From positions 42,802-106,801 of the IMG/VR virus record IMGVR_UViG_3300047476_002078: DNA of 64,000 bases. One strand, 5' to 3'. How positions within the stretch are numbered: position 1 is the stretch's first letter; each line of letters starts with the position of its first letter. A program made the translations under genes and the position numbers. Positions 1 through 64,000 of the stretch are shown one piece after another. Source of the DNA: a virus. The notes under the pieces were generated by a model that saw only the letters and a list, made by a program, of their open reading frames with translations, did not search any database and was not told the origin of the DNA.

Positions 1-77
1 ATAAAGTCATTCTGAAACTCCTTTTTCATTTTTTATCAATTTAACACTATATTATTATAATCAAAAAGGTTTTAAAT

Positions 78-290
78 ATGTCAGATTTTATTACAGACAT
101 TCAAAGTATTCAGTATTTGGTTAGTTCTTCAAAAACAGTAGAAGAGGCTAAAAGTTTGTACCATGTTATGCAAGGCATAAATTTGGATAGAACTGTGGCA
201 GAAAAAGTTTTTGAAGAAATGTTAAGGGCTAAATTTTCTAATAAGAACATTAAAGCTGAAATTTCTAAAATGGAAGCTAAGTTAAGATGA
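78..290 (+). CDS. hypothetical protein
   Basis: 70-aa ORF, start overlaps next gene (ATGA). Confidence 0.4.
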   Translation: MSDFITDIQSIQYLVSSSKTVEEAKSLYHVMQGINLDRTVAEKVFEEMLRAKFSNKNIKAEISKMEAKLR

Positions 291-607
291 AAAGATCAAA
301 GGTCTGGATTTCATATTGCCCTGATTTAAAAAATATTAACTCAGAGCCTCTGACTGTAAAATTTGAATTTGATTATGATTATGATTGTTATTTCGTAAGC
401 ATATATAAAGAAAGGCTTCTTTTAAAAGAAACTCCAGTTAATAAACAAAGTGATTATTTAGAATTTGAAGAATTAAAAAAAAGCATTAAGGTTGCAGATA
501 ACCTCATCCAAGAATTACATTACAAAGAAACACTACTTAAAAAATTATTTCGCAAACTGAAAAATAAGTTAAATGATTGGATATACAATCAATGTGGCAT
601 GAATTAA
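287..607 (+). CDS. hypothetical protein
   Basis: 106-aa ORF, no recognisable motif. Confidence 0.4.
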   Translation: MKRSKVWISYCPDLKNINSEPLTVKFEFDYDYDCYFVSIYKERLLLKETPVNKQSDYLEFEELKKSIKVADNLIQELHYKETLLKKLFRKLKNKLNDWIYNQCGMN

Positions 608-652
608 TTACGGTAATTTGACTTTAAAAACAGCATAAGATATTTTAACCAA

Positions 653-1297
653 ATGAAAATATCTACAGAATTAATTGTTTTTGATCTCGAATCAACATCA
701 AATCAAGAAACAAAATACGAAAAGCCTAAAGTTCAAACGAATAATTTCATTATTGAAATAGGTGCTGTTTTACTAAACAAAAATTTAGAAATTGTAGATG
801 AGTTTCAGCATTTTGTTAAACCTGAAGAAAATATAACTCCTTTCATAGAAGAATTAACTGGAATTTCAAACGATATAGTTCATAAAGAGCCTACGTGGGA
901 ACAAGTAGCTTCTAAATTTGAACAGTGGGCTTTAAGTCACACTAAAAATTTTAAAAGTGTTAGGTTGTGTGCTTGGGGAAACTATTTTGATATACCTCTT
1001 TTAAGAAAATGCTATTCTCATTACGGTATGTATTACCCTTGGTCAGGAACAGCACTAGATTGTAAAACAATTGCATTTTTATGGTGTGCTTTAAGTGGTA
1101 GAAGAACAGATAAGTTAAGTGTAGAACATTTAGCATCTTTAATGAATATTAGCCCTGAAGGGGATTACCATCGAGCTATAGTGGATGCTCAAGTACAGGC
1201 TAAAATTATCCAAAAGGCTTTAAAAGACCTGTCTTCTGGTTATTTTTTACCTAACACAGAAAACAAGCCCTATGATTTACTTAAAATTTGCAAGTGA
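653..1297 (+). CDS. DEDDh-type 3'-5' exonuclease (DnaQ-like)
   Basis: Exo I motif VFDLESTS, Exo III motif YHRAIVDAQ. Confidence 0.6.
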   Translation: MKISTELIVFDLESTSNQETKYEKPKVQTNNFIIEIGAVLLNKNLEIVDEFQHFVKPEENITPFIEELTGISNDIVHKEPTWEQVASKFEQWALSHTKNFKSVRLCAWGNYFDIPLLRKCYSHYGMYYPWSGTALDCKTIAFLWCALSGRRTDKLSVEHLASLMNISPEGDYHRAIVDAQVQAKIIQKALKDLSSGYFLPNTENKPYDLLKICK

Positions 1298-1298
1298 T

Positions 1299-1904
1299 TT
1301 ATATTTCACCGTGTAATTCGGTAACTTCCGTTGTGTATGTTTTAAGCCATTTTTTATAAGATTTTTTAATAATTTTAAGTTCCAATTTTGGAGCAATAAT
1401 TTCATCCCAACATTCTTCGTAAACATCATTTAAAAGATAGCACAATGAAAAAGGTCTTTTTGATGTGCTATAAAAATCGTGAGAAAATCCTAATTTGTGA
1501 CCATATTCATGGATAAAATTAGAGCCTGTCATTTTTCTGTGATGGCTTTCTTTTGATAAATTATTTGAATCAAAATATTTTGTGTTCACGTAAATTGTCA
1601 TGGTATTTGGATAGGTATAGCCGATGACATTTTTCCATGAAAAATAAGATTGAATTGTTATATCAATTACGTTGTCGATTGAAGGATTTAGAGTTTCTTT
1701 TCCAGATAGTATGTGGTTGTATATTTGTTCTCTTGATGCGTCTTTCCAAACAGAAAGTTCTCCGATTGGATTTTTAAGATTAATAATTTTTTCTTTAAAA
1801 AGAGAAGAGTTTATTATCATTTCCATCTCTTTCTGTACGGCATTAACTTTTTCCTGTCTTTCCTGTGTGAAATCTATTGTGGTTATATTAATTTTTGTAT
1901 TCAT
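1299..1904 (-). CDS. metzincin-like zinc metallopeptidase
   Basis: HEYGHKLGFSH matches HExxHxxGxxH; paralog of 53934..54596. Confidence 0.5.
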   Translation of the reverse strand: MNTKINITTIDFTQERQEKVNAVQKEMEMIINSSLFKEKIINLKNPIGELSVWKDASREQIYNHILSGKETLNPSIDNVIDITIQSYFSWKNVIGYTYPNTMTIYVNTKYFDSNNLSKESHHRKMTGSNFIHEYGHKLGFSHDFYSTSKRPFSLCYLLNDVYEECWDEIIAPKLELKIIKKSYKKWLKTYTTEVTELHGEI

Positions 1905-2001
1905 TTTAACTCCAAGTTTTACTCAGAATAAAAATAAATATGTTATTTTAACTACATGTGTTAAATTGACAGTTTCACCGTAAAATTGATATTCTAAAAA
2001 A

Positions 2002-2352
2002 ATGAACTTTGTTGCTGACTTTTATAATATCATTTCAAAATGCCAGTTTTCTTTAGAATCTGAAGAAGAGTTGAAACTGCAAATTTCAAGCGTCTTAGAA
2101 CGACATAATTTTGATTTTAAAAAAGAGTTTAGATTAGATTCAAAAAATAGGTTAGATTTTTACATTCATGATTATGCAGTAGAGGTAAAAATAAAAGGCT
2201 CTGCTATGAGCATCTACAGACAGTGTGTTCGATATTGTCAATTTAAGGAAGTAAAAGGTTTATTTCTCATTACAAATAAGTCTATGGGGTTTCCCACAGA
2301 GATTAATCAAAAACCTTGTTATTTAATAAATTTAGGTAAAAGTTGGCTTTAA
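2002..2352 (+). CDS. hypothetical protein, possible VRR-NUC-like nuclease
   Basis: VEVKIKG...SIYRQ resembles VRR-NUC E-x-K / Q motifs; immediately upstream of SNF2 helicase as is common in phages. Confidence 0.35.
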   Translation: MNFVADFYNIISKCQFSLESEEELKLQISSVLERHNFDFKKEFRLDSKNRLDFYIHDYAVEVKIKGSAMSIYRQCVRYCQFKEVKGLFLITNKSMGFPTEINQKPCYLINLGKSWL

Positions 2353-4013
2353 TGTTTAGATATTACGGTTCTATAAAATTTGATTCTAAAAATAATAGAT
2401 GGACAATAGAACAAATTGAACCGCATGTTTCAATTAAACTAAAATCTATTTTCACAAAAATTGCAAAATGGAAAACCGTTCCAATACATTTTGAAAATAC
2501 TCAAGAAAATTGCAGAGAATTAGAATGGTTTATTTCTCGATACCCTTTAGAAATGAGCGAAGAAGATCACAGTTATTTATTATCGCAAAAATTTAATCAT
2601 CTAAAAAAATTAGAAGATTTAGAAAAAATACTTAAACCTGATTATTCTCCAAGAGTTTTTCCACTGAAAGGTGAACTAAGACCTTATCAAGCTACCGCTG
2701 TTGAAATATTTCTACGCAACAAGCGGTTGTTAATAGGAGATGGAGTAGGATTGGGTAAAACTCTGTGCGGTATAGCTTCTGCTTTAGAGCCTTCTACGCT
2801 TCCAATGGCAGTAGTGGTTCAAACTCATTTACCGACGCAATGGAAAGAGCAGTTTGAAAAGTTTACTGATCTTAAAGTTCATCTAATTAAAGGAACAAAA
2901 CCGTATAATTTACCAACCGCAGATATTTATATTTGGAAATATTCATGTTTGTCTGGATGGGTTGATGTTTTTAAAATGGGATTTTTAAAATCTGTTGTAT
3001 TTGATGAGTGCCAAGAATTACGTATATCTGGTTCACAAAAATATGAAGGAGCGAAAGTTTTAACTTCAAATGTGGACTATGTTCTGGGTCTTTCTGCTAC
3101 CCCTATTTATAATTATGGTGATGAAATTTATAACATAATGAATCTAATCAAAGAAGGCTGTTTAGGAAACATTTATGATTTTATGAGAGAGTGGGCAGGA
3201 GGAGGGAATGGTAAACAAATTAAAAATCCAAAAGCTTTGGGAACTTATTTAAGAGAAAATTTTCTCTTTATTAGAAGAACAAGAGAAGACGTTCAAAGAG
3301 AATTACCTCCAGTAAACAAAATCGTACACACTGTAGATTTCGATAAAGAAGCTGTAGATAATATTGAGGAAATAGCGAAGAAATTGGCTATTTCTGTTAC
3401 GACAGGAACTTTTGTAGAAAGAGGAAAAGCCGCTCGTGAATTAGACATAATGGTTCGTCAGGCTACAGGAGTGAGTAAAGCAAAGTATGTGGCAGAATAT
3501 GTAAAGATTTTGTTAGAAAACGGGGAGTCTGTTCTTTTGGCAGGATGGCATAGAGCCGTTTACGATATATGGTTAAAAGAGTTATTTCAGTACAACCCAG
3601 TTATGTACACTGGTTCGGAAGATGTTAAAGAAAAAGATGCTGCTAAAAAGGCTTTTATTGAAGGTAAATCTCAATTAATGATTATATCACTTCGTTCCGG
3701 AATAGGATTAGATGGTCTTCAAGAGAGGTCTTCTCTGGTAGTTTTTGGGGAATTAGATTATTCTCCAGCCGTTCATGAGCAAGTGATAGGACGCTTAGAC
3801 AGGGATGGTCAAAAAAATCAAGTAACTAGCATTTATTTAATTAGCGATAGCGGCTCAGACCCTTTGATGGTTGACTTATTGGGCTTAAAAGCCTCTCAAG
3901 CCAAAGATATTATTGACCCTATGAATAACCAAGTGACTTTCCAAAATAGTGATGATACTCGTATTAAACTTCTAGCAGAGCTTTACCTTAAAAAAGCAGG
4001 AAATAATGGATAA
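2343..4013 (+). CDS. SNF2/SF2 family DNA helicase
   Basis: LRPYQ, Walker A GVGLGKT, DExx-like FDECQ, helicase C-terminal motifs. Confidence 0.7.
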   Translation: MALMFRYYGSIKFDSKNNRWTIEQIEPHVSIKLKSIFTKIAKWKTVPIHFENTQENCRELEWFISRYPLEMSEEDHSYLLSQKFNHLKKLEDLEKILKPDYSPRVFPLKGELRPYQATAVEIFLRNKRLLIGDGVGLGKTLCGIASALEPSTLPMAVVVQTHLPTQWKEQFEKFTDLKVHLIKGTKPYNLPTADIYIWKYSCLSGWVDVFKMGFLKSVVFDECQELRISGSQKYEGAKVLTSNVDYVLGLSATPIYNYGDEIYNIMNLIKEGCLGNIYDFMREWAGGGNGKQIKNPKALGTYLRENFLFIRRTREDVQRELPPVNKIVHTVDFDKEAVDNIEEIAKKLAISVTTGTFVERGKAARELDIMVRQATGVSKAKYVAEYVKILLENGESVLLAGWHRAVYDIWLKELFQYNPVMYTGSEDVKEKDAAKKAFIEGKSQLMIISLRSGIGLDGLQERSSLVVFGELDYSPAVHEQVIGRLDRDGQKNQVTSIYLISDSGSDPLMVDLLGLKASQAKDIIDPMNNQVTFQNSDDTRIKLLAELYLKKAGNNG

Positions 4014-4260
4014 AGAAAAATATGATTTTTTAGTCTCGAAAACTATGGGTGAAATAGAAAAAGCCGTAAAAAATGCTTTGGTTGGTGAAAACTTAACTCC
4101 TTCCGAACAGTTTACTGTTACAACTGGAGTTTCCTTTTTTCTTACGGCTGAACACATTTCCGCTCTCTTGATGAGTCAACCTGAACAAAAAGATTTTTTA
4201 GTTCAGAGTTCAATAAATAAAATTATGGAATTAGTTCAAGGATATTTATCCGAAGTTTAA
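4006..4260 (+). CDS. hypothetical protein
   Basis: 84-aa ORF overlapping helicase stop. Confidence 0.4.
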   Translation: MDKEKYDFLVSKTMGEIEKAVKNALVGENLTPSEQFTVTTGVSFFLTAEHISALLMSQPEQKDFLVQSSINKIMELVQGYLSEV

Positions 4261-4284
4261 TATTTTAATGGAATGGAGTTTTAA

Positions 4285-4575
4285 ATGAAATTTTTAGTTG
4301 TTATTTTGTCATTTTTTTACGCAAACATTTCTGAGGCTTGTCTTCACAGTGATAAGACTGAGTTTAAACGGAAGCTAGAACAGACAAAGGTTGAGATTAA
4401 AATTTTTTGTCACAACTATTTTAATTCAGATATGATTGAGACTTGCGTTAATGAAAATAATGAATGTTTAAAAGAAAACATTAAAAAAGTTAGAAAAGTA
4501 ACTTTTTGCAAAAATGATTCTAATATAATCATTAAAGCTTGGGATATGTGTCAATATAGAAAACCTTGGCTATAA
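4285..4575 (+). CDS. secreted Cys-rich small protein
   Basis: N-terminal signal peptide, multiple Cys. Confidence 0.35.
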   Translation: MKFLVVILSFFYANISEACLHSDKTEFKRKLEQTKVEIKIFCHNYFNSDMIETCVNENNECLKENIKKVRKVTFCKNDSNIIIKAWDMCQYRKPWL

Positions 4576-5535
4576 ATCCACGCATTGAGAAGCATCCTTA
4601 TCTTCTCTTATTCTTATAAATCTGGGGCTTCTAAAAGCCCCTTTTTTTGTTCTTTCTTGTGCTTTTATCTCAATAACTTTTCCAATGTAACTTTCTTTAT
4701 TTTGTGAGAAATCTCTTCTCATACTTTCACTCATTCCCGAACAAGTTCCAAGCTCAATAATTTGACCGTTTTTATACAGTCCAAATTTTATAGCTCCTAT
4801 TAATTTTTCTTTCCAATAAGATGTTTCAGATACTTCTCCGTTTGATTTTTTTGAAAATTGTTGAGGCTTTTCAAAACCTGTTATGATTACATCCCAAGTC
4901 TTCACTTTTTTTACTTTAAACCAACCTGAGCCGTAACTAGCGTTTAAACTTTTCAACATAATTCCTTCGCCTCCTCTATTTGTTACAGCTTCATATAATT
5001 TTTTTGCCTCTGAAGCAGGAACAGATTGAACCATAACGACAGGCACTTTATTACTGAATAGAATGTTTACAACTTTTTTTAAAAACTCTTTCCTTTTTTT
5101 AAGAGGTATTTGACGTAAATCATTATTTCCAAATTTAGGTATGTCATAAACATGGTACTCAAGCCAACCTTCTTCATTTTGTTTTTGTACTGCTCTTTCA
5201 GGAGTACACCCCATTATTGAAGTAGTTGCATCGGATTTTTCTGTATTAGGGTGAACTAACTCTCCATCAATAATTGTTCCGTAAAGTTCTTTTGGTACTA
5301 ACACTCTTGTTAAGTGGGGACAATGTAGAGTTTTATCTACGTATTCTCCAGTAACGTCTGATATTCTTCGGGATAACAATTTAGATTTCCCAAGTTCGTC
5401 AATATAAAGCAAATAACGGCTTCCGTCTTTTTTCACTTCAGCTACGAAGTTTTCATTGATGAAATTAGAATCTGCCCAAAGATTGTCATAGTCTTCGTGG
5501 GGAATGTGTTCAGCTTTAGCAGGATTTACTTTCAT
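4570..5535 (-). CDS. ATP-dependent DNA ligase
   Basis: Motif I EVKKDGSR (KxDG), EGIMLK motif, OB-fold C-terminal region. Confidence 0.75.
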   Translation of the reverse strand: MKVNPAKAEHIPHEDYDNLWADSNFINENFVAEVKKDGSRYLLYIDELGKSKLLSRRISDVTGEYVDKTLHCPHLTRVLVPKELYGTIIDGELVHPNTEKSDATTSIMGCTPERAVQKQNEEGWLEYHVYDIPKFGNNDLRQIPLKKRKEFLKKVVNILFSNKVPVVMVQSVPASEAKKLYEAVTNRGGEGIMLKSLNASYGSGWFKVKKVKTWDVIITGFEKPQQFSKKSNGEVSETSYWKEKLIGAIKFGLYKNGQIIELGTCSGMSESMRRDFSQNKESYIGKVIEIKAQERTKKGAFRSPRFIRIREDKDASQCVDL

Positions 5536-5559
5536 GTTTATTCTCCTATAATACTTAAA

Positions 5560-5576
5560 GGCTATACCGATTCCAC
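5560..5576 (-). promoter_or_regulatory. conserved 17-bp element GTGGAATCGGTATAGCC (copy 1 of 5)
   Basis: Exact reverse complement on + strand, ~25 bp upstream of ligase start on - strand. Confidence 0.45.
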
Positions 5577-5611
5577 CGTTTAATATAAGTAATTGAATTT
5601 AATGAGGATTT

Positions 5612-5950
5612 ATGAGTTTTGAAGGGTATTATCAAATAAAGTGCGAAAATAATCACTATTACACGGAAAATGTTTATACGTTTTCTTTTTCTTCATCAAG
5701 GTGCTCTTACTGTGATGGAAAAATTATAGCTACAAAAATGGTAGATGAAACAAATGGGGAGTCAGAAGGGTATGATCCAAAATTTTCAGAAAATTGTGAT
5801 GTTTTAGTCTCAGTTTGGAAATCTGAATTAGAGTTTTTAACAGAAGAAAAAGAAAAATTTGAAAAAATTGCTAAATGTAAATATATGCACAAGATGAAAA
5901 TAGATGGGGAAGGCTATTGTTCTAAATGTGGCTGGAAACAAAATTTGTAA
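5612..5950 (+). CDS. Cys-rich zinc-binding hypothetical protein
   Basis: CxxC pairs at both ends. Confidence 0.4.
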   Translation: MSFEGYYQIKCENNHYYTENVYTFSFSSSRCSYCDGKIIATKMVDETNGESEGYDPKFSENCDVLVSVWKSELEFLTEEKEKFEKIAKCKYMHKMKIDGEGYCSKCGWKQNL

Positions 5951-5986
5951 AGAGGAGCCTGCTTTCAGGCTCCTCTCTTGTTTAGA

Positions 5987-6181
5987 TTACTCTCCGATAG
6001 AAAGCTTATCTTTTGAAACAATTCGCAGAATCATGTTTACTACCGCAAATACGCCTACTACAACGTCAGGTTGAGCAGCAATGTATTCGCTCACGCCCGG
6101 AGCGAAAAGTGCTCCTAATGCCACAATAGCGTTTACCCAAAGCGTTTTAGAAAGCCATGGCTTCTTTACACCGTTTTCCAT
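5987..6181 (-). CDS. small membrane protein, possible holin
   Basis: 64 aa, two hydrophobic segments, charged C-terminus. Confidence 0.3.
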   Translation of the reverse strand: MENGVKKPWLSKTLWVNAIVALGALFAPGVSEYIAAQPDVVVGVFAVVNMILRIVSKDKLSIGE

Positions 6182-6259
6182 TTTAAATTCTCCTTTTTAA
6201 GTTGAGTTCCTAAATAATTATAGAAACAATACATATAATGGTGACGAGGATATTTTATT

Positions 6260-6916
6260 ATGTCTATAAACATAAATCATTTTTTTAATTACGGTTACTC
6301 AGTGAGTCAAATTCCTGTCGAATTAGCGGATGCTTTGTTAGAAACAGTGAGAAAGCAAAATTATTCTGTTTGTGATGGAACTTACAAATCAAATTTGGAG
6401 GCTCCTTTACTAGCTTCTTGGAATAGTGAGCTTTTACCTAAAACTTCTAACATTGGTGAAACTCCTCCAATTTTAGAGTCTCTTCAAGCGATTTTAAAAG
6501 AAATGGGTTTTTTAAATTGGTTTGAGATTAACTTTGGGGTCTTTAGTCAATTTTCGGTAATGGTCAACAAATTTTCAAAAAATAATGGGATGATTTGGCA
6601 TAATGACCATTTAGATTCAACTTTTTTAAGTGTTTTAATTTATCTTTCTAAAGATATTTTTGAAGAAAATGATGGCGGATATTTGGAGTTAGGTAGGATA
6701 TACAACACTGATTATGTAATGGATGCTAGACCTCCTTCAGAAGAAGTTAGCTTATTAAGAAGTGTCTTGCCAAATCACGGAACAATAGTGCTTTTAAACA
6801 ATACTCAGATAACATCTGTTCACAGAGTTGAAAAAATGATTTCAGACAAAGAGCGTTATACAATTCTGTGTCATTTTGGTTATTGGCAAAATATTGTTCA
6901 CAAAAAACGGAAATAA
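6260..6916 (+). CDS. 2OG-Fe(II) oxygenase family protein
   Basis: WHNDHLD (HxD) and distal VHRV His. Confidence 0.5.
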   Translation: MSININHFFNYGYSVSQIPVELADALLETVRKQNYSVCDGTYKSNLEAPLLASWNSELLPKTSNIGETPPILESLQAILKEMGFLNWFEINFGVFSQFSVMVNKFSKNNGMIWHNDHLDSTFLSVLIYLSKDIFEENDGGYLELGRIYNTDYVMDARPPSEEVSLLRSVLPNHGTIVLLNNTQITSVHRVEKMISDKERYTILCHFGYWQNIVHKKRK

Positions 6917-6969
6917 TTTTGACTTACCGTAAAATACCTTTTAGCGTTTTAAAATACATGGAGGTTTCA

Positions 6970-7200
6970 ATGAAATTTTTATCTTTATTCAGTGTTCTTT
7001 TTTCCTTTTCTTTGTTTGCCCAAGAATTAAAATGTGACGTTAGATTAAACTACGTCGGTGTTTATTATAATTATTGTCCTGTTGGAACAGTTTCGGAAGC
7101 TGTAGATGTAAGATTGAGCGGTTCCCCTCAATATCCTTTTGTAAATGTGTTGCTAAGATGTGTAAAACCTGAAGTTGTGTGTAAAAAGGTTAATGAATAA
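6970..7200 (+). CDS. secreted small protein
   Basis: Signal peptide MKFLSLFSVLFSFSLFAQ after RBS GGAGG; upstream in-frame extension likely spurious. Confidence 0.4.
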   Translation: MKFLSLFSVLFSFSLFAQELKCDVRLNYVGVYYNYCPVGTVSEAVDVRLSGSPQYPFVNVLLRCVKPEVVCKKVNE

Positions 7201-8073
7201 ATGAAAAAGTTAGTAGTTGTAGATGTATCAAATATGTTTTTTAGGGCTTTCTATGGTGTACCAACACTTTCAAATAAGAAAGGGATGCACACCAACGCCA
7301 TTTTTGGGTTTTTGAAAATGGCACTCAACTTGACAAAAATGAGTCCTGATTATTTTGCATTTTGTATGGAAGGTGGAAGCTCTTTTAGAAAAGATATTTT
7401 TTCAGAATACAAAGGCAATAGAAGTGAATTGCCTGAAGAGTTAAAACAACAACTTCCATATATTCCAAAAGTGATTGAGTCTCTAGGATTTAAACAGATT
7501 CAACAAAAAACTTTTGAGGCTGACGATATAATTGGCACTTTATCTAAAAAAGCTTCAGAAAGCGGAATTAAAACCATAATCATATCAGGTGATAAAGATT
7601 TTTCTCAGCTTATAGACGAAAATGTAGAGCTTGTTGATACTATGAGAAACATTACCTACGCTTCAAAAGACGTGTTTTTAAAATACGGGGTAGAGCCTAA
7701 AAATTTCATAGATTATTTGGCTATAGTCGGAGACAGTTCAGATAATATTCCGGGCGTTTCTGGCATAGGGGCGAAAGGGGCAAGCTCGCTTCTAAACTTG
7801 TATAATTCCCTTGAAGGGATTTATGAGAATATTGAAAAGATTAAAGGCAAAAATAAAGAAAAATTAATCGCCTCTAAAGACAACGCCTTTTTGAGTAAAA
7901 GACTAGCAACAATAGTAACAGATGTACCTATTGAAATTAATTGGGAAGACTTTAAAAGAAATCCAATCAACAAAGAACTCATAAAAGAATTAATAGAAGA
8001 GTTAGAATTTACTCAACTTGACTACTTATATAAACCGCAGCCTGAATCTTTAAGCGAGTTAGAATACATGTAA
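7201..8073 (+). CDS. 5'-3' exonuclease / flap endonuclease (FEN, Pol I N-terminal-like)
   Basis: VVVDVSNMFFRAFYG, helix-3-turn-helix-like GIGAKGA motif. Confidence 0.75.
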   Translation: MKKLVVVDVSNMFFRAFYGVPTLSNKKGMHTNAIFGFLKMALNLTKMSPDYFAFCMEGGSSFRKDIFSEYKGNRSELPEELKQQLPYIPKVIESLGFKQIQQKTFEADDIIGTLSKKASESGIKTIIISGDKDFSQLIDENVELVDTMRNITYASKDVFLKYGVEPKNFIDYLAIVGDSSDNIPGVSGIGAKGASSLLNLYNSLEGIYENIEKIKGKNKEKLIASKDNAFLSKRLATIVTDVPIEINWEDFKRNPINKELIKELIEELEFTQLDYLYKPQPESLSELEYM

Positions 8074-8096
8074 AATGAAGGGAGTTAAATCTCCCT

Positions 8097-8447
8097 TCAT
8101 TGCGTGATTGGAATAATTTTCTTACTTTTTTCAGTTTTTGGAATTTCTATCTTTAATACTCCGTCTTTGTATGATGCTTTAATATCATCTGTATTAAGAT
8201 CATTCGCTAGTTTAAAAGATCGTTTAAATTTCCCATAATTAATTTCATTCAAAATAGTTCTGTCTGCTTCTGTTTTTTCTTTTTCATATTCAACAGTCAA
8301 AATATTATTGTTTGTTTCTATGTTGAATTTTTCAGATGAAACTCCGGGCACTTCGGCAAGAATGGATACTTTATCTTTGTAGTCAGTGATGCAAACATCA
8401 AAAGGTTTCACCATTTCATGACGGAAAAAAGAATCTGAATAAAACAT
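8097..8447 (-). CDS. Hsp20/alpha-crystallin small heat-shock protein
   Basis: Alpha-crystallin domain, AEVPGV ... GVLKIEIPK. Confidence 0.7.
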   Translation of the reverse strand: MFYSDSFFRHEMVKPFDVCITDYKDKVSILAEVPGVSSEKFNIETNNNILTVEYEKEKTEADRTILNEINYGKFKRSFKLANDLNTDDIKASYKDGVLKIEIPKTEKSKKIIPITQ

Positions 8448-8535
8448 TTTAACCTCCTAAAATTGTTCTTATTTATAAAATGTTTCCGTAATTTAATTTG
8501 TCAAGTGCCTAAAATAAAAATAAGGAATAACTTAT

Positions 8536-8811
8536 ATGAACAAAGAAGAAATTATATCTCTTGCAATGGAACGATTGGGTTGGACTGAAAGAAAAGTTCG
8601 GTCTTGGTATAAAAAAGAAAATAATTGGCTTAAAGGTAACTCTCCTAAAGAGTTAGTTGAAAGAGGTGAATCAGAAATAGTTGTAGAATTTTTAATGTCA
8701 CGGCAAAAAGATTTAGACGAAGATGATAAAGGCGAAGATGTTGAGCCAAAAGAAGAATATGAAGTAGTGTTCAAAAAAGATAAGAAGAAAAAATTATGGT
8801 TTAAACCATAA
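8536..8811 (+). CDS. hypothetical protein
   Basis: 91-aa acidic ORF. Confidence 0.4.
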   Translation: MNKEEIISLAMERLGWTERKVRSWYKKENNWLKGNSPKELVERGESEIVVEFLMSRQKDLDEDDKGEDVEPKEEYEVVFKKDKKKKLWFKP

Positions 8812-8833
8812 CATCATGCACAATTAAAATTTA

Positions 8834-8870
8834 TTGTTATAGTATTTTCCGTAAAATATAATTTACGGAA
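8834..8870 (+). promoter_or_regulatory. sigma70-like promoter TTGTTA-N17-TATAAT with CCGTAAAA palindrome in spacer
   Basis: TTGTTA 8834-8839, TATAAT 8857-8862, inverted TTCCGTAAA/TTTACGGAA flanking -10. Confidence 0.45.
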
Positions 8871-8881
8871 AAAGAGGTTAT

Positions 8882-9223
8882 ATGAAAAAAGGAACAGTTA
8901 CAAAAATTTCATTCTTAGATAATCCGCAAGTCCCTGTTGAAAAGGCTTTCGTATTAGAAGGAGAGAAATTTACGGGGTATTTTTCTGAGGAACCTAGAGT
9001 TGGTCAATGCTTTTTACTCACTCAATGTCAGGACGATGTGGCATTTTTTAAAAGCTCTACAGTCAAATCTGTTTTTAAACCAGATACAGAGCAAGATAAA
9101 TTAATTATTCCTTCTCAATTTCAAAATAAAGAAAAACTGAATATTCCAGTTGTTAAAGAAAATGAAACACTTTTTATAACAATGAACTCTTTATACCTTT
9201 TAAGTGATGTGACGGATGCGTAA
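8882..9223 (+). CDS. hypothetical protein
   Basis: 113-aa ORF with RBS. Confidence 0.4.
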   Translation: MKKGTVTKISFLDNPQVPVEKAFVLEGEKFTGYFSEEPRVGQCFLLTQCQDDVAFFKSSTVKSVFKPDTEQDKLIIPSQFQNKEKLNIPVVKENETLFITMNSLYLLSDVTDA

Positions 9224-9361
9224 CAAGATTAAAAAACTTCATTTGGTGTCGGTTATTGTATGTTTTTTTGTGCTGGGTAACGCAATTAACAAAAAAGATT
9301 TTAAGTTAATTGCGTTCACTTCATTTTTTACATTTGTTGGTTTGTACAGATACGTAAGGAT

Positions 9362-9643
9362 TTAAAAATCATCTTTTAAAGGATTTTTGTCAGTTCCCAT
9401 TAACCATCCTCTATCTACGCCATATAAATTTACCACGTCAGTAATAAATTGTGCAGAAGCCGATTTAGAACCCTCTTCGATAGCGATATATTCATCTAGT
9501 GGCATAGCGAGTAGAGCACAAACTTGTTCCCGTGTGAATCGGTTGGAAATTCTTTTTGCTCTTATTTTTGCGGCGAAATCTTTCATTTTCATAAATTCTC
9601 CTTTATTTAATTTTATTTTAGAGAAGCATTGATCGAATTGCAA
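9362..9643 (-). CDS. XRE-family HTH transcriptional regulator
   Basis: HTH FTREQVCALLAMPLDEYIAIEEG; real start probably internal MKMKDF. Confidence 0.5.
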   Translation of the reverse strand: MQFDQCFSKIKLNKGEFMKMKDFAAKIRAKRISNRFTREQVCALLAMPLDEYIAIEEGSKSASAQFITDVVNLYGVDRGWLMGTDKNPLKDDF

Positions 9644-9648
9644 ATAAT

Positions 9649-10107
9649 TTGCCTATAATGCTTTACAGTATGGAAGACTTAGATTTATTAAAATTTCTTT
9701 TTCCTATAATTTCTTATTCGATAATCTGTGGCTCTATTTTGGGAATAGAGAGAGAAATAAATAACAAAAAAGCAGGCATTAAAACAAACATATTAATTTG
9801 TTTCGGCTCTGCGTTATTTACAATATGTTCGGTTCTAGTCACAAAAGAAGTGGGGGACCCTTCAAGAGTAATATCTCAAATAGTATCAGGTATAGGTTTT
9901 TTAGGGGCTGGAACGATAATTCGATACAACGACAAAGTATCAGGATTAACAAGTGCTGCAATTATATGGGTAGCTTCTGCTATAGGTATCATGATCGGAT
10001 TAGGTCACGGATTAACAGCGAGTGTCACAACATTTATAATTGTTATAATTCTTATGGTCGTTAGATTTCTTGAAAGAAAATTTATCTATCAAAGAAAAGA
10101 TGATTAG
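9649..10107 (+). CDS. MgtC/SapB family membrane protein
   Basis: IEREINNKKAGIKTNILICFGSALF matches MgtC N-terminal signature, 4 TM. Confidence 0.55.
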   Translation: MPIMLYSMEDLDLLKFLFPIISYSIICGSILGIEREINNKKAGIKTNILICFGSALFTICSVLVTKEVGDPSRVISQIVSGIGFLGAGTIIRYNDKVSGLTSAAIIWVASAIGIMIGLGHGLTASVTTFIIVIILMVVRFLERKFIYQRKDD

Positions 10108-10460
10108 CCTTTAAGAGATTTTTTTAAAAATTCTAAAAGAAGAAGACAGGCTACTGCCACAATACTACCAATAGCTCCCCAAGCTCCAGACTTTAATTTC
10201 AAAAGAGCTATTTCAGTTGAAAACTTAGGAAGTTCAACTGTGCGTATTTGATCTACTTTATCCGCTAGTTCGTTGTGTTGCTTGTTCGACTGATCTGACA
10301 TGTGTTTTATTTCATTCTGTAGCATTTCAAGCTTTGCTAACAAAACTTCGTGAACTGAAGAATTTTCTCGTAAATCAGCCATAGCTTCTCGTTGGTCAGC
10401 GAGAGCGTACTCAACTTTTTGAAGTCTTTTTTCAAGCTGTTCGATGTTTTGTTCTTCCAT
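10104..10460 (-). CDS. coiled-coil protein with C-terminal membrane anchor
   Basis: Heptad-rich, C-terminal hydrophobic helix. Confidence 0.4.
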   Translation of the reverse strand: MEEQNIEQLEKRLQKVEYALADQREAMADLRENSSVHEVLLAKLEMLQNEIKHMSDQSNKQHNELADKVDQIRTVELPKFSTEIALLKLKSGAWGAIGSIVAVACLLLLEFLKKSLKG

Positions 10461-10556
10461 CTTGACCTACCTTAAAAATGATACATATAGTAAAATTAAT
10501 TACTTCTGTAACAAGTCTAATAAAAAACTTAATAGATAGAATAACTTACGTATTTA

Positions 10557-10802
10557 CTATTGTTCCATGTTGAAAATTTTGCATAATAACGCAAGGTGAA
10601 CAATAACTAAAAGCCTGTTTCCTCTTCGCTCTTTTACTCTTAAAGAACCTAGTTCAGGGTAAGTTGCGTAGTCACTACCAGAACTATAATTCGCAGGAGG
10701 TGGGAGAAGTATAGAAACGATCTCATCTTCATCCCAGTGATCTTTGTTACCGTAAAATACGACGTTATCTTTTATATGTGATTTTAACTCTTCAATAGTC
10801 AT
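10557..10802 (-). CDS. hypothetical protein
   Basis: 81 aa, overlaps next start. Confidence 0.3.
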   Translation of the reverse strand: MTIEELKSHIKDNVVFYGNKDHWDEDEIVSILLPPPANYSSGSDYATYPELGSLRVKERRGNRLLVIVHLALLCKIFNMEQ

Positions 10803-11358
10803 TTTGTTCGCACTTTTTTAACTCTTCTCTGATCTCCATTAAAGCTTCACCTAAAAGATTTTGACCGAAACCAACATTACCTAATTTTCCTGTTCCCCAC
10901 ACTAGATCATACGGGTTATCAGAATAAATTAAGCGATCTTTTGTAGAAAGAAGGAGATTTTTCATTTCTTCTTCTCTGAATTTTACTCTTAGTGCTTTTA
11001 ACATGATACTATATTTTATACTGTCCCAATCTTCTCTAATGTTTATTTTTGAAGCCATCTTTTTTGCATCTTTTGGATTTGGTGCAAATCGGATGGTTTC
11101 TTGTTCAAAAAAATTTTCTGATTTCATTGCTTGAAAATAATGCTCAACTGTTTGCCAATCCCTTCCATCTATTTCTAATGGAGTTAAAGCGTAGTTAGAC
11201 AACATTGAATATTTTTGATTACTAAAAAAGAAAATAGGAATCGTTGGATTATCTGCACTAATATCGTTATCAAAAATTATGTTAGATTTAGCTTCTTTTA
11301 AGTTCCAGTTTGTTATATGGAGGTTACGGTTAGGATTTAATCTAAAAAGTCCACTCAT
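10792..11358 (-). CDS. NADAR (YbiA-like, DUF1768) domain protein
   Basis: FFFSNQ...YSMLSNY...WQTVEHYFQAMK signature. Confidence 0.6.
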   Translation of the reverse strand: MSGLFRLNPNRNLHITNWNLKEAKSNIIFDNDISADNPTIPIFFFSNQKYSMLSNYALTPLEIDGRDWQTVEHYFQAMKSENFFEQETIRFAPNPKDAKKMASKINIREDWDSIKYSIMLKALRVKFREEEMKNLLLSTKDRLIYSDNPYDLVWGTGKLGNVGFGQNLLGEALMEIREELKKCEQNDY

Positions 11359-11425
11359 AAAAACCCTCTCAAGTGAATTTACCTATTAAATATAAAATAA
11401 AAGTTAGTTATCTTCTTATATTTTT

Positions 11426-12025
11426 CTATTCAATAGACTTATCTGAATCCCAAACGACTTTTACGTTTTCTGCTAAATATAAACCTGTAGGACTTATGTA
11501 AGGTCTTCCTAATCCTGCCAAATCTGTAAGATCAATTTTGAGTCTTTTTTCAAAATCAGAAAGATAAATTAACTCTGAACAATACAAGGCAGAAACACCT
11601 ATTTTAAAGGAAGTGTCATACTTAGAGCCTTCAAAAGATTGACATTTTTCTACCATTTTATTTATGTAATCTTCATCAAAATCAACACATTCTAATATAA
11701 CAACTCGGTCGCTTTCTTTGCACATATCAAAGAAAAAAGATTTGGTGTAATCCGAATGGGTCATTTCTGCTATTTCGTAATTGTCTGGATATAAACCTAT
11801 GCAAAATCCTGCATGTGAGAACTCGCCCGGAATTAGAAAAGTTGTGAGCTTATTCTTATCAATGGATAAGATTATATGCCCCTTTTTTAAAAGTTTGTAA
11901 CCTTCGTGATACTTTCGACCTCGTAAAGAAGTGTAATAGGTTGTAAATCTAATGTAAGGAACGAATTTTTTAAGAAGCCATTTATACGGTTTTGTTTCCA
12001 TTAACCAAAAGATAATTTTTTTCAT
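11426..12025 (-). CDS. permuted papain-fold amidase (YaeF/YiiX C92 / LRAT-like)
   Basis: HAGFCIG His then distal YCSELI Cys motif. Confidence 0.45.
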   Translation of the reverse strand: MKKIIFWLMETKPYKWLLKKFVPYIRFTTYYTSLRGRKYHEGYKLLKKGHIILSIDKNKLTTFLIPGEFSHAGFCIGLYPDNYEIAEMTHSDYTKSFFFDMCKESDRVVILECVDFDEDYINKMVEKCQSFEGSKYDTSFKIGVSALYCSELIYLSDFEKRLKIDLTDLAGLGRPYISPTGLYLAENVKVVWDSDKSIE

Positions 12026-12076
12026 TATTTATACCCTCTATAAGGTAGAAATAATGAAACTTTATGACGCATAGCA

Positions 12077-12108
12077 AAAGTGAGAGGGTTTAACCTCTCA
12101 CTTTTTCA
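12077..12108. terminator. hairpin terminator
   Basis: AGTGAGAGG-gtttaa-CCTCTCACT followed by TTTT. Confidence 0.4.
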
Positions 12109-12245
12109 ATTATTTCTTTTACGGCTGAAACAAGATCAGGAATATCCAAAATAAATATCCAGACTCCAAGAATACCGACAGAGTAAAGATAATATGAGGC
12201 AGAAAAACATGATGATAAATCTGATAGTTCTTTTATAAGAGAATA

Positions 12246-12695
12246 TCAGTTCCATTTGTCTCTTCTGTAGTTGCCTCTATCTCCTCGATCACGTCTGTTA
12301 CCTCTGTTTTCGATGTCATATTTCGTGAATCCTGCATCATTTGTGAAAGGGCGTTCCTCACGATTAAAAGACCTTTCTTCACGATTAAAAGACTTTTCTC
12401 TAGGGGCATACGAGGTTCTTTCAGTACGAGGTCTATCCCCTCTAGGTGCTTGAGGTTGAGCTTCTTTTACAACTAGGGTTCTTCCGCTTAGTTCTCCACC
12501 ATTTAATTCCTGAATAGCTTTCTTACCGTCTTCTTCATTTTCCATCTCTACAAAAGCAAAACCTTTAGATTTTCCTGTTTCTCTATCGGTAATCACTCTT
12601 GCATCAACAACTTTTCCAATCTCAGAAAAAGTCATTTTAAGATCATTTGAGGTTACAGTGTAGGGTAGATTAGCTACGTAAATTTTCTTAGACAT
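12246..12695 (-). CDS. RRM-domain RNA-binding protein with RG/REER-repeat tail
   Basis: RNP2 IYVANL, RNP1 KGFAFVEM; C-terminal REERSFN x3 and RG/RD repeats. Confidence 0.7.
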   Translation of the reverse strand: MSKKIYVANLPYTVTSNDLKMTFSEIGKVVDARVITDRETGKSKGFAFVEMENEEDGKKAIQELNGGELSGRTLVVKEAQPQAPRGDRPRTERTSYAPREKSFNREERSFNREERPFTNDAGFTKYDIENRGNRRDRGDRGNYRRDKWN

Positions 12696-12704
12696 AAAGT
12701 CTCC

Positions 12705-13118
12705 TTAATAAAGTCTTGACCACTTAGTTTGTTTAGTTTTGAGATAATTATCAATTAAGTCTTCCATTGATTCTTCTGTATAAAAACCGACAGGGTAAAG
12801 TTTTGCTAAATTGTCACAGTTAAGCTCCTCGTTTTCAAAGTTTGAAATAAAATCAATAAGCAAAATTACAGCCGCACCGGGGTTATGGGCAAAACAATTA
12901 ACTGCCATTAAACCTTGATTGGTTAATTTTATAGGGAGCTTATTAACTTCTACTCTTAGTTGTACGATTTTTGATAAAAATGGCATCTCCTGAATTTCAA
13001 AATCTTTTCCAAGGATACAAAGCTGTAAAAATAATTCAGCTTGGTCTTTGGAAAGTTCCTTATATTTAGGAACAAACCCAAGCTCCGTTGGTAAAGGCAG
13101 TTCATTTTGGTAAAGCAT
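12705..13118 (-). CDS. hypothetical protein
   Basis: 137-aa ORF. Confidence 0.4.
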   Translation of the reverse strand: MLYQNELPLPTELGFVPKYKELSKDQAELFLQLCILGKDFEIQEMPFLSKIVQLRVEVNKLPIKLTNQGLMAVNCFAHNPGAAVILLIDFISNFENEELNCDNLAKLYPVGFYTEESMEDLIDNYLKTKQTKWSRLY

Positions 13119-13302
13119 TTTTATTTTCCTGATTCCATTTATTTTTAGGACAAGACATATTTTGTAAACGTGCTTTGATTGTCATTACACAGCCACAAAT
13201 ACCGCATCGGTTTAGAAATTTTTTGAAGTGTTCGCACTCAGTACATATCGCTAATCTTTGCTCATACTCTTTTTTTAAAACAAAAATCTCTTTAATTTTC
13301 AT
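13102..13302 (-). CDS. small zinc-ribbon protein
   Basis: CTEC ... CGIC ... C motifs. Confidence 0.35.
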   Translation of the reverse strand: MKIKEIFVLKKEYEQRLAICTECEHFKKFLNRCGICGCVMTIKARLQNMSCPKNKWNQENKNALPK

Positions 13303-13532
13303 AGATTTGGTTATTGAGGAAATAATTCTCTGATTTTCATTTATGAAGGGAGTTTACAATAATGTTAATCTGTTTTGTCACAGTTCTTTTGGCTCTTTTA
13401 ATTAGACAAGCGTCAGCCCATTCTAAAGGTAATTTCATAAAATGCAACAAAATTATCTCAAAGGTATAAAATTGATATTTTCAAACTATAACTCTTCAGA
13501 ATTAATAACTTTTTTAAATCCCTTGAAATAAG

Positions 13533-13715
13533 ATGGACGTTAAAAAGTTTAAAAATGGGGATAAGGTTCAAGTAGTCGCAAGCTCTTGTGGTTACAAAGG
13601 CAAAGGTGAAGTTATTGGACCTGCCTATCTAAAGGCTTATCTGGTAAAAATTGAAGCTGAAGGTTTTAATTCAATCATTCTTGTTAAAGAAGATGAGATG
13701 AGAAAATTAAAATAA
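13533..13715 (+). CDS. hypothetical small protein
   Basis: 60 aa. Confidence 0.3.
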   Translation: MDVKKFKNGDKVQVVASSCGYKGKGEVIGPAYLKAYLVKIEAEGFNSIILVKEDEMRKLK

Positions 13716-13720
13716 AAAAA

Positions 13721-13797
13721 TGGAGCGGGCGAAGGGGTTTGAACCCTCGACATCCAGATTGGAAATCTGGCACTCTACCAACTGAGCTACGCCCGCA
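13721..13797 (-). tRNA. tRNA-Gly (anticodon UCC)
   Basis: Reverse complement GCGGGCGTAGCTCAGTTGGTAGAG...GGTTCAAACCC...CGCCCGCTCCA; anticodon loop TTTCCAA. Confidence 0.8.
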
Positions 13798-13818
13798 TGG
13801 TTTTATTATAGAAAAAAT

Positions 13819-14067
13819 TTATTTTGTAGCAACTATTTTTTGAAAAATATGTTCGCAAACATTTTCGCCCCATTCAACGGGCTTACCACATGTTCCACAA
13901 CGACCAACAGCCGCCATTTTATTACCTTCAGCACAATAACTACAATCGCAATCAACAATCCAATATGGTGAACAATTTTCGGTAGTCATCCAATATTCAT
14001 CGCAGTTTTGACAATACCAATCTATTTTTCCCCAATTTTCCATTAAGACTCCTCTTTCATTTACCAT
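13819..14067 (-). CDS. Cys-rich zinc-binding protein
   Basis: Multiple CxxC pairs. Confidence 0.4.
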   Translation of the reverse strand: MVNERGVLMENWGKIDWYCQNCDEYWMTTENCSPYWIVDCDCSYCAEGNKMAAVGRCGTCGKPVEWGENVCEHIFQKIVATK

Positions 14068-14255
14068 TATAGAGGTAAATTATAAACTTTACTTTACGGT
14101 AAAAACTCGATAGCCTTTTTAAATGAAACAAAATTTATGTGTTGTGTTATATTTAATTTTTATTTTTTTAGCGTCAGGATTTATTGCTTTTTATAGTCCA
14201 ATAGAATGTGATGAAGTTTGTATGAAAGAATACATGGAAGAATAGGGAGGTTCCT

Positions 14256-14609
14256 GTGATTGATTACGACCAAAAGGGTAAAGAAGTTTGGGAATTAAAA
14301 GTTGTTACTCTTGATAATGGAAAAAGTTTGCCAACTATCGTGAGTTTTAATGACGGAAAAAATTTTATCGGAGTTGATGATTATAAAGGTTTTAATTACG
14401 TCTTGTTAGAACAAGACAATGATAAGGTTGTTTACAGTTCTTTAATTTTTCCTCATGTAATGAAAATTTTAGCAAAATTACCAGAATTGCCACTAGCTTA
14501 TGAACCTTACGCTGAGTGGTATTATAACGATAGTACGTCGGTGGAAATTACGGCAAAACCTACACCGAAAGACGAAATTAATTCAAAACCTCATAGCGTT
14601 CACGGGTAG
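14256..14609 (+). CDS. hypothetical protein
   Basis: 117 aa, directly upstream of AAA ATPase. Confidence 0.4.
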   Translation: MIDYDQKGKEVWELKVVTLDNGKSLPTIVSFNDGKNFIGVDDYKGFNYVLLEQDNDKVVYSSLIFPHVMKILAKLPELPLAYEPYAEWYYNDSTSVEITAKPTPKDEINSKPHSVHG

Positions 14610-14615
14610 GTCATA

Positions 14616-15575
14616 ATGTCAGATATGGAAGAATTTGCATCTAAAGTGGGAACTTCTAAACCAGAATACAGTGAGAGAGGGAGCTTGGTAGCTGAAGAAC
14701 CTGTACGTTGCCGTGAATCAAAAGAGGGTGCTCCTCAAATTGGTAAACTGACTCAATACGCAAATTTCGCAAGAGGTTTTTTACCTACAACTTCAACAGT
14801 TTCAACATTGCCTGCAAGAGCCTACAAACTCGTCGGTTATCAAGAAGGGGTCGTTCTTGAACCTTTGAATATTGTGACTGATAAACTTATGAGATTTCCT
14901 GACAGTAGATCGGATGAAGTCATTGCAGAAGTTAAAAATTTCTGGAAATTAAAGAGCAAATTTAAACAATTTGGTTTTTCTCATAAAAGAGGATTTTTAA
15001 TATGGGGTCCGCCCGGTTCTGGAAAAACTTGTACTATAGCGATAATTATACAAAATATGCTTCAAGATGAAGGAGTAGTAATTATCGCAGAGTCTCCAAG
15101 GTATCTAGCTGATATTCTACCAAATATAAGATCGGTTGAGCCTGAACGACCTATCATTGTTATTTGGGAAGACTTAGATGCTGTAATAGATCGTTATGGG
15201 GAATCTGAAGTTTTGGCTATTTTAGATGGTGAATCTCAAGTGGAAAATATCGTTTTTATAGCAACGACAAATTATCCTGAAAAACTTGATGGTCGAATTG
15301 TAAATAGACCTAGCCGATTCGATAAAATTGTTAAAATAGGTATGCCAAATGAAGAAGCTAGAAAAATGTATTTAATGGACAAAATAGGAACTACACAAAT
15401 AGATGGTATAGATTTAATCAAATCTACTCATGACTTTTCTATTGCTCATTTAAGAGAATTAATCGTGGGTATAAAGTGTTTGGGTAACTCGCCACAAGAA
15501 GTTATATCAAGGCTTTCTTCAATGAAGAAAAAACCAAAATCAAGTGACACTGGACATACTTTAGGATTGCAATAA
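14616..15575 (+). CDS. AAA+ ATPase (classical clade)
   Basis: Walker A GPPGSGKT, Walker B VIWEDLD, second region of homology ATTNYPEKLDGRIVNRPSRFD. Confidence 0.7.
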   Translation: MSDMEEFASKVGTSKPEYSERGSLVAEEPVRCRESKEGAPQIGKLTQYANFARGFLPTTSTVSTLPARAYKLVGYQEGVVLEPLNIVTDKLMRFPDSRSDEVIAEVKNFWKLKSKFKQFGFSHKRGFLIWGPPGSGKTCTIAIIIQNMLQDEGVVIIAESPRYLADILPNIRSVEPERPIIVIWEDLDAVIDRYGESEVLAILDGESQVENIVFIATTNYPEKLDGRIVNRPSRFDKIVKIGMPNEEARKMYLMDKIGTTQIDGIDLIKSTHDFSIAHLRELIVGIKCLGNSPQEVISRLSSMKKKPKSSDTGHTLGLQ

Positions 15576-15578
15576 TTT

Positions 15579-15616
15579 TATATGGGTCAGAAATCTGACC
15601 CATATAATTTTTTTTC
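15579..15616. terminator. bidirectional rho-independent terminator
   Basis: TATATGGGTCAG-aaat-CTGACCCATATA then T9; between convergent genes. Confidence 0.65.
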
Positions 15617-16054
15617 TAGTTCAGCGATCTTTTTTTCTAAGTGTGACTTTTTCTTTATCTCTTTAGCTTTATCACCAAATGTAGGAGTGTTTACAGGTTT
15701 ACCTGTATTAGGTTTCTCCTTCTCTTTTTTCTTTTTATTCTTGGCAAGCTCCGCTCTTTCATCTTTGGATAGATCATGAGCTTTTTGTCTTGGCATACAT
15801 TTAAGAGGGTCTTTACCGTTATTAGTAATGTCTTTCCAGTCTGGGTCTTTGCTTATTCCACAAGGTCCGACTATATCCCCTGCCTCATAAGTCTTTTTTT
15901 CACCGTCATCTTTTGTAACAGTGTTTTTAACAGGAGTAATAGCTATCCAATCGCCGTAAGGAGCTTTGCCTTTAGCTTTTGATTTACCTTGACCGTGACC
16001 TTTAAACCAAGCATCCAAACCTCCGTGTTCGGAGCCTTTATCTCTATCAGCCAT
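15587..16054 (-). CDS. lysine-rich hypothetical protein
   Basis: 155 aa, K-rich C-terminal tail. Confidence 0.45.
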   Translation of the reverse strand: MADRDKGSEHGGLDAWFKGHGQGKSKAKGKAPYGDWIAITPVKNTVTKDDGEKKTYEAGDIVGPCGISKDPDWKDITNNGKDPLKCMPRQKAHDLSKDERAELAKNKKKKEKEKPNTGKPVNTPTFGDKAKEIKKKSHLEKKIAELEKKLYGSDF

Positions 16055-16056
16055 AT

Positions 16057-16866
16057 TTAATCTGCTTTTTTATAGGTAAGAATAGGTTTTCCGCCTTTAA
16101 CAATTGTGAATCCGCCTTCATCATCAAATTTAATTTCACTTGCTTTTGGAAATTCTAACCAAGAGTCGCCATTAGGAGTTTTGAAAGCAACTGCCTTGGA
16201 CTGAATTTTTGAAACTTCTCTTAATCCTAAATCTTTGTTCAATATGTGGTTAAAACAATTCCACTTAGAACCTATAGTTAAAGATTTCTTGAGGTCTGAT
16301 AGACTTGATTTTTTCTTCCACCCTCCACCAAGCTCTTTATAAGTTTTTGAAGCCCATCCATTTCCGTAGGCACTTGGAAAAATTTCAAAACCTTTACCAT
16401 CGTTAGGTCCATTAATTTCTTTTCCGTTATGTTTAATAGATTTAACTTCGCCTTTAGTAAGTTTCTGTACCTTTTCCCACAATGAAGGGTTTGTAGGCTC
16501 ATTGTCTCCTGCAAATTTCTCATTAGACTTTTTGCTTAAAACATCTGATACACTGAAACCTTTTTCCCACATCTTGCACGACCAATACTTAGCTTTCCAT
16601 TTTGGTCCGGGGTCAACATCGCATTGATGTCTTGATCTAAAGTTTTTTCTAGCATCGTCGTTATCACGACGGATTTCCATATTAGGGTCGCCAAAATTTA
16701 CTTTAACTACATTACCTTTATCGTTTTTAACATAAACACTAAATTTTTTAGGACCATCTGGAGTTCGGAAAGGCTTATTTAAAGTTACTTTTTTACCTTG
16801 ATATTCAGATTCACCTGCTATCTTCATTTCCATTTCAAAAATTTCAAACTCTATATCTTTTTTCAT
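16057..16866 (-). CDS. hypothetical protein
   Basis: 269 aa, W/G/K-rich. Confidence 0.45.
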   Translation of the reverse strand: MKKDIEFEIFEMEMKIAGESEYQGKKVTLNKPFRTPDGPKKFSVYVKNDKGNVVKVNFGDPNMEIRRDNDDARKNFRSRHQCDVDPGPKWKAKYWSCKMWEKGFSVSDVLSKKSNEKFAGDNEPTNPSLWEKVQKLTKGEVKSIKHNGKEINGPNDGKGFEIFPSAYGNGWASKTYKELGGGWKKKSSLSDLKKSLTIGSKWNCFNHILNKDLGLREVSKIQSKAVAFKTPNGDSWLEFPKASEIKFDDEGGFTIVKGGKPILTYKKAD

Positions 16867-16874
16867 TTTATCTC

Positions 16875-18299
16875 CTAACGGGAATTACCCCAACGTAAAA
16901 CTTTGGCAGCACTAATGAAATCTTGTAATGATGATTTGATTAAATTAGTGTCGTATTTTTTCCCTTTAGGGAACTTTATGTGAAATCTAAAACTTACTGC
17001 CCATGCTTTTGGAATATCATGGTGACTATCAGAAGACATTGTAACAATGTTGTCTTTTACTATAACTCTTGGAGTTCGATAAGTATCGGTTCCATCGTAA
17101 TAGTCTTCTTCTTGGTAGGTTAAGCTACCTGTAACAAATCCACCTGCGTTTTTAATTCCCTTAACAGCACTATCTATTCGAGATTTGAGTGAGCTTTCCT
17201 CAGATTTAGAAAAATAAAGTTTTGTTTTCCAAGAATCATCAATTTCTTCATATCCCTCGACAGTAATCAAATTTTCATTTTCTGATTCTTTTACTTTAAT
17301 ATGTTTTCCATCTTCCATTTTACGAAATTCATGCTGATTTTCTTCAGTTTTATTTTTCAGTTTCTTATATCCACCATCAACTAACATTCTTTGTAATTTT
17401 TCTACTTGAAACAAATTGTCTGTTTTTGATTGAAGTGTACTCTTATCTTCAAAAAATAATTCTTTTACATTGTCATGATTGCCTTCTCCTAAGCTGAATT
17501 GATAGTAAGGAAGACCTTCTGTAAAAGTCATAACAATAGATGCAAAAAGAGGTTTTTGTCCTTTAATGTTAATTACTGCCCCTGATTTAACATCAATGCT
17601 GTAGTTCATTGGATTTTGTCTTGCATAGTTTCTGTACTTAACATCAAAATCTAACCCTGAACCTCTTGTTATGTTTTCTTTTACTAATGATTGAAATTTT
17701 TTTACTAAATCAGATAAATCTTTAGGGGGTGTTTTTGATGAATTAAATTTGTCTTTTTGACTTTCAATATCTTTTTCAGCTTTTGTCTTATATTTTTCAG
17801 CTTCAGATTTTAATTTTGCTAGATCAGAATTATTTTCTTTCCCTTGGTTGAAAGCTCTAATTACATTCTGAATTATAAAAACGGCTTGTCGAAGTTTTAC
17901 TAACTTTTGAGATAAATCTTCGGCTCCTGCTTTTTTTGATGCTCTTATTGAAGATGAATACTCAATTGTAGCCACAAGATCATAAACATCATTTTCCTGT
18001 GGTTTTGAGGGACCAAAAGAAGCGTTAATGTAAAGTAAGAATCCTCCCTTATCTCCATGTGGAATTTCTACGTACCATTTTTTTCCATCTGGCATAGGTG
18101 AATGTTCACTATTAGGTATGTGGTAATAATCAGTTTTTTGTATGTTATAGTCTATTCCATTATCAGAAAGGTCTTTTAAAATACTTTGAACAGGCTTCCA
18201 CGTATCATCTCTAAAAAATCCCTTAGTCTTGGGATATATTATAGACTGTAAGTAAGACTTCGCTTTATGCTTTGATAACTCGTTAAACATGACGTTCAC
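16875..18299 (-). CDS. hypothetical protein
   Basis: 474 aa ORF. Confidence 0.45.
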   Translation of the reverse strand: MNVMFNELSKHKAKSYLQSIIYPKTKGFFRDDTWKPVQSILKDLSDNGIDYNIQKTDYYHIPNSEHSPMPDGKKWYVEIPHGDKGGFLLYINASFGPSKPQENDVYDLVATIEYSSSIRASKKAGAEDLSQKLVKLRQAVFIIQNVIRAFNQGKENNSDLAKLKSEAEKYKTKAEKDIESQKDKFNSSKTPPKDLSDLVKKFQSLVKENITRGSGLDFDVKYRNYARQNPMNYSIDVKSGAVINIKGQKPLFASIVMTFTEGLPYYQFSLGEGNHDNVKELFFEDKSTLQSKTDNLFQVEKLQRMLVDGGYKKLKNKTEENQHEFRKMEDGKHIKVKESENENLITVEGYEEIDDSWKTKLYFSKSEESSLKSRIDSAVKGIKNAGGFVTGSLTYQEEDYYDGTDTYRTPRVIVKDNIVTMSSDSHHDIPKAWAVSFRFHIKFPKGKKYDTNLIKSSLQDFISAAKVLRWGNSR

Positions 18300-18339
18300 C
18301 TCTTGAATATAAAACTATTATATTAAGAAATTAGACATC

Positions 18340-18909
18340 TTAATCCCAATCCCAAGGGTCATAAAAAAATTTATCGGAATTGCTCCCAAGTTTATCAAAT
18401 CTTTCATGTTTTATACATTCACGTTCAAACATTCTATGACGCTTTGCAGATTTTTTTCTACTTATCTGGCGAGCCGTACTACGTGATCTTTTATAGTCTC
18501 TTCTTTTATCCTTTTTCCAAGAGCTTTTATTTTTTGTATCCTTTTTTTTGTGATGCTGTTTACGAACAAACTTTTGTTTTTCCCTGAACTTCTTGACAGT
18601 TGCTTTTTTAAAGTAAGTTTTAAAAAAAATATCTTTACCGTTTTTAATTTTCTGGCAAAATTCAAAAAAACTCATTTTAAGGCACATCGAAAATATACCT
18701 TCATCGTACAGGTTTTGCAGTAGTGGTAATTTTAATTCATGCTTATCTGAGTAGATATATTTGAAAGATTTTAAGCAGAAATATTTTTCAGGTGGATAAG
18801 GTTCACCGCATTTTTCAACGTAAAACAAATAACAAAAACGAAGGTAATTGTTTTGCTTTTCTTCAGTCCAAACAGGTTTCCATGCAGGATTAGGATAAAT
18901 TTTTGACAT
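18340..18909 (-). CDS. hypothetical protein with highly basic C-terminal tail
   Basis: K/R-rich 70-aa tail, possible nucleic-acid binding. Confidence 0.45.
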   Translation of the reverse strand: MSKIYPNPAWKPVWTEEKQNNYLRFCYLFYVEKCGEPYPPEKYFCLKSFKYIYSDKHELKLPLLQNLYDEGIFSMCLKMSFFEFCQKIKNGKDIFFKTYFKKATVKKFREKQKFVRKQHHKKKDTKNKSSWKKDKRRDYKRSRSTARQISRKKSAKRHRMFERECIKHERFDKLGSNSDKFFYDPWDWD

Positions 18910-19022
18910 AAAGTCTCCTTAGTGAAAGTTCACTAATGAGCGTCAAATAAAAATTTTCCTAGTTTTGTGTGGTTCATTCTCATACAATATTTAAAATAAT
19001 TAACTGATTACATATAATTTTT

Positions 19023-19559
19023 GTGATGCAAGATTGGAAAGTTTTAATTATTGACCAGTTAGATCAACCTATCAAAATGGTTGATTGGACTACGGCTATC
19101 ATAATGCTACTTCAAAACAAAATTGACGTAGTTTATGAATATCAAAATGTTTTAATTAGAAGTGAGAAAATACAAATAAATTTACCATCTGTTATAAGGT
19201 TAAAGCGTTATTTCCGAAGACCTTCTTCCGCAAAATTTTCCAGATATTCAGTGTACTTTAGAGATAAATGGACTTGTCAGTATTGCGGTGAAAAGAAAAA
19301 ACAGAAAGAGCTTACTTTTGACCATGTGATACCTCGAAGTTTAGGAGGTAAAACTAATTGGGAGAACATTGTTACAGCTTGTTTTAGATGTAACGGTAAA
19401 AAAGCTGATTTATCACTTCAAGAATCTGGTATGAGTCTTTTAAATAAACCTAAAAAGCCTCATTGGACTCCTTGCATTATATTTAAAATAAAAAAACATC
19501 ATCCTGAAGAGTGGAAGTATTACATTCATTGGTACGATCAGATCGAAGAAAATATTTAG
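19023..19559 (+). CDS. HNH endonuclease
   Basis: CQYCG ... DHVIPRSLGG ... WENIVTACFRCNGKK. Confidence 0.65.
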   Translation: MMQDWKVLIIDQLDQPIKMVDWTTAIIMLLQNKIDVVYEYQNVLIRSEKIQINLPSVIRLKRYFRRPSSAKFSRYSVYFRDKWTCQYCGEKKKQKELTFDHVIPRSLGGKTNWENIVTACFRCNGKKADLSLQESGMSLLNKPKKPHWTPCIIFKIKKHHPEEWKYYIHWYDQIEENI

Positions 19560-19896
19560 AAATTGAATCTATAATAAAGCTATGGATTGTAAACATGATT
19601 ACAAAAATGCTTATACCCAAGTTCTTTATGAAGATAATAAAATTATCGAAACTGTAGAATTTTGCCCTAAATGTAAACAAGTTATCAGACATGAAATAAT
19701 CTCAAAAGATCAAAAATCAGATACTTACGACATCAAATGCGAACATTAGTTAATAGTTTTGGTTATAGGAATCTTTAAAGGAGATACAGATGAAATGGAT
19801 ATTCTTATTATCAGTTATCTTGTCTTGTAGCCACGTTGAAGAAAAACCTTGTTCTGAAAACTGTAATCATCACAAACATGTTTATGAGAGGGCTAG

Positions 19897-20112
19897 ATGA
19901 AAACAAAATTAATCTTAGCCTTTCTGTTATTTTTTAGTAGTTGCGGAAAACCGATAGTTGATAAATCCGATGAAGTTCAAAGAGAAGTTTATTCTTCAGA
20001 GTATGATTTAAAAAGAGAGGTTCTCAATTACAATTTTACAAGGTATTCTAACAAAGAAATAACATGCTATACCTTCAATGGTTTTGATTTGGATTGTAAA
20101 TGGAAGTTTTAG
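19897..20112 (+). CDS. putative lipoprotein
   Basis: Signal peptide with lipobox FFSSCG. Confidence 0.35.
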   Translation: MKTKLILAFLLFFSSCGKPIVDKSDEVQREVYSSEYDLKREVLNYNFTRYSNKEITCYTFNGFDLDCKWKF

Positions 20113-21020
20113 TTACAGGCGGAGCAGGATTTATCGGAAGTCATTTATGTGACCATTTAATCAGTAAAGGTTGCAATGTTACGGTAATTGATGACTTATC
20201 AACAGGCAGAAATAAAAATTTATCCAAAAAAGTCGATTTTATTCAAGCAGATATTTCAAAGCAAGAGACGTGGAATAGTTTAAACAAAAATTTTAATGCT
20301 TTGTTTCATTTAGCCGCAAAAACTTCGGTAACAGAATCGGTAAAAATACCGTCATTCTATTTTCAGCAAAATGTTATTACGTCACAATACATTTATGAAT
20401 GGAGCATAAAAAACAACGTAAAGAATGTAATTTATGCAAATACCGCTGGAGCCTTGTACGGTGACGCTTTTGATAAAGGTCATAATGAAAGCTCCTTACC
20501 TAAGCCTAAGTCTCCTTATGGTGCGACTAAATACGCCTGCGAGCTTTTTTTAATGTCTCTCCCAATAAATTTTACTTCCATAAGATTAGCCAACGTATAT
20601 GGGGAGAGACAAATAACCAAAGGTGAAGCAGGAGTAATCCCTATTTTTACGGAAAATATTCACGCTGGTAAAGATTGCATTATTTTCGGTAAAAATAAAA
20701 TGCGTGACTACATTCATGTAACAGATGTTTGTGAATATTTTGTTAGAGCCTTTGAAAAAATGCTCCCATCACAGGGATGGAAAGAGATTTTTAATGTAGG
20801 GACAGGCGTAAAAACTGAAGATGAGAAAGTTTTTAATACTATTTCTAGTGTAATTAAAAAGCCTGCTCAAATGTTATATGCTGATAAGAGAGATGGGGAA
20901 ATAGATGTAACTTATTTAGACATCTCTAAAGCAAAAGAGATTTTAGAATATGAACCAAAAATAGAATTTGTTCAAGGTTGCTCGAATACTGTCAGATATT
21001 ATTTAGAAAATGAGTTTTGA
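20100..21020 (+). CDS. NAD-dependent epimerase/dehydratase (extended SDR)
   Basis: VLVTGGAGFIGSHL Rossmann motif, YGATK catalytic YxxxK. Confidence 0.7.
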   Translation: MEVLVTGGAGFIGSHLCDHLISKGCNVTVIDDLSTGRNKNLSKKVDFIQADISKQETWNSLNKNFNALFHLAAKTSVTESVKIPSFYFQQNVITSQYIYEWSIKNNVKNVIYANTAGALYGDAFDKGHNESSLPKPKSPYGATKYACELFLMSLPINFTSIRLANVYGERQITKGEAGVIPIFTENIHAGKDCIIFGKNKMRDYIHVTDVCEYFVRAFEKMLPSQGWKEIFNVGTGVKTEDEKVFNTISSVIKKPAQMLYADKRDGEIDVTYLDISKAKEILEYEPKIEFVQGCSNTVRYYLENEF

Positions 21021-21382
21021 TGAGTGATAAAAATAGCTTTTTAGCAGACATCTATTATTTTCTGTTAAAAATGTTTAATAAGGTGTGCAAAAGAGACACT
21101 TCTATCAAAAATTTTCCCTCCAAAAAGTTTCATAACTATAAAGCAGACAATCATATTGTTTGTAGTTTTTGTAATTTTCAATTTAGTTATGTTCGAGATG
21201 AGCTAAGTCTCTACAAAGGAGATAGTCCGGAATTTATTCAATCTTCCCACATTACAGATGTTAATGCTCGGCAATGGTTTTATAAATTTTATCCTGCCCT
21301 TGAGTGCCCAAAATGCTTGAAGAAACTTGAGTCTTGCTACACAGTCAGAGTCAACAACAGTGTCGTTACTTTAATGTTTTAG
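21017..21382 (+). CDS. Cys-rich zinc-ribbon protein
   Basis: CSFCNF ... CPKC. Confidence 0.4.
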   Translation: MMSDKNSFLADIYYFLLKMFNKVCKRDTSIKNFPSKKFHNYKADNHIVCSFCNFQFSYVRDELSLYKGDSPEFIQSSHITDVNARQWFYKFYPALECPKCLKKLESCYTVRVNNSVVTLMF

Positions 21383-21481
21383 TTGACTTGAAAGATAAGG
21401 TATAACTCATATTTGAATAATAAAAAATCTAACTAGATGTAGAAAAAATTTGACCCCTAATTCCCTAACAGCGAGGTTCAA

Positions 21482-21745
21482 ATGAAAATAGATCAGTTAG
21501 CAAACGCTCTTACTTTGTCGTTCTTAGACAAAACCCACAAAATGATCGTAAAAATTGACCCTGTGAATAATAGAAAAAATTCAAGGGAAGCCTATTTTTG
21601 TTTGAGTGAAAACATATTTGATAAGAACAAGAACTTTTTTTACCAAGCTAATGAATCCTGCATAATGTTTGGAACAAATACAAACGATTATATGGAAGAT
21701 GAATTTTACGGGGATGAAGAAGAGTATATTGTCGATTCTAAGTAA
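21482..21745 (+). CDS. hypothetical protein
   Basis: 87 aa. Confidence 0.35.
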   Translation: MKIDQLANALTLSFLDKTHKMIVKIDPVNNRKNSREAYFCLSENIFDKNKNFFYQANESCIMFGTNTNDYMEDEFYGDEEEYIVDSK

Positions 21746-22166
21746 GTTCATAAATACAGAAACTATTCTTTTTCTCATAAAATATAGGGAGATCAAGAAT
21801 AACATTTCTTTGGTAGGTATTTTTGCTAGTCAAACCTTCTTTGACTAAATCTCTTCTTACTGTAATGTAAGCTCTGCCTTTAACTTTAAGCAACATCTTA
21901 ATATGTTTTAATATTTTTGATTCTTCTTCTAGGGGGAGAACATTTAAAACATATTGGCAGGTTACGGTATCGTAGCTATTTTCTTGAAGTTTTTTAGGAA
22001 AGTAAAAAGGGTCAAATTTATCCATTTTGTAAATTTCTGCATCTTTTCCCTTTCCACAACCGTAATCTAAAGTATTGCCAATCAACTTCCCACTTTCAAA
22101 AAGGATACGCATTGGTTTTGCAGGGGCACTACGAGTTATTGCGGTTTTTTCTGGTCTGTGATTCAT
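21738..22166 (-). CDS. small SAM-dependent methyltransferase-like protein
   Basis: LDYGCGKGKD resembles class I MTase motif I. Confidence 0.4.
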   Translation of the reverse strand: MNHRPEKTAITRSAPAKPMRILFESGKLIGNTLDYGCGKGKDAEIYKMDKFDPFYFPKKLQENSYDTVTCQYVLNVLPLEEESKILKHIKMLLKVKGRAYITVRRDLVKEGLTSKNTYQRNVILDLPIFYEKKNSFCIYELT

Positions 22167-22237
22167 AAATTCTCCTAAAATTAATGTATAGAATCATACA
22201 ATTCTTTACAAATAAAATTGTTAATCTAGGGAGTTTT

Positions 22238-22465
22238 ATGAACATAAAGAAAGAAATTGAGTCATTAGAAAATCGAATAGCAAATTCAGAAGACAAAAAC
22301 GACATGGCAATCGGGTATGTTAGAGACATTATGGATATGGCTCAAATGCTTGAAAACATTATTCATAATGAACCTGATTTGGAAGACTGGGTTAATGCGA
22401 AAATAACACGAAGCAGAACAGACCTAGTTGACGTTACAAAATATCTACAAAATAGACCTAAATGA
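22238..22465 (+). CDS. small coiled-coil protein (paralog A)
   Basis: MNIKKEIESLENRI...; start trimmed to internal Met after RBS. Confidence 0.4.
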   Translation: MNIKKEIESLENRIANSEDKNDMAIGYVRDIMDMAQMLENIIHNEPDLEDWVNAKITRSRTDLVDVTKYLQNRPK

Positions 22466-22632
22466 ACATTGAGCAAGAAATTTTAAAATTAGAAAATAAT
22501 ATCAAAGAAATGACTAGCTACTTATTAATGAAAGTAAACGTAGCTGATTGGCACGCTGTCGCTGACGCAGCAATGGATATTAGAGAGTTTCAAGCTAAAA
22601 TTGATGCTTTGAAACAAATTAAACAACCGTAG
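22462..22632 (+). CDS. small coiled-coil protein (paralog B)
   Basis: MNIEQEILKLENNI..., ATGA-overlapped, similar N-terminus to upstream gene; not in ORF track (<60 aa). Confidence 0.3.
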   Translation: MNIEQEILKLENNIKEMTSYLLMKVNVADWHAVADAAMDIREFQAKIDALKQIKQP

Positions 22633-22658
22633 AACATACTACCCTTATCGGAGGAATT

Positions 22659-22844
22659 GTGAGAGAAAATATTATTGTTACGTCAGTAGAATTGATTGAA
22701 GGAGGAGTTTTTAAATTAGAACTTTTAAATAAAGATACTAATGAAAAACTTTACGTTAAATCTGAGAATCTTTTTTCTTTAGTTCAAAAAGCTTTGGAAA
22801 ATAAAAACAAAGAATTTTTAGAATTCAATCAAGTTCTCGTGTGA
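22659..22844 (+). CDS. hypothetical protein
   Basis: 61 aa. Confidence 0.3.
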   Translation: MRENIIVTSVELIEGGVFKLELLNKDTNEKLYVKSENLFSLVQKALENKNKEFLEFNQVLV

Positions 22845-22847
22845 GGA

Positions 22848-23099
22848 GTGTGTTTGGATAAAATTAGTAAAGAAAGAGTGATCGAACTCGTAAAAATGAT
22901 GAATTTTCTTTCAGAGACAAAAAAAGAAAAATACGCTTTGAAAGAAGAATATACCATGGAAGATATGATTTCGTTCCAATGGGTTGAAGAGGAAGATAAG
23001 ATACTTTTTCCTATAATTTTGAACACTACTAAGGGTAGCTATGCGGTTGATGATATTAAAAAAATACCCTATAAAATGTCTTTGAATGGTTATCAATGA
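22848..23099 (+). CDS. hypothetical protein
   Basis: 83 aa. Confidence 0.35.
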   Translation: MCLDKISKERVIELVKMMNFLSETKKEKYALKEEYTMEDMISFQWVEEEDKILFPIILNTTKGSYAVDDIKKIPYKMSLNGYQ

Positions 23100-23398
23100 C
23101 GAGATGCTATTTTAATGGAACAGTTAAAAGATGTGTTAATGGGTGCTTGAAACCATTGTCTGAGTTTTATCCTCATTCAGGAAAAACAAAAAAAGGTAAA
23201 ATTAAAGATAAAAGTTTATCTTGCTACTACAGACCTTATTGTAAGACTTGCCACAATCAAATAAATATCCGTAAAGTTTTAGAGAAAAAAATTAAGACTT
23301 ATCCTAATAGTTTTTGGGAATGTGACAACTGCGACCATATTGTGCCCGTTTCTAAAAAATTATGCTCTAAATGTAAAACAATAAGAATAAAAAGGTAA
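23096..23398 (+). CDS. Cys-rich zinc-finger protein
   Basis: CxxC x4. Confidence 0.4.
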   Translation: MTRCYFNGTVKRCVNGCLKPLSEFYPHSGKTKKGKIKDKSLSCYYRPYCKTCHNQINIRKVLEKKIKTYPNSFWECDNCDHIVPVSKKLCSKCKTIRIKR

Positions 23399-23427
23399 TT
23401 TTTTGTTCATTAATATTAAGGAATTTT

Positions 23428-24498
23428 ATGGCACATAAGAATGTTAAATTAGACCCGTCATATTGGTTATATGAACCTTCTCAAGGCAGGCTAGAGAATA
23501 GCGAAACTTTTTTGGAAGACCTTGTAACAGATGGGTATGTTTTTGAACCTACGAGCTTAAATGCTTTAGGTTTAACTAAAGATTCTTATCTAACTGCGGA
23601 ACAATTTGCAAATTTTAGAAGTTCTTTTTCCACCCCTCACAATAAAGAAGGAAAAGAGGAAAAATATTTTCACCTAAATAATGCAGAAAGGTATCTGCTT
23701 TCTAATTGGACTTCTTTGGGTTGGGGAGCCAACAAAACAGAAGTGCTAGAAAATTATAATAATTTTATTCAGAAAAATTTGCTTGATAATGATAACAATA
23801 ATGTCAGAATGAGTATTAATAGAGGTAATCTTGATTTATCTAGCTTGATAGTGAACGGAGTAGTTTCAGGTTCAGAGCAGGAGTATTTTGTTCCTATTCT
23901 TTTATTCTCAGATCAAGCAGACGATCTTTTCTCTTTAAATACTGGATTAGAAAACTTCGTTTCAACTTCAAGTCTAAGTCTTCAAATTAATCAAAGCTTT
24001 GATGACTCATTCATTGAACTACCTGACTTGCCATTTGACTTTTATTTTTTAGGTACTAATTATAAAAATTCTATATTCCTCGGCTCCAATACTTATCTAA
24101 CTTTTGGGCAAGGTAGCTCAAATTATTCAGGACTAAGTGCAAGCAATCCATTTTTGCCTAAAATTCATTTAGGTTCGGCAGATCACAGTTATCAGCGTGT
24201 CTATTGGCAACAGGTTGTTATAAATGGGCAAGACGCTTTAGTTGTAAGATATGAAGGAACTAACTCTACAGGCGGAACGCCCGGAAGCCCCAACATTGTA
24301 ATGCAAATAACTTTCTTCCCAAATCAACGTATGACTGTAACTTTTGGTTCTCATGCAGGAAGGTTTGGTCAAAGAGGTATAGCAAGTGCTTCATCTTATG
24401 TTACTACCTTTACACTAGATCAGAACACTTCTTACGCATTTAGCTCTGACGCAACAGGTTATAATTGGGTTGTTGAAGCTGGGAAATACTGGTCGTAA
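23428..24498 (+). CDS. hypothetical protein (possibly structural)
   Basis: 356 aa, S/N/G-rich beta-type composition. Confidence 0.4.
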   Translation: MAHKNVKLDPSYWLYEPSQGRLENSETFLEDLVTDGYVFEPTSLNALGLTKDSYLTAEQFANFRSSFSTPHNKEGKEEKYFHLNNAERYLLSNWTSLGWGANKTEVLENYNNFIQKNLLDNDNNNVRMSINRGNLDLSSLIVNGVVSGSEQEYFVPILLFSDQADDLFSLNTGLENFVSTSSLSLQINQSFDDSFIELPDLPFDFYFLGTNYKNSIFLGSNTYLTFGQGSSNYSGLSASNPFLPKIHLGSADHSYQRVYWQQVVINGQDALVVRYEGTNSTGGTPGSPNIVMQITFFPNQRMTVTFGSHAGRFGQRGIASASSYVTTFTLDQNTSYAFSSDATGYNWVVEAGKYWS

Positions 24499-24544
24499 AA
24501 TTTAGAATTAGACATTTTAAATTTTACGGTAAATAATTCTCAGC

Positions 24545-25081
24545 ATGAATATTTTTTGTACTGACGAATGTCCAAGACTGTCTGCACAATCATTAGATAA
24601 CATTCGTGTTAATAAAATGATTACCGAATCTCTTCAAATGCTTGTAACTGCTATGCGGTTAAACGGAGCAAAAGAGGAAGAAATTCCTCAAAGAGTGGAT
24701 GGGATTCCTATGAAAATTTCCCATGTTAATCATCCATGTTCGATATGGGTTAGAGAATCAAGAGAAAATTATTTGTGGTTGTGGGAGCATTTAAAAGCCC
24801 TCACAGAAGAATTTGAATTTCGCCACGGCAAGAAACATCATGGAGCCTCACAACTTAAAAGGGCTTATAAAGGCTCTTTTCTAATATCAGATAAGCCTAG
24901 AACTTCTTTTCAAAATAGCAGTATTTTTAAAAATGAACCTACTTTGGAAGCTTACAAAGCTACAATGGTTAATAAATGGAAAAACGATGTTCGCACACCT
25001 TCATGGGGAAACAGAGAAAAGCCTAGTTGGTACGATCTTGGTGAAAATTTGATTAAAAAATTTACAATGGAAATACAATGA
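24545..25081 (+). CDS. hypothetical protein
   Basis: 178 aa; weak resemblance to pyrimidine-dimer glycosylase N-terminus not reliable. Confidence 0.4.
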   Translation: MNIFCTDECPRLSAQSLDNIRVNKMITESLQMLVTAMRLNGAKEEEIPQRVDGIPMKISHVNHPCSIWVRESRENYLWLWEHLKALTEEFEFRHGKKHHGASQLKRAYKGSFLISDKPRTSFQNSSIFKNEPTLEAYKATMVNKWKNDVRTPSWGNREKPSWYDLGENLIKKFTMEIQ

Positions 25082-25356
25082 AAGATATTTATAATCCAAC
25101 GAGTGTTTTAGGATTAAAAATAGCTACAGAAAAAGCAAAAAAAGCTTTAGCTCAGTATTCAAAAAATTATTCATCGGCAGACATCCCAAAGTGGATATTG
25201 GATGAAAGTGTTGGTTACAACTACGAACAAGGTTTACAGCAAGATGAAATAATTGCTTTTTTGGCAGGCTTTCTGAACGGTTTTTCAGCTTTTGAAGAAA
25301 AAATAGTGAGCTTAGAAAATGAAATTAAAAAACTCAAGGAAGGTTCTAATGGGTAA
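25078..25356 (+). CDS. hypothetical protein
   Basis: 92 aa, overlapping operon. Confidence 0.4.
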   Translation: MKDIYNPTSVLGLKIATEKAKKALAQYSKNYSSADIPKWILDESVGYNYEQGLQQDEIIAFLAGFLNGFSAFEEKIVSLENEIKKLKEGSNG

Positions 25357-25567
25357 TAGAGCGTCTTTTTGGGATGAGCCAAAAAAAGATAATAATGACA
25401 AAAATTTGATGATAGAAACTCGTGAGAAATTTAGATCAACAAAAAATAATTATTTAGTTGTTTATCAAGGAAAGAATGGCAAACATTATGTTGACGGAAC
25501 TCCAAATAAATTATTTTTAAGAGTAATCAGAGACAAAATAAATGAAATTTTAAAGGAAGCGAAATGA
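25319..25567 (+). CDS. hypothetical protein
   Basis: 82 aa. Confidence 0.35.
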   Translation: MKLKNSRKVLMGNRASFWDEPKKDNNDKNLMIETREKFRSTKNNYLVVYQGKNGKHYVDGTPNKLFLRVIRDKINEILKEAK

Positions 25568-25818
25568 AAGCTACTTTAGAGATTTTCAAAGAAAGGTATT
25601 TTAATTCTGATTTAACAGGAAATACTTTTGATATAGTTTTAGGAAAAACTTTTCATTTTGGTTTGGATTATTCAAATTCATCTAAACTTGTACATATAGT
25701 TTTTCAAACAAAAGAAAGAACTTATTTTTTAGGTATTTGGTTTAACAAAAGCTCTTTTGAAGAATACTTTCAGGGGTATAGATTGACTGAAACTTACAGA
25801 ACAATTTTTCTATTCTAA
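25564..25818 (+). CDS. hypothetical protein
   Basis: 84 aa. Confidence 0.35.
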   Translation: MKATLEIFKERYFNSDLTGNTFDIVLGKTFHFGLDYSNSSKLVHIVFQTKERTYFLGIWFNKSSFEEYFQGYRLTETYRTIFLF

Positions 25819-26022
25819 TATTTTTAATAGTTTTTTCTCTTCGTAATCTAAATTAGCTTCGTAATATTCACCAATGACAATACCAGAAACCCATTTCACG
25901 TTATTTTGTGTATTAATATCCTGAGAAACAATTGATTTTAAAAATTTTTTAGCAGCTTCTTTTGATTTGAAACTCTTTACTTTTTGAGAGCAGTTTTCAA
26001 CGTATAAAATTTGATACTTCAT
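25810..26022 (-). CDS. hypothetical protein
   Basis: 70 aa. Confidence 0.35.
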   Translation of the reverse strand: MKYQILYVENCSQKVKSFKSKEAAKKFLKSIVSQDINTQNNVKWVSGIVIGEYYEANLDYEEKKLLKILE

Positions 26023-26254
26023 TTTTCCCTCTTATACTGTATTTTCCAAAAACCAAAACGCAGTTCAAACGTATAAACTGAAACCAGTTTATCTGGGAAC
26101 CCTGCATAATCTTTGACGATCATATTTTTACAACTAGAGATACCTAATTCAAAAGCTCGATTTTCTAAAAATTTCCATTCGCCCATATTATTAATATAGA
26201 CTTTTACGGTTACAAAAAGTAAAATTTTGTTCTTTATTTTACGGAGAATTTAAA

Positions 26255-26530
26255 ATGCTGATCTACCAAATACTGTTTATGTGTTTTTTCCAAATTGACC
26301 CACGTTTAGATAAAAACTATTGTGTAAAACAAATGATACAATGCACTAATAAAGGAGTAAATTTTGACAATTGTTCAGAATATTGGGAACCTTTATTTTA
26401 TGAAAATGAACTTTATAGTAGGGAAACTTTTAAAGATTTTATTCAATCGGTATGGGTTGAAAATAAAAAATTTAGAAGTGAAATTGAAAAAGCGGAAATC
26501 TTAATTGAACGGGAGGATATGTGGAAATAA
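26255..26530 (+). CDS. hypothetical protein
   Basis: 91 aa. Confidence 0.35.
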   Translation: MLIYQILFMCFFQIDPRLDKNYCVKQMIQCTNKGVNFDNCSEYWEPLFYENELYSRETFKDFIQSVWVENKKFRSEIEKAEILIEREDMWK

Positions 26531-27096
26531 GTTTAAAAAAAGCTAGGAAAATTGAAACAACTATTAATACATTTTTAGAAGAAAATGATTTTAAACTGGA
26601 AGCTACTGTTCGGGTCTTAGGAACTTTGGATGAAGCTAAAGATTCCGTAGCAAATACAAAATCAGAAATTTTTTCTAGTCTGAAGTTACGAGAAGAACTT
26701 TTAAAAATTAGATTTGATATGAGAAGGCAGATTGAAAAATCTAACGAAGAATCAGGTATCAATGCTTTAATAAATAAAAAAGTCTTGAACGAAAAAACTA
26801 TTTTGGAGTTAGACAAACTTATTAATCATAACAAGGTTTTTGACGAAAAAGAGTTAGATGATGTCTTAAAGTCTCAATCTAAAATTGATTATGATAAATA
26901 CTCCTTCAGAGTAAAAACAACTTTCGAGTTTCCTGTTTTTCAAAAAGAGGATTTAGCCTCTTTCAAAGATAAAAAAATTTCTATCAAGAAAGACATTGAA
27001 AAAATTGAAGATGAATTGAGCTTCTTAAATTTGAATACCAAAATCATCCTTTCTGAGGATGTTACAAAACTTTTAGAATTTAACAAAATTCTTTAA
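26521..27096 (+). CDS. coiled-coil hypothetical protein
   Basis: 191 aa, E/K-rich. Confidence 0.4.
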   Translation: MEISLKKARKIETTINTFLEENDFKLEATVRVLGTLDEAKDSVANTKSEIFSSLKLREELLKIRFDMRRQIEKSNEESGINALINKKVLNEKTILELDKLINHNKVFDEKELDDVLKSQSKIDYDKYSFRVKTTFEFPVFQKEDLASFKDKKISIKKDIEKIEDELSFLNLNTKIILSEDVTKLLEFNKIL

Positions 27097-27315
27097 GTTT
27101 TGGAGCAAGGCTGAAAAGGATAAAAGTAAACTATAGCTGTAGGGTTACTATATGTAATCTTACAACAGAAGATTTGTTTTTGACTAAAAGAGTAAAGTTT
27201 GTCTTCTCTGTTGTCTCAAAAGTTTTCTTCTGCAATGTTTTTTGTTTTTTGAAATATTGATACTTGTTTCTCTTTTATCTTTAGTAAGTCTTGCTTTTTA
27301 TTTTAGGAGATAATT

Positions 27316-27561
27316 ATGAAATGGTCATTTAATCGTATTCGAGCAGCTTTAATAAACATAGAAAATGAACAGTCATACTACGCAGGAGCAAGTTTATGTA
27401 TAGACTTTGCTGACCACCCTAATGTTGTTTTAAATTTAAACGGCAGAGGGTTTTTTTACGGATTTAAAAATAGCAACAAGCAAATGAAATTTGTAGTTCC
27501 TAATGATATTAAAGATAAGCTACTTGAAATATACAAAAAATATAAAAACATTCAAAATTGA
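27316..27561 (+). CDS. hypothetical protein
   Basis: 81 aa with RBS AGGAGA. Confidence 0.4.
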   Translation: MKWSFNRIRAALINIENEQSYYAGASLCIDFADHPNVVLNLNGRGFFYGFKNSNKQMKFVVPNDIKDKLLEIYKKYKNIQN

Positions 27562-27640
27562 TTTGTAGCGTCATTTAATAAAAAATTAAGATTCAAATTT
27601 AAAATCTTTGTGTTAATCAAAAAACACAAGGAGAAATTAT

Positions 27641-27853
27641 ATGCAAAATAACCCATTCAAAGAATTTAATGAAACAGAAATTGGTAAATCAATGATGGTA
27701 GCTTGGAAAAAATTTGTCGAAGAAAATGAAGGTTGTTACGCAGAAGACTCGATTGAAACAGCCGATTTCTTTGCAGGATTTGTTGCAGCTTGGGAACAAC
27801 AATCTGTAAAAATAGAAGAATTAGAACAAAGAATTAAAATACTTGAAAAATAA
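27641..27853 (+). CDS. hypothetical protein
   Basis: 70 aa with RBS. Confidence 0.4.
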   Translation: MQNNPFKEFNETEIGKSMMVAWKKFVEENEGCYAEDSIETADFFAGFVAAWEQQSVKIEELEQRIKILEK

Positions 27854-27879
27854 TATTTTGGTTAATTTTTAATAAAAAA

Positions 27880-27906
27880 GGGGAGTTTAATGCTCCCCTT
27901 TTTTAT
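27880..27906. terminator. rho-independent terminator
   Basis: GGGGAG-tttaatg-CTCCCC then T6, A-run upstream (bidirectional). Confidence 0.7.
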
Positions 27907-27907
27907 T

Positions 27908-27994
27908 TGGTGGCTCTGACCAGACTCGAACTGGTACGCCCTTACGGACACTCGATTTTAAATCGAGGTTGTCTACCGATTCCAACACAGAGCC
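27908..27994 (-). tRNA. tRNA-Leu (anticodon UAA)
   Basis: 87 nt with long variable arm, anticodon loop TTTAAAA, CCA encoded. Confidence 0.75.
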
Positions 27995-28018
27995 AATTCA
28001 CGACTATAATAAATATGA

Positions 28019-28095
28019 TGGTGGGACTGGCAGGACTTGAACCTGCAACCCTCCGGTTATGAGCCGGACGCTCTGACCAATTGAACTACAATCCC
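28019..28095 (-). tRNA. tRNA-Met (anticodon CAU; could be Ile2 or initiator)
   Basis: GGGATTGTAGTTCAATTGGTCAGAGC...CTCATAA...GGTTCAAGTCC...CAGTCCCACCA. Confidence 0.75.
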
Positions 28096-28168
28096 ACATG
28101 AGGGAAATTTACCTTAGTATGATTTTTTAATCAATATGGATTTAAAAGAAAGAACATTTTTATAGGAG

Positions 28169-28438
28169 ATGATATTGAAAACAATTATTATTTTGCTTCT
28201 TTTAAGTTCATGCTCTATGACAACGACTAGAAGATCAGATTTTATTGCAGGGTGTTATATTGGAGCATCTTCAGCGTTAGGTGATGTTGTAAACGATCAA
28301 AAAATTATAAATTTTTGTATCAGGTCTTATGACAAAAATCCCAAGATTAAAGATAAATTAGACGAACTTAATGATTTATCTAAATACTTAAAAGAGTCTG
28401 AAATAACTGAAGAAGAATCTACCTATATGTTCCTCTAA
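28169..28438 (+). CDS. putative lipoprotein
   Basis: Signal peptide LLLSSCS lipobox. Confidence 0.4.
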   Translation: MILKTIIILLLLSSCSMTTTRRSDFIAGCYIGASSALGDVVNDQKIINFCIRSYDKNPKIKDKLDELNDLSKYLKESEITEEESTYMFL

Positions 28439-28451
28439 TCAGGGGGGATAT

Positions 28452-28883
28452 ATGTGGATATTATTTTTATTTTTATCATTTTATAGTTTTGCTTTTCCAA
28501 AAATTCCAAATGCAGAAATTACCTATGGTGATTTATGTAATTTATCAAATACTGATTTTGTTGAGTACCGATACCCTGAAAAAATACCTTATTGTAAAAG
28601 AAACGTGAGCAGTTACAGAAAGTCTAAAATTTACGATCTTTATAAAATTCCAGTTAGTGAAAGAAAAAATTTTACTATAGATCATCTTATACCTTTGAGT
28701 ATCGGAGGCTCGAATAAAGATTCAAATTTATGGGCTGAACACTTGAGCCTAAAAGAGCAGAGAGGTTCTCTTGAATTAGATTTATTTATTTTATTAAAAT
28801 CTGGTACTATAACGCAAAAACAAGCTATAAATAGAATACTTTGTTCTAAATTTAATAATTGTTATTTAGTGGAGGAATTATGA
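28452..28883 (+). CDS. secreted HNH-type nuclease-like protein
   Basis: Signal peptide; DHLIPLSIGGSNKDSNLW HNH core. Confidence 0.45.
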   Translation: MWILFLFLSFYSFAFPKIPNAEITYGDLCNLSNTDFVEYRYPEKIPYCKRNVSSYRKSKIYDLYKIPVSERKNFTIDHLIPLSIGGSNKDSNLWAEHLSLKEQRGSLELDLFILLKSGTITQKQAINRILCSKFNNCYLVEEL

Positions 28884-29053
28884 GTTATGAAGAAGCTGTA
28901 GCCAAATTACAAGAAATTGTTGGAAATGATTTAGAATCGTTTGAATGTCATGGAATTAAAAATGCGTCAGAAAATTTTGAATTTTTTGTGACTAAAAAAG
29001 ACCAATCAAAAGTTGTCATTCACATTGGAAATTCTATTATTGTTAAGGATTAA
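28859..29053 (+). CDS. hypothetical protein
   Basis: 64 aa. Confidence 0.3.
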   Translation: MLFSGGIMSYEEAVAKLQEIVGNDLESFECHGIKNASENFEFFVTKKDQSKVVIHIGNSIIVKD

Positions 29054-29108
29054 TCTTGAAAAAATACTATGGAAATAGTATAAGATCGTACTTTCAAAAG
29101 AGGGTACG

Positions 29109-29369
29109 ATGGATTTAAGTTTAAAACATTACATGGTAAAAAATTTCACAGGATTGATAATGGAAGACATTAAATACTCCGCAGGAACAAGACTTTGTTT
29201 TTTAGACCCTCAAAGTGGTGAATCTTTTGAAGGAGTTGTTGTTGAAAATTATAAATTTGGTGGAGACATTTGTGTTAATTGGGACACAGGTCTTTCAAGT
29301 TCTTATGACAAAGATTGGCTAGATAAATTTACATCAATCGTTCGTGACAGAAATATAGATTACTTTTAA
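29109..29369 (+). CDS. hypothetical protein
   Basis: 86 aa. Confidence 0.35.
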   Translation: MDLSLKHYMVKNFTGLIMEDIKYSAGTRLCFLDPQSGESFEGVVVENYKFGGDICVNWDTGLSSSYDKDWLDKFTSIVRDRNIDYF

Positions 29370-29444
29370 AGGGGTATCGACAAGTGGTAAGTCAGCAGAT
29401 TTTGATTCTGCCATACGCAGGTTCGACCCCTGCTACCCCTACCA
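29370..29444 (+). tRNA. tRNA-Gln (anticodon UUG)
   Basis: AGGGGTA acceptor pairs TACCCCT, anticodon stem GCAGA/TCTGC loop TTTTGAT, TTCGACC T-loop, CCA encoded. Confidence 0.75.
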
Positions 29445-29451
29445 AATATTT

Positions 29452-29895
29452 ATGTTAAAACCTAAAAAAGATCAAATCTGGTACTACAACAAAACAGGTA
29501 ACACTTATTTGATTAGGTCAAACACTTTAATGAAAATAAACGACTCTGAGTGGATAGACGGAGTGGTTTACAAGTGTTTGAGAGAGGGAAAAACATATAC
29601 TAGAGATTTAAAGACCTTCTTAGAAAAATTTAGAGCAACATTATTTGTTAAAAACGTCTATGTCAGAGAATACAACGACATTCAATTTAATTCCTATGAT
29701 TTAATTAAAATAATAAAACCTTTTGAAGAATTAGATGATGCTCTTTTGAAAGAGTATTTTAATTTAGATAGCTCTCACAGAGACTACAAATCCGTTAAAG
29801 GTACTAAATGCAAAGTTAATCGTTATATAGTGAGGAAACCAACAGGGTACGCAATTTATCCTGACGCTTTAGTTGCAAAAAATGGATGTTATTAG
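29452..29895 (+). CDS. hypothetical protein
   Basis: 147 aa. Confidence 0.4.
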   Translation: MLKPKKDQIWYYNKTGNTYLIRSNTLMKINDSEWIDGVVYKCLREGKTYTRDLKTFLEKFRATLFVKNVYVREYNDIQFNSYDLIKIIKPFEELDDALLKEYFNLDSSHRDYKSVKGTKCKVNRYIVRKPTGYAIYPDALVAKNGCY

Positions 29896-29922
29896 AAAAA
29901 TCTACTAATATAGAATTAAGAT

Positions 29923-30165
29923 ATGAAAACAGTAGATTTATTAGCAAAAATTTCCCAGCTAGAAAAAATTTCAAAAGGTAATAGAGCCGACCTTTATCTA
30001 CAAAACTCTCTTGACCATCTTAAAGATTTAAGAAAAGAAAAAGAAATTAAAACTTTAGAATTCAAAAAACTCAGAAAACTCGACAACGCCATAAGAGAAC
30101 TAATGGAGGCTATGAAAGTATTAGATGTGACTCCATTTAATCGCCCTTTTGATGTTATTTCTTGA
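29923..30165 (+). CDS. hypothetical protein
   Basis: 80 aa. Confidence 0.35.
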   Translation: MKTVDLLAKISQLEKISKGNRADLYLQNSLDHLKDLRKEKEIKTLEFKKLRKLDNAIRELMEAMKVLDVTPFNRPFDVIS

Positions 30166-30211
30166 TTTATTACTTCTTTTCAACTAAAAGCTAGATGAAA
30201 GGAATAATTAT

Positions 30212-30487
30212 ATGATTCAATGCGAAAAAACAGTAGAATATACCATTAGTGTTATCCAAAGAGGAAGTCTCGTTCATATCGTAAGTCCTGAAATGCGAGG
30301 AAGAATTTCTCCACTAAGTTGGCAAAGATTTATCGGTTATCTTAGAAAATGTTTTCCTAACACCCTTAGTTGGGACGTATATGCTAACGTACCTGTTTAC
30401 GAGTATGCTTGTAGTGAAGATGAAATGAAACACGCAGTAAAATTTTTTGTTGAAGAAGAGTTAAAAGGAACAGTTTCTTTTACTTAA
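30212..30487 (+). CDS. hypothetical protein
   Basis: 91 aa. Confidence 0.35.
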   Translation: MIQCEKTVEYTISVIQRGSLVHIVSPEMRGRISPLSWQRFIGYLRKCFPNTLSWDVYANVPVYEYACSEDEMKHAVKFFVEEELKGTVSFT

Positions 30488-30786
30488 TCTTTTATAGAAT
30501 ATTTAGTTTTTAAAAACTCTGAATTTACTGTTGAATTAAATCCTATAAGATTGCACAATGCAAAAAACAGGTACATAAACTGTTTAATTTCTGAATCCGT
30601 AAGAACTGCCGTAAAAAGATTGAACCCCAATCCCAAAAAGAATATAGTTGAATAACTATTAAAGTAGAATCTATTAACTTTTGGATTAGTAGAAGGTTTT
30701 CTGGTCAACACAACCATAAAAACTATAATACTTACCCAGTAAGATAAAAATAATAGAACATAGAATACAGACATTAATTCTTTCAT
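30484..30786 (-). CDS. small integral membrane protein
   Basis: 100 aa, three hydrophobic helices. Confidence 0.4.
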   Translation of the reverse strand: MKELMSVFYVLLFLSYWVSIIVFMVVLTRKPSTNPKVNRFYFNSYSTIFFLGLGFNLFTAVLTDSEIKQFMYLFFALCNLIGFNSTVNSEFLKTKYSIKD

Positions 30787-30816
30787 ACCGTAATTTTAGT
30801 TAAAAAGGGGTTTTAA

Positions 30817-31038
30817 ATGACAGAAAAAGAAGAATTATTATCATTTCTTGATAAAACAAAAACGCCCTATACTGTTTTTAATGAAGCTGAATTTATAGAT
30901 GACCTTTCAGTTAAAAAAGGAGCTATCGTTTCTATAAGTGTGCGAAACGCTGCTAATTTTAATTTTGATGCTTATGGGACTTTAATAGGGACTTCTACAG
31001 ACTCAGCAAAAAGTCACATTTTGAGGAAAAAACAATGA
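30817..31038 (+). CDS. hypothetical protein
   Basis: 73 aa. Confidence 0.35.
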   Translation: MTEKEELLSFLDKTKTPYTVFNEAEFIDDLSVKKGAIVSISVRNAANFNFDAYGTLIGTSTDSAKSHILRKKQ

Positions 31039-31298
31039 AAGTAAATTTACAGTTAGAATTTGAAATGCCTGAAGATCAAGATGATTTTCATAAATACTCA
31101 AAAGCTTTAGATATTGCCGAAGCTTTGTATGAAACAAGACAACGGATTTTCAGACCTGCTAGAAAACACGGTTATCCAAGTAAAAAAATACAAGAATTGT
31201 TAGATTCGATGGGGGATAACGGATACGAATTAATAGAGCTTCTGGAAGACGAATTTAACTCAATTTGTCAAGAATACGGAGTATCGGAATTTTCTTAA
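31035..31298 (+). CDS. hypothetical protein
   Basis: 87 aa. Confidence 0.35.
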   Translation: MKVNLQLEFEMPEDQDDFHKYSKALDIAEALYETRQRIFRPARKHGYPSKKIQELLDSMGDNGYELIELLEDEFNSICQEYGVSEFS

Positions 31299-31303
31299 AT
31301 TTA

Positions 31304-31333
31304 CACCGTAAAAGTTTTACACCGTAAAATTTA
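31304..31333 (+). promoter_or_regulatory. two direct copies of ACACCGTAAAA motif
   Basis: TACACCGTAAAAGTTTTACACCGTAAAAT upstream of SPFH gene. Confidence 0.4.
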
Positions 31334-31369
31334 TAAGATAGCATTTTCTTAACTTTCACAGGAGGAAAA

Positions 31370-32668
31370 ATGCTTATCACTTTTACATCTTTAGGAATCC
31401 TATTATTCGTAGCCTTGATTATCACTTTCTTAGCTTTTGCTTGGAGACGTGTTGTTCCAACGAACGAAGTTCATATTGTTCAAAACAGAAAAGAAACTAT
31501 CTCTTACGGCAAAGATTCAGGTAACGGAAATACTTACTATGAAATCCCATCTTGGGTTCCAGTTTTGGGAGTTGATAAAATCATTTTACCTGTAAGTGTT
31601 TTCGATTTGGATTTATCTGGTTATGAAGCATACGATAAAGGAAGATTACCTTTTGTGGTTGATGTTAAAGCTTTTTTCAGAATCTCTCACAGTAACATTG
31701 CGGCTCAACGAGTAGCGTCTTTTCAAGAACTGTGTAATCAACTTGAAGCTGTTGTTCAAGGGGCTGTCCGTACAATTCTAGCCGCTTCAGATATTGAAGA
31801 AATCATGCAAGGTCGTTCAAAATTCGGTAATGAATTTACAGACGAAGTAAAAGAACAACTCACTAATTGGGGAGTTGAGACTGTAAAGAATATCGAACTT
31901 ATGGATATTCGTGATGCTAAAGGTAGTGATGTTATTCAGAACATCATGGCAAAGAAAAAGTCTTTAATCGAAATGGAATCTCGTCAAGAAGTAGCTAAAA
32001 ACAAAAAACAGGCTGAATTAGCTGAAATTGAAGCCAGTCAGGAAGTACAAATTAGACAACAAGAATCACAACGTCAGGTAGGTTTGAGAACCGTTGAAAC
32101 TCAAAAAGAGGTTGATTTAGCAAAACAAACAGCTTCTCAATCTATTAAAGAACAGGAAAAAACGACTGCCGAAAGACAAATGGAAGTAGAGCGTGTGAAG
32201 CAAATTAAAGCGGCTGAAATCACGAAAGACACAACTATTTTGAAAGCCGAACAAGAAAGACAGCAAGCCGTTATCTTGGCGGAAGGTAATCTTGAGGCTC
32301 AAAAACGTGAAGCTGAAGCTATTTTGGCTCAAGGTAAAGCGAAAGCTGAGTCTGAAAAAGCTATGCAACTTGCTCCAGTAGAGGCTCAGATTGTTCTAGC
32401 TAAAGAAATCGGTGAAAATGAAAGTTACCAAAACTATTTAATTACAATACGAAAAGTAGAAGCGGCTCAAGAAGTTGGGGCTGCTCAAGCTAAAGCACTT
32501 GAACACGCAGACATTAAAATCATTTCTAATGCAGGCGACCCTCAAGCAGGAATGACTAAAGTAATGGACTTGTTCAGTTCTAATGGAGGCACAGCGTTAG
32601 CCTCTATGTTAGAAGCTTTATCTCAAACTGACACAGGAAAAGCTGTTGTAAGTAAACTTACTAACTAA
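31370..32668 (+). CDS. SPFH/Band-7 (flotillin-like) membrane protein
   Basis: N-terminal TM, SPFH core, long E/A/Q-rich coiled coil. Confidence 0.6.
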   Translation: MLITFTSLGILLFVALIITFLAFAWRRVVPTNEVHIVQNRKETISYGKDSGNGNTYYEIPSWVPVLGVDKIILPVSVFDLDLSGYEAYDKGRLPFVVDVKAFFRISHSNIAAQRVASFQELCNQLEAVVQGAVRTILAASDIEEIMQGRSKFGNEFTDEVKEQLTNWGVETVKNIELMDIRDAKGSDVIQNIMAKKKSLIEMESRQEVAKNKKQAELAEIEASQEVQIRQQESQRQVGLRTVETQKEVDLAKQTASQSIKEQEKTTAERQMEVERVKQIKAAEITKDTTILKAEQERQQAVILAEGNLEAQKREAEAILAQGKAKAESEKAMQLAPVEAQIVLAKEIGENESYQNYLITIRKVEAAQEVGAAQAKALEHADIKIISNAGDPQAGMTKVMDLFSSNGGTALASMLEALSQTDTGKAVVSKLTN

Positions 32669-32703
32669 AATAATAAGTAGTGGCTCTAATTTAGGGGATT
32701 AAA

Positions 32704-32934
32704 ATGATTTTAAAAGTTCATCATATTTTTGAAGATAATAAAACATCTATAATGATTGAAGAGATCATTCCAAATGCTCCTGAAGAAAGAGCCACATTTT
32801 ATCGAGCCTATTTCAAAATAGCTAACGAACAAATGCAAATAGTAGAAATTAGCCCTGTAGTTGTTGAAGCACTTATAAATGTTAGTAATAAGATAAAAAG
32901 ATTGGAAAATCGAAATTCTGAACTAAACATTTAA
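32704..32934 (+). CDS. hypothetical protein
   Basis: 76 aa. Confidence 0.35.
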   Translation: MILKVHHIFEDNKTSIMIEEIIPNAPEERATFYRAYFKIANEQMQIVEISPVVVEALINVSNKIKRLENRNSELNI

Positions 32935-32946
32935 AGAGAGGTATCT

Positions 32947-33111
32947 ATGTCACAAAATATGCAACAAATTAATTTAAACGTCGAAAAAATGGAAGAAATT
33001 AAAAAAATTGTGGCTAAAATGAAACAAGAGGATTCCGAAGAAGGAAAAATTCAAGAGCAAACCTTGAGCCAACTGGTAGCTGTAATTAATTCTATCCCGA
33101 CGGAAGAATAA
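32947..33111 (+). CDS. small hypothetical protein
   Basis: 54 aa (MSQNMQQINLNVEKMEE...) with RBS; below ORF-track cutoff. Confidence 0.3.
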   Translation: MSQNMQQINLNVEKMEEIKKIVAKMKQEDSEEGKIQEQTLSQLVAVINSIPTEE

Positions 33112-33126
33112 AATATTTAAGGAAAA

Positions 33127-33945
33127 ATGTGTATGAAAATTGTTTGGGGAATGTTGAAATCATTGGAAGAATATCAAAGACTCGCAAAAAGGTTTGATTC
33201 TAAAATCCAAGAATTAACAAATGGTGAGGTTGGGGTTGAGATCAAGTTGTTTGATAAAGACCCTAGCAACCCTTTAAAAGATATTGAAAAAGGGTCGCTA
33301 GATTTATACCAAGTTACGACTCCTCATTTAAGAATGTTATTAGAGGAGCATAGTTGGTTAAAATGTTGGGAAGTCCCATTTCTGTTTACAAGTGAAGAAC
33401 ATTTGGAACGGTACATAGGTAGTGAATACACACAGCAAAAATTAAAATCTTTGGAAACAAATACAATACTCCCTCTTACTTATTCGTATGCAGGAGGTTT
33501 TTGTGGAATAGTTTCTAAGAGAAATGAAATAAATCAAAATTACGAGAATTTAAAAACTATTCCATTCACCAATTATGAATATGAAGACATGTCTGTTGAA
33601 GAGTTTATGGAAAACATCTATCAACAACTTCCTTCAAATATTTTAATGTATGAAATTCAAGAACTTTTAAAACTTAAACCTGAAAACAAATTTTTGTTAA
33701 ACATTGATGTTACTAAACATATTGTTGTAGCCAGAATATCAATGATGTCAAAAAAAGCTCTTTCAAGAATTCCATCTCAATACAGAGAGATATTTCTATC
33801 AACTTTAGTAGAATTTCTTAATGATGAGCGAAGAATAATTTACGAAAAAGCTAAGAAAAACGTCGAAGCTTTGAAAAAAGATGAGCATATTGGGTACAAT
33901 TTAGGATTAAATAAAGAAATTTTAGCTATTAAAGCCCATGAGTAA
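33127..33945 (+). CDS. hypothetical protein
   Basis: 272 aa. Confidence 0.45.
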   Translation: MCMKIVWGMLKSLEEYQRLAKRFDSKIQELTNGEVGVEIKLFDKDPSNPLKDIEKGSLDLYQVTTPHLRMLLEEHSWLKCWEVPFLFTSEEHLERYIGSEYTQQKLKSLETNTILPLTYSYAGGFCGIVSKRNEINQNYENLKTIPFTNYEYEDMSVEEFMENIYQQLPSNILMYEIQELLKLKPENKFLLNIDVTKHIVVARISMMSKKALSRIPSQYREIFLSTLVEFLNDERRIIYEKAKKNVEALKKDEHIGYNLGLNKEILAIKAHE

Positions 33946-34809
33946 TTAAAGATATAAATGTTCAAGACTTACCTCTTGAACCATTCCTTTAAAAAAGTGC
34001 TCGATAACTTTAACTGTCCAACCGTTACCAATCATTTTAAAACATTGAGTGTCTGAAACATTCATAACAATCTCTTCTGGGATTGTTTGAAGTTTCTTAC
34101 ACTCACTAACCGTCAACTTTCTAATTTTCTTTCTAAGTTCCTTTAACGGTAAACTCTGAGCTTCTTCTTTAGTTCCTTTGAACACTGAAGGCAAAGAACC
34201 TCCTCCACTATTTGCTCTCAAAGTAGGACTTTTTGTATCAAAAACTCTGCATTTATTTTCATTAAATCCGCCGTAGATATTATGAACGAGAATTTCGCCA
34301 GAGGGTAAAACGTCTTTAAGTGTAATATTTTCTGGTGTGATAAGTCCGAAAGGGATGTTTGTCCAATAAAGTCTATTTCTACTTTGAGCGGATAATACTT
34401 CCGAATTAATTTTAATAGGCTTAACTCCCATATATTGAGTGATAATATCTTCAAATTCTTTTTTCATGACCACATTTTCGAGAAGAAACCACTTAGGTTT
34501 AACAGCCTCTAATAAACGAACATAGTCAAAAAAGAGCTTACTTTGAGGGTCTTTAAAGTTTAATTGTTTACCTGCTAAAGAAAATCCAGTACAAGGTGAG
34601 CCTCCAATTAATAAATCAATTTTCGGTAACTTAGATGTATCAATTTTTGACACATCTCCTAAATGAATCATATTTGGAAAATTCTCGGAACTAACTTTTA
34701 TTGCGTGAGGGTCAATCTCAGAGGCGTAGTAGTTATCAACCTTTATATTCAAATTTTTTAGAGCGATCTGTCCACAACTCATTCCATCGAAAAGACTCAA
34801 CACGTTCAT
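33946..34809 (-). CDS. DNA (cytosine-5)-methyltransferase (paralog 1)
   Basis: Motif I LSLFDGMSCGQ, motif IV GGSPCTGFS, motif VI LLENV, motif X GNGWTVKV. Confidence 0.7.
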   Translation of the reverse strand: MNVLSLFDGMSCGQIALKNLNIKVDNYYASEIDPHAIKVSSENFPNMIHLGDVSKIDTSKLPKIDLLIGGSPCTGFSLAGKQLNFKDPQSKLFFDYVRLLEAVKPKWFLLENVVMKKEFEDIITQYMGVKPIKINSEVLSAQSRNRLYWTNIPFGLITPENITLKDVLPSGEILVHNIYGGFNENKCRVFDTKSPTLRANSGGGSLPSVFKGTKEEAQSLPLKELRKKIRKLTVSECKKLQTIPEEIVMNVSDTQCFKMIGNGWTVKVIEHFFKGMVQEVSLEHLYL

Positions 34810-34845
34810 TAAAACCTCGTTGTTTAATGATATTTTTTACCGTAA

Positions 34846-34872
34846 AATATAAGCAGCTAATTACGGTAAAAC
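34846..34872. promoter_or_regulatory. inverted pair TTACCGTAAAAT / TTACGGTAAAAC in divergent intergenic region
   Basis: Between divergent MTase (-) and 34924 (+). Confidence 0.4.
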
Positions 34873-34888
34873 AATAGGTAAAATTATA

Positions 34889-34905
34889 GTGGATTCGGTA
34901 TAGCC
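34889..34905 (+). promoter_or_regulatory. conserved 17-bp element (copy 2, GTGGATTCGGTATAGCC)
   Basis: 19 bp upstream of ATG 34924, RBS AGGAGG between. Confidence 0.45.
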
Positions 34906-34923
34906 TTCAGACAGGAGGTAACT

Positions 34924-35142
34924 ATGGAAGATTTCAAGCCTATTTTAGACAGTATTAAAATTATTTCTTCAATGAAACCAACATTTTGTGGAGAGATAAG
35001 CTCATTAGTTACTAAAATACTTAAAGACACTCGTTTTAGCATTAAAGAAAACCATTACACAGCATACGGTGTACGAATGGTTATCTCTGATACTGAAAAT
35101 GAACAAGATTACGAGATAACAATAAATACAATGAAAAAATAA
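34924..35142 (+). CDS. hypothetical protein
   Basis: 72 aa. Confidence 0.4.
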   Translation: MEDFKPILDSIKIISSMKPTFCGEISSLVTKILKDTRFSIKENHYTAYGVRMVISDTENEQDYEITINTMKK

Positions 35143-35679
35143 ATGGAAAGATTTAAACCCATCGGAAGGGGAAACTTTATTGACACTGTTACAGGTCGAG
35201 TCGGTGTACCTAACCAAATAAATGTAGGCAACGTAGCAAGCATAGACGACCCCTCCTTTTGGCTTCACATTGAAACAGGAGTAAAATCCCCAATCAAAGC
35301 TCTTTTAGACAAGGGCTTTAGACCTATTACCTCTTGTGAAGGTCATTGGGAAAATTCTAAGTCTCGAAGAAAATTAACAATTCTTTTCCCAACGATCACT
35401 CAAATAGAAGAAGCTATAAAATTATTTAAACCTCATGTTTTTTCTGCAACAAACAATTATTCATTTTCCGCTAACCAAGTTAAAGAACAAAATCTAGCGG
35501 ATAATATTTGGGGAAAGTGCGACAGGTGGTTTTTTATGTCTATTTATCTGAGTGATACCTATGACACAACAACTGATTTAAAAAATCATATCGAACAAAC
35601 AAATAAGAAGACAGAGCTTTTTACGGAATTTATAATCAACCTTAGTGATGAAATTTGTGAAAGTTTAAATAGGAGATAA
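35143..35679 (+). CDS. hypothetical protein
   Basis: 178 aa. Confidence 0.4.
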   Translation: MERFKPIGRGNFIDTVTGRVGVPNQINVGNVASIDDPSFWLHIETGVKSPIKALLDKGFRPITSCEGHWENSKSRRKLTILFPTITQIEEAIKLFKPHVFSATNNYSFSANQVKEQNLADNIWGKCDRWFFMSIYLSDTYDTTTDLKNHIEQTNKKTELFTEFIINLSDEICESLNRR

Positions 35680-35681
35680 AT

Positions 35682-36071
35682 ATGAAAAATGAAGAACTTG
35701 TTAAAACTGCATGTGAAAATCTTAATTTTATGTCAAAACAAGTACACCAAAATAATGTGGACGCTGGCTGGTGGACTGATCTAACTACAGGTGAAAAGAA
35801 AGATAGAAACGTAGGCGAGCTTTTATGCTTAGTACACTCTGAAATTTCAGAAGCTATGGAAGGTCACAGAAAAAATTTAGCGGATGACAAACTACCTCAC
35901 CGATCTATGTTTGAAGTGGAATTAGCAGATGCTATCATTCGCATTTTTGATATTGCAGGGGCACACAACTTGGACTTAGGTGGAGCTATTTTTGAAAAAA
36001 TGCAATACAATGCTAAGAGAGAAGACCATACTCTTGCACACAGAATGAGTGAGAATGGAAAAAAATACTAA
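35682..36071 (+). CDS. MazG-like nucleoside triphosphate pyrophosphohydrolase
   Basis: LVHSEISEAMEG and ELADAIIRIFD (EExxE/D metal-binding helices). Confidence 0.6.
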   Translation: MKNEELVKTACENLNFMSKQVHQNNVDAGWWTDLTTGEKKDRNVGELLCLVHSEISEAMEGHRKNLADDKLPHRSMFEVELADAIIRIFDIAGAHNLDLGGAIFEKMQYNAKREDHTLAHRMSENGKKY

Positions 36072-36339
36072 GCTCACAAATTTTTACAACGAGCTAGAAA
36101 AATTAAGAAAGCCTAAGAGTGACGACCCTTATGATGATAGAGTCACCCACTGTTTACTTATGCACGAATATCAAGGCAAAACACACCGCTTTGATGTTCG
36201 TGGGTGGAATAAAATAAAAAATGGAAAACTCTACATTTCAGTTGTCAATTGGACTATGTGTGCAGGTACAGCTTCGCTTGAATTAGATGAAGAAACCGTA
36301 GATAAATTTATCATTGAAGAGGATATTTTTAAGGCTTAA
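36049..36339 (+). CDS. hypothetical protein
   Basis: 96 aa. Confidence 0.35.
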   Translation: MRMEKNTKLTNFYNELEKLRKPKSDDPYDDRVTHCLLMHEYQGKTHRFDVRGWNKIKNGKLYISVVNWTMCAGTASLELDEETVDKFIIEEDIFKA

Positions 36340-36341
36340 AA

Positions 36342-36644
36342 ATGAACTTTGTTGAATATGGTCTTCGATACCTTGGAACTGAAGTAGAGGAAATAGTCGG
36401 AGCAAACCCGTGTGAAAATTCAGGTGCGGGATTTGAGAATGATGTTTTCTCATTGAGAGCTTTTTGTTGGTGTAGTGGAGACATAAAAGAGCATGAAGAA
36501 GGATGCCCTCCAAACTTCTTACACAAAAAAACTGGGTTCAGTGTCGAATGGTACAAATATCTTGGTAGATCAACGGAACACTCAGAAATATCACAGAAAG
36601 AATTTAGAAAAATAATTGCTGAGTGTTTAGAGTCCTTACAATGA
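36342..36644 (+). CDS. hypothetical protein
   Basis: 100 aa, Cys/His-containing. Confidence 0.35.
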   Translation: MNFVEYGLRYLGTEVEEIVGANPCENSGAGFENDVFSLRAFCWCSGDIKEHEEGCPPNFLHKKTGFSVEWYKYLGRSTEHSEISQKEFRKIIAECLESLQ

Positions 36645-37100
36645 ATGTGTCTCAGTTTGAAGTAAACGTATCAGAAGAAATAATTTTTTCTGTTATCTCT
36701 TTGTTCAATACAACCCCTTTAACTCAGATGTATTCTAATAAAGGTGGATGGTCGAGCCAGCGGTTTTATAAGCCAGAGGAAAACCACAAAGATTTATTGA
36801 ATCAAGTATTTAATAAAATATCTGAATTTTACCCAAGACCAAAACTTAGCGACTATTGGTTTAACGTAAATCAGCCTAACTCATTTCACATCTGGCACAC
36901 TCACTACCAAGTCAAATATTCAGGAGTGGTCTATCTCCAAGCTCCTCCAAAGTCCGGAGCTATTCAATTCCGAGAAGATGCTGCAATGGTTTCGACTCTT
37001 CAAATTGAGCCTCGAAAAGGTCTTTGTGTTGTTTTTCCAGCAAATTTTACCTAATTTATCCAATGAATATAGGGTGAGTTTAGTGTTCAATTTTAACTAA
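36623..37100 (+). pseudogene. 2OG-Fe(II) oxygenase-like gene interrupted by apparent +1 frameshift
   Basis: Frame 1 ends ...VVFPANFT* at 37054; +1 frame continues LPNLSNEYRVSLVFNFN* (RxS 2OG-binding-like motif) to 37100. Confidence 0.35.
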
Positions 37101-37110
37101 GAGGTAAATC

Positions 37111-37311
37111 GTGGATACTTATAGAGAAATGTGTGAAAAAATATATGTTGAATTAAATGAATCAAAGTCAGAATTAGATGAAGCAAAAATTCTCATAAAA
37201 GATTTGGTAGATACCTTACAAAGGATTGGATTGTATTCTGATCTGGGAGGTAAATACGCAGGAGAAGTTTTGGAAAAGCATAAAGATTTGATTTCAAAGC
37301 TTATTAAATGA
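37111..37311 (+). CDS. hypothetical protein
   Basis: 66 aa. Confidence 0.35.
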   Translation: MDTYREMCEKIYVELNESKSELDEAKILIKDLVDTLQRIGLYSDLGGKYAGEVLEKHKDLISKLIK

Positions 37312-37320
37312 GGTGAATGT

Positions 37321-37968
37321 ATGTACGTCGATAAATACGGTCTTTATAATGTTAAGCCTGTTGTGGATGGAAATCCTTCAGGTAACGATGGGTGGATTAT
37401 AACAGCTTATGCTATAAAAGTAGGATTACCTGTAGAAAGAGAAAAAATTTTACAAGCCTTTGACTTCCTTAAAAAAGATCAAAAAGGTATGCCTTTAGAG
37501 AGATTGCCAAATAAAGCGACTCCTTACCTATCTCGTGATGTAATTTTAGGATTAGTTTATCTTGGAATTTTAACAGTCAAAGATTTAGAAGATTGGGGAT
37601 ATAGTTTTTCCCCTTTCCCTCTACCTAAGTTCAATTTCTTCCAAGCGATAAAACAATTTTGGGGATTAAGAGGAAAACACAGAAATCACTTTTGGCAAAA
37701 TCCGGGCTTTGAGCAAGTTTATAGATTCGCTTTTAGTGTTCCTATTGGTGATCGTTATGCCATGCAGAAAAAGTTTGGTAAACCTACGTTGTTTCAAAAA
37801 TTGTGGGGATTTTTTGATTTCATATTGAAACCGAGTGATGATTCCTCAAAACTAATACATTGGTTAAAGTACGAAGAAGTTCCTGATAGAGATGTTTTCA
37901 TTCGCTATTTCGGTGAACAACATCCAATCACATTAGCATTTTTAGATTCACCTCTTTATAATTATTAA
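37321..37968 (+). CDS. hypothetical protein
   Basis: 215 aa. Confidence 0.4.
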   Translation: MYVDKYGLYNVKPVVDGNPSGNDGWIITAYAIKVGLPVEREKILQAFDFLKKDQKGMPLERLPNKATPYLSRDVILGLVYLGILTVKDLEDWGYSFSPFPLPKFNFFQAIKQFWGLRGKHRNHFWQNPGFEQVYRFAFSVPIGDRYAMQKKFGKPTLFQKLWGFFDFILKPSDDSSKLIHWLKYEEVPDRDVFIRYFGEQHPITLAFLDSPLYNY

Positions 37969-37970
37969 TT

Positions 37971-38014
37971 TTGACAACCTCTACCGTAAATTACTAGAAT
38001 TTACGGTAGAGGTT
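37971..38014 (+). promoter_or_regulatory. sigma70-like promoter TTGACA-N18-TAGAAT overlapping perfect 17-bp palindrome
   Basis: AACCTCTACCGTAAATT-actag-AATTTACGGTAGAGGTT; 5 bp before MTase ATG 38019. Confidence 0.5.
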
Positions 38015-38018
38015 ATAA

Positions 38019-38957
38019 ATGAACGTGCTGTCACTATTCGATGGAATATCCTGTGGGCAAATAGCTCTTAACAGAGCAAAAATTAAATATAAAAATTATT
38101 TTGCTTCTGAAATTGATAAAAACGCTATTAATGTTACTCAGCACAACTACCCAGACACTATTCAGTTGGGGGATGTGACTAAAATTAATTTTAAATCTTT
38201 GCCAAAAATACATCTTTTGATAGGGGGTTCTCCATGTCAAGGATTCAGCATAAGTGGAAAACAACTCGCTTTCAATGACCCTCGAAGTAAACTATTTTTT
38301 GAATTTATAAAGGCTATAAAAGAACTACAGCCGAAATATTTTTTTCTTGAAAATGTTAAAATGAAAAAAGAATATGAAAATATCATAACAGAATTTTTAG
38401 GTGTAAATCCGATAGAAATAAATTCTGCCTTGGTTTCTGCTCAAAATAGAAAAAGACTTTATTGGACTAATATTCCAAACATAACTCAGCCACAAGACAA
38501 ACACATTTTTCTTCGTGATATTTTAGAAAAAGATGTAACCGATAACCTATTCGCCATTCCTGATAAATATTGGAAAGGGACTAATATCGAAAATTATATA
38601 GCTCAATCAGAAAAACCTGTAGCTTTAACTGAAAGAAGAACAGAAGAAGCAAAAAGAATTAGGAAAGAATATCAGAAAAAATATGGAAGAGACTTTTGCC
38701 CTCGAAGAGGAAAAGAATTAGTAGTCAGAAAAGACGGTAAAATGAATTGTTTGACTTCGACTTATTCAATAAAAGAACACACAGTCATTGATGAAAAAGG
38801 TTTTTACAGAAAACTTACTCCAATAGAATGTGAAAGACTACAAACAGTACCAGATAATTATACAAAAATTTTGTCTAATTCACAAAGATACAAAGCCCTT
38901 GGAAATGGTTGGACGGTAGATGTAATTGCTCACATTTTTAAAGGTATAGAAACATGA
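38019..38957 (+). CDS. DNA (cytosine-5)-methyltransferase (paralog 2)
   Basis: LSLFDGISCGQ, GGSPCQGFS, FFLENV, GNGWTVDV. Confidence 0.7.
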   Translation: MNVLSLFDGISCGQIALNRAKIKYKNYFASEIDKNAINVTQHNYPDTIQLGDVTKINFKSLPKIHLLIGGSPCQGFSISGKQLAFNDPRSKLFFEFIKAIKELQPKYFFLENVKMKKEYENIITEFLGVNPIEINSALVSAQNRKRLYWTNIPNITQPQDKHIFLRDILEKDVTDNLFAIPDKYWKGTNIENYIAQSEKPVALTERRTEEAKRIRKEYQKKYGRDFCPRRGKELVVRKDGKMNCLTSTYSIKEHTVIDEKGFYRKLTPIECERLQTVPDNYTKILSNSQRYKALGNGWTVDVIAHIFKGIET

Positions 38958-40033
38958 ACATTCTTTCTTTATTTGATGGAATGTCTTGTGGGCAGATCGC
39001 TCTTAATAGATTGGGAATCAAATACGAAAACTATTTTGCTTCTGAAATTGATATTTACGCAATTAAAGTCACTCAACATAATTATCCAAAAACAATTCAG
39101 CTTGGCGACATCAATAATTGGAGAAATTGGAACATAGATTTTTCAACTATCGGATTAGTTACAGGTGGATTCCCCTGTCAAGCATGGTCTACGGCAGGAA
39201 AGCAATTAGGTGATAAAGACGAGAGAGGAAAACTATTTTGGGTGATGCTAGAAATTATCAAGCATATAAAAAGTTTGAATCCAAATGTCATTTTTCTACT
39301 TGAAAATGTAAAGATGAAAAAAGACTTTGAAGAATACATAACATTTCATACAGAGCAAGCTCTCGGTAAAGTTGAAAAATATCTCATAAATTCTGCTCTG
39401 GTTTCAGCACAGACTCGTTGGAGATATTATTGGACAAACATTCCAAACGTGACTCAGCCGAAAGACAAGGGAATTACTTGGGGAGATGTTCGAGAACATA
39501 ATGTGGAAGCTGACAAATATTACTACACGGAAAAAGCATTACAGTGGTTAGCGAAAGAGTCACGCAAAAAAAATAAAACTCTCAAAGTTCACACAGATGA
39601 CGAAAAAATGCAAATGCTTGAGGCAAGCCATCACAAGAAATACTCAGCACAGCGTTTCTTTGGCATTGTAGAATCAGCGGAACAGGCTGTAGGAGCGATT
39701 CGTGGGCGTTACCTAGTCAATGGTAAGAGACAAGATGGAGAACAGCTTACGGCAGGTTTAACGACGCAGTATATTGAGTTTCGATATGATGGTAAAACTA
39801 ATACTCTATTTACGGTATCGAAAGACAATGTGGTAGTGCCGTTTACTTTGCCAGACCGAGTGCCTGCTTCGGAATTTTTGTTTCGCTACATTACTCCGGT
39901 TGAATGTGAAAGATTACAGACTGTGCCAGATCAATACTCTAGCGTTGTTAGTGATTCTCAGCGTTATAAGATGTTGGGTAATGGTTGGACTGTCGATGTG
40001 ATATGCCATATTCTTAGTCATGCCAATTTCTAA
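38954..40033 (+). CDS. DNA (cytosine-5)-methyltransferase (paralog 3)
   Basis: LSLFDGMSCGQ, GGFPCQAWS, FLLENV, GNGWTVDV; different variable region. Confidence 0.7.
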   Translation: MNILSLFDGMSCGQIALNRLGIKYENYFASEIDIYAIKVTQHNYPKTIQLGDINNWRNWNIDFSTIGLVTGGFPCQAWSTAGKQLGDKDERGKLFWVMLEIIKHIKSLNPNVIFLLENVKMKKDFEEYITFHTEQALGKVEKYLINSALVSAQTRWRYYWTNIPNVTQPKDKGITWGDVREHNVEADKYYYTEKALQWLAKESRKKNKTLKVHTDDEKMQMLEASHHKKYSAQRFFGIVESAEQAVGAIRGRYLVNGKRQDGEQLTAGLTTQYIEFRYDGKTNTLFTVSKDNVVVPFTLPDRVPASEFLFRYITPVECERLQTVPDQYSSVVSDSQRYKMLGNGWTVDVICHILSHANF

Positions 40034-40095
40034 TTTCCTTGTGGCTCATTGTCATGGTTTTTCATTGCCTTATTCTATTGCCAATACATCCGTAT

Positions 40096-40245
40096 GTTTT
40101 AGGGTATCTTGCGTTTTTTGATAATGCTATGTATTAATTCCTAGCGATAGCGTTTAGGGCATTTCACGATTTTTGATAACACGGTGCTTTATTTCGAGCG
40201 GTAGCGTTTAGGGTATTTAGCGATTTTTGATAATGCTATGCTTCA
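40096..40245. repeat. three imperfect ~54-bp direct repeats (iteron-like)
   Basis: GCGTTTAGGGTATTTAGCGATTTTTGATAATGCTATG unit x3 in 250-bp intergenic gap. Confidence 0.6.
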
Positions 40246-40285
40246 TATAAATATTACAAACCTGATTGAAATTTACACATAATCC

Positions 40286-40741
40286 TTGATAATTAATGGC
40301 ATGGAAACAAACAATATCGACCCCTATAAAGTTGACCCTTATTCTTTTAAGTGGGAGCTAACAAAACCTTGCTCAGATTGCCCTTTTGTGAAGTCTTCTC
40401 CTTTGCATGATGGGATAGCCTCGGATTTGCCAAAACTCGCAGAACATATTGAAAGTGGAAACTTTGTACATAGTTGTCATAAAACACACCCCGGAGCCGA
40501 TGGGTGGAATCCTGATTACAAGGGAGCTATTCAAAACTGTGCAGGACTAACTATCATGCAGATAAAAAATGAGGAACTAACGATTCCCATAGTTCGAGCG
40601 AAACTTTCGGGAGAACTCGACGAGTCAAAATTAGATAAGACTGTAGAAACTTTTAAAGACATTAAAGACATGGCTGATTACTATGTGAAGAATCATGTAA
40701 AAATACGCTTTCTTCTTAGGAATAGACATGAACGCAATTAA
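40286..40741 (+). CDS. hypothetical protein
   Basis: 151 aa, Cys/His-containing. Confidence 0.4.
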   Translation: MIINGMETNNIDPYKVDPYSFKWELTKPCSDCPFVKSSPLHDGIASDLPKLAEHIESGNFVHSCHKTHPGADGWNPDYKGAIQNCAGLTIMQIKNEELTIPIVRAKLSGELDESKLDKTVETFKDIKDMADYYVKNHVKIRFLLRNRHERN

Positions 40742-41000
40742 CAAACAAGATTTCATTGAAGCTCGATATGTGAACTTTAAAAGGAAACAAGAGTTCCTTG
40801 ATAAATTTCTCGGAAGAGGTAACTACATTCTTACTGATCTCGATGCTTACAGCGAAGATTTCGAGTGCCTCATGTCTCATGTGGTGATCTGCGATAAGTG
40901 CAACGAAAACATCTCAGAAAATATCATCATCAAAGATTCTGATTTTATCTTTCATTCAAAATGCACGACAAATTTCAGTAATGTTGTTTCACTCAATTAA
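40728..41000 (+). CDS. hypothetical Cys-containing protein
   Basis: 90 aa. Confidence 0.35.
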   Translation: MNAINKQDFIEARYVNFKRKQEFLDKFLGRGNYILTDLDAYSEDFECLMSHVVICDKCNENISENIIIKDSDFIFHSKCTTNFSNVVSLN

Positions 41001-41050
41001 TAAGTGAAAATTCCCAGATGTTAGTATCGGGAACATAAGAAGGAGATTCT

Positions 41051-41440
41051 ATGGAAACAAGACTTATTCGTAAGGGTTCGCTAGGCATCGCAGGAACTTT
41101 AAAAAATGCCGAACATCATGCTCAACCTGCTATTCCTCTAGTTAAGGCTATGATTGATGAGATTCATGATCTCACAGATTTAATTAAAGTCTGGCATCAA
41201 GGTCACAACATTCATGTGATCGAATCTCATGATGGAAGAAAAATAGCTTTCAGACCATATCGAGATGTAGAAGGAGAATGGGGAATAGAAATTTTAATTA
41301 AGATGTCTCGGCAACTTGAATACCCTCTGTTTCAAATCAAATGCCTTCGAGATGTTTTCACGGCTTCAAGTATGATTCAAAATATTTTTAGCGTGAAACA
41401 AAACAAATATCTCAGAATGGGTAACTCAGTAGAAGAATAA
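41051..41440 (+). CDS. hypothetical protein
   Basis: 129 aa with RBS AGGAGA. Confidence 0.4.
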   Translation: METRLIRKGSLGIAGTLKNAEHHAQPAIPLVKAMIDEIHDLTDLIKVWHQGHNIHVIESHDGRKIAFRPYRDVEGEWGIEILIKMSRQLEYPLFQIKCLRDVFTASSMIQNIFSVKQNKYLRMGNSVEE

Positions 41441-41446
41441 TTTTTA

Positions 41447-41469
41447 AGGCAGTAGGTGAGCCTACTGCC
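41447..41469. other. GC-rich stem-loop
   Basis: GGCAGTAGG-tgagc-CCTACTGCC, 9-bp stem, right after stop codon. Confidence 0.5.
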
Positions 41470-41490
41470 AATAATTTAAAGTCTTCTCAA

Positions 41491-41566
41491 CTACCACACA
41501 GATTCACACCTACCGCACAGATTCACACCTACCACACAGATTCACTTCTACCACACGGATTCACAT
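41491..41566. repeat. 4 x 19-bp tandem repeat CTACCACACAGATTCACAC
   Basis: Four head-to-tail copies with 1-2 substitutions, followed by ATGCCACTTGCC x2. Confidence 0.7.
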
Positions 41567-41993
41567 GCCACTTGCCACACGCCCCATGCCACTTGCCCCC
41601 ATTACCATCCCATACCCATGAAGATGCCCTTGCCAAGTGCAACGGAAGCCAAACGTACAGGTAAGCGTACAGGTCAAAATCAAGGGCAGGGAAACGGTTC
41701 AACTGGAAACTGTGAACCGTGCGGAAGTCCAAAAAGTCGGTTTTACCCTAAAGCCCTTAAACACGGTTAAACAGGCTTTACTCATCTTAAACAGATCATG
41801 GCAAACATAAGCACCGAACACCGCACGAGATAACGTGGCACGACAACCGAAAAACGGCTTTTACCCTAAAAGCAACAGGAGGTAAGTGCGGTTTTACGGT
41901 GAAATGCCAAAGATATAATGACAAAGGCTTTACGGTTAAAAATTGCCGTGATAGCGTTTTCGATGAGTGTTAAACCTATGGAGGGGATGAAGA

Positions 41994-42191
41994 GTGTACG
42001 AACTACAAAAATATAAGTGGTGGGAACTTTGGTTCTATAAATATAAGTTTGTCCGGAAATTGAGCGGTGCATTTTGGGTGCGACTTTTGGAAGATGGTTA
42101 TGATTGGGTGAAATTTGATAAAGAAAAATTTTATTCAATGAGTTTTAAGCCGACGACGAAGTTTGAGGTTGAGGACTGGACGGCGAAATGA
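41994..42191 (+). CDS. hypothetical protein (GC-richer island)
   Basis: 65 aa, W-rich. Confidence 0.35.
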   Translation: MYELQKYKWWELWFYKYKFVRKLSGAFWVRLLEDGYDWVKFDKEKFYSMSFKPTTKFEVEDWTAK

Positions 42192-42436
42192 ATTGTGCTT
42201 CGTTTTACATTTGGAAAAGTAAAAGTGGGTACGCTCTGCAAACTTCGGGCGTGGTTGGGAGCGGAGTGTGGGAAAATTTTGCGATTTTGTTACGTACTGA
42301 AGATGGTGAGTACGAGCGAATTGAAGTGAGTGAGGCGGAAGATTTAGAAAGCGTTTGCAAAAAATGGAAGCGAGTGAGTGAGATAAAAATTCCGAAAAGG
42401 AAAGAAACTTTTGAGCGTGAGGTATTAGAGATATGA
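42188..42436 (+). CDS. hypothetical protein (GC-richer island)
   Basis: 82 aa, ATGA overlap. Confidence 0.4.
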   Translation: MNCASFYIWKSKSGYALQTSGVVGSGVWENFAILLRTEDGEYERIEVSEAEDLESVCKKWKRVSEIKIPKRKETFEREVLEI

Positions 42437-42744
42437 GCTATGAATTTGGAAATTATGTAGGCGGTTATTTTCATAACAAAATTTATTCAGCGAAAGAAGA
42501 TTTAGAGCAAGAGGCAAAGTTTGAGTTACACAAAAAGCTCATTCCTTTTTTTAATATGCTCTATGAGGTAAGTTTTGCGATCTCTGCGGTGGAGGCAGGG
42601 GATTCTGGAGAAGACAGGGCGGTTTTTGCCATGTTGGATAATGTTCCACTTATGATTCAAGAGCTAGAAAATTTAGATCAAGAGCTTCAAGTTTTTCGTG
42701 AGGTAGCTAAAGAAGCTGTGAGAAGACAGTTAGAGGTTTTTTAA
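42433..42744 (+). CDS. hypothetical protein (GC-richer island)
   Basis: 103 aa. Confidence 0.4.
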   Translation: MSYEFGNYVGGYFHNKIYSAKEDLEQEAKFELHKKLIPFFNMLYEVSFAISAVEAGDSGEDRAVFAMLDNVPLMIQELENLDQELQVFREVAKEAVRRQLEVF

Positions 42745-42745
42745 T

Positions 42746-43000
42746 ATGGGAGAATTCGATAGCCTTGGTCCTACAGGTACGAGAGGTCCCGATGACAGTG
42801 GGTTAAGGGATACCTCTTCTTGTGAATCGAAAACCGAAATTTTATATTGCCCTATTAGTAATGAACTCTTTTTATTTTCTGGAGTGTATAAGCTCGACAC
42901 GAAAAAAATGGAGATGACTTTATATCTTTACTGTAGTCGTAATAAGGTAAAAAAGCGGAAGCAAAAAGTTATATCCTTAAAACATATAGGATGGCTATAA
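42746..43000 (+). CDS. hypothetical protein
   Basis: 84 aa. Confidence 0.3.
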   Translation: MGEFDSLGPTGTRGPDDSGLRDTSSCESKTEILYCPISNELFLFSGVYKLDTKKMEMTLYLYCSRNKVKKRKQKVISLKHIGWL

Positions 43001-43252
43001 AATATTGATTTTATTGAATATATGTAGCTTACTGGTAAAATAGCATATACCCTTCCTGAATTTATTTGACATTCCATATCATTTTGGTGCATACTTCGGC
43101 TCATAGGTTTGAGAACCTGCGAGTCGCACCCTTTTTTGGGTATCGTAAACTCTCCTCATCAAAAAAATAAAACCAAAACATTTTATTTTTTGAGAGCCTT
43201 GAAGCAAAGCGACTACTTCACCGAATGGGACAACTCTCAAGAAGGAAATGTT

Positions 43253-43819
43253 ATGGATTCTAAAGTTCTTGCTACAACCGCACACAAACTATTAAAGGAA
43301 ATGGGTCACGAGCTACCGCTTGGTCATGTCTATGAACTCTTTTCTAAACTCTCAGGGCACAAGTCTTGGAATGTGGCAAAGACCAAAGACGGGTTTGAGC
43401 CAGTTCTTCGTCTGATTTCCCCTAAGTCTGTTGGTGAAGGTAACTATGAAGTTAAAGTTACTCTTGAAGAAGGTTCAATCGAGTTAAAAAAGTATTACAA
43501 GGTGCAGGCTCAGTCTGAAAAAGAAGCTGAAAGTATTGTTTCTAATTACATTAAGTACCGCATTTGTGACTTTAATAGTGAAGTTGAGATTGAGCAGTTC
43601 TTGTTTGAGAATGAAGGTGTGAGAATTCTTTCCGAATTAGAGAGTGAAGATGATTACCTTTATGAAAATTGGGAAGTCATTTGGAATGATTGTGTTCCTC
43701 AAGTTCAGGCAGGCTCAACTCTTTTTTTATTTTCAGAACATGATTTAGTCAAAAATCATCTCTTGGGAAAAATGTCGAAAGATGATTTTAAGAAGCAGTT
43801 GAAAGCAAAAATGCGTTAA
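43253..43819 (+). CDS. hypothetical protein
   Basis: Start trimmed to MDSKVLATT after RBS AAGGAAA; long 5' leader upstream. Confidence 0.45.
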   Translation: MDSKVLATTAHKLLKEMGHELPLGHVYELFSKLSGHKSWNVAKTKDGFEPVLRLISPKSVGEGNYEVKVTLEEGSIELKKYYKVQAQSEKEAESIVSNYIKYRICDFNSEVEIEQFLFENEGVRILSELESEDDYLYENWEVIWNDCVPQVQAGSTLFLFSEHDLVKNHLLGKMSKDDFKKQLKAKMR

Positions 43820-43827
43820 GATTTTAA

Positions 43828-44040
43828 ATGGAGGGGGATTTATTCTCCCTCCTCATTTTGTGGGTTTTTATGCAATTACAAGCTACGGGTGCAATTTTAA
43901 GTTATTCCATTGGATTTGTTCTTATGTACACTTCTTATTTTGGAGAAATTAAAAAACTCTCCGTTAATGAAGGTTTTATCGCTTCTGGATTTTTTATTTA
44001 TCTTGGATGCTATTTATTTTTTTCTTTGAAAAAATCTTAA
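43828..44040 (+). CDS. small membrane protein
   Basis: 70 aa, two TM helices. Confidence 0.4.
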   Translation: MEGDLFSLLILWVFMQLQATGAILSYSIGFVLMYTSYFGEIKKLSVNEGFIASGFFIYLGCYLFFSLKKS

Positions 44041-44101
44041 AGTCTCTCCTTTTCTTCATAACCTTGCTAATTTGCTTATAATAAGCAGAGTTGGGGTTAT
44101 A

Positions 44102-46249
44102 ATGAAAATCGACAAGAAAACACTCTCTGTTTTACAGAAACTAGCAATTACTTATCAAGAGTATAAGAAATTGCATCCTCGTACTAAGAAGACACCCGAT
44201 GACCCTCTTTTTACTTTGGCACAAGACCCAAACAAAAAAGAGTTCAAGGTTAAGCCTAAAGATATTAAAACAGTCATGCCTTCCAAGACACCTACCAAGA
44301 GTGTTCCGCAAAAGACAGACGACCCTGTTGAAAAGTTTCGCCCAAAGCTGGCTCCAAGTGCTTATCAAAAGCAGATGGATTCAAAAGAGCTTTTGAAAAA
44401 CGCTAAGAAAATGTCTTCTGACGATATGGCATGGCATCTTCTTAATTCTAAGATTGGTATGGGTTTTGAGAGTGGGGAACTTCGAGATCAAATGAAGAGT
44501 CATTTTGGTATTGCCAATATGTATGCCATGATGATTTTAAATCCAAATATATCAAAAGAAAGCCGAGACAATATTGCTTCATGGTTGCTCGATAAAGCCG
44601 GAGTATATTTTGTTTCCAGTAAATCTCTTAAAAGATTTCTCGAAGGTTGTGCGAATAAAGGCATTATCTCAAAAGAGATTTGGGAAGAAGAAGCCAATGG
44701 GGATAGTCAGCGTAAGGAAGAGGATGAGATTGCTCAAAATTACACCGCTGACCAACTTAAAAAACTTCCTGCTAAAAAGATTCAAGAGAATTGGAATGAG
44801 ATTTGTCAAAACGAAAATCTTCCGACTTCCATGATTCAAAAGATGTTGGGTGATAAGGATGTGAAGAAAGCCCTTGAGTTCATGAAAAAGGGCTACATAG
44901 AAGATACAGGAGCCATGTCTGGTAAGATTGGTGAGCGTAAAAATAAAATTGGTAAAGCGTTAAAAATTCTTTCTCATAAAAATGTTCCTTTTGAAGCGTT
45001 ACAAGAAGTGTTTGTACCTTCTCTTAAAAAACATCTTTCAACAAATAACTACAAGGCTTACGAAGTCGCTGAATACCTTGCGAGTCATCCTGACATAAAC
45101 AAGCCAGAGAACAGTGAGCTAAAAAAGTTAGTGCTTCAGGCTTATAAGACTCAGCTTAAATACTACAAAGACGACCCAGAATATGTGGAAGACCCTTACA
45201 AGTCTCAACGTAACTTTGATGAGCTAAAGCACCCTTCCGCTCCCCCTGCTAACTTAAAGCTGTCGAAGGAAGAGTTCTTAGCAATTTGGAAGATTAGAGA
45301 TGAAGGTCCATATAAGTCTCAAAATGAAAGATGGTTTGAGCATCCTGATATGCCAGATGAGATTATCAAAGAGAGTTTGACTAAAAAAGATAATAAAGTA
45401 AAAGACCCTCTTGATAAATATCTTAGTGACTATTCGGAAGTTCGGAAACTCGCTTTTCATCAAGCTCGAAAAAGAAATCTCTTATCAGATGACGACTTAA
45501 TCAAAACTGTAAAAGCTAATTTGAATCTGCATGGCAATGACAATGAACTTATGAAAAAGTTCGCTGAACAAGCTTACACTTATGGAAAAAGCACTAATGA
45601 TATACCTCGTTATATTTCTAAGGGAAGTGATGAGGAACGCAAAGCTGTAGAAGAACAGATGAAAAAGTCAGCTTTCCATGAAGAGTTTGATTTTGAAGTC
45701 TCCGCAGTTTACAACATTGATAAAGAGCCACACAAAGATTTCGCAAAAACTTCTAAGAAACTTGGAAATGTAATGGAAGGTGTTTACCATGGTACAAGCT
45801 ATGCAAACGCCGCTGGGATTCTTTCAGATGGGGTTAGAGTTGATACCGAAGAAAGAACAGGTTCTATGTTCGGTAGGGGTTTTTATCTAGCTTCTGCTTC
45901 TTCTAAAGCTGCCCAATATGCTGGAGAAAAATTTAGTCAGCATGATGGAGATGGGGTAGTCTTTATGCTGAATGTCGCTCTTGGTAAATCCAAAGAAATG
46001 AAATATGGCAGACCCGAAGGAGATAATCTAAAATATCGTATGTTGAGTCCGGAAGAAAAACAAATGATTGAGGATTACAAAAAGAAAACAGGCAAAGACC
46101 TTGATGATAAGTGGCACTACGACCATGACTCTGTAACTGCTAAGGCAGGGCAGGCTTTAGATTATGATGAGTTTGTGGTGAAAGACCCTTCTCAGCTTCA
46201 GATTAAAAAGATTGTTATTGTGAAGAAGACACCAAAGGCAAAAGTATGA
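44102..46249 (+). CDS. PARP-like ADP-ribosyltransferase (H-Y-E class) with shared N-terminal leader module
   Basis: C-terminal VYHGTS ... GRGFYLASASS ... YDEFVVKDP (His-Tyr-Glu triad); N-terminal YQEYKKLHPRTKKTPDDPLF. Confidence 0.65.
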   Translation: MKIDKKTLSVLQKLAITYQEYKKLHPRTKKTPDDPLFTLAQDPNKKEFKVKPKDIKTVMPSKTPTKSVPQKTDDPVEKFRPKLAPSAYQKQMDSKELLKNAKKMSSDDMAWHLLNSKIGMGFESGELRDQMKSHFGIANMYAMMILNPNISKESRDNIASWLLDKAGVYFVSSKSLKRFLEGCANKGIISKEIWEEEANGDSQRKEEDEIAQNYTADQLKKLPAKKIQENWNEICQNENLPTSMIQKMLGDKDVKKALEFMKKGYIEDTGAMSGKIGERKNKIGKALKILSHKNVPFEALQEVFVPSLKKHLSTNNYKAYEVAEYLASHPDINKPENSELKKLVLQAYKTQLKYYKDDPEYVEDPYKSQRNFDELKHPSAPPANLKLSKEEFLAIWKIRDEGPYKSQNERWFEHPDMPDEIIKESLTKKDNKVKDPLDKYLSDYSEVRKLAFHQARKRNLLSDDDLIKTVKANLNLHGNDNELMKKFAEQAYTYGKSTNDIPRYISKGSDEERKAVEEQMKKSAFHEEFDFEVSAVYNIDKEPHKDFAKTSKKLGNVMEGVYHGTSYANAAGILSDGVRVDTEERTGSMFGRGFYLASASSKAAQYAGEKFSQHDGDGVVFMLNVALGKSKEMKYGRPEGDNLKYRMLSPEEKQMIEDYKKKTGKDLDDKWHYDHDSVTAKAGQALDYDEFVVKDPSQLQIKKIVIVKKTPKAKV

Positions 46250-46467
46250 ACCAAGCCGAAATAGATCGCCAAACTATTGAATTTATTGTCAATCAGACAC
46301 CCTCTGAAGAAGAGGCGAGGCAACGTCTGGATAAGTTACAAGTTTCTTTGAAAAAAGATTATTACGAATTCTTAGTGGAAGAAGCGATTAAGAATAAATT
46401 CCTTATAATTAATAAAACTAAGGAAATTCAAGCGAAGATATTAAATTTAGAATCAAAGTTAAAATAG
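46246..46467 (+). CDS. hypothetical protein
   Basis: 73 aa. Confidence 0.35.
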   Translation: MNQAEIDRQTIEFIVNQTPSEEEARQRLDKLQVSLKKDYYEFLVEEAIKNKFLIINKTKEIQAKILNLESKLK

Positions 46468-46474
46468 GGATTGT

Positions 46475-47104
46475 ATGAAAAAAATAGTTTCAAGCCTTCA
46501 TAAAATTGCGTCAGATTTAGAAAAAACTGCTTTAGATTACAATGAGTATAAAAAGCTACACCCGAACACAAAAAAGACACCTTCTGACCCGATGTTTAAA
46601 GAAAATAAACCTCAACAGGAGAGTCAGGCTCCCAAACAACAAGCTCCAAATCAACAACCAAAATCTGAGCCTAAACAAGAATCTGCTCCTAAAGTAAAGA
46701 AAACTGTTAGTGATTTTACGGATGCTGAATTAGATGAAATTGGTTTCATGCCGTCTTATAGAAAAAGTTTAAGTGATAAAGAAGTTTTGGAAGAATATAA
46801 CGCTAAAAATAAAGTTGATGAGCTTGTAAAATCTAAAAAATTGAACCTTTCTGATTATCCTGATACTGCCTTTACCTCTATTCTGCAAGATTACAAAGAA
46901 AAACAAAATAAAGGAAAATTAAGTGATGATGATTTTGAACCAGAAAACTTTTATACCGCAGTTAGAAAACATTTAAGCGATAAAGAAGTTACTCCTAAAA
47001 CTGTGAGGGAAGCGATTCGTGTTTATCACCCAGATGCAAAACTCACAAATGACCAAATAAGTTCTGTAATGAATATGTATGAAAAAAAACAAGGTTGGGG
47101 CTAA
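46475..47104 (+). CDS. hypothetical protein with shared N-terminal leader module
   Basis: N-terminal LDYNEYKKLHPNTKKTPSDPMF then Q/P/K low-complexity linker. Confidence 0.5.
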   Translation: MKKIVSSLHKIASDLEKTALDYNEYKKLHPNTKKTPSDPMFKENKPQQESQAPKQQAPNQQPKSEPKQESAPKVKKTVSDFTDAELDEIGFMPSYRKSLSDKEVLEEYNAKNKVDELVKSKKLNLSDYPDTAFTSILQDYKEKQNKGKLSDDDFEPENFYTAVRKHLSDKEVTPKTVREAIRVYHPDAKLTNDQISSVMNMYEKKQGWG

Positions 47105-47498
47105 TATGAAATTAAAAGAACAGATACAAAATTTAGAGAAAAAAATCGCTTCTAAAGCGGATGCTGCTGATATTTTTGATGAGTTTGTTAAAAACATCAT
47201 GGAGCCTCATAGAAAGAAATTTATCGAAGATCAAAACTCACCTTGGAACAAAAGCAGAGAAACTGAAGCTTCTTTAAAAGAAAAAGCAAAGTTGATTGAA
47301 GAAAGAATGAAAGAAGGTAGAGGTTTCCGTGAGGTTTGTGATGATAAAGATATTTATTTAGGAAGCGTTGATTCTAACTTCATTTATGATAAATATGTTC
47401 TAAAATCTTGGAAAGGCTCTTTTGAAGATTGGAAAGATAAAGAGATGCGTTTAGACGCTAGAAGATTTTTTGTAGATTTAAAATTAATTAAGTGGTGA
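47079..47498 (+). CDS. hypothetical protein
   Basis: 139 aa. Confidence 0.4.
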   Translation: MKKNKVGANMKLKEQIQNLEKKIASKADAADIFDEFVKNIMEPHRKKFIEDQNSPWNKSRETEASLKEKAKLIEERMKEGRGFREVCDDKDIYLGSVDSNFIYDKYVLKSWKGSFEDWKDKEMRLDARRFFVDLKLIKW

Positions 47499-48610
47499 TA
47501 GATATGAAAGATTTAATTCCGGGCGGAAAGTCAGATAAAAAACCAGACTCAGCTTTTGATTCCAAGCAACTTCAAAAAGGTATCAAGGTTGAGCGAGAGC
47601 ACACAAAAAACAAACAGCTTGCTAAAGAGATTGCAAAAGATCATTTATCTGAATTTTCTGATTACTATGATAGATTAGAAAAGATGGAAAAGTCAGCACA
47701 TTCAAAAGTTCTCTTAAAAAAAATAAAAGAGCTTGCACACAAAATTTCTGCTTCTAACGAGCATCCTATAACTAAAGGCTTAGTGCTGTCCTTTTTTGCT
47801 ACTAACATCGAGATTGGTGTTATTGACGAAGCTACGAAAAAACCTATCACTATTGCGAAAATTAATAAATCGTTTAAGAAAGATAGTCAAAGTGAAGTTA
47901 TCGAACTAGCTAAAGAGATATTTAATAATCTCGATGCTTCTGGTTACACTAAAGGCATGGACTTCAAGGCTCAACCTTACTACCGAGAATTAAATCAGGC
48001 TTATCTTAATTTCAAGAAAAGATTGTCGGAACTTTCAGAGAACCAATTAGAAAAGATGGGACTCGGTAAGCATCCATATAAATATTTGGGAGCTATGGAG
48101 TCACCTTCAAAAGAACTTCAAGAGCAAAATCCAGAAGCCTATAACAACGCACTAAGAAATTTCCCAAGATTTGATGCAGGTGGAATTGGAAGCTGTGCTA
48201 GATGTTACAACGCAATTACTATTCACCATATTATTAAATCTAGTGATGGAAAGGTATTTCCTTTAGGTAGTGAGTGCGTTTGGACATTGAATGATAATAA
48301 AATCGAGTCTGAAGTTAAAAAAGAAAAGACAAAGATTGAGAAAAGTAAAAGAGACGTAAGAAATAAGGCAAAATTATCTGATCTGGAAGACATTATAAAC
48401 AATCCTGAGTTAATCAAGAAAATGAAAAGTATGTCATACAAAATGCCAGCCGCTTTCAGTAAATGGGATGAGGGCAAAAGGCAATGGTACTTAAATACAA
48501 TTGTTGGAGATGGGACTTACTACGATTATGTTTTACACATGATTAAAATTTCTGGCACTTCAGGAAAACAAAGAATACTAAAAGAAGTTAAAAAAGATTT
48601 GGGGTTATAA
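47492..48610 (+). CDS. hypothetical protein
   Basis: 372 aa; N-terminal GGKSDKKPDSAFDSKQLQKGIKVEREHT motif. Confidence 0.45.
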   Translation: MVIDMKDLIPGGKSDKKPDSAFDSKQLQKGIKVEREHTKNKQLAKEIAKDHLSEFSDYYDRLEKMEKSAHSKVLLKKIKELAHKISASNEHPITKGLVLSFFATNIEIGVIDEATKKPITIAKINKSFKKDSQSEVIELAKEIFNNLDASGYTKGMDFKAQPYYRELNQAYLNFKKRLSELSENQLEKMGLGKHPYKYLGAMESPSKELQEQNPEAYNNALRNFPRFDAGGIGSCARCYNAITIHHIIKSSDGKVFPLGSECVWTLNDNKIESEVKKEKTKIEKSKRDVRNKAKLSDLEDIINNPELIKKMKSMSYKMPAAFSKWDEGKRQWYLNTIVGDGTYYDYVLHMIKISGTSGKQRILKEVKKDLGL

Positions 48611-48611
48611 T

Positions 48612-48914
48612 ATGAGCATTGTTAAAAAATTAAATAAAGTTGCAGAGTTTCTTGAAAAATCATCCGCAAGTGAGTTCGACAAATGGCTCGATACTTTCCT
48701 TGAAGAGAAAGGCATTGACCTTGAAGATGATTTCACAGTTCAAGGTGCTTTTTATGGTGATAACTACATGACTTATGAAGTTGTTGTAGAGCACATTAAA
48801 ATCGCTCCGAAGCACGAACAAAAGAAAATTAAAGACATGCTCGTAAAAATTGATTTTAAGAATGGGGATGTGAAACATTTTCTCCGTCATTTAGGACAGG
48901 CTTTAGCAAAATGA
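48612..48914 (+). CDS. hypothetical protein
   Basis: 100 aa. Confidence 0.4.
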   Translation: MSIVKKLNKVAEFLEKSSASEFDKWLDTFLEEKGIDLEDDFTVQGAFYGDNYMTYEVVVEHIKIAPKHEQKKIKDMLVKIDFKNGDVKHFLRHLGQALAK

Positions 48915-49102
48915 AAAATATTCTTTCTAAACTTAATGAATTAGCTACAAAAATAGAGAAAACATCTTCAAAACGTATTCCTGTTTATCTGAGTCAAGAA
49001 GAGTTGAAACTTATTAAGCAAGGGCTTGATAAAGTTCAAGGGTCAGGAGTCTTAAAACTTATCGAAAGAGTCGAAGCAGAGTTAGACACTTTCGAGGAAT
49101 AG
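48911..49102 (+). CDS. hypothetical protein
   Basis: 63 aa. Confidence 0.3.
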   Translation: MKNILSKLNELATKIEKTSSKRIPVYLSQEELKLIKQGLDKVQGSGVLKLIERVEAELDTFEE

Positions 49103-49163
49103 CTCACCGCAAAAATTGATATTGACTAAGTGTGTTCAATAGCATATTATCCGTAAAATTTTT

Positions 49164-49424
49164 ATGGAGATTAGCTTGAGCAACTGTCCTTCCTGTAAAA
49201 AGCCCTACAATGGTTTTAAAGACGACGAGTCCATGGCTGAGTATAAACAGTCAGGTCTTTGTCAAAACTGCCAAGACGAGTTTTTTGGTGCTCCTACGCT
49301 ACCAAAAGGAAATCCTACAGGTATATGCCGTGATTGCGGTAGGATGACATATCAAGAAGAAGAATTTTGTTCTCAGTCTTGCGAAACAGCTTACATGAAT
49401 TATTTAAACGAAGGTTTGAAATGA
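49164..49424 (+). CDS. zinc-ribbon protein
   Basis: CPSC ... CQNC ... CRDC ... C motifs. Confidence 0.4.
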   Translation: MEISLSNCPSCKKPYNGFKDDESMAEYKQSGLCQNCQDEFFGAPTLPKGNPTGICRDCGRMTYQEEEFCSQSCETAYMNYLNEGLK

Positions 49425-49645
49425 ATTTACGAGAACTAGAAAGAAAACTTGGTCTTCCACTTCGTTACTTGGACAGCAAAGAAAATGTAGAACTTCCAGA
49501 AACTCAAGCATTATTAAAAATGATTGATGCTATGCCTTGGCTCATAGAGGTAGCAGAAAGTGGTTTTAATCCTGAAGTTTCCCAACTGATACTACAAAGA
49601 GAAGCAATCAACATAAAGATAGAGGAAGCTAGGAATGGCAAATAA
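49367..49645 (+). CDS. hypothetical protein
   Basis: 92 aa. Confidence 0.35.
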   Translation: MFSVLRNSLHELFKRRFEMNLRELERKLGLPLRYLDSKENVELPETQALLKMIDAMPWLIEVAESGFNPEVSQLILQREAINIKIEEARNGK

Positions 49646-49862
49646 AGCAGAATTTAGAGTGATGTATCAAAAATCCGTCGGCTTTTGCGGTGAGGCTAGA
49701 ATGGAGTGTGTAAAAAGTTTCCTAACTTTTGAAGAAGCCTCTAAATTTGCCAAAGACTATGAGTTACCTAATCACATGGACGAAATATACATAATGCAAA
49801 TTTACACAAAGGATAAAAATAATGAGGACGATGGCAAATGTTCTACTGGAAAAGAGTCTTAA
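49635..49862 (+). CDS. hypothetical protein
   Basis: 75 aa. Confidence 0.35.
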   Translation: MANKAEFRVMYQKSVGFCGEARMECVKSFLTFEEASKFAKDYELPNHMDEIYIMQIYTKDKNNEDDGKCSTGKES

Positions 49863-50091
49863 CGCTCTTTTGAAAAAACTTACTCCTCAAGACTTAGCTA
49901 AATATGAGGCTTGGAAGTTAGACCAATCTCACGATCTTGAATTGGATGATAAAATGCTTGAGCTTGAAATAGATAACCATGTCGTAGCAATTGAAGAAGT
50001 TAAAGAAATGGAAAAAGATACAGACCAGTATTATCAACTTCAAGCACATATCAAAAAAATACAGAAATTAGCTAATCTTTGGGACACCTAA
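49822..50091 (+). CDS. hypothetical protein
   Basis: 89 aa. Confidence 0.35.
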   Translation: MRTMANVLLEKSLNALLKKLTPQDLAKYEAWKLDQSHDLELDDKMLELEIDNHVVAIEEVKEMEKDTDQYYQLQAHIKKIQKLANLWDT

Positions 50092-50253
50092 TCAACAAGG
50101 CTCGGATGAGGAAAACCGAGCCTAAAAAACCTACTCCCATACCTATTCTTGGGAAACCGCTCATAACTGCTTGAATGTTTAATAAACTTAGGGAACAGCC
50201 TATTAAAGTAAAATGAATCTTTTTATCTAGTTTTGGGCACATAACTCATTATA

Positions 50254-50270
50254 GTGGAATCGGTATAGCC
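50254..50270 (+). promoter_or_regulatory. conserved 17-bp element GTGGAATCGGTATAGCC (copy 3)
   Basis: 24 bp upstream of ATG 50294, RBS AGGAGG between. Confidence 0.45.
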
Positions 50271-50293
50271 TATGTAACAAATAGGAGGATTCC

Positions 50294-50740
50294 ATGAGCA
50301 TTAATATTGGCGACATTGTAGAACTCAACGGAAAAGAATATAAAATTGTCGGAACGATCAAGCGTTCCTACCTTCTTGAAAGGGAAGGTAAGCAATATAA
50401 AGCGACTGCCGATAAAATCAAAAAGATTCAACAAATCACAGGTCAAAGAGAAAGCACTCCCACGACTTCTTACCTAGAAAGAAGAGTGGCTTACTTGAAA
50501 ATTTTCAAAATAGACGCAAAAATACCGACCAATGCAGAAGAGTGTATGCCTTTCTTTGAAAGATTAGTTGGTGAACTATCTCCAGAAAATCTATCTTGTG
50601 ACGGAGAGGCTTCACGCTCACAAGTTCAGGCGAAGCTCAGAGAAATCAGAGGAACTTGGAAAGAACTTGAAACGATTGCAGGACGAAGATATTCAGAACA
50701 AGAAATTGAAGAACGTATGATGGGAGGACTCAATGGATAA
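50294..50740 (+). CDS. hypothetical protein
   Basis: 148 aa. Confidence 0.45.
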   Translation: MSINIGDIVELNGKEYKIVGTIKRSYLLEREGKQYKATADKIKKIQQITGQRESTPTTSYLERRVAYLKIFKIDAKIPTNAEECMPFFERLVGELSPENLSCDGEASRSQVQAKLREIRGTWKELETIAGRRYSEQEIEERMMGGLNG

Positions 50741-51002
50741 TTTTGAATACAAAGGTTATACTTACTTAAAAGAACTTGATGTAGAACCTGATAACATCAA
50801 AATCTTTCACATGGCTGTAAAAGAAGGTAAAGAAGTACATATAGATTTCAGCCCATACACTGAAATGGATTTTGAAACCTTTCAAATGTTGGTTGATCTT
50901 AATTTTCCAGAAAGGATTGGAGTAAAAACTCCTCATGGGACTTTTTTCTCTCCTTGGAATAAAGATTCTTTGATGAAATTTTGGCTTGAGAGAAAAGTAT
51001 GA
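50733..51002 (+). CDS. hypothetical protein
   Basis: 89 aa. Confidence 0.4.
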   Translation: MDNFEYKGYTYLKELDVEPDNIKIFHMAVKEGKEVHIDFSPYTEMDFETFQMLVDLNFPERIGVKTPHGTFFSPWNKDSLMKFWLERKV

Positions 51003-51400
51003 ATATAACTCCAGAATTAGTAAAAACTCTTGAACCTAATCAGATATTTGTTTTTGGCTCAAACGAAGCTGGCAGGCATGGAGCAGGAGCCGCCAAAAAT
51101 GCGGTTAAGTGGGGAGCTATTTATGGGGTAGGTGAGGGATTAAAAGGTCAAACTTATGCTATACCGACAAAAGATAAAAACATTGAGACGCTAAATCTTG
51201 AAGATATAAATGATTACGTTCTTAATTTTTATAACTTTGCCAAGATAAACCCTGATCTTGATTTTTTAGTTACAGAAATAGGGTGCGGTTTAGCAGGTCT
51301 TACTCCAGAACAAATAGCACCTATGTTTAAAGACACTTCAAAACTGCCGAATGTTTACCTACCTTATAGGTTTTGGAATGTTTTGGTGGAAATGGTATAG
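50999..51400 (+). CDS. Rossmann-like nucleotide-binding protein (possible SLOG/LOG-like)
   Basis: IFVFGSNEAGRHGAGAAKNA glycine-rich loop after beta-strand, second G-rich loop EIGCGLAG. Confidence 0.35.
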   Translation: MNITPELVKTLEPNQIFVFGSNEAGRHGAGAAKNAVKWGAIYGVGEGLKGQTYAIPTKDKNIETLNLEDINDYVLNFYNFAKINPDLDFLVTEIGCGLAGLTPEQIAPMFKDTSKLPNVYLPYRFWNVLVEMV

Positions 51401-51402
51401 CC
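51386..51402 (+). promoter_or_regulatory. conserved 17-bp element variant GTGGAAATGGTATAGCC (copy 4)
   Basis: 15/17 match, upstream of 51443/51455 start. Confidence 0.35.
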
Positions 51403-51442
51403 AGCCAAATCTTAATTTAAGATAAGATTTGGCTAAATATAA

Positions 51443-51817
51443 ATGGAGGGATTTATGAAAGCTATTCTGATTGATGTTGAAAAACGTGAAGTAAAAATAG
51501 TTGATGTGGAAAAAGGAATTGATGCGATTTATGCACAGATTAAATGCGACTGTTTCACAGTTGTAACATTAGAAAACGAAGATGCTATTTTTGTAGATGA
51601 TGAAGGTTTACTTAAATTGGATGAAAATTCAAAATTCTTTTTCATTGAAGGTTATCATCAACCTTTAGCAGGAAACGGTTTAATTCTCGGAACCGATGAA
51701 GAAGGTGAAAGCGTTGATGTGAAAAGTGATTTAGAGGATATAAAGAACAAGGTGCGTTTTCTTAACATTCAAGAAATTCACGCTACAAACCCAGAATGGC
51801 TATCTCAATTCTTATAA
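51443..51817 (+). CDS. hypothetical protein
   Basis: 124 aa; true start may be internal MKAIL. Confidence 0.4.
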   Translation: MEGFMKAILIDVEKREVKIVDVEKGIDAIYAQIKCDCFTVVTLENEDAIFVDDEGLLKLDENSKFFFIEGYHQPLAGNGLILGTDEEGESVDVKSDLEDIKNKVRFLNIQEIHATNPEWLSQFL

Positions 51818-51826
51818 GAAGGTTTT

Positions 51827-52066
51827 ATGAATAAAATTCAGAGTTACCATTTTGGTTATGTTTTAGAAAAAGTTAATTATGTTGAAGAAGTTTTAGAAAT
51901 TATTGAAACGCCTTATGCGGCTTTAAACATCTTCGGTCAGATTTTAAATCAAAAAAGAGTACACAGAGTAAACTTTTGCAGATTTACTCCGGGCGAGGCT
52001 ATTTCAATGCCTTACAAAAATAAAAAGGATTGCGAAGATTTTCAAAAATTATATGAAAATTCGTGA
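51827..52066 (+). CDS. hypothetical protein
   Basis: 79 aa. Confidence 0.35.
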   Translation: MNKIQSYHFGYVLEKVNYVEEVLEIIETPYAALNIFGQILNQKRVHRVNFCRFTPGEAISMPYKNKKDCEDFQKLYENS

Positions 52067-52268
52067 TAAAGTAGGTTATATGGAAAATAAATTCAGAATG
52101 ATTGTAATGTGTGATGGAGAAAACGGTTCAATTGTTCCGTGCGAAGATGCGAGCTTGTTTGAAACGCTTGAAGATGCTAAAGAGTGGGCTGAAGCGATTA
52201 TTCAATCAGGCAACGCTCATTACATAAACATATATCAAAACGATGAAATGGTTTGCAGGGTTTTATGA
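52053..52268 (+). CDS. hypothetical protein
   Basis: 71 aa. Confidence 0.35.
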   Translation: MKIRDKVGYMENKFRMIVMCDGENGSIVPCEDASLFETLEDAKEWAEAIIQSGNAHYINIYQNDEMVCRVL

Positions 52269-52498
52269 AGACTTTTGATTTCTCAGATTTAGAAAAAGCT
52301 GTATTAGCTGATATTAATCAGAATCATGAGCATATTCCAGATTACTATAGTCTGTGGGCAGATGAGTTTAAAGTTGATCGGAAACTTGTTAAAGAAATTG
52401 CTTGGTTACATTTTTATGACGTGACTAAAGGTGAAAATATAAACCAAATTAAAAACAGTATTCGTTCTACTCTTATACAACGAGGCTATAAAGTATAA
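52253..52498 (+). CDS. hypothetical protein
   Basis: 81 aa. Confidence 0.35.
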   Translation: MQGFMKTFDFSDLEKAVLADINQNHEHIPDYYSLWADEFKVDRKLVKEIAWLHFYDVTKGENINQIKNSIRSTLIQRGYKV

Positions 52499-52575
52499 TG
52501 GCGACCGAGGAGGGACTCGAACCCCCAACCGCTGCCTTAGAAAGACAATGCTCTATCCGGTTGAGCTACTCGGTC
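52499..52575 (-). tRNA. tRNA-Arg (anticodon UCU)
   Basis: GACCGAGTAGCTCAACCGGATAGAGC...anticodon loop TTTCTAA...GGTTCGAGTCC...CTCGGTCGCCA. Confidence 0.7.
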
Positions 52576-52609
52576 AAATTCCAATTATTCTGTGTTAAAT
52601 TTTAAAAGT

Positions 52610-53431
52610 CTATTTAAAATTTAATTGAACCTGTGAATCTGTCCCATCTTCATGAGCAAAAGTAAAATAATGCTGTTGATGCCATTTTGATTTGATTGCA
52701 TTTGACAGTCTCATTTTAACTTTCCCTGCTTCATCAAAATCAGTAAAAATGTTTTTAAGATGGCTTCCTGCTACGTGCCCTGTGCCCTTCATCTCATCTC
52801 CTGCATATTGTTCCCAGAGAGGCTTTAAATGATTATGCCCTGCGGTAGAGTGGATAACGGAATGTTGTCCATATTTTTTACCAATTGCTTCCAAGTCTTT
52901 TGGAGAAACTTTATTTGTGTGGTGAACCATGAAAACATTTTCATCATTCCCCATGAAGTGCCCTGTACCTCTGTGAAAAACAACGCCCATTTTCTGAAGT
53001 TCTTGCATGAGTTGTTGTGTACGTTTTTTATTTTCTTCGGAATCTGTTTTTTGACCATGTGGGTTTTCTGCGGTTAGTACCGTAAATGAACCGTGGTTTA
53101 AATGATGCTTGAGAAATTTTTTATCTATTGGGGCTGCTCCGGAAATAAAAGGTCGTGCGTTTTCGGAAGTCTTTACTTGCGTTCTTGTTCTCAATTCTTT
53201 GAACTTATCAAAGTCTAATTTTGTATCGGGATGATTCTGCTTAAACATATCGTAAGCAGTATTAATGCTCTCGTCTGATTTAGTCTGTGGTTTATTTTGA
53301 GAAGGTTGAGCAAAAAGAGGGTCATTTGGTCTTTTTTTAGTCAAAGGGTGTAACTTCTTATAGTCTTCATAAGTTATTTTGGCTTTTTTAAGCTTATTTT
53401 CAAGTTCAGAGATTAAGTCAGATACTTTCAT
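52610..53431 (-). CDS. His-rich hypothetical protein with shared N-terminal leader module
   Basis: N-terminal ITYEDYKKLHPLTKKRPNDPLF then Q/P/K linker; many His/Gly in C-terminal region. Confidence 0.5.
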   Translation of the reverse strand: MKVSDLISELENKLKKAKITYEDYKKLHPLTKKRPNDPLFAQPSQNKPQTKSDESINTAYDMFKQNHPDTKLDFDKFKELRTRTQVKTSENARPFISGAAPIDKKFLKHHLNHGSFTVLTAENPHGQKTDSEENKKRTQQLMQELQKMGVVFHRGTGHFMGNDENVFMVHHTNKVSPKDLEAIGKKYGQHSVIHSTAGHNHLKPLWEQYAGDEMKGTGHVAGSHLKNIFTDFDEAGKVKMRLSNAIKSKWHQQHYFTFAHEDGTDSQVQLNFK

Positions 53432-53556
53432 GGATACACCTTCAATAAATTAAACATTACTTTTTACGTTATTATTAAAACATAATACTTTTTGACTTTA
53501 AATAACAATCAGGCATTAATGTTTTTACATCATTATAGAAATACAAAGGCTCATTT

Positions 53557-53886
53557 ATGATGATTTCAAAAAAAGTAAGTTTTTACAAAAATGACAAAGG
53601 TGAGAGCCTTTCTTGTATTGTTTACGACAAAGACAATTTTTTTGTAACTTTGAAAGAAAGCTCCGACGGTGATTTAGATATTGAATTTAAGACTGAAAAC
53701 TTAGGAGAGATCAAGATAGCTACTCAGTTAGGATACTCAGATTTAAGCGAATATGAAGTTTTAGATGATATTGCTGTAAACATCATAGAAACGCTCACAT
53801 TTTACGGTGAAGAGGTTCTTGGCGACTTGGTTGAATACTATAACAACATTGATATAAGTGAAGTTGTAGAAGCCACCACGCATTAA
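53557..53886 (+). CDS. hypothetical acidic protein
   Basis: 109 aa. Confidence 0.4.
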   Translation: MMISKKVSFYKNDKGESLSCIVYDKDNFFVTLKESSDGDLDIEFKTENLGEIKIATQLGYSDLSEYEVLDDIAVNIIETLTFYGEEVLGDLVEYYNNIDISEVVEATTH

Positions 53887-53933
53887 AATCCGACTAATTT
53901 AGTTTTAAGAATTTACTAATTCATTGCGTTATA

Positions 53934-54596
53934 ATGAATGGGATAGTTAAATTCTATTTAATTATTATCATGTGTCTTTTTTACCGTGATATTAATATCC
54001 GTTCAACTCTAATGGAAGAACATTCCGAAGATAATGTTTATGTTTATCCTAATGTAGAACAATCTTTCTCTGAAAAATTTTCCGTAAACATCATAGCTAA
54101 AAATTACAAAAAGCCTGAATTACAAAAACTAAACCAAGCTTCATTATTGCTCGAAGATGTTTTCAATAGCGAAGAATACAGAGAAGAAGTTTTAAATTTT
54201 ACATCATTTAGAAGAAAAGCGTTTCAATATAATAGAGATCAAACTAACGAACAGATTTACTTAACGATCATTTGGGGAGCAGAGATTTTAGATTCAAGAT
54301 TCGACAGAGAAATGGATTTAATTGTTCAAATGTATCACGCACCTTTTTCAAAAACAGTAGGATATACTTACTGGAATGAGCCGACAGTTTACACAAATAA
54401 AAAATATCATAGAAGATTTACGCCTTGCGAAGTAGCTTCAAATTTGGTTCACGAGTGGATGCACAAGTTGGGATACTCACATTCCGTAAAATGGGAAGAA
54501 AAAAGGGATTTTACGGTTCCTTATGGGCACAATGAGATAATTAAAAAACTCTGCCCTCTTGCCGAACAAGGTAAATTGACTCCATTATATTGGTAA
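53934..54596 (+). CDS. metzincin-like zinc metallopeptidase (paralog)
   Basis: HEWMHKLGYSH (HExxHxxGxxH); GYTYWNEPTVYTNKKY parallels 1299..1904. Confidence 0.5.
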   Translation: MNGIVKFYLIIIMCLFYRDINIRSTLMEEHSEDNVYVYPNVEQSFSEKFSVNIIAKNYKKPELQKLNQASLLLEDVFNSEEYREEVLNFTSFRRKAFQYNRDQTNEQIYLTIIWGAEILDSRFDREMDLIVQMYHAPFSKTVGYTYWNEPTVYTNKKYHRRFTPCEVASNLVHEWMHKLGYSHSVKWEEKRDFTVPYGHNEIIKKLCPLAEQGKLTPLYW

Positions 54597-54892
54597 GGTT
54601 TTACTTTTACGGAGTTTTTATGACTAAGAATCAAAAGAAGATAATGTTAGGAGTTGATGGAGTTAAATTTAATTTGAAAAATTTAGCAGACAGGCTAGAG
54701 ATTGTTTCGAGAAGTTTAAAAAATATGCCTTTAGAAACAAAACATGAAGATAAGCTACCTGTTGGTCAAGCATCACCCTGTTATGCACTTAAAGAGTTAG
54801 GCGGAGAATTAAGCGTCATTAATTACAACATCAATTATCTGTCGGATATGCTAGAAGATTTTTACAAAGAATATAATAAAGAGGTTATGTAA
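54590..54892 (+). CDS. hypothetical protein
   Basis: 100 aa. Confidence 0.35.
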   Translation: MVRFYFYGVFMTKNQKKIMLGVDGVKFNLKNLADRLEIVSRSLKNMPLETKHEDKLPVGQASPCYALKELGGELSVINYNINYLSDMLEDFYKEYNKEVM

Positions 54893-54983
54893 AATGGATT
54901 CAATAGGAAGCGTTTGTTGCAAAGACCAATGTAAGGGAACAGAGTACCAATGTGCCTGTCAAAAATGCGACAAAAAATAACGA

Positions 54984-55382
54984 ATGGGAAATTTGAAAAA
55001 ATACATAAAAGAAATTTGCAAAATTTACGGTGTAAAGATCAGATTCAAAAATAACTTTTCAGGAGGCGTGTACTGGAAAGGTAAAATAGAAATGGGAAAA
55101 TGTTTGAACAAAAAAGATTACATCGACGTTTTCTGTCACGAATTAGCACATTTTTTAAATGACGTTGAAAGCAAATACCCAGTATATCATCAACAAGACA
55201 GTTCAAAAGTTATAAAAAGAATGGGTTTAAAAAATTATTCTTTATATGCTTTGAAAGCTGAACTCTATACTGAAAAAAGAGGGAAAGAGATTGCAAAAAT
55301 CTGGTTTCCTCAACATAAATATGAAAGCTCATATTTTAACACCTCCTACTGGAAAGGTTTTTTCTATGGGTATTATCTTTAA
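54984..55382 (+). CDS. putative HExxH zinc metallopeptidase-like protein
   Basis: VFCHELAHFLND motif. Confidence 0.35.
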   Translation: MGNLKKYIKEICKIYGVKIRFKNNFSGGVYWKGKIEMGKCLNKKDYIDVFCHELAHFLNDVESKYPVYHQQDSSKVIKRMGLKNYSLYALKAELYTEKRGKEIAKIWFPQHKYESSYFNTSYWKGFFYGYYL

Positions 55383-55391
55383 GGAGATCAC

Positions 55392-55742
55392 ATGGATGCT
55401 TTGAATTTTGTTTATTGGCTTCAAGGTTTTTTAGAATTATCAAACACACAAAATCTGAATGAAGAACAAGTTAAAATTTTAAAAGACCATATAAAACTTG
55501 TTTTAGAAAAGAAAACTCCAAATTATTCTCCTTTTACAACCTCTCCGCCTTACCATCAACCTTTTGTAATCAATACTCCGAATAATATACCTATGACTCC
55601 GATTTGCTCTACTAATGTTAAACTCGATAATCGCTCTTTCTGTAACTCAGGTTTGACTCTAAATGAAGGTGTCTCCCCATTAACTTTTAACGATGGAGTA
55701 GCCCCTTTAACTTTCGAGGACATACCGTCTTTTGAAGAATAA
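55392..55742 (+). CDS. hypothetical protein
   Basis: 116 aa. Confidence 0.4.
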   Translation: MDALNFVYWLQGFLELSNTQNLNEEQVKILKDHIKLVLEKKTPNYSPFTTSPPYHQPFVINTPNNIPMTPICSTNVKLDNRSFCNSGLTLNEGVSPLTFNDGVAPLTFEDIPSFEE

Positions 55743-55767
55743 GTAATAACAGTTACTTAGCCTCCGA

Positions 55768-55784
55768 GTGGAATCGGTATAGCC
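55768..55784 (+). promoter_or_regulatory. conserved 17-bp element GTGGAATCGGTATAGCC (copy 5)
   Basis: 20 bp upstream of probable ATG 55804, RBS GGAGGA between. Confidence 0.45.
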
Positions 55785-55785
55785 G

Positions 55786-56091
55786 ATGAAACTTGGAGGA
55801 ACTATGAAAAGTACAACTGCATGGGAGCTAAAAAAAGATCAATTAATCCACCTCGATGGAAAATCTCACCGTATAGAATTTGTAAATAAAAACAAACAAG
55901 AATATTCAGTCACTATTAAAGTAAACGGACAATTTAAAGTCATGGGAGCGAGTCAACATTGCGTTGTTTCTAACGACTTGTTCGGAGCCATTATGAAGTT
56001 TGAAGAAGATGAATTGGATGAATCAAAAATAATTGAACTTATTGAAGAAGAAAATGAATCTAACGAAATTCAATACAGGAGGGCAGCATGA
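55786..56091 (+). CDS. hypothetical protein
   Basis: True start probably 55804 (MKSTT) after RBS. Confidence 0.4.
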   Translation: MKLGGTMKSTTAWELKKDQLIHLDGKSHRIEFVNKNKQEYSVTIKVNGQFKVMGASQHCVVSNDLFGAIMKFEEDELDESKIIELIEEENESNEIQYRRAA

Positions 56092-56315
56092 TCGGTTATT
56101 TAAAAGATGGCAGGCAGGTAGAATTTTCTGTTTTTGGAAGGTACGAAGATGATCTAACTATAGACGATATTTACTTCACAGAATCAGAAGATGAAGTGAG
56201 CCAAGAAGATATTGACTACATCGAGAAAACATACGCACAAGAAATTTACGAAAATTGGATAGAAGATCAAATCGCACGAGCAGAAGATTGGGCTGAAAGA
56301 AATATGGAAAGGTGA
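56088..56315 (+). CDS. hypothetical acidic protein
   Basis: 75 aa. Confidence 0.35.
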   Translation: MIGYLKDGRQVEFSVFGRYEDDLTIDDIYFTESEDEVSQEDIDYIEKTYAQEIYENWIEDQIARAEDWAERNMER

Positions 56316-56318
56316 GGG

Positions 56319-56750
56319 TTAAACCCCACCTTCCACCTTTGCCAAAATCGAAAGTAATTCTTTTTCATATTTTGGATTAATCACATCATGTTCAAGTTCT
56401 ACATCCAGAATAGCCTTCATTATTTCTTTTTCTCTTGTAGTAAATCTTTCCCCTGCTTGAGAATTGGCAAGAAGCTCATTAACATCCCAAGTTTGACGAG
56501 ACATAAAGTATGATGCAGGCTGTTTAAGAAGTTCTTCCATGCCTCTTTGTAGCAATTTAAAGTAGTTTAAATCGGCTCCTGCCTGACCTCTCTGGGCTTT
56601 TAGGTTCCCTTTAGCATCTCGTCTAATAAAGCGGTAAAAAATGTCGCTTTGGCTATCAGGATAGTTGTACTGACAGTTTTGGAAACATAGTTTCTCTCCA
56701 TCTGGTAAATCTAAAGTAACCTCAAAACGAACATCAATTCTAGTAGTCAT
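56319..56750 (-). CDS. hypothetical protein
   Basis: 143 aa. Confidence 0.4.
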   Translation of the reverse strand: MTTRIDVRFEVTLDLPDGEKLCFQNCQYNYPDSQSDIFYRFIRRDAKGNLKAQRGQAGADLNYFKLLQRGMEELLKQPASYFMSRQTWDVNELLANSQAGERFTTREKEIMKAILDVELEHDVINPKYEKELLSILAKVEGGV

Positions 56751-56814
56751 TTGTCCTCCATGTGTGGTTTAAAGTTGCATAAAGTAAGCACATGATGTAT
56801 TATGAGTATCACAT

Positions 56815-57276
56815 GTGTATCTTTTATGCAAGAGGTATCGAATGAAGTTCGTTTATAACGATGGAGGGAGAAAGGACGCAGGATTTAAGGGGTCGGCTGG
56901 GGACTGCGTAGTGAGAGCTATAGCAATAGCAACAGGATTACCTTATAAGAGAGTCTATGACGATATTAACGAACTGTGTAAGCTTCATAATGATAAGAAG
57001 AAAGTTAAGAAAGGTACAAATTCTTCTTCACGGGAAGGAGTATCTCGACCTGTATATGACAAGTATCTGAAGGAACTAGGTTGGTTCTGGGTCCCGACCA
57101 TGAAGATAGGTCAAGGGTGTAAGGTTCATCTAAAAGAAGATGAACTACCGAAGGGAAAGCTAATAGTAAGCGTATCAAAACACATGGTAGCGGTTATAGA
57201 CGGGGTAATTCACGATACATATAAAGAAGATCGGGACGGAACGAGATGCGTTTATGGCTACTTCTATAAGCCTTGA
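56815..57276 (+). CDS. hypothetical protein
   Basis: 153 aa. Confidence 0.4.
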   Translation: MYLLCKRYRMKFVYNDGGRKDAGFKGSAGDCVVRAIAIATGLPYKRVYDDINELCKLHNDKKKVKKGTNSSSREGVSRPVYDKYLKELGWFWVPTMKIGQGCKVHLKEDELPKGKLIVSVSKHMVAVIDGVIHDTYKEDRDGTRCVYGYFYKP

Positions 57277-57476
57277 GTTATAAAAATTCGTTCCGAGTTG
57301 TTGGAAGTGCAAGGGCAGTATTTTTGGAAGATTTTTGAAAGTTTTTGGAAGTGTTTAGAGCACTCGGAACGTATTTAAAAACTTTACCGTAAATTGAAAT
57401 TAATTCAACATTGTTTTTCACGGTGCAAGAATTTTTAAGATTCACGCACAGCACAATTTACTAATTTAATCTTGTT

Positions 57477-57731
57477 TTGATGAGATTATTTTTTCTTGCT
57501 CTGTTTATATCTTTTAACAGTTTCGCTCTGGAAACAGTTATTTGCAACGGTGCGGAAGAATCATATAAGTGCTACACTTATTCTAAAGACGAACCTCAAT
57601 ACTACGAAAATGTCATAAATGTTCATGAATCCGATGGATGGAAAGAAGAAAAAAGTGACTCAGATAGTCAGGATTCCGAATACTCCTATAAAGAAAAATC
57701 AAGTTTACCGTATATTTTTCTTCGTAATTAA
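57477..57731 (+). CDS. secreted small protein
   Basis: Signal peptide MMRLFFLALFISFNSFA. Confidence 0.4.
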   Translation: MMRLFFLALFISFNSFALETVICNGAEESYKCYTYSKDEPQYYENVINVHESDGWKEEKSDSDSQDSEYSYKEKSSLPYIFLRN

Positions 57732-57770
57732 CCTCATGCAGTTTATTGTTTTACTATCGAGGATAAAGCA

Positions 57771-58001
57771 ATGAATTTGTATTACGTTGAAGTAGCTCTA
57801 AGTTATAAAACTTCCGATGTTTATTATGTATGGGATTACGGCTTGCACACGATTGAGGAATACGTAGGTAGAAATGAAAACGGTGAGTTGAAGTTAAGGG
57901 ATTCAAGTCCGGAAGCTCATCTTAGTTTTAAAGATTTTTTGGATACTACAGAGTACCCCAATTATCGAGGCAGATTCACTAAATTTATAAAATGCTTTTG
58001 A
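57771..58001 (+). CDS. hypothetical protein
   Basis: 76 aa. Confidence 0.35.
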   Translation: MNLYYVEVALSYKTSDVYYVWDYGLHTIEEYVGRNENGELKLRDSSPEAHLSFKDFLDTTEYPNYRGRFTKFIKCF

Positions 58002-58037
58002 ACTAATTTTCTATAATATCACTATATTCGGAGAGAA

Positions 58038-58592
58038 ATGATGAACTGTGAACCACAACTAAATGTAGAAGCTAAAGAAATTAGTGTTTATAGAAACGTA
58101 TTACCTGAAAATCTTTGCAAACACTTGATTGAAAAATTGGAAGGAACTGAGTTTTTTCTGCCGACAAATAAAGCAAAATTAAAAGCCGTAAATTTAGAAG
58201 ACTTTCCTGACGATATGTTTGTAGTTAAAAATTTTGTTGAAATTTGTGCTAATAAATATTTGCAGCAATTCGATAAAAAATTATCAAGCGAGCATCTTGT
58301 ATTTGATTCGATGTTTGTGGCTCGTTACAACACTGGAGATGCTTTTCCTGTTCACCACGACTTTCTTAGCGGTAATATCTTTACAGTTATGGTTGTACTT
58401 AATGATGATTATGAAGGCGGAGATTTAATATTTCCGAAACAGCATGTTTCGATAAAAGGTGGAACGGGGGATATAATTATTTTCCCTACTCTTTTTATTT
58501 ATCCTCACGAAGTTACTACGATCACCAAAGGTTGTAGAAATGCAATATTTATACGACTTGGTTACGATACTCAAAAGATGAAATATGGTTAA
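58038..58592 (+). CDS. prolyl-4-hydroxylase-like 2OG-Fe(II) oxygenase
   Basis: FPVHHDF (HxD), distal His in IYPHEV, NAIFIRL. Confidence 0.55.
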   Translation: MMNCEPQLNVEAKEISVYRNVLPENLCKHLIEKLEGTEFFLPTNKAKLKAVNLEDFPDDMFVVKNFVEICANKYLQQFDKKLSSEHLVFDSMFVARYNTGDAFPVHHDFLSGNIFTVMVVLNDDYEGGDLIFPKQHVSIKGGTGDIIIFPTLFIYPHEVTTITKGCRNAIFIRLGYDTQKMKYG

Positions 58593-58685
58593 TAAAATAT
58601 GATTTTAAACATATTATCCTAATTTCTCCTCTCAAAAAATTATCGTTTTATACTTTTTAAAGTTTGTTAAAACTTTTTAAAAGGT

Positions 58686-59129
58686 ATGAAGATGGAAAAA
58701 TTGTTTCACCAGCATTTACTACTAAGAGCCTATGTTAAAAACCCTCCAAAACAAGAAGAGGTTTTGAATCAATGGATGCTAGAATTGATTCAAGACATTA
58801 AAATGGAAATCGCTGTTCCCCCTAGATCATGCTATGTAGATAAAGCAGGAAACGAAGGTTTGACAGGTTCTATAGCTTTCACTGGGGTTGCAAATATCCA
58901 AACGAGCCACTTTGCCATTCATATCTGGGATGGTTTAGAACTACCGAAAATTGAGATGGATTTGTATAGTTGTTCATGCTTTTCTGAAATGACTATTCTA
59001 AAAAAGTTGTCAGAGTGGGATTTAGTCAAATATTATTTTATAATGGTAGATAGAAATCAAATTCCATTTACCATAGTAAACCAAACGCAAGATGAAGTTT
59101 TATGGGATTCTCAAAAATTGCTAGACTAG
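58686..59129 (+). CDS. S-adenosylmethionine decarboxylase-like (SpeH class 1, pyruvoyl-dependent)
   Basis: TSHFAIHIWDG...MDLYSCS aligns with SpeH [23 protein letters not shown]. Confidence 0.5.
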   Translation: MKMEKLFHQHLLLRAYVKNPPKQEEVLNQWMLELIQDIKMEIAVPPRSCYVDKAGNEGLTGSIAFTGVANIQTSHFAIHIWDGLELPKIEMDLYSCSCFSEMTILKKLSEWDLVKYYFIMVDRNQIPFTIVNQTQDEVLWDSQKLLD

Positions 59130-59905
59130 CTAGAGACAAAGAGTTTATTGGTAAAACATTTAATTCAATTAAACTAATTAAAAGAGCTAAGGGTGATTCC
59201 AGAGCTACTTGGAAAGCGGAGTGCCTAGAGTGCGGTAAAAAATTTTATGTTTTAGAAAAGGTAGTTTTAAGCGGAAATAAAAAAAGCTGCGGATGTAAAA
59301 AGTTAAAATACTTATCTTTAGGCACAAAAATATCAGCTTATAAAAAGATAAAATCTCGTGGTGATAGGCTTATAGGGAAAAGGTTCGGCAAGTTAGAAAT
59401 ATTAAAAATTTATGAAATACAAGATAACTTTAAAAATAGAATTTACTGCGATGTAAAATGTGATTGCGGTAAAATAAAAAAAGTTAGATATGACTCCGTA
59501 AAAAACTCTAAATCTTGCGGTTGTTCAGTAATTCAGAAAAATAAGGAAAGGTCTAAAAAATTTTCTGCCGAAAACCACCTGTTTAAGCATACAAAAGCAA
59601 CTGCTAAAAAGAGAAATTTATCATTTACTTTAGATTTTATGACTTTTATATCTATTATAGAGAAAAATTGTTACTATTGCGGTCAGGAACCGACTTTATT
59701 TTATCTCAATGATAGTTCAAGATGTTTTCGTAACGGTATAGATAGAATGGATAATTCTAAAGGCTACGAAGAATCAAACTGTGTCCCTTGTTGCTACGTA
59801 TGTAATAGGGGAAAAAGTAATATGCTTATGAAGGATTGGTTGGATTATATCAATCGAATAGTAAATTTCTATAAATCAAGCGAATACAAAATAGACTTTC
59901 CGTAA
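59102..59905 (+). CDS. HNH homing-endonuclease-like protein with CGC zinc-finger repeats
   Basis: GIDRMDNSKGY...NCVPCCYVCNRGK HNH core; two SCGC repeats. Confidence 0.45.
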   Translation: MGFSKIARLARDKEFIGKTFNSIKLIKRAKGDSRATWKAECLECGKKFYVLEKVVLSGNKKSCGCKKLKYLSLGTKISAYKKIKSRGDRLIGKRFGKLEILKIYEIQDNFKNRIYCDVKCDCGKIKKVRYDSVKNSKSCGCSVIQKNKERSKKFSAENHLFKHTKATAKKRNLSFTLDFMTFISIIEKNCYYCGQEPTLFYLNDSSRCFRNGIDRMDNSKGYEESNCVPCCYVCNRGKSNMLMKDWLDYINRIVNFYKSSEYKIDFP

Positions 59906-59950
59906 ATTCATGCGGTACGATTTCCATATAGGGAGAAATACCGCATGAAT
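59906..59950 (+). promoter_or_regulatory. 12-bp inverted repeat enclosing RBS and start codon of 59945 gene
   Basis: ATTCATGCGGTA ... TACCGCATGAAT; loop contains TATAGGGAGA. Confidence 0.4.
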
Positions 59951-60211
59951 GATAAAGAAGATTTGATCGCTCTATTAAATGAAATTTTGTGTGAAGCTTA
60001 TCAAGATCACGAAGCTGAAGCTAAATTGTCTCTATCTATAATTAGAGAAAAACTTCAGCCTTTTTCGACTAAAGAATTTCCGTATTCTGTTCAAAGAAAA
60101 CTTCAAAAAGAGATTGATAAATTGACTAATATTTACAATTTTTATCAGTCTTTTCCGAACATTCCAGAACACATTCAAAATGAAGCTAGAGAGATGTTTT
60201 TAAAAAAATGA
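59945..60211 (+). CDS. hypothetical protein
   Basis: 88 aa. Confidence 0.4.
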   Translation: MNDKEDLIALLNEILCEAYQDHEAEAKLSLSIIREKLQPFSTKEFPYSVQRKLQKEIDKLTNIYNFYQSFPNIPEHIQNEAREMFLKK

Positions 60212-60591
60212 AGTTTTTAATTCATTCAATCCTAGAGAAATTTTTTCAAAAACTTTCAGTTTGGAATCATTTTCTTTTTTACGAAGAAAATAAACATTTA
60301 CCTACGACCAAATACAGACCTAGCAAAAAAGTTTCTCAGATATGTTCTTATTGCGGTAATCACTTTAAGGTAGGTTCAAATTTTGGTAAAACAGAAGTCA
60401 GAAAATTAACACCACTGTATTTCAAAGTGCGGAATGATAAAATCAGTATTTATCCTCAAGCTCACGAAGTTAAAGGATACATAAAATCTCAAACTTCTGA
60501 TTCAGATTTAACATGCCCTTTCTGTTTTAAAAAATTTTCTACGGCAGTATCATTTAAAACTCTCGATGTTATAGTTGTTCTTTTTTATTAG
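60208..60591 (+). CDS. hypothetical Cys-containing protein
   Basis: 127 aa, CxxC pairs. Confidence 0.4.
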   Translation: MKFLIHSILEKFFQKLSVWNHFLFYEENKHLPTTKYRPSKKVSQICSYCGNHFKVGSNFGKTEVRKLTPLYFKVRNDKISIYPQAHEVKGYIKSQTSDSDLTCPFCFKKFSTAVSFKTLDVIVVLFY

Positions 60592-60778
60592 CTATATGCT
60601 TGTCTAAACAATAGTCCCCAATTACGCACATAGCTAAGAACATTATAAATTCAGATACGGCTGACATTTCTATTTTTAATACCTGACCTGCTAAGATAAA
60701 AAACATACTGCCTATAAATCTCATAAAAAAGCCTTTTTACCGTAAAATATATTTGCTATTCTTTCACGGGAGGAATTT

Positions 60779-61042
60779 ATGGTCAATGACATTCAAAAAA
60801 TAGTTGAAACTTCTCACGCTCTTGTTAATCTTGTACATGCTTTTATTAACCACACTAGCGAACTTGAAGCAAAAAATAAAAAATTGAGAGAGTGTCTGGA
60901 ATTTTATTCAAAAAAAGAAAATTACCACGATCTTTTAGATTATAAAAATCTCCACTCCTTTACTAGAATAGGTTATCAAACTTCTTTAGGTGCAGATGAT
61001 GGTGAATTTGCTCGTAAAACTTTAAAGGAACTAAATGAGTAA
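60779..61042 (+). CDS. hypothetical protein
   Basis: 87 aa, RBS GGGAGG. Confidence 0.4.
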   Translation: MVNDIQKIVETSHALVNLVHAFINHTSELEAKNKKLRECLEFYSKKENYHDLLDYKNLHSFTRIGYQTSLGADDGEFARKTLKELNE

Positions 61043-61078
61043 TGAAGACACTATACTTTTAGTTCTCGTAATAACTTA

Positions 61079-61303
61079 TTGCTTAGTCAAAATTATAAAG
61101 GCTTTAAAAGAATGAAAATTACACAAGAAAAAATAGATGAATTTAGGAGAAACTCTGAGGAGCTTTTGATTGCCAAAAGGCAGCTTAAAGAACTTCAAGA
61201 AAGAATACTGCGTATTGAAGAACATCATTTTAATATTGTTGATTCGCTTCTAAACACGATTGAGCAACTACAAAAAGAAAACATAAGGTTGCAAGGAAAC
61301 TAA
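61079..61303 (+). CDS. coiled-coil small protein
   Basis: 74 aa. Confidence 0.35.
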   Translation: MLSQNYKGFKRMKITQEKIDEFRRNSEELLIAKRQLKELQERILRIEEHHFNIVDSLLNTIEQLQKENIRLQGN

Positions 61304-61401
61304 ATTGAAAAACATTTCAAAATGGATGTTTACTATATACTACGTTTTTATGGCTTTGTTTGGTATAAAAATTTTATCTGACATCATACGAGAAAAAATG
61401 T

Positions 61402-61986
61402 TCAGATAAATCCTGCTCTACACATGAGGGTAAACCTACCCTCTTCTGTTGACCTAACTCTGTGGCAAAAAGTAGGATTAGAAGATAACAATACAGCGAT
61501 TTTTCCCATTTTAGGTTCTATTGTTTTATGGGTTTTGGCGGTTGATTCTATACCTTCTCCATTTTCATCTAAATCCCATGTTCCGATCTCTAATTCACCT
61601 TCTTGATTCCATTCCGATAAATATAAACATAGATTTATATGAAAATTTCCAAAGTAGTCGTTGTGCCAATTTAACTCATTTCCTTTTTTATACTTAGCTA
61701 TGGAAATTTCAAAAAAATTAAATTCTCCAAAATTTTTGTGATAAAAACTAAAATCTGGTCTTTTTAAAATTTTTTTCCAAAATGATAAAAGATAAAGATA
61801 CTCAGGGGATTCATCTCCTGCCCAACTTCTACCCATATAAGGTTTGTATTTCTCATCACAAATGTAACCGTTTGTGCCAGAGTAAAATAATTCTACAGTT
61901 GAACAAAATGAGGATATAGAAAATAATAAATTTTCATCTAGTTGTATTTCTTCAAAACCTTGTGAAAATAACTGAGTTAGGTTCAT
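61402..61986 (-). CDS. prolyl-4-hydroxylase-like 2OG-Fe(II) oxygenase
   Basis: WHNDY (HxD), distal CHRVRS His/Arg. Confidence 0.5.
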   Translation of the reverse strand: MNLTQLFSQGFEEIQLDENLLFSISSFCSTVELFYSGTNGYICDEKYKPYMGRSWAGDESPEYLYLLSFWKKILKRPDFSFYHKNFGEFNFFEISIAKYKKGNELNWHNDYFGNFHINLCLYLSEWNQEGELEIGTWDLDENGEGIESTAKTHKTIEPKMGKIAVLLSSNPTFCHRVRSTEEGRFTLMCRAGFI

Positions 61987-62161
61987 TGATTTATTTTAGC
62001 AAATCAAATTTTAAAAAGAAATCATCCATTCACGTTTATAAAATGAAATAACGAGATATTTGCCAAGATTACCTGTGCAAAAAACGATTCCAAATTTGAC
62101 TGATTTTGTTTTAATTTTTAAAACTTCCATAAATAATGGACAATAATAATAAAATAATACT

Positions 62162-62371
62162 ATGCGTTATAGTATGGAAAAAGCATTAATTTTACAACGT
62201 ATTGAAAAAGCTAGAGCCTCTCTAAAAAACAGCTTTATGAAGTATGAGCATAGCTTTGCAAGTTTGGCGATTATGCTTGAAGAAGAACATTACTTTCCAG
62301 AAAAAATAATAAAAGACTTAGAAGAAATAGAAAATTTTATTCTATTTATGAATAAGCTCGAACAATCTTGA
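62162..62371 (+). CDS. hypothetical protein
   Basis: 69 aa. Confidence 0.35.
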   Translation: MRYSMEKALILQRIEKARASLKNSFMKYEHSFASLAIMLEEEHYFPEKIIKDLEEIENFILFMNKLEQS

Positions 62372-62683
62372 TAAAACATCATCTGAAGTGTGCCCATCCC
62401 AAACATGATTAGGGCTGTGTGTAAAATTCTTCTCCGCTAATTCTAAATAAATATTTGGCACATGGTAGCTAATCTGACCTTCTTCTAATTCCAAGTATAT
62501 ACAAAAAAAGTTTTCATAATCTTTTTTGTAGTAAACTTTATCTTTCCATTGCATACAGAGGGCTAGAAAAAGAAAATATCGGTGCTTATAAAGTTCTGTA
62601 AAAGTGTGGTATCCGTCAGAAATGTCATCGTTTACAATTTGAAAAGTCTTTCCCATAATATGATTAGAACTCAACTTTATCAC
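62342..62683 (-). CDS. hypothetical protein
   Basis: 113 aa. Confidence 0.4.
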   Translation of the reverse strand: MIKLSSNHIMGKTFQIVNDDISDGYHTFTELYKHRYFLFLALCMQWKDKVYYKKDYENFFCIYLELEEGQISYHVPNIYLELAEKNFTHSPNHVWDGHTSDDVLSRLFELIHK

Positions 62684-62698
62684 TTTGGAAATTAATTT

Positions 62699-63031
62699 AT
62701 GAAAATAATTGTAACAGGCGGAAGATTTTTTAACGATTACAGTAAAGTTGAAAAAGCTCTTAAAGAATTAAATCCTACTTTTATTATACAAGGCGGAGCG
62801 AGCGGAGCCGATAGACTTGCTATCCGATTCGCTTTAGAAAATAAAATCAAGTATCAAACATATCAGGCAGATTGGAACACTCACAAAAAAGCTGCTGGTC
62901 CCATTAGGAACAGGCTTATGCTATCTAATAATCAGGATGCTCTTGTGGTAGCTTTTGAAGGCGGAAAAGGTACTAAGAATTGTGTTGATACTGCCATATC
63001 TCTTGGTATGAAAGTGGTGGAGATAAATTAA
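62699..63031 (+). CDS. DUF2493 (YAcAr) SLOG-family protein
   Basis: IIVTGGR...IIQGGASGADRLAIRFA...ADWNTHKKAAGPIRNRLM matches DUF2493 signature. Confidence 0.55.
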   Translation: MKIIVTGGRFFNDYSKVEKALKELNPTFIIQGGASGADRLAIRFALENKIKYQTYQADWNTHKKAAGPIRNRLMLSNNQDALVVAFEGGKGTKNCVDTAISLGMKVVEIN

Positions 63032-63032
63032 A

Positions 63033-63227
63033 ATGGAAATCAAAACACAAAACTCTTGGCAAAGAATCGCTATCAGCACGGATAACTTTGATGACGGTAG
63101 AGGTGAATTAGCAGTTATTTTATATGTTCCGCATAAAGACTACCCTGAGCATGAACACATAGTTTTTGATAAAGAATCTGCGAAACAGCTTAGAGATTGG
63201 TTGGATGATTATTTAAAAAATCATTAA
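63033..63227 (+). CDS. hypothetical protein
   Basis: 64 aa. Confidence 0.35.
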   Translation: MEIKTQNSWQRIAISTDNFDDGRGELAVILYVPHKDYPEHEHIVFDKESAKQLRDWLDDYLKNH

Positions 63228-63459
63228 TAATATCAATTCTGTTTTTTATGAACCAATCTATTTCATCCCATTCTCTTTCGTTAAAATTTTCGTAGTTCAC
63301 GCACCCACAATGGCTTTGAAAAAGAAGATTACCTTTGTGAGATAAGTAGTGAAGAGAAACTCCGCAAAGAGAACACTCTCTAACTCTCATCCAGTGACCT
63401 TGATTTAATTTTTCTTTAACTTGTTCAAGCATATTACAATCCGTGTGGTTGAGATTCAA
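63190..63459 (-). CDS. Cys/His-rich hypothetical protein
   Basis: 89 aa, CxxC and HCGC. Confidence 0.35.
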   Translation of the reverse strand: MNLNHTDCNMLEQVKEKLNQGHWMRVRECSLCGVSLHYLSHKGNLLFQSHCGCVNYENFNEREWDEIDWFIKNRIDIINDFLNNHPTNL

Positions 63460-64000
63460 TTAAACCTAAATTAGTCATTTCCATGAAAGTGGCGTTTGAA
63501 TATATTTCTTGAATTGATTTAGCATTTAGATAAGTCATTCCTGATCTGATTCCACCGCATAATTGAGAGATAACTTTTTCTACAGAACCTTTTGAATTAA
63601 CAAAACAAGATTCACCTTCGGCGGAAATATTTTCAGCTATTGAACCTTTCCATGATACTTGAGCTTCTGTTGATGCCATTCCACGGTATCTTTTTTTGCC
63701 GTTTAGTATTTCGCCCGGTGTTTCATCACACCCTGAGAATAAAGAACCTGCCATAACAGTTTCCGCTCCGACTGCGAAGGCTTTAACAATATCTCCAGAG
63801 TTTTTTATCCCCCCATCTGCGATAACAGGGATGTCGTTTTTTTGAGCTTCTTGCACACACATCGCTAACGCTGTTAATTGAGGAACTCCACAACCTGTCA
63901 CTATTCTTGTGGTACACATTGAGCCGGGTCCGATACCGACTTTAATTGCATCCGCTCCATGTTCAATCAGTCTGCGAACTCCATCGAAAGTAGCAACATT
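63434..64000 (-). CDS. IMP dehydrogenase/GMP reductase family protein (C-terminal part; N-terminus beyond window)
   Basis: [22 protein letters not shown], catalytic Cys loop, [18 protein letters not shown]. Confidence 0.6.

Follow-up and report, generated by a model that had tools for sequence, protein, structure and literature searches.

A C-rich, tandem-repeat-bearing and selectively constrained non-coding element ahead of a small-gene cassette in uncultivated low-GC jumbo phages

Results

Organization and composition of the locus

The DNA analysed in this work (the window, 64,000 nucleotides with a mean GC content of 0.331) comes from a lineage of uncultivated low-GC jumbo phages, the largest contig carrying one of this phage's proteins being 355,874 bp long. 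At 41491-41993 it contains a selectively constrained non-coding element, heading a cassette of four small open reading frames (Table 1). Genes for tRNA are also present in this AT-rich phage genome.

Table 1. Features of the element and its immediate surroundings
Feature	Position	Strand	Description	Basis or comment
Inserted cassette	41001-41490	+	129-aa gene (41051-41440) and 9-bp stem-loop (41448-41469)	variable, outside the conserved element
Block A	41491-41566	+	four tandem 19-nt units, CTACCACAC[A/G]GATTCAC[AC/TT/AT]	TRF score 122
Block B	41567-41650	+	C-rich, G-poor; three ATGCC(A)CTTGCC boxes and a small hairpin (41627-41645)	conservation
Block C	41651-41738	+	purine-rich; inverted repeat ACGGTTCA (41694-41701) / TGAACCGT (41713-41720)	80% identical to L028
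Motif a	41739-41755	+	GGTTTTA-CCC-TAAAGCC, 7-bp stem, CCC loop; dispersed-palindrome variant	motif scan, alignment
Block D	41756-41846	+	variable spacer	unalignable with L028 or L082
Long imperfect hairpin b:c	41847-41904	+	motif b GCTTTTA-CCC-TAAAAGC (41857-41873); motif c TTTACGGTGAAA (41893-41904)	
Terminator-like hairpin	41927-41961	+	stem-loop (41927-41955) with motif d TTTACGGTTAAA (41929-41940), then GUUUUC	
Ribosome-binding site	41980-41986	+	GGAGGGG	upstream of the 65-aa gene
First cassette gene	41994-42191	+	65 aa, GTG start	start fixed by comparison with L005 and L028
Second cassette gene	42188-42436	+	82 aa	
Third cassette gene	42433-42744	+	103 aa	
Fourth cassette gene	42746-43000	+	84 aa	conserved core about 54 aa

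The earlier note described 41440-43110 as an island of higher GC content, and windowed statistics bear this out: its GC content is 0.403 (z = 3.24), the best other window of 1671 nt reaching 0.384. Most of the excess resides in the non-coding part, 41441-41993, with 0.461 (z = 4.10), the highest value for that size in the window (0.421 in the best other 553-nt window), whereas the genes at 41994-42744 have only 0.389 (z = 2.0). The latter show a G-C skew of +0.445, the maximum in all other windows being 0.333. The note's further claim, that the first ~550 bp lack a convincing open reading frame, also holds, as no frame is conserved in these 553 nt; indels or stops disrupt the reading frames of the element on both strands in relatives. 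In block B, three of three substitutions were non-synonymous in the examined frames, and the element carries compensating +1/-1 indels at most 15 nt apart, with a net +1 in L005. A protein-coding test on the element found neither a reading frame kept between relatives nor a synonymous excess.

The left edge and the relatives

The 9-bp GC stem-loop seen earlier at the start of the island is real (4-nt loop, -15.3 kcal/mol), but it is not a part of the conserved element. Together with the 129-aa gene it belongs to an inserted cassette found in the window and in L005 and missing from four relatives, and the window has about a dozen hairpins at gene ends, this one included. No U-run follows it (AAUAAUUU comes next), and it did not pass a terminator scan (at least five T in eight). 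In the insert-free arrangement of L028, L082 and L083 the repeat array begins 1-10 nt past the stop codon of a 90-aa gene, and in L013 and contig d9ClSdgA two minus-strand genes replace the insert, giving three states of the left junction. The conserved element starts at the first repeat, to the exclusion of the stem-loop and the 129-aa gene, which are the only moron-like insertion at the locus. Each of four distinct left junctions has a TAnnnT hexamer 2-14 nt from the array (TATAAT in L028, TATAGT in L013, TAAATT in L083 and TAATTT in the window); the sole AT-rich 20 nt lie to the left of the element and are not conserved between junction types.

The island is syntenic in every readable relative, in two lineages (L005, L013, L083, L028 and L082), and an alignment of six sequences was made. 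Between the window and its most distant relatives, L028/L082, third codon positions are 55% and fourfold sites 37% identical, while identity within the element is 89, 96, 80 and 86% for blocks A, B, C and E, values that patchy recombination in short blocks may inflate. About 400 non-coding bases are under purifying selection, because the blocks retain 80-96% identity where fourfold sites retain 37%.

The element matches no known RNA or DNA element. An nhmmer profile of the six-sequence alignment, used to search every fetched phage locus and the full length of the window, recovered the known copies only and no paralogue; no homologue was found outside this lineage, and a search for DNA similarity to cultured phages gave no match. 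The PARP protein had only remote matches, and an IMG/VR protein scan with it returned none. Exact-pattern scans of IMG/VR (repeat unit, block B, paired TTTTACCCTAAA, degenerate motif c/d) yielded nothing or three chance matches. Among 185,579 reference genomes the repeat unit gave 50 single scattered matches in unrelated taxa and no tandem copies, which is at or below the chance expectation for 15 fixed bases and offers no clue to host or source. Rfam 15, whose families include tmRNA, RNase P, group I and II introns and riboswitches, had no match at E <= 1 in 39000-45000 and none in the relatives' loci, and in the rest of the window only tRNAs reached the gathering score; on the element alone, E <= 10 admitted two chance-level matches (19 and 15 bits, with gathering scores of 75 and 41).

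The repeat-bearing 5' part

Tandem repeats described previously at this site were readily detected (41491-41565, period 19, 3.9 copies, 89% matches). The unit matches the window four times, where 0.09 matches are expected, always within 41491-41564 and on one strand; no inverted copy, no copy elsewhere in the window and no 38-nt super-period of the array were found. Its copy number differs among relatives, from 3 in L013 through 3.8 in L028 and 4 in L005 to 4.8 in L082 and L083. The repeated boxes are likewise confirmed: ATGCCACTTGCC occurs at 41565 and 41586, followed by a third copy, one base short, at 41624, and TTTTACCCTAAA occurs at 41741 and 41859. Block B is identical to L028 at 81 of 84 positions.

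Blocks A and B contain 58 C and 11 G over 130 nt, and no other tract of the window is so extreme in this respect. This asymmetry spans several repeat types as well as the spacers; the strand concerned is that of the flanking genes, whose coding strands are otherwise G-rich. The first 150 nt are predicted to be unstructured (minimum free energy -8.7 kcal/mol, z = +1.4).

Hairpins of the 3' part

Downstream of block B the element has conserved hairpins. In the inverted repeat of block C, one G-C pair is changed to A-T in L028 and L082 (a compensatory change), and one pair is broken in L005 and L083. Motif a has a U.G pair replaced by U-A in L005 and L083, and its outer pairs are lost in L028. 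Despite the unrelated sequence of block D, the distance between motifs a and b is kept at 118 versus 117 nt. The b:c duplex is of equal predicted stability in both lineages (-17.7 kcal/mol in the window and L005, -17.6 in L028); indels of 4 and 2 nt are located in its apical loop, and the changes of C-G to U.G and U.G to U-A retain pairing on the plus strand. The last hairpin has a 10-bp stem that is invariant in six of six sequences, with a lone change in the loop in L005, and a stability of -15.1 kcal/mol in the window and -13.2 in L028. Its U-run is of four U, under the threshold of the scan, and is altered to GUAUUUGG in L028. Pairing of motifs a and d into a classical antiterminator was considered and rejected, as it is not conserved (-15.4 kcal/mol in the window, -6.1 in L028).

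Four related palindrome copies are clustered at 41741-41940. The sequences ACCGTAAA and TTTTACCGTAAAA represent a genome-wide intergenic motif, found 20 times where 1.75 would be expected and 24 times where 2.7 would be; a string search of the literature for the palindrome returned primers and vectors only.

Folding of the region 41844-41966 gave z = -3.1, and that of the whole element z = -3.5 on the plus strand versus -2.7 on the minus strand. Plus-strand helices show one compensatory and three wobble-compatible changes. Covariation is nevertheless too thin to prove the proposed fold, as 40 of the 46 pairs never vary; the RNAalifold covariation term is unfavourable for it.

The small-gene cassette

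Small overlapping genes, announced in the earlier note as three or four, number four, the first three overlapping by 4 nt. Third-position G in these three is 0.36, 0.31 and 0.235, compared with 0.126 +/- 0.034 in 124 other open reading frames (z = 6.9, 5.4 and 3.2). Of the codons said to be frequent, GAG (55% vs 21%) and GCG (47% vs 9%) are clearly raised and GGC is not (17% vs 12%, n = 12); GTG is raised too (40% vs 12%). The bias is one towards G-ending codons and not a plain GC bias, because third-position C is not raised. A positional mutation gradient was rejected as its source, since an oxygenase gene inserted in L028/L082 is unbiased and the gene beyond it is biased. The bias is seen solely in lineages carrying the element. 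The three genes behave as a mobile cassette, because their homologues occur in quite different phages and contexts, where the bias is absent.

Discussion

Our tentative explanation is that the element may be a cis-acting RNA leader, with a Rho-loading-like tract and attenuator hairpins gating the small-gene cassette. This proposal builds on its non-coding status, purifying selection, boundaries and composition, and on hairpins that are conserved in two lineages. The element would act in cis as a plus-strand RNA, a leader of about 470-500 nt. Its first part, from 41491 to about 41625, carrying three to five 19-nt units and the three boxes, would come right after the stop of the gene before it, in favour of which we count the close spacing of the insert-free arrangement. 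C-rich, G-poor and unstructured, this part would present a rut-type composition, or a landing pad for a single-stranded-RNA-binding protein. In the second part, the hairpins at 41694-41720, 41847-41904 and 41927-41955 would pause or terminate the polymerase, and transcription into the G-rich small genes would be gated in the way it is for delayed-early genes.

An RNA function is favoured because the excess of C over G lacks an obvious reason in duplex DNA and would keep RNA single-stranded. What is expected of a rut tract, namely C exceeding G and absence of structure over at least about 80 nt of the transcribed strand, is present in the 130-nt tract, whose transcription is predicted. Read-through transcription is the simple expectation, because the flanking genes from 35 to 51 kb are all co-directional. 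No sigma-70-like promoter was found inside the element on either strand, a TATAAT at 41913 having been rejected as not conserved in L028. Read-through from upstream is unlikely in L013, whose neighbouring genes on that side have the opposite orientation; there the array would need a promoter of its own at its left edge. We infer transcription of the element, the strand used, termination and the factor involved from such features, and Rho dependence, which would require a host with Rho, is likewise a prediction.

Several observations speak against the leader. A rut tract needs composition only, which leaves 96% identity and exact tandem units unexplained, and the U-run after the last hairpin is short and altered in one relative; the gene orientation in L013, the thin covariation and the non-conserved a:d pairing count against it too. 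Rho-dependent terminators and read-through control of phage early operons are exemplified by nutR-tR1 of lambda with its rutA and rutB, and by the delayed-early genes of T4. The element resembles Rho-dependent phage terminators in having an unstructured tract, C-rich, poor in G and longer than 80 nt, directly behind a stop codon in a co-directional operon, and in the hairpins that follow this tract, ahead of genes that could be expressed later. It is unlike rut sites in that its tract consists of exact 19-nt tandem units and 12-nt boxes, conserved at 89-96%, and unlike lambda nut in that no boxA/boxB-like elements were identified in it. If it were a termination or antitermination gate, it would give access to the timing of gene expression in a group of phages without a cultured member.

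A more doubtful alternative is that the locus works as DNA, the 19-bp units and 12-bp boxes being iterons for a phage DNA-binding protein at a replication origin, a partition or centromere-like site, a packaging site or an operator array, and the four palindrome copies being operators for a factor that recognises the same motif genome-wide. Iteron arrays are known from lambda ori and P1 oriR, and tandem-repeat centromeres from pSK41 parC and R1 parC; there are four 19-bp iterons in lambda ori and four 20-bp tandem repeats in the pSK41 centromere. The element has in common with such arrays three to five direct repeats of about 19-20 bp in variable copy number, with a second short repeat adjoining. 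At least three direct repeats of 17-22 bp, as in an iteron origin, are indeed present (four contiguous repeats of 19 bp, 3 to 4.8 copies in relatives), and the 21- and 38-bp spacing of the boxes, the conservation of primary sequence instead of covariation, the widespread intergenic occurrence of the ACCGTAAA/TTTTACCGTAAAA palindrome with four related copies clustered here, and the a-to-b distance held over unrelated sequence all fit a DNA site. As regards the earlier suggestion of an origin or iteron region, direct repeats are present, but the AT-rich region, the initiator gene, helical phasing of the repeats and a turn-over of the skew were not found. The element has the highest GC content of the window (46%) and no adjacent AT-rich unwinding region; no replication initiator, Par, TubZ or terminase gene was found nearby, and Pfam, PHROG, NCBIfam and PADLOC assigned none of the genes next to the repeats, among which an unrecognised initiator is possible. 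The 19-bp period is out of helical phase, and the cumulative GC skew has only a local dip that tracks gene content. The extreme asymmetry of C over G, extending over sub-motifs and spacers, is unexplained for a duplex, and the b-to-c spacing varies among copies (31, 33 and 37 bp). DnaA boxes were rejected (at best 5/9 positions by eye), as was the end of a transposon or other mobile element, the terminal repeats having no inverted copy elsewhere in the window. An iteron site would be the first candidate origin or partition site of this lineage.

It is unlikely, in our estimation, that the element encodes a stand-alone trans-acting RNA of about 470 nt, with its promoter at the array's left edge and its end at the hairpin at 41927-41955 and its U-run. 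The C-rich 5' part of such RNA would bind G-rich targets (Shine-Dalgarno sequences or the downstream mRNA) or titrate a host RNA-binding protein, and its structured 3' part would serve as a stabiliser. Evidence from conservation and asymmetry is shared with the leader. A TAnnnT hexamer stands at all four differing left junctions, but this motif is common in AT-rich DNA and no -35 element was seen. Within +/-12 kb, the G-rich gene region downstream (42201-42450) is predicted to be the best duplex partner (-87.6 kcal/mol, z about -3.5), and the G-ending codon bias is restricted to element-bearing lineages; the duplex score is, however, driven by composition, and a search for long specific complementarity was negative. 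Low-GC Gram-positive bacteria have C-rich regulatory RNAs (RsaE/RoxS, RNAIII) that pair with Shine-Dalgarno sequences (PMC2790875), and the element is like them in its unpaired C-rich region, conserved and followed by a terminator-like 3' hairpin with a U-run, in its CCC hairpin loops, and in its setting in a genome using strong GGAGG ribosome-binding sites (PMC2790875). Unlike them, it is four to five times longer, contains UCCC once, has no sequence or Rfam relationship to them and lies immediately upstream of same-strand genes. Enrichment of UCCC/CCC motifs was rejected, since CCC runs are not exceptionally dense (11 vs 13 elsewhere), and CCUCC is absent from the window's copy. The last hairpin with its U-run is only 20 nt before the ribosome-binding site, which leaves no room for a separate promoter and fits the leader better.

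The suggestion of a structured non-coding RNA, made earlier, is supported as regards non-coding status and selection; structure is less certain, with no Rfam match, half of the element predicted to be unstructured and covariation thin. A variant of the trans-acting RNA, in which the element would encode a phage non-coding RNA of a new class, its 5' array acting as a sponge that takes up a host factor or G-rich ribosome-binding regions, is improbable. The host factor may be Rho, or a cold-shock-type or other chaperone binding single-stranded C-rich RNA, and the G-ending codon bias of the adjacent genes may be a co-evolved partner. A CsrA-type sponge with a GGA in each unit was rejected, as AGA replaces GGA in three of four units in the window. 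Any trans-acting RNA would constitute a new RNA class, and a true sponge would mean that a phage in the jumbo range reprogrammes host termination or translation by RNA and not by protein.

Three other known systems share some features with the locus. Type III toxin-antitoxin modules have RNA antitoxins (ToxI, CptI, TenpI), and phages carry pseudo-ToxI. As there, a tandem array of short repeats lies upstream of small genes and differs in copy number between phage relatives; a ToxIN-like module, in which such an array directly precedes a ToxN-type endoribonuclease gene, was nevertheless rejected, since the units are of 19 nt, not 34-45, some 430 nt separate the array from the gene that follows, and no ToxN-like or other defence-family match was found among the neighbouring genes. 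Like GOLLD, ROOL and HEARO (Rfam), the element is a GC-enriched non-coding stretch of several hundred nucleotides in an AT-rich, tRNA-carrying phage genome, but it has no covariance-model match at E <= 1 or E <= 10, and half of it is predicted to be unstructured. PeSL are promoter/stem-loop cassettes that flank shuffled open reading frames in the hyperplastic regions of T4-type phages. Dispersed short regulatory motifs between genes recall them, as does the exchange of gene cassettes precisely at a boundary of this kind, while the element is single-copy and ten times longer.

It is very improbable that the locus is a recent foreign island (a moron), with the non-coding part a passenger or a decaying minus-strand gene devoid of its own function: the distinct codon use of three genes, their homologues in unrelated phage contexts, a 97-aa minus-strand open reading frame predicted by gene callers across the element in L005 and L083, and a G-rich minus strand resembling the coding-strand bias of this phage would agree with it, but in the window, L013, L028 and L082 a frameshift or stop interrupts that frame, a pseudogene should diverge faster and not slower than its neighbours, and the contrast between 80-96% conservation and 37-55% at neutral sites appears largely to refute it already. 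The earlier note, which raised this idea, regarded conserved synteny as contrary to it, and synteny in every readable relative, in both lineages, disfavours a recent arrival.

In large uncultivated phages, non-coding DNA has hardly been explored. The present locus combines clean evidence of purifying selection, defined boundaries, an unusual tandem-repeat head depleted in G and a connection to a regulatory palindrome that recurs across the genome, and with its 500 bp it is small enough for work in vitro.

A separate matter is the nature of the small proteins. No family was found for the 65-aa product or the others in Pfam, PHROGs, PADLOC or NCBIfam, and the structure model of the 65-aa protein was too uncertain for a fold search. 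The model of the 103-aa protein had no fold match in the PDB, and longer members of its family contain no known domain. This family has 104 representatives, and the protein is predicted to form a three-helix bundle (pLDDT 88).

Boundaries and conservation of the element

The GC-rich island of the earlier note is borne out in its composition: the 553-nt gap ahead of the small genes has a GC content of 0.461 (z = 4.1), unmatched by any window of the same size, and ordinary intergenic gaps have 0.22-0.35. The repeats likewise lie where described: a tandem array of period 19 (3.9 copies, score 122), two ATGCCACTTGCC boxes and the TTTTACCCTAAA pair; so does the 9-bp stem-loop. Starting from homologues of the small proteins, we located five more copies of the locus. 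They fall into two lineages: identity to the window is about 95% for L005, L013 and L083, and about 76% for the flanking genes of L028 and L082. In L028, L082 and L083 the array starts 1-10 nt past the stop codon of a 90-aa gene; in the window and L005 a 129-aa gene with the strong stem-loop is inserted between the two, and in L013 and one further contig two minus-strand genes (141 and 108 aa) take the place of this insert. The junction thus occurs in three states (empty, forward gene with hairpin, two reverse genes), and it is a hot spot for cassette insertion. Since its presence varies among relatives together with the 129-aa gene, the stem-loop is part of a variable cassette, and the conserved element begins at 41491. 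The window has about a dozen such hairpins at gene ends, this one included. Copy number of the 19-nt repeat ranges from 3 to 4.8 across the locus copies.

All open reading frames of the element, on both strands, are interrupted in some relative, including a 97-aa minus-strand frame accepted by gene callers in L005 and L083. Between the lineages, the four shared genes agree at 55% of third codon positions and at 37% of fourfold sites (29/78), so that neutral sequence is expected to be close to unalignable. Block D behaves in this way. Identity reaches 89% in the repeats, 96% in block B, 80% in block C and 86% in block E, with long identical runs, and block B exceeds even second codon positions (91%). 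These alignments show a stretch that does not code for protein and is under selection, a real and functional element, so far unclassified, with a defined modular build. We found no paralogue of it in the window and no homologue among the other phage loci fetched; it was absent from the IMG/VR scans, and its repeat unit occurred in tandem in none of the reference genomes scanned. It is neither tRNA nor tmRNA, and none of the thresholds tried gave an Rfam match.

Positions of the features discussed (window coordinates unless a locus is named)
Feature	Position	Remark
90-aa gene	40728-41000	
Junction, 90-aa gene/array	41001-41490; L013 1-540; L028 205-215; L083 1866-1875	
GC-rich gap	41441-41993	
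Block B	41567-41650	
Block D	41756-41846	
Inverted repeat	3' half	8 bp; in the distant lineage one G-C pair is A-T, a compensatory change
Motif a	3' half	small predicted hairpin, CCC loop
Long imperfect hairpin	41847-41904	-17.7 and -17.6 kcal/mol in two lineages; indels in loop
10-bp hairpin	41927-41955	invariant; then GUUUUC; 20 nt ahead of ribosome-binding site
Palindrome or its core ACCGTAAA, examples	1977, 6926, 14093, 24523, 31305, 31321, 34839, 37983/38000, 57386, 60739	
Perfect ACCGTAAA-arm hairpins	37976-38014; 8845-8872	17 bp; 11 bp
GTGGAWTCGGTATAGCC copies	5560-5580 (-), 34885-34905, 50250-50270, 55764-55784	
54-bp repeat	40098-40243	2.7 copies, TRF score 178
Oxygenase gene	L028 1149-1706; L082 1332-1889	185 aa
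Unalignable patch	42678-42844	
Genes past the island	43109-46467	third-position G 0.19-0.20
Unrelated non-coding stretch	L021 4253-4631	380 nt

Possible roles of the element

The first 130 nt of the element (58 C, 11 G) form the most extreme C-over-G tract of the window. It lies on the coding strand of the flanking genes, a strand that in those genes is normally rich in G. As RNA this tract is predicted to be essentially unpaired. The 3' half is purine-rich, with four predicted structures (Table). Among the proposed pairs, 40 of 46 never vary, three have variants compatible with wobble pairing on the plus strand and two are broken. The RNAalifold covariation term is unfavourable, folding z-scores for the whole element are modest (-3.5 on the plus strand, -2.7 on the minus strand), and formal support for the predicted fold is weak.

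The best-fitting explanation, which we hold tentatively, would be a cis-acting RNA leader that gates the small-gene cassette. Four features make it the best fit: the asymmetry between strands, a location immediately after a stop codon within a long run of co-directional genes, the lack of any sigma-70-like promoter found inside the element, and conserved hairpins that finish with a U-run shortly before the ribosome-binding site. We infer that Rho, or a different single-stranded-RNA-binding protein, would load onto the C-rich tract, that the hairpins would pause or stop polymerase, and that the two could jointly gate the cassette, as downstream genes are gated at lambda tR1 or in T4 delayed-early control. 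Such a leader leaves the need for exact, conserved tandem units unexplained, and it sits uneasily with L013, whose upstream genes face the opposite way. It is possible, if doubtful, that the element is a DNA iteron or operator site. G depletion runs alike through 19-mers, 12-mers and spacers, which suggests that one strand is constrained, not a series of separate duplex binding sites; the repeats have no inverted copy in the window, and the neighbouring proteins matched none of the initiator, partition, terminase and defence families. It is unlikely that the element is a stand-alone C-rich RNA designed along the lines of RsaE or RNAIII (PMC2790875). A passive foreign remnant is highly improbable, being largely contradicted by the contrast in conservation.

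The small-gene cassette and the phage

The small overlapping genes proved to be real, four in number, with 4-nt overlaps among the first three, and their codon use does differ, GAG, GCG and GTG being over-used. Third-position G in the first three is 0.36, 0.31 and 0.235 versus 0.126 +/- 0.034; third-position C is not raised. In both lineages the 65-, 82- and 103-aa genes have this G-ending bias, which is absent from cassette-gene homologues in phages without the element. The cassette genes also turn up in many unrelated arrays of small genes, and the 103-aa family numbers 104 representatives. From this and the codon pattern, the cassette has probably had a separate history, which the element may share. 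The proposal of an acquired island agrees with the distinct codon bias and the probable separate history, but the island is stably syntenic within the sampled lineage. The distant lineage carries, between its 82-aa and 103-aa genes, an inserted 2OG-Fe(II) oxygenase gene without the G-ending bias of its neighbours. Third-position G is also raised, relative to 0.126, in the 188-aa, PARP-domain and 73-aa genes, so the compositional anomaly tails off past the right-hand boundary first proposed. One patch is unalignable with L005 though its flanks align (95% and 87%); through it the product of the last island gene gains a unique stretch of about 30 aa at its N-terminus, for a length of 84 aa versus 54 aa in L005, L006, L021 and L083, and the patch is likely a product of recombination. 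In the phage locus L021, an unrelated non-coding stretch (GC 0.46 versus 0.37 for its locus; no Rfam match; fold z-score -0.75) lies directly upstream of homologues of the last island gene and the 103-aa gene.

The source is an uncultivated low-GC phage (33.1% in the window), and a jumbo phage, since one protein of the locus sits on a contig of 355,874 bp. Scattered tRNA genes accompany genes for an SNF2 helicase, a DNA ligase, a 5'-3' exonuclease, three C5 methyltransferases and a PARP-domain protein. No DNA match to the window was found among 50,697 deposited phage records; 41000-43600 is 100% identical in four public contigs.

Dispersed motifs

The repeated blocks noted earlier as GGTTTTACCCTAAAG are present and are variants of a palindrome, TTTTACCGTAAAA, dispersed throughout the phage. 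The pattern TTTACGGTDAAA has 24 matches with at most one mismatch (2.7 expected) and the core 8-mer ACCGTAAA occurs 20 times (1.75 expected). With up to two mismatches the palindrome has 27 sites, typically 25-76 nt ahead of start codons; over half are intergenic, although intergenic DNA makes up only about 12% of the window. Nowhere are they denser than in the element itself, where 200 nt hold four of them: two ACCCT-type sites on the plus strand and two sites of the exact ACCGT type that read on the minus strand. The palindrome looks like a phage-specific regulatory signal that either accompanies promoters or is bound by a factor; its orientation relative to genes is mixed. Of the perfect hairpins with ACCGTAAA arms, the longer lies between co-directional genes and the shorter close ahead of a start codon.

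A second dispersed motif, GTGGAWTCGGTATAGCC, has four copies (0 expected), two of them preceded by TATAGT and located about 30 nt ahead of a start codon, and might represent a type of promoter or leader that is conserved. The 54-bp repeat fills the 252-nt gap from a C5-methyltransferase gene to a 151-aa gene; each unit contains TTTAGGGTA and TTTTTGATAAT, and possibly the units serve as repeated promoters or operators.

Follow-up and report, generated by a model that had tools for sequence, protein, structure and literature searches.

Eukaryotic DNA-damage signalling is the setting in which PARP-type enzymes are best known. The DNA-dependent PARPs (PARP1-3 and the bacterial WGR-PARPs) have a WGR domain and a helical regulatory domain, both of which are absent from the phage protein that we describe here. 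The bacterial PARPs of Herpetosiphon aurantiacus and Clostridioides difficile CD160, which are H-Y-E enzymes that perform poly-ADP-ribosylation in vitro, consist of WGR, PARP_reg and ADP-ribosyltransferase (ART) domains and are paired with PARG (PMC8120803), whereas we found neither the WGR and PARP_reg domains nor a PARG at the present locus. Some jumbo phages have also been noted to encode PARPs (Iyer et al., 2021; PMC7824862), and a later survey placed the PART (PARP) family among the commonest viral ART families and argued that phage ARTs are often packaged in the head (Iyer et al., 2022; PMC9503650). Like the present protein, members of this family (e.g., BBA65562.1) are H-Y-E enzymes of large tailed phages, with host macromolecules as their predicted targets, and comparative-genomic surveys have proposed that phage PARPs are evolutionary kin of eukaryotic-virus and eukaryotic PARPs. 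In GenBank, Bacillus phage YungSlug encodes a protein annotated as 'PARP polymerase' (QKE56383.1). The original prediction had called such domains rare in bacteriophages, which the two surveys and the YungSlug annotation reveal to be an overstatement. In our literature search, we came across no experimental study of a phage PARP.

A possible functional analogue is T4 Alt, a phage ART thought to modify host proteins early in infection, whose N-terminal segment may be a sorting signal. Alt belongs to the R-S-E clade (Alt/VIP2 family), whereas the phage PARP is an H-Y-E enzyme of a different ART lineage. Packaging and injection of Alt are experimentally established, whereas for the phage PARP we infer them.

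The window, by which we mean the whole 64-kb stretch of DNA that was analysed, contains a gene whose 715-aa product carries an N-terminal leader, a linker, an alpha-solenoid and a PARP-type ART domain (Table 1). A TTG at 44072 would provide an alternative start and a longer ORF, but all homologues begin at an MKIDKK-type start instead. The full-length homologues considered here are P0001-P0005 and P0007-P0014.

Table 1. Features of the PARP locus and of related genes in the window.
Feature	Position	Strand	Remarks
PARP-family ADP-ribosyltransferase gene, 715 aa	44102..46249	+	ATG at 44102, stop at 46249; leader, linker, alpha-solenoid and ART domain; from ORF list, Pfam and full-length homologues
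N-terminal leader, aa 1-37	44102..44212	+	core (L)AITYxEYKKLHPxTKKTPxDPLF; common to two further window ORFs and the LPD1/zincin protein P0006
Disordered K/P/T-rich linker, aa 38-72	44213..44317	+	pLDDT ~30 over aa 39-72
All-helical repeat domain (LRV/HEAT/TPR-like), aa 73-475	44318..45526	+	recurring N-P-N/x-P helix-cap motifs
PARP-type ART catalytic domain, aa ~476-715	45527..46246	+	Pfam match aa 512-707 (45635-46222)
Motif VYHGTS, aa 561-566	45782-45799	+	contains His
Motif GRGFYLASASS, aa 591-601	45872-45904	+	contains Tyr
Motif YDEFVVKDP, aa 688-696	46163-46189	+	contains catalytic Glu
His563 codon	45788..45790	+	PARP1 His862 in alignments; invariant in 14 sequences
Tyr595 codon	45884..45886	+	PARP1 Tyr896 in alignments; invariant in 14 sequences
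Glu690 codon, catalytic Glu	46169..46171	+	PARP1 Glu988; invariant in 14 sequences
73-aa helical ORF	46246..46467	+	start overlaps PARP stop (ATGA); conserved neighbour of PARP family
Stand-alone paralogue of 73-aa ORF	78..290	+	HMM of three PARP-linked small ORFs, E 2.2e-9
209-aa protein, same leader as PARP	46475..47104	+	leader HMM E 3.5e-22
273-aa protein, PARP-type leader and DUF3293	52610..53431	-	leader HMM E 1.3e-21; PF11697 E 3.1e-12
Sigma-70-like promoter match TTCATA-16-TATAAT	44055..44082	+	20 nt upstream of PARP start; weak
Terminator-like hairpin	43830..43852	+	after ORF 43109-43819; 9-bp stem with 6 GC pairs, then T-rich tail

The original prediction assigned the C-terminus of this ORF to the H-Y-E rather than the R-S-E class of ARTs from the three motifs listed in Table 1. 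All three are present, and profile and structure searches bear the assignment out. The domain matches the Pfam PARP family PF00644 with an E value of 4.3e-23 and 82.3 bits (cut-off 26.7) over profile positions 3-197 of 199, and its triad aligns with the catalytic PARP1 residues H862, Y896 and E988. At the catalytic Glu, the family profile 'maLdyDEyVvKd' aligns with PARP1 'tsLLYNEYIVYD'. A sequence search of the PDB with the protein retrieved PARP1 (E ~1e-14), PARP2 (E ~1e-11) and PARP3 (E 4e-8). When an AlphaFold model (AF2; pLDDT 81, pTM 0.72) was compared with the PDB by Foldseek, the best 50 matches were all PARP1/2 catalytic domains (E ~1e-9), with a TM-score of ~0.6 against ART-only PARP1/2 chains, which agrees with the eukaryote-like fold that had been anticipated. 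Both the sequence and the predicted fold of the C-terminal domain are thus nearest to the catalytic domain of PARP1/PARP2, as represented by the vertebrate structures 1a26, 4zzz and 1gs0.

In addition to the triad, the phage protein shares with PARP1 the equivalents of Gly863, Met890, Lys903 and Tyr907 (G564, M589, K602 and Y606), and none of these aligned active-site residues varies among 14 homologues (30-95% identity). Gly863 serves PARP1 as a nicotinamide anchor; the second nicotinamide-anchoring residue, Ser904, is replaced by Ala603, and an alanine occupies this position in 14 of 14 family sequences, a point against our favoured reading. The strand before the catalytic Glu reads 'DSV..AG' in the family alignment, which we take to resemble the corresponding part of PARP1, and a helical insert of ~40 aa (aa ~636-676), unlike that of PARP1, separates the central strands from the Glu strand. 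We rejected an inactive pseudo-enzyme, since the catalytic residues are invariant across 14 divergent sequences. Because the donor-site and acceptor-site residues of PARP1 are kept, ADP-ribose transfer is expected, and judging from its sequence the protein is very likely to be enzymatically active. Polymer formation cannot be inferred, because the position of PARP1 Tyr986 varies within the family (Y, H or F). The YungSlug PARP matches the present protein over the ART core with an hhalign probability of 98.3%, and ~125 residues align at ~35% identity. It differs in that it keeps the nicotinamide Ser, whereas the present family has Ala and also the leader, and the N-terminal regions of the two proteins are unrelated.

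The domain boundaries depart from those first proposed. The catalytic C-terminus is real but spans ~220-240 aa (start at ~aa 476/493, end at 715) rather than ~150, and the non-catalytic part accordingly measures ~475-490 aa rather than 570. This part does lack PARP regulatory domains, as had been claimed: in contrast to PARP1, a Pfam search found no WGR, zinc-finger, BRCT or PARP_reg (helical/HD) domain in the protein, and the ART domain is preceded by the leader and an unrelated alpha-solenoid. We considered whether the helices preceding the ART domain could represent a PARP HD and rejected this. The same Pfam search identified a single catalytic domain and no MuF or portal fusion. PHROGs contained no family for the protein, and NCBIfam and PADLOC gave no meaningful match (PADLOC at E 0.0055 only). 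Family membership, the intact triad and the domain layout are clear from these comparisons; phage PARPs are already known from comparative genomics, and the architecture with leader and alpha-solenoid is new.

The nearness of the ART sequence to PARP1/2 raises the question of whether the protein is activated by DNA ends and acts in damage or replication signalling on behalf of the phage genome. The window would offer such an enzyme suitable company, including an ATP-dependent DNA ligase, a 5'-3' exonuclease, a pyrimidine-dimer glycosylase-like protein and an SNF2 helicase. However, the protein has none of the accessory domains of PARP1 named above, its ~400-aa N-terminal repeat domain resembles generic alpha-solenoids only, and the 64-kb window showed no recognisable PARG, macro or ARH eraser, which together make this role highly improbable. 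Where PARP1-3 have domains for DNA-break sensing and autoinhibition, the phage enzyme has this repeat domain, which most likely picks the target through protein-protein contact.

The 73-aa ORF that overlaps the end of the PARP gene has homologues downstream of PARP in L001, L002/L003 and L011/L012. It is kept beside PARP homologues of just 30-48% identity, leaderless variants included. Such overlap and conservation could point to a toxin-immunity or superinfection-exclusion pair, in which the PARP would act as a toxin, through NAD+ depletion or ADP-ribosylation, and the small protein would inhibit it. We consider such a pair very unlikely for several reasons. The 73-aa protein has no family in Pfam, PHROG, NCBIfam or PADLOC and matches no antitoxin, macro, NADAR or ARH family; PADLOC likewise returned nothing significant for the PARP. 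In L011/L012, a 180-aa ORF lies between the two genes and splits the pair. Furthermore, a stand-alone paralogue of the small ORF occurs elsewhere in the window; BLASTP finds no match between the two, but the family HMM detects it. The 77 bases that precede this paralogue, which are all that the window contains, are AT-rich and read as non-coding.

We also investigated the leader, which the original prediction described as common to two other proteins of the window. A leader HMM matched exactly three window ORFs (44102, 46475 and 53431 on the minus strand; E 1e-21 to 3e-23), and the fourth-best match had E > 1, which confirms the description. Outside the leader, the 209-aa protein belongs to no family in Pfam, PHROG, NCBIfam or PADLOC. 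The 273-aa DUF3293 protein, for which PHROGs has no family, shows similarity to S-adenosylmethionine (SAM) lyase (PF23780) at E 2.4e-4, which is below the cut-off; a PDB sequence search with it gave spurious myoglobin matches only, and no paper on DUF3293 was found in the literature. In a related contig, the leader is also fused to a HEWGH-zincin plus LPD1 protein (P0006; zincin HEWGH..D). Conservation of the leader is confined to the coding core, and the DNA upstream is not conserved. Over the 20 codons of the core, synonymous versus non-synonymous changes number 10 versus 4, 6 versus 5 and 8 versus 6. At the sequence level, these data establish that the leader is common to several proteins and is under purifying selection. 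They also led us to reject a recently copied DNA cassette, given the diverged upstream DNA and the many synonymous differences in the core.

In the AF2 model, the leader forms short helices of low confidence. It is hydrophilic and charged on reading its sequence, so a secretion signal was rejected. Against packaging, it has neither similarity to described capsid-targeting sequences nor a callable cleavage site. The linker that follows differs in sequence and length among homologues. In P0009-P0014, a different N-terminal module of 115-225 aa stands in the leader's place and the same core of the protein follows, as expected if targeting modules are exchangeable. Protein, IMG/VR and JGI metagenome searches detected the leader nowhere beyond its own phage lineage: the JGI scan returned only L005-L009, which are pieces from this same population of phages; in IMG/VR, neither the PARP family alignment nor the leader alignment gave a confirmed locus; and a word-indexed protein search gave only three short fragments with the leader alignment and no added members with the PARP family alignment. 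Most likely, the leader is a sorting signal that these proteins have in common. By analogy with T4 Alt, it is conceivable, although short of probable, that the signal directs packaging into the virion.

The genomic surroundings bear on whether packaging takes place. In addition to the enzymes named above, the window encodes three C5 methylases, five tRNAs and many small ORFs. The best relatives of its SNF2 helicase belong to phages of 308 kb and 485 kb, and the window looks like part of a large phage, possibly a jumbo phage. Megablast of positions 40000-50000 against GenBank phages gave no match. The PARP gene itself is surrounded by small ORFs and DNA methylases, and the 64-kb window holds no recognisable head, tail or protease genes. 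This setting, the absence of a MuF or portal fusion and the promoter match upstream of the PARP start would all suit an unpackaged early or middle host-takeover ART similar to T4 ModA/ModB, whose leader would serve, for example, in docking to a common hub protein of host or phage, in localisation or in turnover control. Indeed, gene placement and promoter match fit an early, non-packaged gene equally well, which counts against packaging. In contrast, promoter matches of this sigma-70-like type show no statistical enrichment in the PARP region, their count being no higher than expected from shuffled sequence. Other phage PARPs adjoin head genes: in YungSlug, the PARP gene is immediately followed by the portal, prohead protease and major capsid genes, whereas no such genes adjoin the present one in the available sequence. 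The leader, moreover, is also attached to a zincin plus LPD1 module, and such modules are associated with 'polyvalent' proteins delivered by virions or conjugation (Iyer et al., 2017). We regard an unpackaged enzyme as rather doubtful.

Comparison with the polyvalent proteins themselves (ART-PolyVal PF18760, LPD1 PF18796; Iyer et al., 2017) places the leader in a wider setting, since the PARP has it in common with the zincin plus LPD1 protein. The leader-tagged single-domain proteins resemble a 'split' version of polyvalent effectors, but here there is one catalytic domain per polypeptide and the ART is of the PARP type. ART-PolyVal gave sub-threshold matches in homologues only (E 1e-4 to 0.03), and LPD1 was found on a different leader-bearing protein, not on the PARP.

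Our favoured reading, which we hold to be reasonably probable as a whole, is that of an active, host-directed PARP ART from a large, probably jumbo phage, with the leader as a common sorting signal. The gene product would be an NAD+-consuming PARP ADP-ribosyltransferase (H-Y-E, diphtheria-toxin-like) that puts ADP-ribose, possibly in short or long chains, on macromolecules of the infected bacterium, and a role as a host-directed effector seems likelier than not. The leader would mark further probable effectors of the lineage, namely the DUF3293/SAM-lyase-like protein, the 209-aa protein and, in a relative, the zincin plus LPD1 protein. As a guess, we favour a role of the leader in loading these proteins into the capsid, so that they would reach the host together with the DNA in the manner of T4 Alt. 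In its most far-reaching and unlikely form, the leader would be an undescribed cargo-sorting signal, belonging to a lineage of large uncultivated phages, for capsid loading of the PARP, zincin/LPD1, DUF3293/SAM-lyase-like and other proteins, which would be co-injected with the DNA as a 'split polyvalent protein' system, with the PARP making poly(ADP-ribose) on bacterial targets upon entry. If true, it would be the first example of a PARylating enzyme delivered by a virion.

The PARP family offers a compact example of a conserved active site combined with a putative separate target-recognition domain and no autoinhibitory domain, which makes it suited to the biochemistry of phage PARP targets and of polymer making in bacteria, and it also provides a conserved small partner gene. 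In large uncultivated phages, the shared leader is a candidate handle by which to identify effectors that are delivered together or localised together; if it is a packaging signal, it would also be usable for loading foreign proteins into capsids.

The open reading frame predicted to encode a PARP proved real, extending from ATG 44102 to a stop codon at 46247-46249 and encoding 715 aa. A longer reading from a TTG start at 44072 is mechanically possible, but the nearest homologues begin with MKIDKK, like the ATG start. The three quoted motifs were found at aa 561-566 (VYHGTS), 591-601 (GRGFYLASASS) and 688-696 (YDEFVVKDP). The Pfam PARP catalytic domain (PF00644) matched aa 512-707 with an E of 4.3e-23 (82.3 bits; gathering score, 26.7) over profile positions 3-197 of 199, and all other Pfam matches were sub-threshold and to related ART families (Exotoxin A, DUF3990). 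Among all PDB sequences, the best matches were PARP1 (E ~1e-14), PARP2 (~1e-11) and PARP3 (4e-8), with tankyrases and PARP10 much weaker, and a profile from 14 family members improved the PARP1 match to ~2e-20. Using PARP1 residue numbers obtained by counting along the aligned human sequence, we found that His563 corresponds to His862, Gly564 to Gly863, Met589 to Met890, Tyr595 to Tyr896, Lys602 to Lys903, Tyr606 to Tyr907 and, in a second segment ('maLdyDEyVvKd' versus 'tsLLYNEYIVYD'), Glu690 to Glu988, all of which are invariant in 14 of 14 sequences down to ~30% identity. Tyr688 aligns with Tyr986 within the same segment, and this position varies (Y/H/F). The PF00644 match and the alignment of the triad uphold the original prediction of a PARP-type H-Y-E ART. 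Taken together, the sequence identifies the C-terminus as a PARP-family ART domain in which the catalytic triad is complete and most residues of the PARP1 donor and acceptor sites are kept; the domain is conserved under selection within a small phage family.

We also examined the region preceding the ART domain. An AlphaFold2 model of the full protein, built from a 14-sequence alignment (mean pLDDT 81, pTM 0.72), features two short low-confidence helices at aa 1-37, disorder at aa 39-72, an all-helical body up to ~aa 475-495 and a beta/alpha ART domain thereafter. The best 50 Foldseek matches in the PDB consisted entirely of catalytic domains from PARP1 or PARP2 (E ~1e-9), with TM-scores of ~0.6 against ART-only constructs and ~0.44 against HD+ART constructs; the ART part superposes on PARP1/2, whereas the helices ahead of it do not superpose as the PARP helical domain. 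No significant fold match was found in a viral structure library, in which the top entry was a phage 'Leucine rich repeat variant' (LRV) protein (E 0.06). Sub-threshold LRV matches were also obtained in Pfam for homologues, and five spaced helix-cap motifs can be read in the sequence (LNPNISK, NENLPTS, HKNVPFE, HPDINKPEN, EHPDMPDE). Based on the helical model, the weak LRV-like matches and these motifs, we conclude that the N-terminal body is an alpha-solenoid that belongs to no particular known family, which confirms the earlier claim that it is unrelated to known PARP regulatory domains and fits a binding or target-selection role.

PARP-type ART domains bind NAD+ and transfer ADP-ribose, and both activities would be expected of this protein from its family membership. 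The Glu is needed for chain elongation in PARP1, yet PARP3, which is also H-Y-E, is a mono-transferase, so Glu690 does not settle polymer formation. In PARP1, Ser904 contributes to holding the amide of nicotinamide; Ala603 takes its place in the whole family of 14 sequences, which together with the variable position 688 adds to the uncertainty on polymers. Because the protein is without WGR or HD, it is probably neither gated by DNA breaks nor autoinhibited by an HD, and substrate choice is probably made by the solenoid.

To define the family, relatives were sought by shared words with the query among 5.8 billion clustered proteins, which returned only five full-length proteins, all metagenomic (95-46% identity). 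When 1.84 billion representatives were scanned exhaustively with HMMER, 666 proteins matched at E<=0.001, mostly over nothing but the PARP-domain region; just 11 of these reached E<=1e-30, and they constitute the family (660-825 aa, plus fragments). The leader, a conserved 37-aa N-terminus, is present on homologues P0007 and P0008, and P0009-P0014 share the same solenoid and ART core but are headed by another module, of 115-225 aa and unannotated. Contigs bearing homologues look phage-like: their products include a ligase, an endolysin of amidase type and an fn3 protein that weakly matches tail proteins. One such contig, L001, also carries a deoxyhypusine synthase-like gene (832-1800; PF01916) adjoining DUF3846 and ATP-dependent ligase genes. 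A metagenomic in-frame deletion form of the PARP gene, P0019 (66 aa, 565-bp ENA contig), joins leader residues 1-51, with one substitution, directly to the last 15 residues (window 44102-44254 and 46202-46249), which suggests either that some members of the population can do without the gene or that P0019 is an assembly artefact.

The original prediction held that H-Y-E PARPs are rare in bacteriophages, by implication novel, which is too strong because comparative-genomic surveys already document phage PARPs. According to Iyer et al. (2021; PMC7824862), PARPs are encoded by a few jumbo phages, and these authors suggest that the enzymes work as other phage ARTs do, except that polymers may be added. 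Iyer et al. (2022; PMC9503650) count PART(PARP) as one of the commonest viral ART families within the H-Y-[EDQ] clade and, using gene fusions and neighbourhoods, make the case that phage ARTs are often head-packaged. Bacterial PARPs with WGR, PARP_reg and ART domains PARylate in vitro (PMC8120803), and our literature search turned up no experimental work on any phage PARP. When GenBank phages were searched by tblastn with the present protein, no more than four records matched, all myoviruses of Bacillus and Lysinibacillus and all over the ART core; one of these, phage YungSlug, encodes an annotated 869-aa 'PARP polymerase' directly upstream of portal, procapsid protease and major capsid genes. 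This protein has just ~125 residues in common with the family described here.

The leader core, (L)AITYxEYKKLHPxTKKTPxDPLF, occurs on three ORFs of the window (Table), which a leader HMM detected at E 1e-21 to 3e-23, with all others at E >= ~1; the PARP thus shares its leader with exactly two other window proteins, as predicted. In another metagenome, the leader (56% identity over ~60 aa) heads a 631-aa protein that combines a zincin motif (HEWGH..D) with an LPD1 domain, features described for phage-type polyvalent proteins that are predicted to be delivered with DNA (Iyer et al., 2017). A leader search of IMG/VR found none, and JGI matches were fragments of the same population only. The upstream DNA of the three genes is dissimilar, and among the paralogues synonymous differences affect 10, 6 and 8 codons of the 20-codon core and non-synonymous ones 4, 5 and 6; the leader peptide itself is therefore under selection, and we reject a recent DNA copy. 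Within the 273-aa leader protein, a second, degenerate part-copy of the motif, MFKQNHPDTKLDFDKF (53201-53233, minus strand), lies ~25 residues past the first and gave spurious myoglobin matches in the PDB search.

A 73-aa ORF (46246-46467) begins within the PARP stop codon (ATGA overlap). Its homologues lie behind the PARP gene in loci L001 and L002/L003 and one gene further downstream in the leaderless-variant loci L011/L012 (HMM E 1e-8). Positions 78-290 hold a stand-alone paralogue (E 2e-9), and the 77 AT-rich bases between it and the left edge of the window read as non-coding. The 73-aa ORF had no family match in any library searched. Two genes downstream of the PARP gene, a 372-aa protein (47492-48610, plus strand) carries an N-terminal DUF5661 domain (E 3e-11) and no family match over its remainder; its gene and the 209-aa leader gene lie in one tightly overlapping gene string.

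The window (GC ~33%) contains ~130 mostly small, tightly packed ORFs. Their products include HNH endonucleases, three C5 cytosine methylases, an SNF2 helicase, a 5'-3' exonuclease and an ATP-dependent DNA ligase, besides various auxiliary proteins. No GenBank phage is near-identical to it, and no head, tail or terminase genes were recognised in the 64 kb. The SNF2 helicase finds its best relatives in two phages, one of Tunturiibacter (308 kb) and one uncultured (485 kb), and a large, possibly jumbo, phage is the reasonable reading of the source genome. The methylase genes lie inside 6 kb, two overlapping head to tail, which points to heavy self-methylation as anti-restriction. An RRM-type RNA-binding protein with an Arg/Gly/Asp-rich tail (12246-12695, minus strand; PF00076, E 4.6e-24) is unusual for a phage and may be host-derived. 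Nucleotide-related auxiliary genes (SLOG, WDGH, IMPDH/GMP-reductase) form a set at the right end. NADARs take ADP-ribose off guanine in DNA, so the NADAR protein could serve to counter DarT-type defences; it also weakly matches a model named 'NADAR family anti-phage protein'. It is encoded 33 kb from the PARP gene, and no link between the two was found. No PARG, macro or ARH eraser was recognised in the window.

Table. Coordinates of leader-bearing, modification, tRNA and auxiliary genes in the window
Feature	Position	Strand	Detail
Leader ORF, PARP	44102-46249	+	715 aa
Leader ORF	46475-47104	+	209 aa
Leader ORF	52610-53431	-	273 aa; DUF3293 E 3e-12; S-adenosylmethionine lyases sub-threshold
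C5 cytosine DNA methylase	33946-34809	-	
C5 cytosine DNA methylase	38019-38957	+	
C5 cytosine DNA methylase	38954-40033	+	
NADAR-domain protein	10792-11358	-	PF08719 E 5.5e-28; TIGR02464 E 2.8e-32
YspA/cpYpsA-type SLOG domain protein	62699-63031	+	PF10686 E 1e-14
WDGH-domain protein	62342-62683	-	E 2.4e-20
IMPDH/GMP-reductase, C-terminal part	63434-63919	-	E 4.6e-55
HSP20	8097-8447	-	host-like auxiliary
MgtC	9649-10107	+	host-like auxiliary
NAD-dependent sugar epimerase/dehydratase	20100-21020	+	host-like auxiliary
SPFH/Band 7	31370-32668	+	host-like auxiliary
DctP-type solute-binding protein	33127-33945	+	host-like auxiliary
2OG-Fe(II) oxygenases (several)	6260-6916, 36623-37054, 58038-58592, 61402-61986		
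tRNA genes (Gly-TCC, Leu-TAA, Met-CAT, Gln-TTG, Arg-TCT)	13721-13796, 27908-27994, 28019-28095, 29370-29444, 52499-52575		n=5; scattered, unclustered

Because the leader is exchangeable and occurs on unrelated catalytic modules, it probably sends all its carriers to one shared destination. Capsid loading is the most economical guess for that destination, in view of the LPD1/zincin link and of the head genes that neighbour another phage PARP. The local context, with its small ORFs, its methylases and a promoter match of sigma-70-like type, would be accounted for equally well if the PARP gene were early and its product non-packaged, although the promoter match is not statistically enriched. The most novel of the readings, a leader-based cargo system that delivers a PARylating enzyme, seems unlikely. 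What is new here is the architecture, in which a leader, a linker and an alpha-solenoid precede a PARP ART domain. To this belong two interchangeable N-terminal modules, a leader that further effector-like proteins also carry, and a small partner gene that is conserved.

Follow-up and report, generated by a model that had tools for sequence, protein, structure and literature searches.

Related loading systems

The capsid-targeting sequence (CTS) of bacteriophage T4 is about 10 residues long and is cut off by the prohead protease. The T4 internal proteins are diverse defence proteins with only such a sequence in common (PMC3012670; PMC5694885), and T4 Alt was also described as packaged and injected (Iyer et al., 2017; PMC5512222). 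N-terminal propeptides are cleaved by the prohead protease, and in SPN3US the proteins gp53 and gp54, with identical 15-residue N-termini, are processed by this protease (PMC5694885). Phage polyvalent proteins, whose domain set includes LPD1, ADP-ribosyltransferases (ARTs) and metallopeptidases, were argued to be packaged in the head and delivered with the DNA (Iyer et al., 2017; PMC5512222). Giant phages such as the phiKZ-like jumbo phages, including SPN3US, package many proteins. Encapsulins load interchangeable cargo into an HK97-fold shell by means of a short conserved peptide and a flexible Pro/Ala-rich linker; their tags mostly sit at the C-terminus, have about 10 residues and are encoded beside the shell gene in cellular genomes.

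Here, we describe an N-terminal module that opens three genes in a viral sequence of 64,000 nucleotides (IMGVR_UViG_3300047476_002078:42802-106801), referred to as the window throughout this paper. Like the T4 CTS (IPI-III, Alt), the module is a common N-terminal element on unrelated phage proteins, one of them an ADP-ribosyltransferase (three of three window copies and 74 of 88 family matches). The T4 cargos are diverse, rapidly exchanged host-takeover and anti-defence proteins (PMC3012670; PMC5694885; PMC5512222). Unlike the T4 sequence, the module has about 40 residues, is predicted to fold, and precedes a long spacer with no recognisable cleavage site. With polyvalent proteins the tagged set shares a vocabulary, namely LPD1 with HExxH and ADP-ribosyltransferases, but polyvalent proteins carry 2-15 effector domains per giant polypeptide, whereas the tagged effectors are separate, mostly small proteins. 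At most one recognisable effector domain was found in each of the three window proteins and the 10 individually scanned members, the family-wide domain scan giving family counts only. The common denominator of the tagged set is the N-terminal tag, which is not among the Pfam domains of any member. Encapsulin peptides resemble the module in combining a conserved peptide, a flexible linker and interchangeable cargo, but the module is N-terminal, about 40 residues long, carried on phage contigs, and was not found in the cellular genomes scanned. The SPN3US proteins gp53 and gp54 are whole-length paralogues (pfam12699), whereas the tagged proteins share the leader only and are otherwise unrelated.

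Three tagged proteins in the window

Exactly three genes of the window open with the module, at 44102-46249 (+), 46475-47104 (+) and 52610-53431 (-). Their common opening is an amphipathic helix (helix 1) followed by Y-x-x-YKKLHPxTKKxPxDP(L/M)F. These genes, their neighbours and the module copies are as follows.

44055..44082, plus strand, sigma-70-like promoter match TTCATA-16-TATAAT, before the PARP operon
44102..46249, plus strand, PARP-like protein, 715 aa, module at aa 1-37
44102..44212, plus strand, module copy 1, MKIDKKTLSVLQKLAITYQEYKKLHPRTKKTPDDPLF, HMM 61.6 bits
46246..46467, plus strand, 73-aa gene overlapping the PARP stop codon
46475..47104, plus strand, p209, 209 aa, module at aa 1-41, then Q/P/K linker and C-terminal domain
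46475..46597, plus strand, module copy 2, MKKIVSSLHKIASDLEKTALDYNEYKKLHPNTKKTPSDPMF, HMM 65.6 bits, AlphaFold model
47106..47498, plus strand, neighbour with helix 1 only, beginning MKLKEQIQNLEKKIAS
48612..48914, plus strand, neighbour with helix 1 only, 19-aa extension MSIVKKLNKVAEFLEKSSA before a phrog_6004 domain
48911..49102, plus strand, neighbour with helix 1 only, beginning MKNILSKLNELATKIEKTS
52610..53431, minus strand, His-rich DUF3293 protein, 273 aa, module at aa 1-40, short linker
53312..53431, minus strand, module copy 3, MKVSDLISELENKLKKAKITYEDYKKLHPLTKKRPNDPLF, found by motif scan and HMM
53183..53257, minus strand, degenerate or ancestral variant motif AYDMFKQNHPDTKLDFDKFKELRTR, aa 59-83

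When the whole window was scanned in six frames, the core YKKLHPxTKKxPxDP(L/M)F matched exactly three times, at 44162-44212 (+), 46547-46597 (+) and 53362-53312 (-), each time at the N-terminus of an ORF; the chance expectation for its 13 fixed residues in this translation is 1.6e-12. An HMM built from 80 module sequences recovered the same three copies and nothing else significant. The original prediction of one N-terminal module on three proteins was thus confirmed by both scans, and the search for further copies in the window returned only the three that it had named. Its description of unrelated C-terminal domains behind one leader was also correct: a PARP domain, the domain of p209, which has no family in Pfam, PHROG or NCBIfam, and DUF3293. 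The C-terminal domain of p209 is common to P0087 and P0065.

Over the 20 core codons, the copies are only 67-78% identical in DNA in pairwise comparison, and different codons are used at 6-10 of the 14-16 identical residues. The many synonymous differences among the three copies indicate that conservation acts at the protein level and that no recent DNA repeat accounts for the copies. Recent DNA duplication, which the original prediction had named as one finding that would overturn it, is ruled out as their origin by this identity and the differing codons, and conservation of the protein extends well beyond this genome. The module is under protein-level selection.

Parts and predicted fold of the module

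The module is best explained as a portable element of about 40 residues, predicted to be folded and consisting of two parts. The first is a short leader at the N-terminus, in most cases an amphipathic helix (e.g., MKKILAEIxxLExKLA), for which the alternative leader MNLKSLKLGQS... can substitute while the second part is retained. This second part (motif 2) is a tightly conserved knob, [YF]xxYKKxHPxTKKxPxDP(M/L)F, in which Y, P, K and D are invariant and H and F nearly so; its net charge is only +2. The AlphaFold model of p209 shows a compact unit with helices at residues 2-17 and 22-28, a return segment or strand and an L20-F41 bridge, with pLDDT of 86-87 across residues 21-40.

Over the 40 residues that follow the module, Pro is enriched 2.1-fold and Gln 1.6-fold, and Leu, Ile and Val are depleted. 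Family linkers are rich in Lys (16% K) and Pro, and AKP- or KAAP-like repeats occur in several members, e.g., P0018, P0065 and P0078. The low-complexity linker described in the original prediction was found, K/P/Q-rich, in the PARP-like protein and p209, with net charges of +7 and +3; the stretch in the DUF3293 protein is shorter and neutral. AlphaFold modelled the linker as coil, its pLDDT being about 60 for p209 and under 50 for the DUF3293 protein. After F37, the member sequences show by eye no conserved motif of the kind that a protease would cleave.

Distribution and cargo

A profile of the module matched 87 cluster representatives at E<=1e-3 among 1.84 billion proteins. Of their 88 domain matches, 74 begin within 20 residues of the N-terminus, and the module is internal in about 8 of the 87 proteins. 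The 81 C-terminal regions fell into at least 54 clusters that are mutually unrelated by BLAST. As originally proposed, the leader is supported as an N-terminal module that is reused in front of unrelated domains, to which a flexible linker connects it; its conservation extends well beyond this genome.

No match to the module was found in Pfam, PHROGs, NCBIfam or PDB sequences; lacking any Pfam, PHROG or NCBIfam model, it merits its own family entry. Two module variants searched by tblastn against 50,697 phage genomes gave no real match at E<=10, so that neither this collection nor PHROGs revealed similarity to known phage proteins, and no cultured phage with the module was found in the collection. 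In 185,579 genomes of bacteria and archaea, neither of two pattern scans returned a copy. Across the collections searched, the module appears only in viral or metagenomic sequence.

Cargo domains recognised by Pfam included PARP (four), ADPrib_exo_Tox (one), topoisomerase IB (two), GNAT, DUF3293 and DnaJ. LPD1, a polyvalent-protein domain, was found in three members (best E=4.4e-15), all three showing an HExxH motif by eye. For a candidate ParB-like domain, which was not confirmed, the scan gave GmrSD_N at E=0.029, and inspection by eye gave only a DGHHR motif. Small proteins without obvious toxicity make up most of the cargos. Many of the small cargo proteins are His-rich.

The DUF3293 protein gives a case of gain or loss on one cargo. 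Its DUF3293 domain (PF11697, aa 119-192) scored 47.3 bits, above the curated cutoff of 25. The motif-2 part of module copy 3, together with the linker, is a 34-residue insertion that is lacking in the orthologues P0088-P0090. A second, degenerate module copy, AYDMFKQNHPDTKLDFDKF, lies at aa 59-77, and the variant motif to which it belongs is kept in all DUF3293 orthologues; it represents their putative ancestral N-terminal region. The DUF3293 domain tentatively resembles the T3 SAMase fold. The best Foldseek match in the PDB was 7ock_K (prob 0.99, E=5.4e-3, TM 0.31/0.50), from a query with a mean pLDDT of only 52.5; the entry is titled 'MAT in complex with SAMH', and we take this chain to belong to the T3 SAMase-MetK complex. 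The Pfam score for SAMase (T3) was 21.5 bits, below the cutoff of 28.

Genomic contexts

The module was found on metagenomic contigs of 56-345 kb with phage genes and is best explained as belonging to large or jumbo phages that form an uncultured clade. Several tagged genes occur per genome, often in translationally coupled operons: in L021, a tagged topoisomerase IB gene comes directly before a tagged gene for a 445-aa protein and a third copy is present, and in L019 a tagged PARP gene occurs with a tagged gene for a 104-aa protein. In L011/L013, the tagged gene is the end of a baseplate/tail operon; the PARP homologue of L018 precedes genes for an amidase, a minor-tail-like fn3 protein and a 1343-aa protein, all on its own strand. 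In total, same-strand tail, baseplate, lysis or weakly virion-like genes adjoin a tagged gene in three of about eight independent contexts; most of the others (L012, L017, L019, L020/L021) have non-structural or unknown genes. The three tagged window genes are surrounded by small non-structural genes, and no structural, protease or scaffold gene was found in the window.

Possible functions of the module

The module may be a capsid-targeting signal, for example one that docks cargo to the prohead interior for packaging and delivery; this plausible reading, which the original prediction put forward, is the most likely of those considered, but we rate it tentatively, as something short of probable. 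It fits the architecture, the cargo repertoire and some tail/lysis neighbourhoods. The module would attach its cargo to a component inside the prohead during assembly, in a manner akin to the T4 CTS on Alt and the internal proteins, with the spacer rich in proline, lysine and glutamine tying it to any of dozens of unrelated cargos, and host-takeover or anti-defence enzymes would be packaged and then delivered along with the DNA. From the window, the delivered cargos would be the PARP-like ADP-ribosyltransferase with its H-Y-E triad, p209 and the DUF3293 protein, which may be SAM-lyase-like. We infer that tagged proteins may reach the capsid and be injected, with or without cleavage of the tag. 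The support is circumstantial: the cargo list overlaps with packaged or injected phage domains (ART/PARP as in T4 Alt; HExxH with LPD1), and the late or structural neighbourhoods in L011/L013 and L018 point the same way, as do the T4 precedent, the modularity, linker, fold, distribution and copy number, and the gain or loss on the DUF3293 cargo. Against capsid targeting, the window genes and most other contexts are non-structural, the DnaJ-domain and GNAT cargos are atypical of injected proteins, about 40 folded residues are far more than the T4 sequence has, about 8 of the 87 proteins have the module internally, no conserved cleavage motif was seen behind it, the terminator and promoter match before the PARP operon would fit early transcription, and there is no sequence relation to the phage collection.

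The non-structural contexts would fit another reading, in which the module is an intracellular docking tag. Its partner would be a single conserved hub during infection, such as a host protein or a phage-made replication factory, compartment, clamp or chaperone, and many different phage enzymes would be concentrated at one place without packaging. The clamp-binding tails common to T4 replication and late-transcription proteins are a parallel. We consider this main alternative rather unlikely. The architecture would be the same for any targeting peptide, the PARP operon has a sigma-70-like promoter match, and topoisomerase IB and PARP, which act on DNA or chromatin-like substrates, would gain from co-localisation, as would the DnaJ-domain protein. 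The hub could be the 'GGLDAWF' protein, which is clade-wide, 80-92% conserved and adjoins tagged genes in three loci, but in L023 and L025 its gene does not adjoin tagged genes, and in the window it is 28 kb distant. Neither a known bacterial hub-binding motif (clamp QL[SD]LF, SSB tip; by eye) nor a PDB sequence match was found, and docking leaves the overlap of the cargo set with packaged polyvalent-protein domains unexplained. The potential toxicity of many cargo enzymes (PARP, topoisomerase IB, HExxH protein) would agree with an oligomerisation or regulatory pro-domain without address function, whose amphipathic helix bundles the products of one operon or which keeps enzymes inactive until its removal. 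Helix-1-like N- or C-termini also occur on most PARP-operon products (47106, 48612, 48911 and the 73-aa C-terminus) and on neighbours of tagged genes in L010, L011, L017 and L019. Such a role is nevertheless improbable: helix 1 alone scores weakly and has a composition ordinary for an AT-rich genome, it is replaceable while motif 2 stays, and most cargos lack obvious toxicity. We consider it very improbable that the module tethers enzymes to DNA or the nucleoid through the TKKxP segment, which resembles SPKK-type minor-groove motifs, and a Lys/Pro/Ala-rich spacer, in the manner of histone H1 tails. The Lys- and Pro-rich repeats, the positive linkers of the PARP-like protein and p209, and the several DNA-acting cargos agree with it, but the DUF3293 linker is neutral, the invariant Y, P, K and D do not form a basic cluster, and a 20-residue knob that has a predicted fold and is conserved so exactly points to binding of a particular protein rather than to electrostatic contact with DNA.

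It is also possible, if somewhat doubtful, that the module is part of an undescribed portable address system, which would load dozens of unrelated effectors into the virion or another phage-built compartment for delivery. This system would comprise a short leader (helix or MNLKSLKLGQS type), the 20-residue YKKxHPxTKKxPxDPMF knob and the spacer, and its effectors would include PARP, topoisomerase IB, HExxH/LPD1, GNAT, SAM-lyase-like and many small His-rich proteins. Such a system would amount to a new cargo-loading code, parallel in mechanism to the T4 CTS and encapsulin peptides and unrelated to both. If the module is an address label, sequence alone reveals which effectors an uncultured jumbo-phage clade delivers or co-localises: more than 50 cargo families, most without known function, each of which becomes a candidate for anti-defence or host takeover. 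The strategy known from T4, with diverse effectors under one targeting signal, would then have arisen independently with a different, larger folded module, and a compact transferable tag would be available for loading foreign proteins into large capsids. If the destination is intracellular, PARP, topoisomerase IB, protease-like, acetyltransferase and SAM-lyase-like enzymes would have a single docking knob in common, which would indicate a new hub of phage infection.

The PARP operon

The PARP-like protein has a K/P-rich linker to about aa 100, a helical region and the catalytic domain (Pfam PARP, PF00644; aa 512-707, E=4.3e-23), whose 82.3 bits exceed the curated cutoff of 26.7; motif inspection placed the H-Y-E triad at H563, Y595 and E690. 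The module is kept in its homologues P0006, P0011, P0015 and P0040. A strong terminator-like hairpin at 43830-43852 lies upstream of the promoter match at 44055..44082, which is a consensus match only, of a kind not enriched over shuffles; together they would fit early transcription of the operon. Downstream, the gene at 47106..47498 likely has its true start at the internal ATG at 47106, and in the 48612..48914 product positions 2-85 of the 88 in the phrog_6004 profile align at aa 20-100. The 73-aa protein ends in the helix-1-like KEIQAKILNLESKLK, and homologues of its gene come after PARP homologues in L018 and L019. In P0055, a sequence like the N-terminus of the 73-aa protein stands before the module, as seen by eye.

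An N-terminal module on three unrelated proteins

The PARP-like protein, p209 and the His-rich DUF3293 protein of the window were originally predicted to begin with one common module. This module is a tag of about 40 residues and consists of a leader helix (helix 1) and a knob, YKKxHPxTKKxPxDP(M/L)F. When the 64 kb were scanned for the motif in six frames and compared with the list of ORFs, the prediction was confirmed: YKKLHPxTKKxPxDP(L/M)F occurs exactly three times, 17-21 residues past the start codon in each of the ORFs 44102-46249 (+, 715 aa), 46475-47104 (+, 209 aa) and 52610-53431 (-, 273 aa). Alignment of the N-termini showed M1, K2, L11, K13, Y18, Y21-P26, T28-K30, P32, D34, P35 and F37 to be common to all three; the chance expectation for 13 fixed residues in the six-frame translation is 1.6e-12 matches. 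Recent DNA duplication is ruled out by the 20 core codons, in which pairwise DNA identity is 67-78% and 6-10 of the 14-16 identical amino acids per pair have different codons. Selection thus acts on the peptide, and the three copies are old.

When 5.8 billion proteins were searched through a word index, just three small matches to the module were returned. A five-sequence profile, run with HMMER over the full set of 1.84 billion cluster representatives, detected 87 proteins at E<=1e-3 (15 at E<=1e-10). The family consensus is MKxILAEIxxLExKLA-x-[DT][YF]xxYKK[EL]HP[KG]TKKTPSDP[ML]F, with Y21, P26, K30 and D34 invariant and H25 and F37 nearly so. The predicted modular, reused leader was borne out by the domain hits, 74 of 88 of which start within 20 residues of the N-terminus, and by the C-terminal regions (n=81), which after removal of the module formed 54 clusters mutually unrelated by BLAST. 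Several hits outside the first 20 residues reflect apparent mis-called starts or an insertion between leader helix and knob. The low-complexity linker, likewise predicted, shows in the composition of the 40 residues past the module: enrichment is 2.1-fold for Pro, 1.6-fold for Gln and 1.3-fold for Lys, and Leu, Ile and Val are depleted.

The cargos, i.e., the regions beyond module and linker, belong mostly to small proteins, many of which look histidine-rich by eye. Those recognized by Pfam are PARP (4), LPD1 (3; all with an HExxH motif by eye), topoisomerase I/IB (2), GNAT (2-3), ADPrib_exo_Tox, DUF3293 and DnaJ. DGHHR motifs had suggested a ParB-like nuclease as a further cargo; neither Pfam nor PHROGs confirmed it, and it was dropped.

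AlphaFold2, with a 59-sequence alignment as input, predicted the module as a helix (2-17), a second helix (22-28) and an extended return segment in which Phe41 pairs with Leu20; pLDDT is 86-87 at residues 21-40 and about 60 in the linker beyond, which is coil. Identity with a known domain was rejected, as no match was found in Pfam (even at E<=10), PHROGs, NCBIfam or PDB sequences, and the best PDB alignments (PCNA and ASH2, and myoglobin for the variant motif, the degenerate second motif of the DUF3293 protein) were at chance level (E 0.2-0.6). The module appears to be an undescribed sequence family, without sequence kinship to anything in the libraries searched.

Exchange of leaders, and gain and loss of the knob

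Three DUF3293 orthologues (P0088-P0090), 65-72% identical to the window protein with its C-terminal region as query, lack 34 residues of canonical knob and linker, although both the leader helix and the variant motif (QYSDYKRNHPNSQMDYNHFK) are retained. In P0043, P0047, P0051, P0056 and P0069, the helix is replaced by an alternative leader, MNLKSLKLGQS... On an IMG/VR contig of 231,559 bp (L012, 4331-6132), four consecutive genes open with M/V-N-[LIM]-K-[ST]-L-K-L-G-Q-S; the YKKLHP knob is present in the first only, and one other is weakly GNAT-like. In the window, PARP-operon products starting at 47106 (MKLKEQIQNLEKKIAS), 48612 (MSIVKKLNKVAEFLEKSS) and 48911 (MKNILSKLNELATKIEKTS) have a similar N-terminal helix without the knob. 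Two genes of this region are as follows:

47492-48610, +, 372-aa protein with an N-terminal DUF5661 domain (aa 24-67), a helix-1-like segment inside the chain (LLKKIKELAHKISAS) and a C-terminal part rich in Cys and His, GSCARCYNAITIHH...GSECV
48612-48914, +, phrog_6004 protein with added helix, matching from residue 20 (profile positions 2-85 of 88)

Because the phrog_6004 match starts at residue 20, the first 19 residues (MSIVKKLNKVAEFLEKSSA) represent an added N-terminal helix, and it resembles the leader helix of p209. As an independent tag, helix 1 was rejected on statistical grounds: a helix-only HMM was weak, giving bona fide members just 2.6-4.8 bits. Helix-1-like termini are therefore suggestive only, and the knob is the solid signature.

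Cargos encoded in the window

The PARP-like protein contains a PARP catalytic domain (aa 512-707, E=4.3e-23); in four homologues, its central stretch of 400 residues is conserved. Since the H563/Y595/E690 triad is intact, it is plausibly an active ADP-ribosyltransferase. The gene behind it is:

46246-46467, +, 73-aa gene overlapping the PARP stop codon, with kin behind PARP homologues

The gene and these kin (8579-8809 in L018 and 12103-12354 in L019, two metagenomic loci) encode proteins of 73-83 aa with the motif TIxFIVNTSP..EAR, and in the tagged protein P0055 a sequence like the N-terminus of the 73-aa protein lies ahead of the module. The 73-aa protein is a possible inhibitor or chaperone of the PARP enzyme.

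The DUF3293 domain (aa 119-192) matched Pfam S-AdoMet_lyase with 21.5 bits, under the cutoff. The top Foldseek PDB match of the low-confidence protein model (pLDDT 52.5) was 7ock_K, interpreted here as the T3 SAMase bound to MetK. These weak signals converge and give only a hint of a T3 SAMase-like (SAM lyase) fold, which would suit an anti-restriction function. For p209, homologues were found (P0087 and P0065), and Pfam, PHROGs and NCBIfam gave no family match.

A 565-bp contig of a related strain (L003, ENA ERZ28593999), 96.5% identical to the window, aligns to 43747-44254 and 46194-46254. Of the PARP gene it retains only the leader (aa 1-51) and the final 15 residues, the rest being absent through an in-frame deletion of about 1.94 kb; where the flanks join, they share 8 nt. 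Either the strain is a naturally PARP-less variant, or the assembly is at fault.

The carrier genome and distribution of the module

The window has a G+C content of about 33% and encodes an SNF2 helicase, an ATP-dependent ligase, a 5'-3' exonuclease, a polymerase-exonuclease-like protein, three DNA methyltransferases and many small ORFs; no structural genes were recognized among the ORFs scanned. It also contains tRNA genes:

52499-52575 (-), 13721-13796, 27908-28095, 29370-29444, five tRNA genes: Arg-TCT, Gly-TCC, Leu-TAA, Met-CAT, Gln-TTG

Directly past the 3' end of the DUF3293 gene, and in the same orientation, lies the tRNA-Arg gene. The nearest relatives of the helicase, at 46-47% identity, are in a 309-kb phage and a 485-kb uncultured phage, and the phage collection yielded no DNA near-identical to the window, which is thus a fragment of an uncultured large phage. 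Short contigs near-identical to it (L005, L007 and L008) came from two JGI metagenomes.

Two tblastn searches of 50,697 phage genomes with module variants gave no match. A prophage or cellular origin was rejected, as two pattern scans of 185,579 bacterial and archaeal genomes found no module copy. Based on degenerate DNA patterns, only a handful of module-bearing contigs (26, 45, 56, 57 and 231 kb) were located in IMG/VR, and member look-ups placed the module on contigs of 87 kb (L019) and of 60 and 345 kb (L020 and JGI 3300059473). One candidate locus, L014, was discarded as a chance match in a high-GC protein. Genomes carry several tagged genes, and stop and start codons often overlap. In L019, PARP is followed by genes for an 83-aa protein, a metallophosphatase, a 104-aa protein with the tag and a 98-aa protein with the helix only; L021 has a tagged topoisomerase IB, next to it a 445-aa protein that is also tagged, and a third tagged gene at a distance of 7 kb; and one 45-kb contig has two tagged paralogues.

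On a 6.3-kb IMG/VR contig (L004), a 308-aa protein (2504-3430) ends in half a knob (...FQEYKKLHPNTK / ...AFQEYKKLHPNTKLNLQGFIKMSEE; 20.5 bits), and its N-terminal motif GVWRTIGGRRVFI also occurs ahead of the module in P0032. Downstream of its gene come an ORF that looks HNH-like by eye, a gene for a head scaffold and one for a major capsid protein. As the protein has half a motif only and no useful PHROG, this locus was set aside as evidence.

Possible function of the module

A conserved N-terminal knob, a flexible spacer, interchangeable cargo, several copies per genome and an occurrence only in viral or metagenomic sequence together give the module the anatomy of a targeting peptide. In phage T4, a capsid-targeting sequence is all that Alt, an ADP-ribosyltransferase, has in common with the diverse internal proteins that serve in defence (PMC3012670; PMC5694885), a precedent for the module docking its cargo in the prohead for packaging and delivery. 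Iyer et al. argued that polyvalent proteins are packaged and delivered with DNA, and the cargo list overlaps their domain vocabulary (PMC5512222). Gene order at some loci also favors virion loading: the tagged gene of L011/L013 is the last of a baseplate/tail operon, and the PARP homologue of L018 precedes genes for an amidase, a minor-tail-like protein and a 1343-aa protein, all in its own orientation. However, the majority of other contexts are non-structural, as is that of the window's tagged genes, which lie behind a hairpin and a sigma-70-like match; member sequences show no conserved cleavage motif past the module by eye; and the module is unlike the short T4 sequence. These points are adverse or neutral. 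Weighing both sides together, we consider virion loading the single most likely explanation, though a tentative one that falls somewhat short of an even chance.

Docking of the cargo onto an intracellular hub is the main rival and only somewhat less likely; a role in oligomerization or as a pro-domain is improbable. Tethering to DNA is more doubtful still, because the net charge of the knob amounts to just +2 and the residues fixed throughout are Y, P, K and D (H and F nearly so).

That unrelated phage effectors can share an N-terminal address is already known from T4, and the parallel holds on condition that the module functions as an address. The T4 capsid-targeting sequence is short, and the module is about four times that length. 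In contrast to it, the module is predicted to fold, is bipartite and has exchangeable leaders; its cargo set, in uncultured large phages, is unusually broad.

Putative promoter region and other genes

Upstream of the PARP operon, a sigma-70-like promoter match was found together with a terminator-like hairpin:

43830-43852, +, strong terminator-like hairpin, GGAGGGGGA...TCTCCCTCC plus T-run, just past the 43109-43819 gene

Overlapping with the hairpin is the 5' end of a hydrophobic ORF of 70 aa (43828-44040, +), which may not be a real gene. Sigma-70-like sites are no commoner than in shuffled controls; the promoter match therefore gives no expression timing, and that use of the scan was dropped.

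A further conserved protein is encoded elsewhere in the window:

15587-16054, -, GGLDAWF protein, 155 aa (MADRDKGSEHGGLDAWFKGHGQGKSKAKGKAPYGDW...)

It is 80-92% identical to its nearest homologues and at least 58% to others, far above the other proteins compared; the homologues are on contigs of up to 345 kb, and no match was found in Pfam, NCBIfam or the phage collection. Its gene directly adjoins tagged genes in three loci (L017, L020 and L021) and is not adjacent to them in L023, L025 and the window, so that an obligate partnership was rejected. The window copy has a C-terminal helix-1-like KKIAELEKKL. By eye, the 269-aa protein (16057-16866, -) has EPTNPSLWEKVQ...FPSAYxNGWASKxYKxLGGGW in common with the C-terminal part of the tagged P0053, and the 474-aa protein (16875-18299, -) has MPDGKxW...DKGG...ASFGPS in common with the tagged P0035. 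Judged from these motifs, tagged and untagged proteins appear to exchange the domains seen in the 269-aa and 474-aa proteins.
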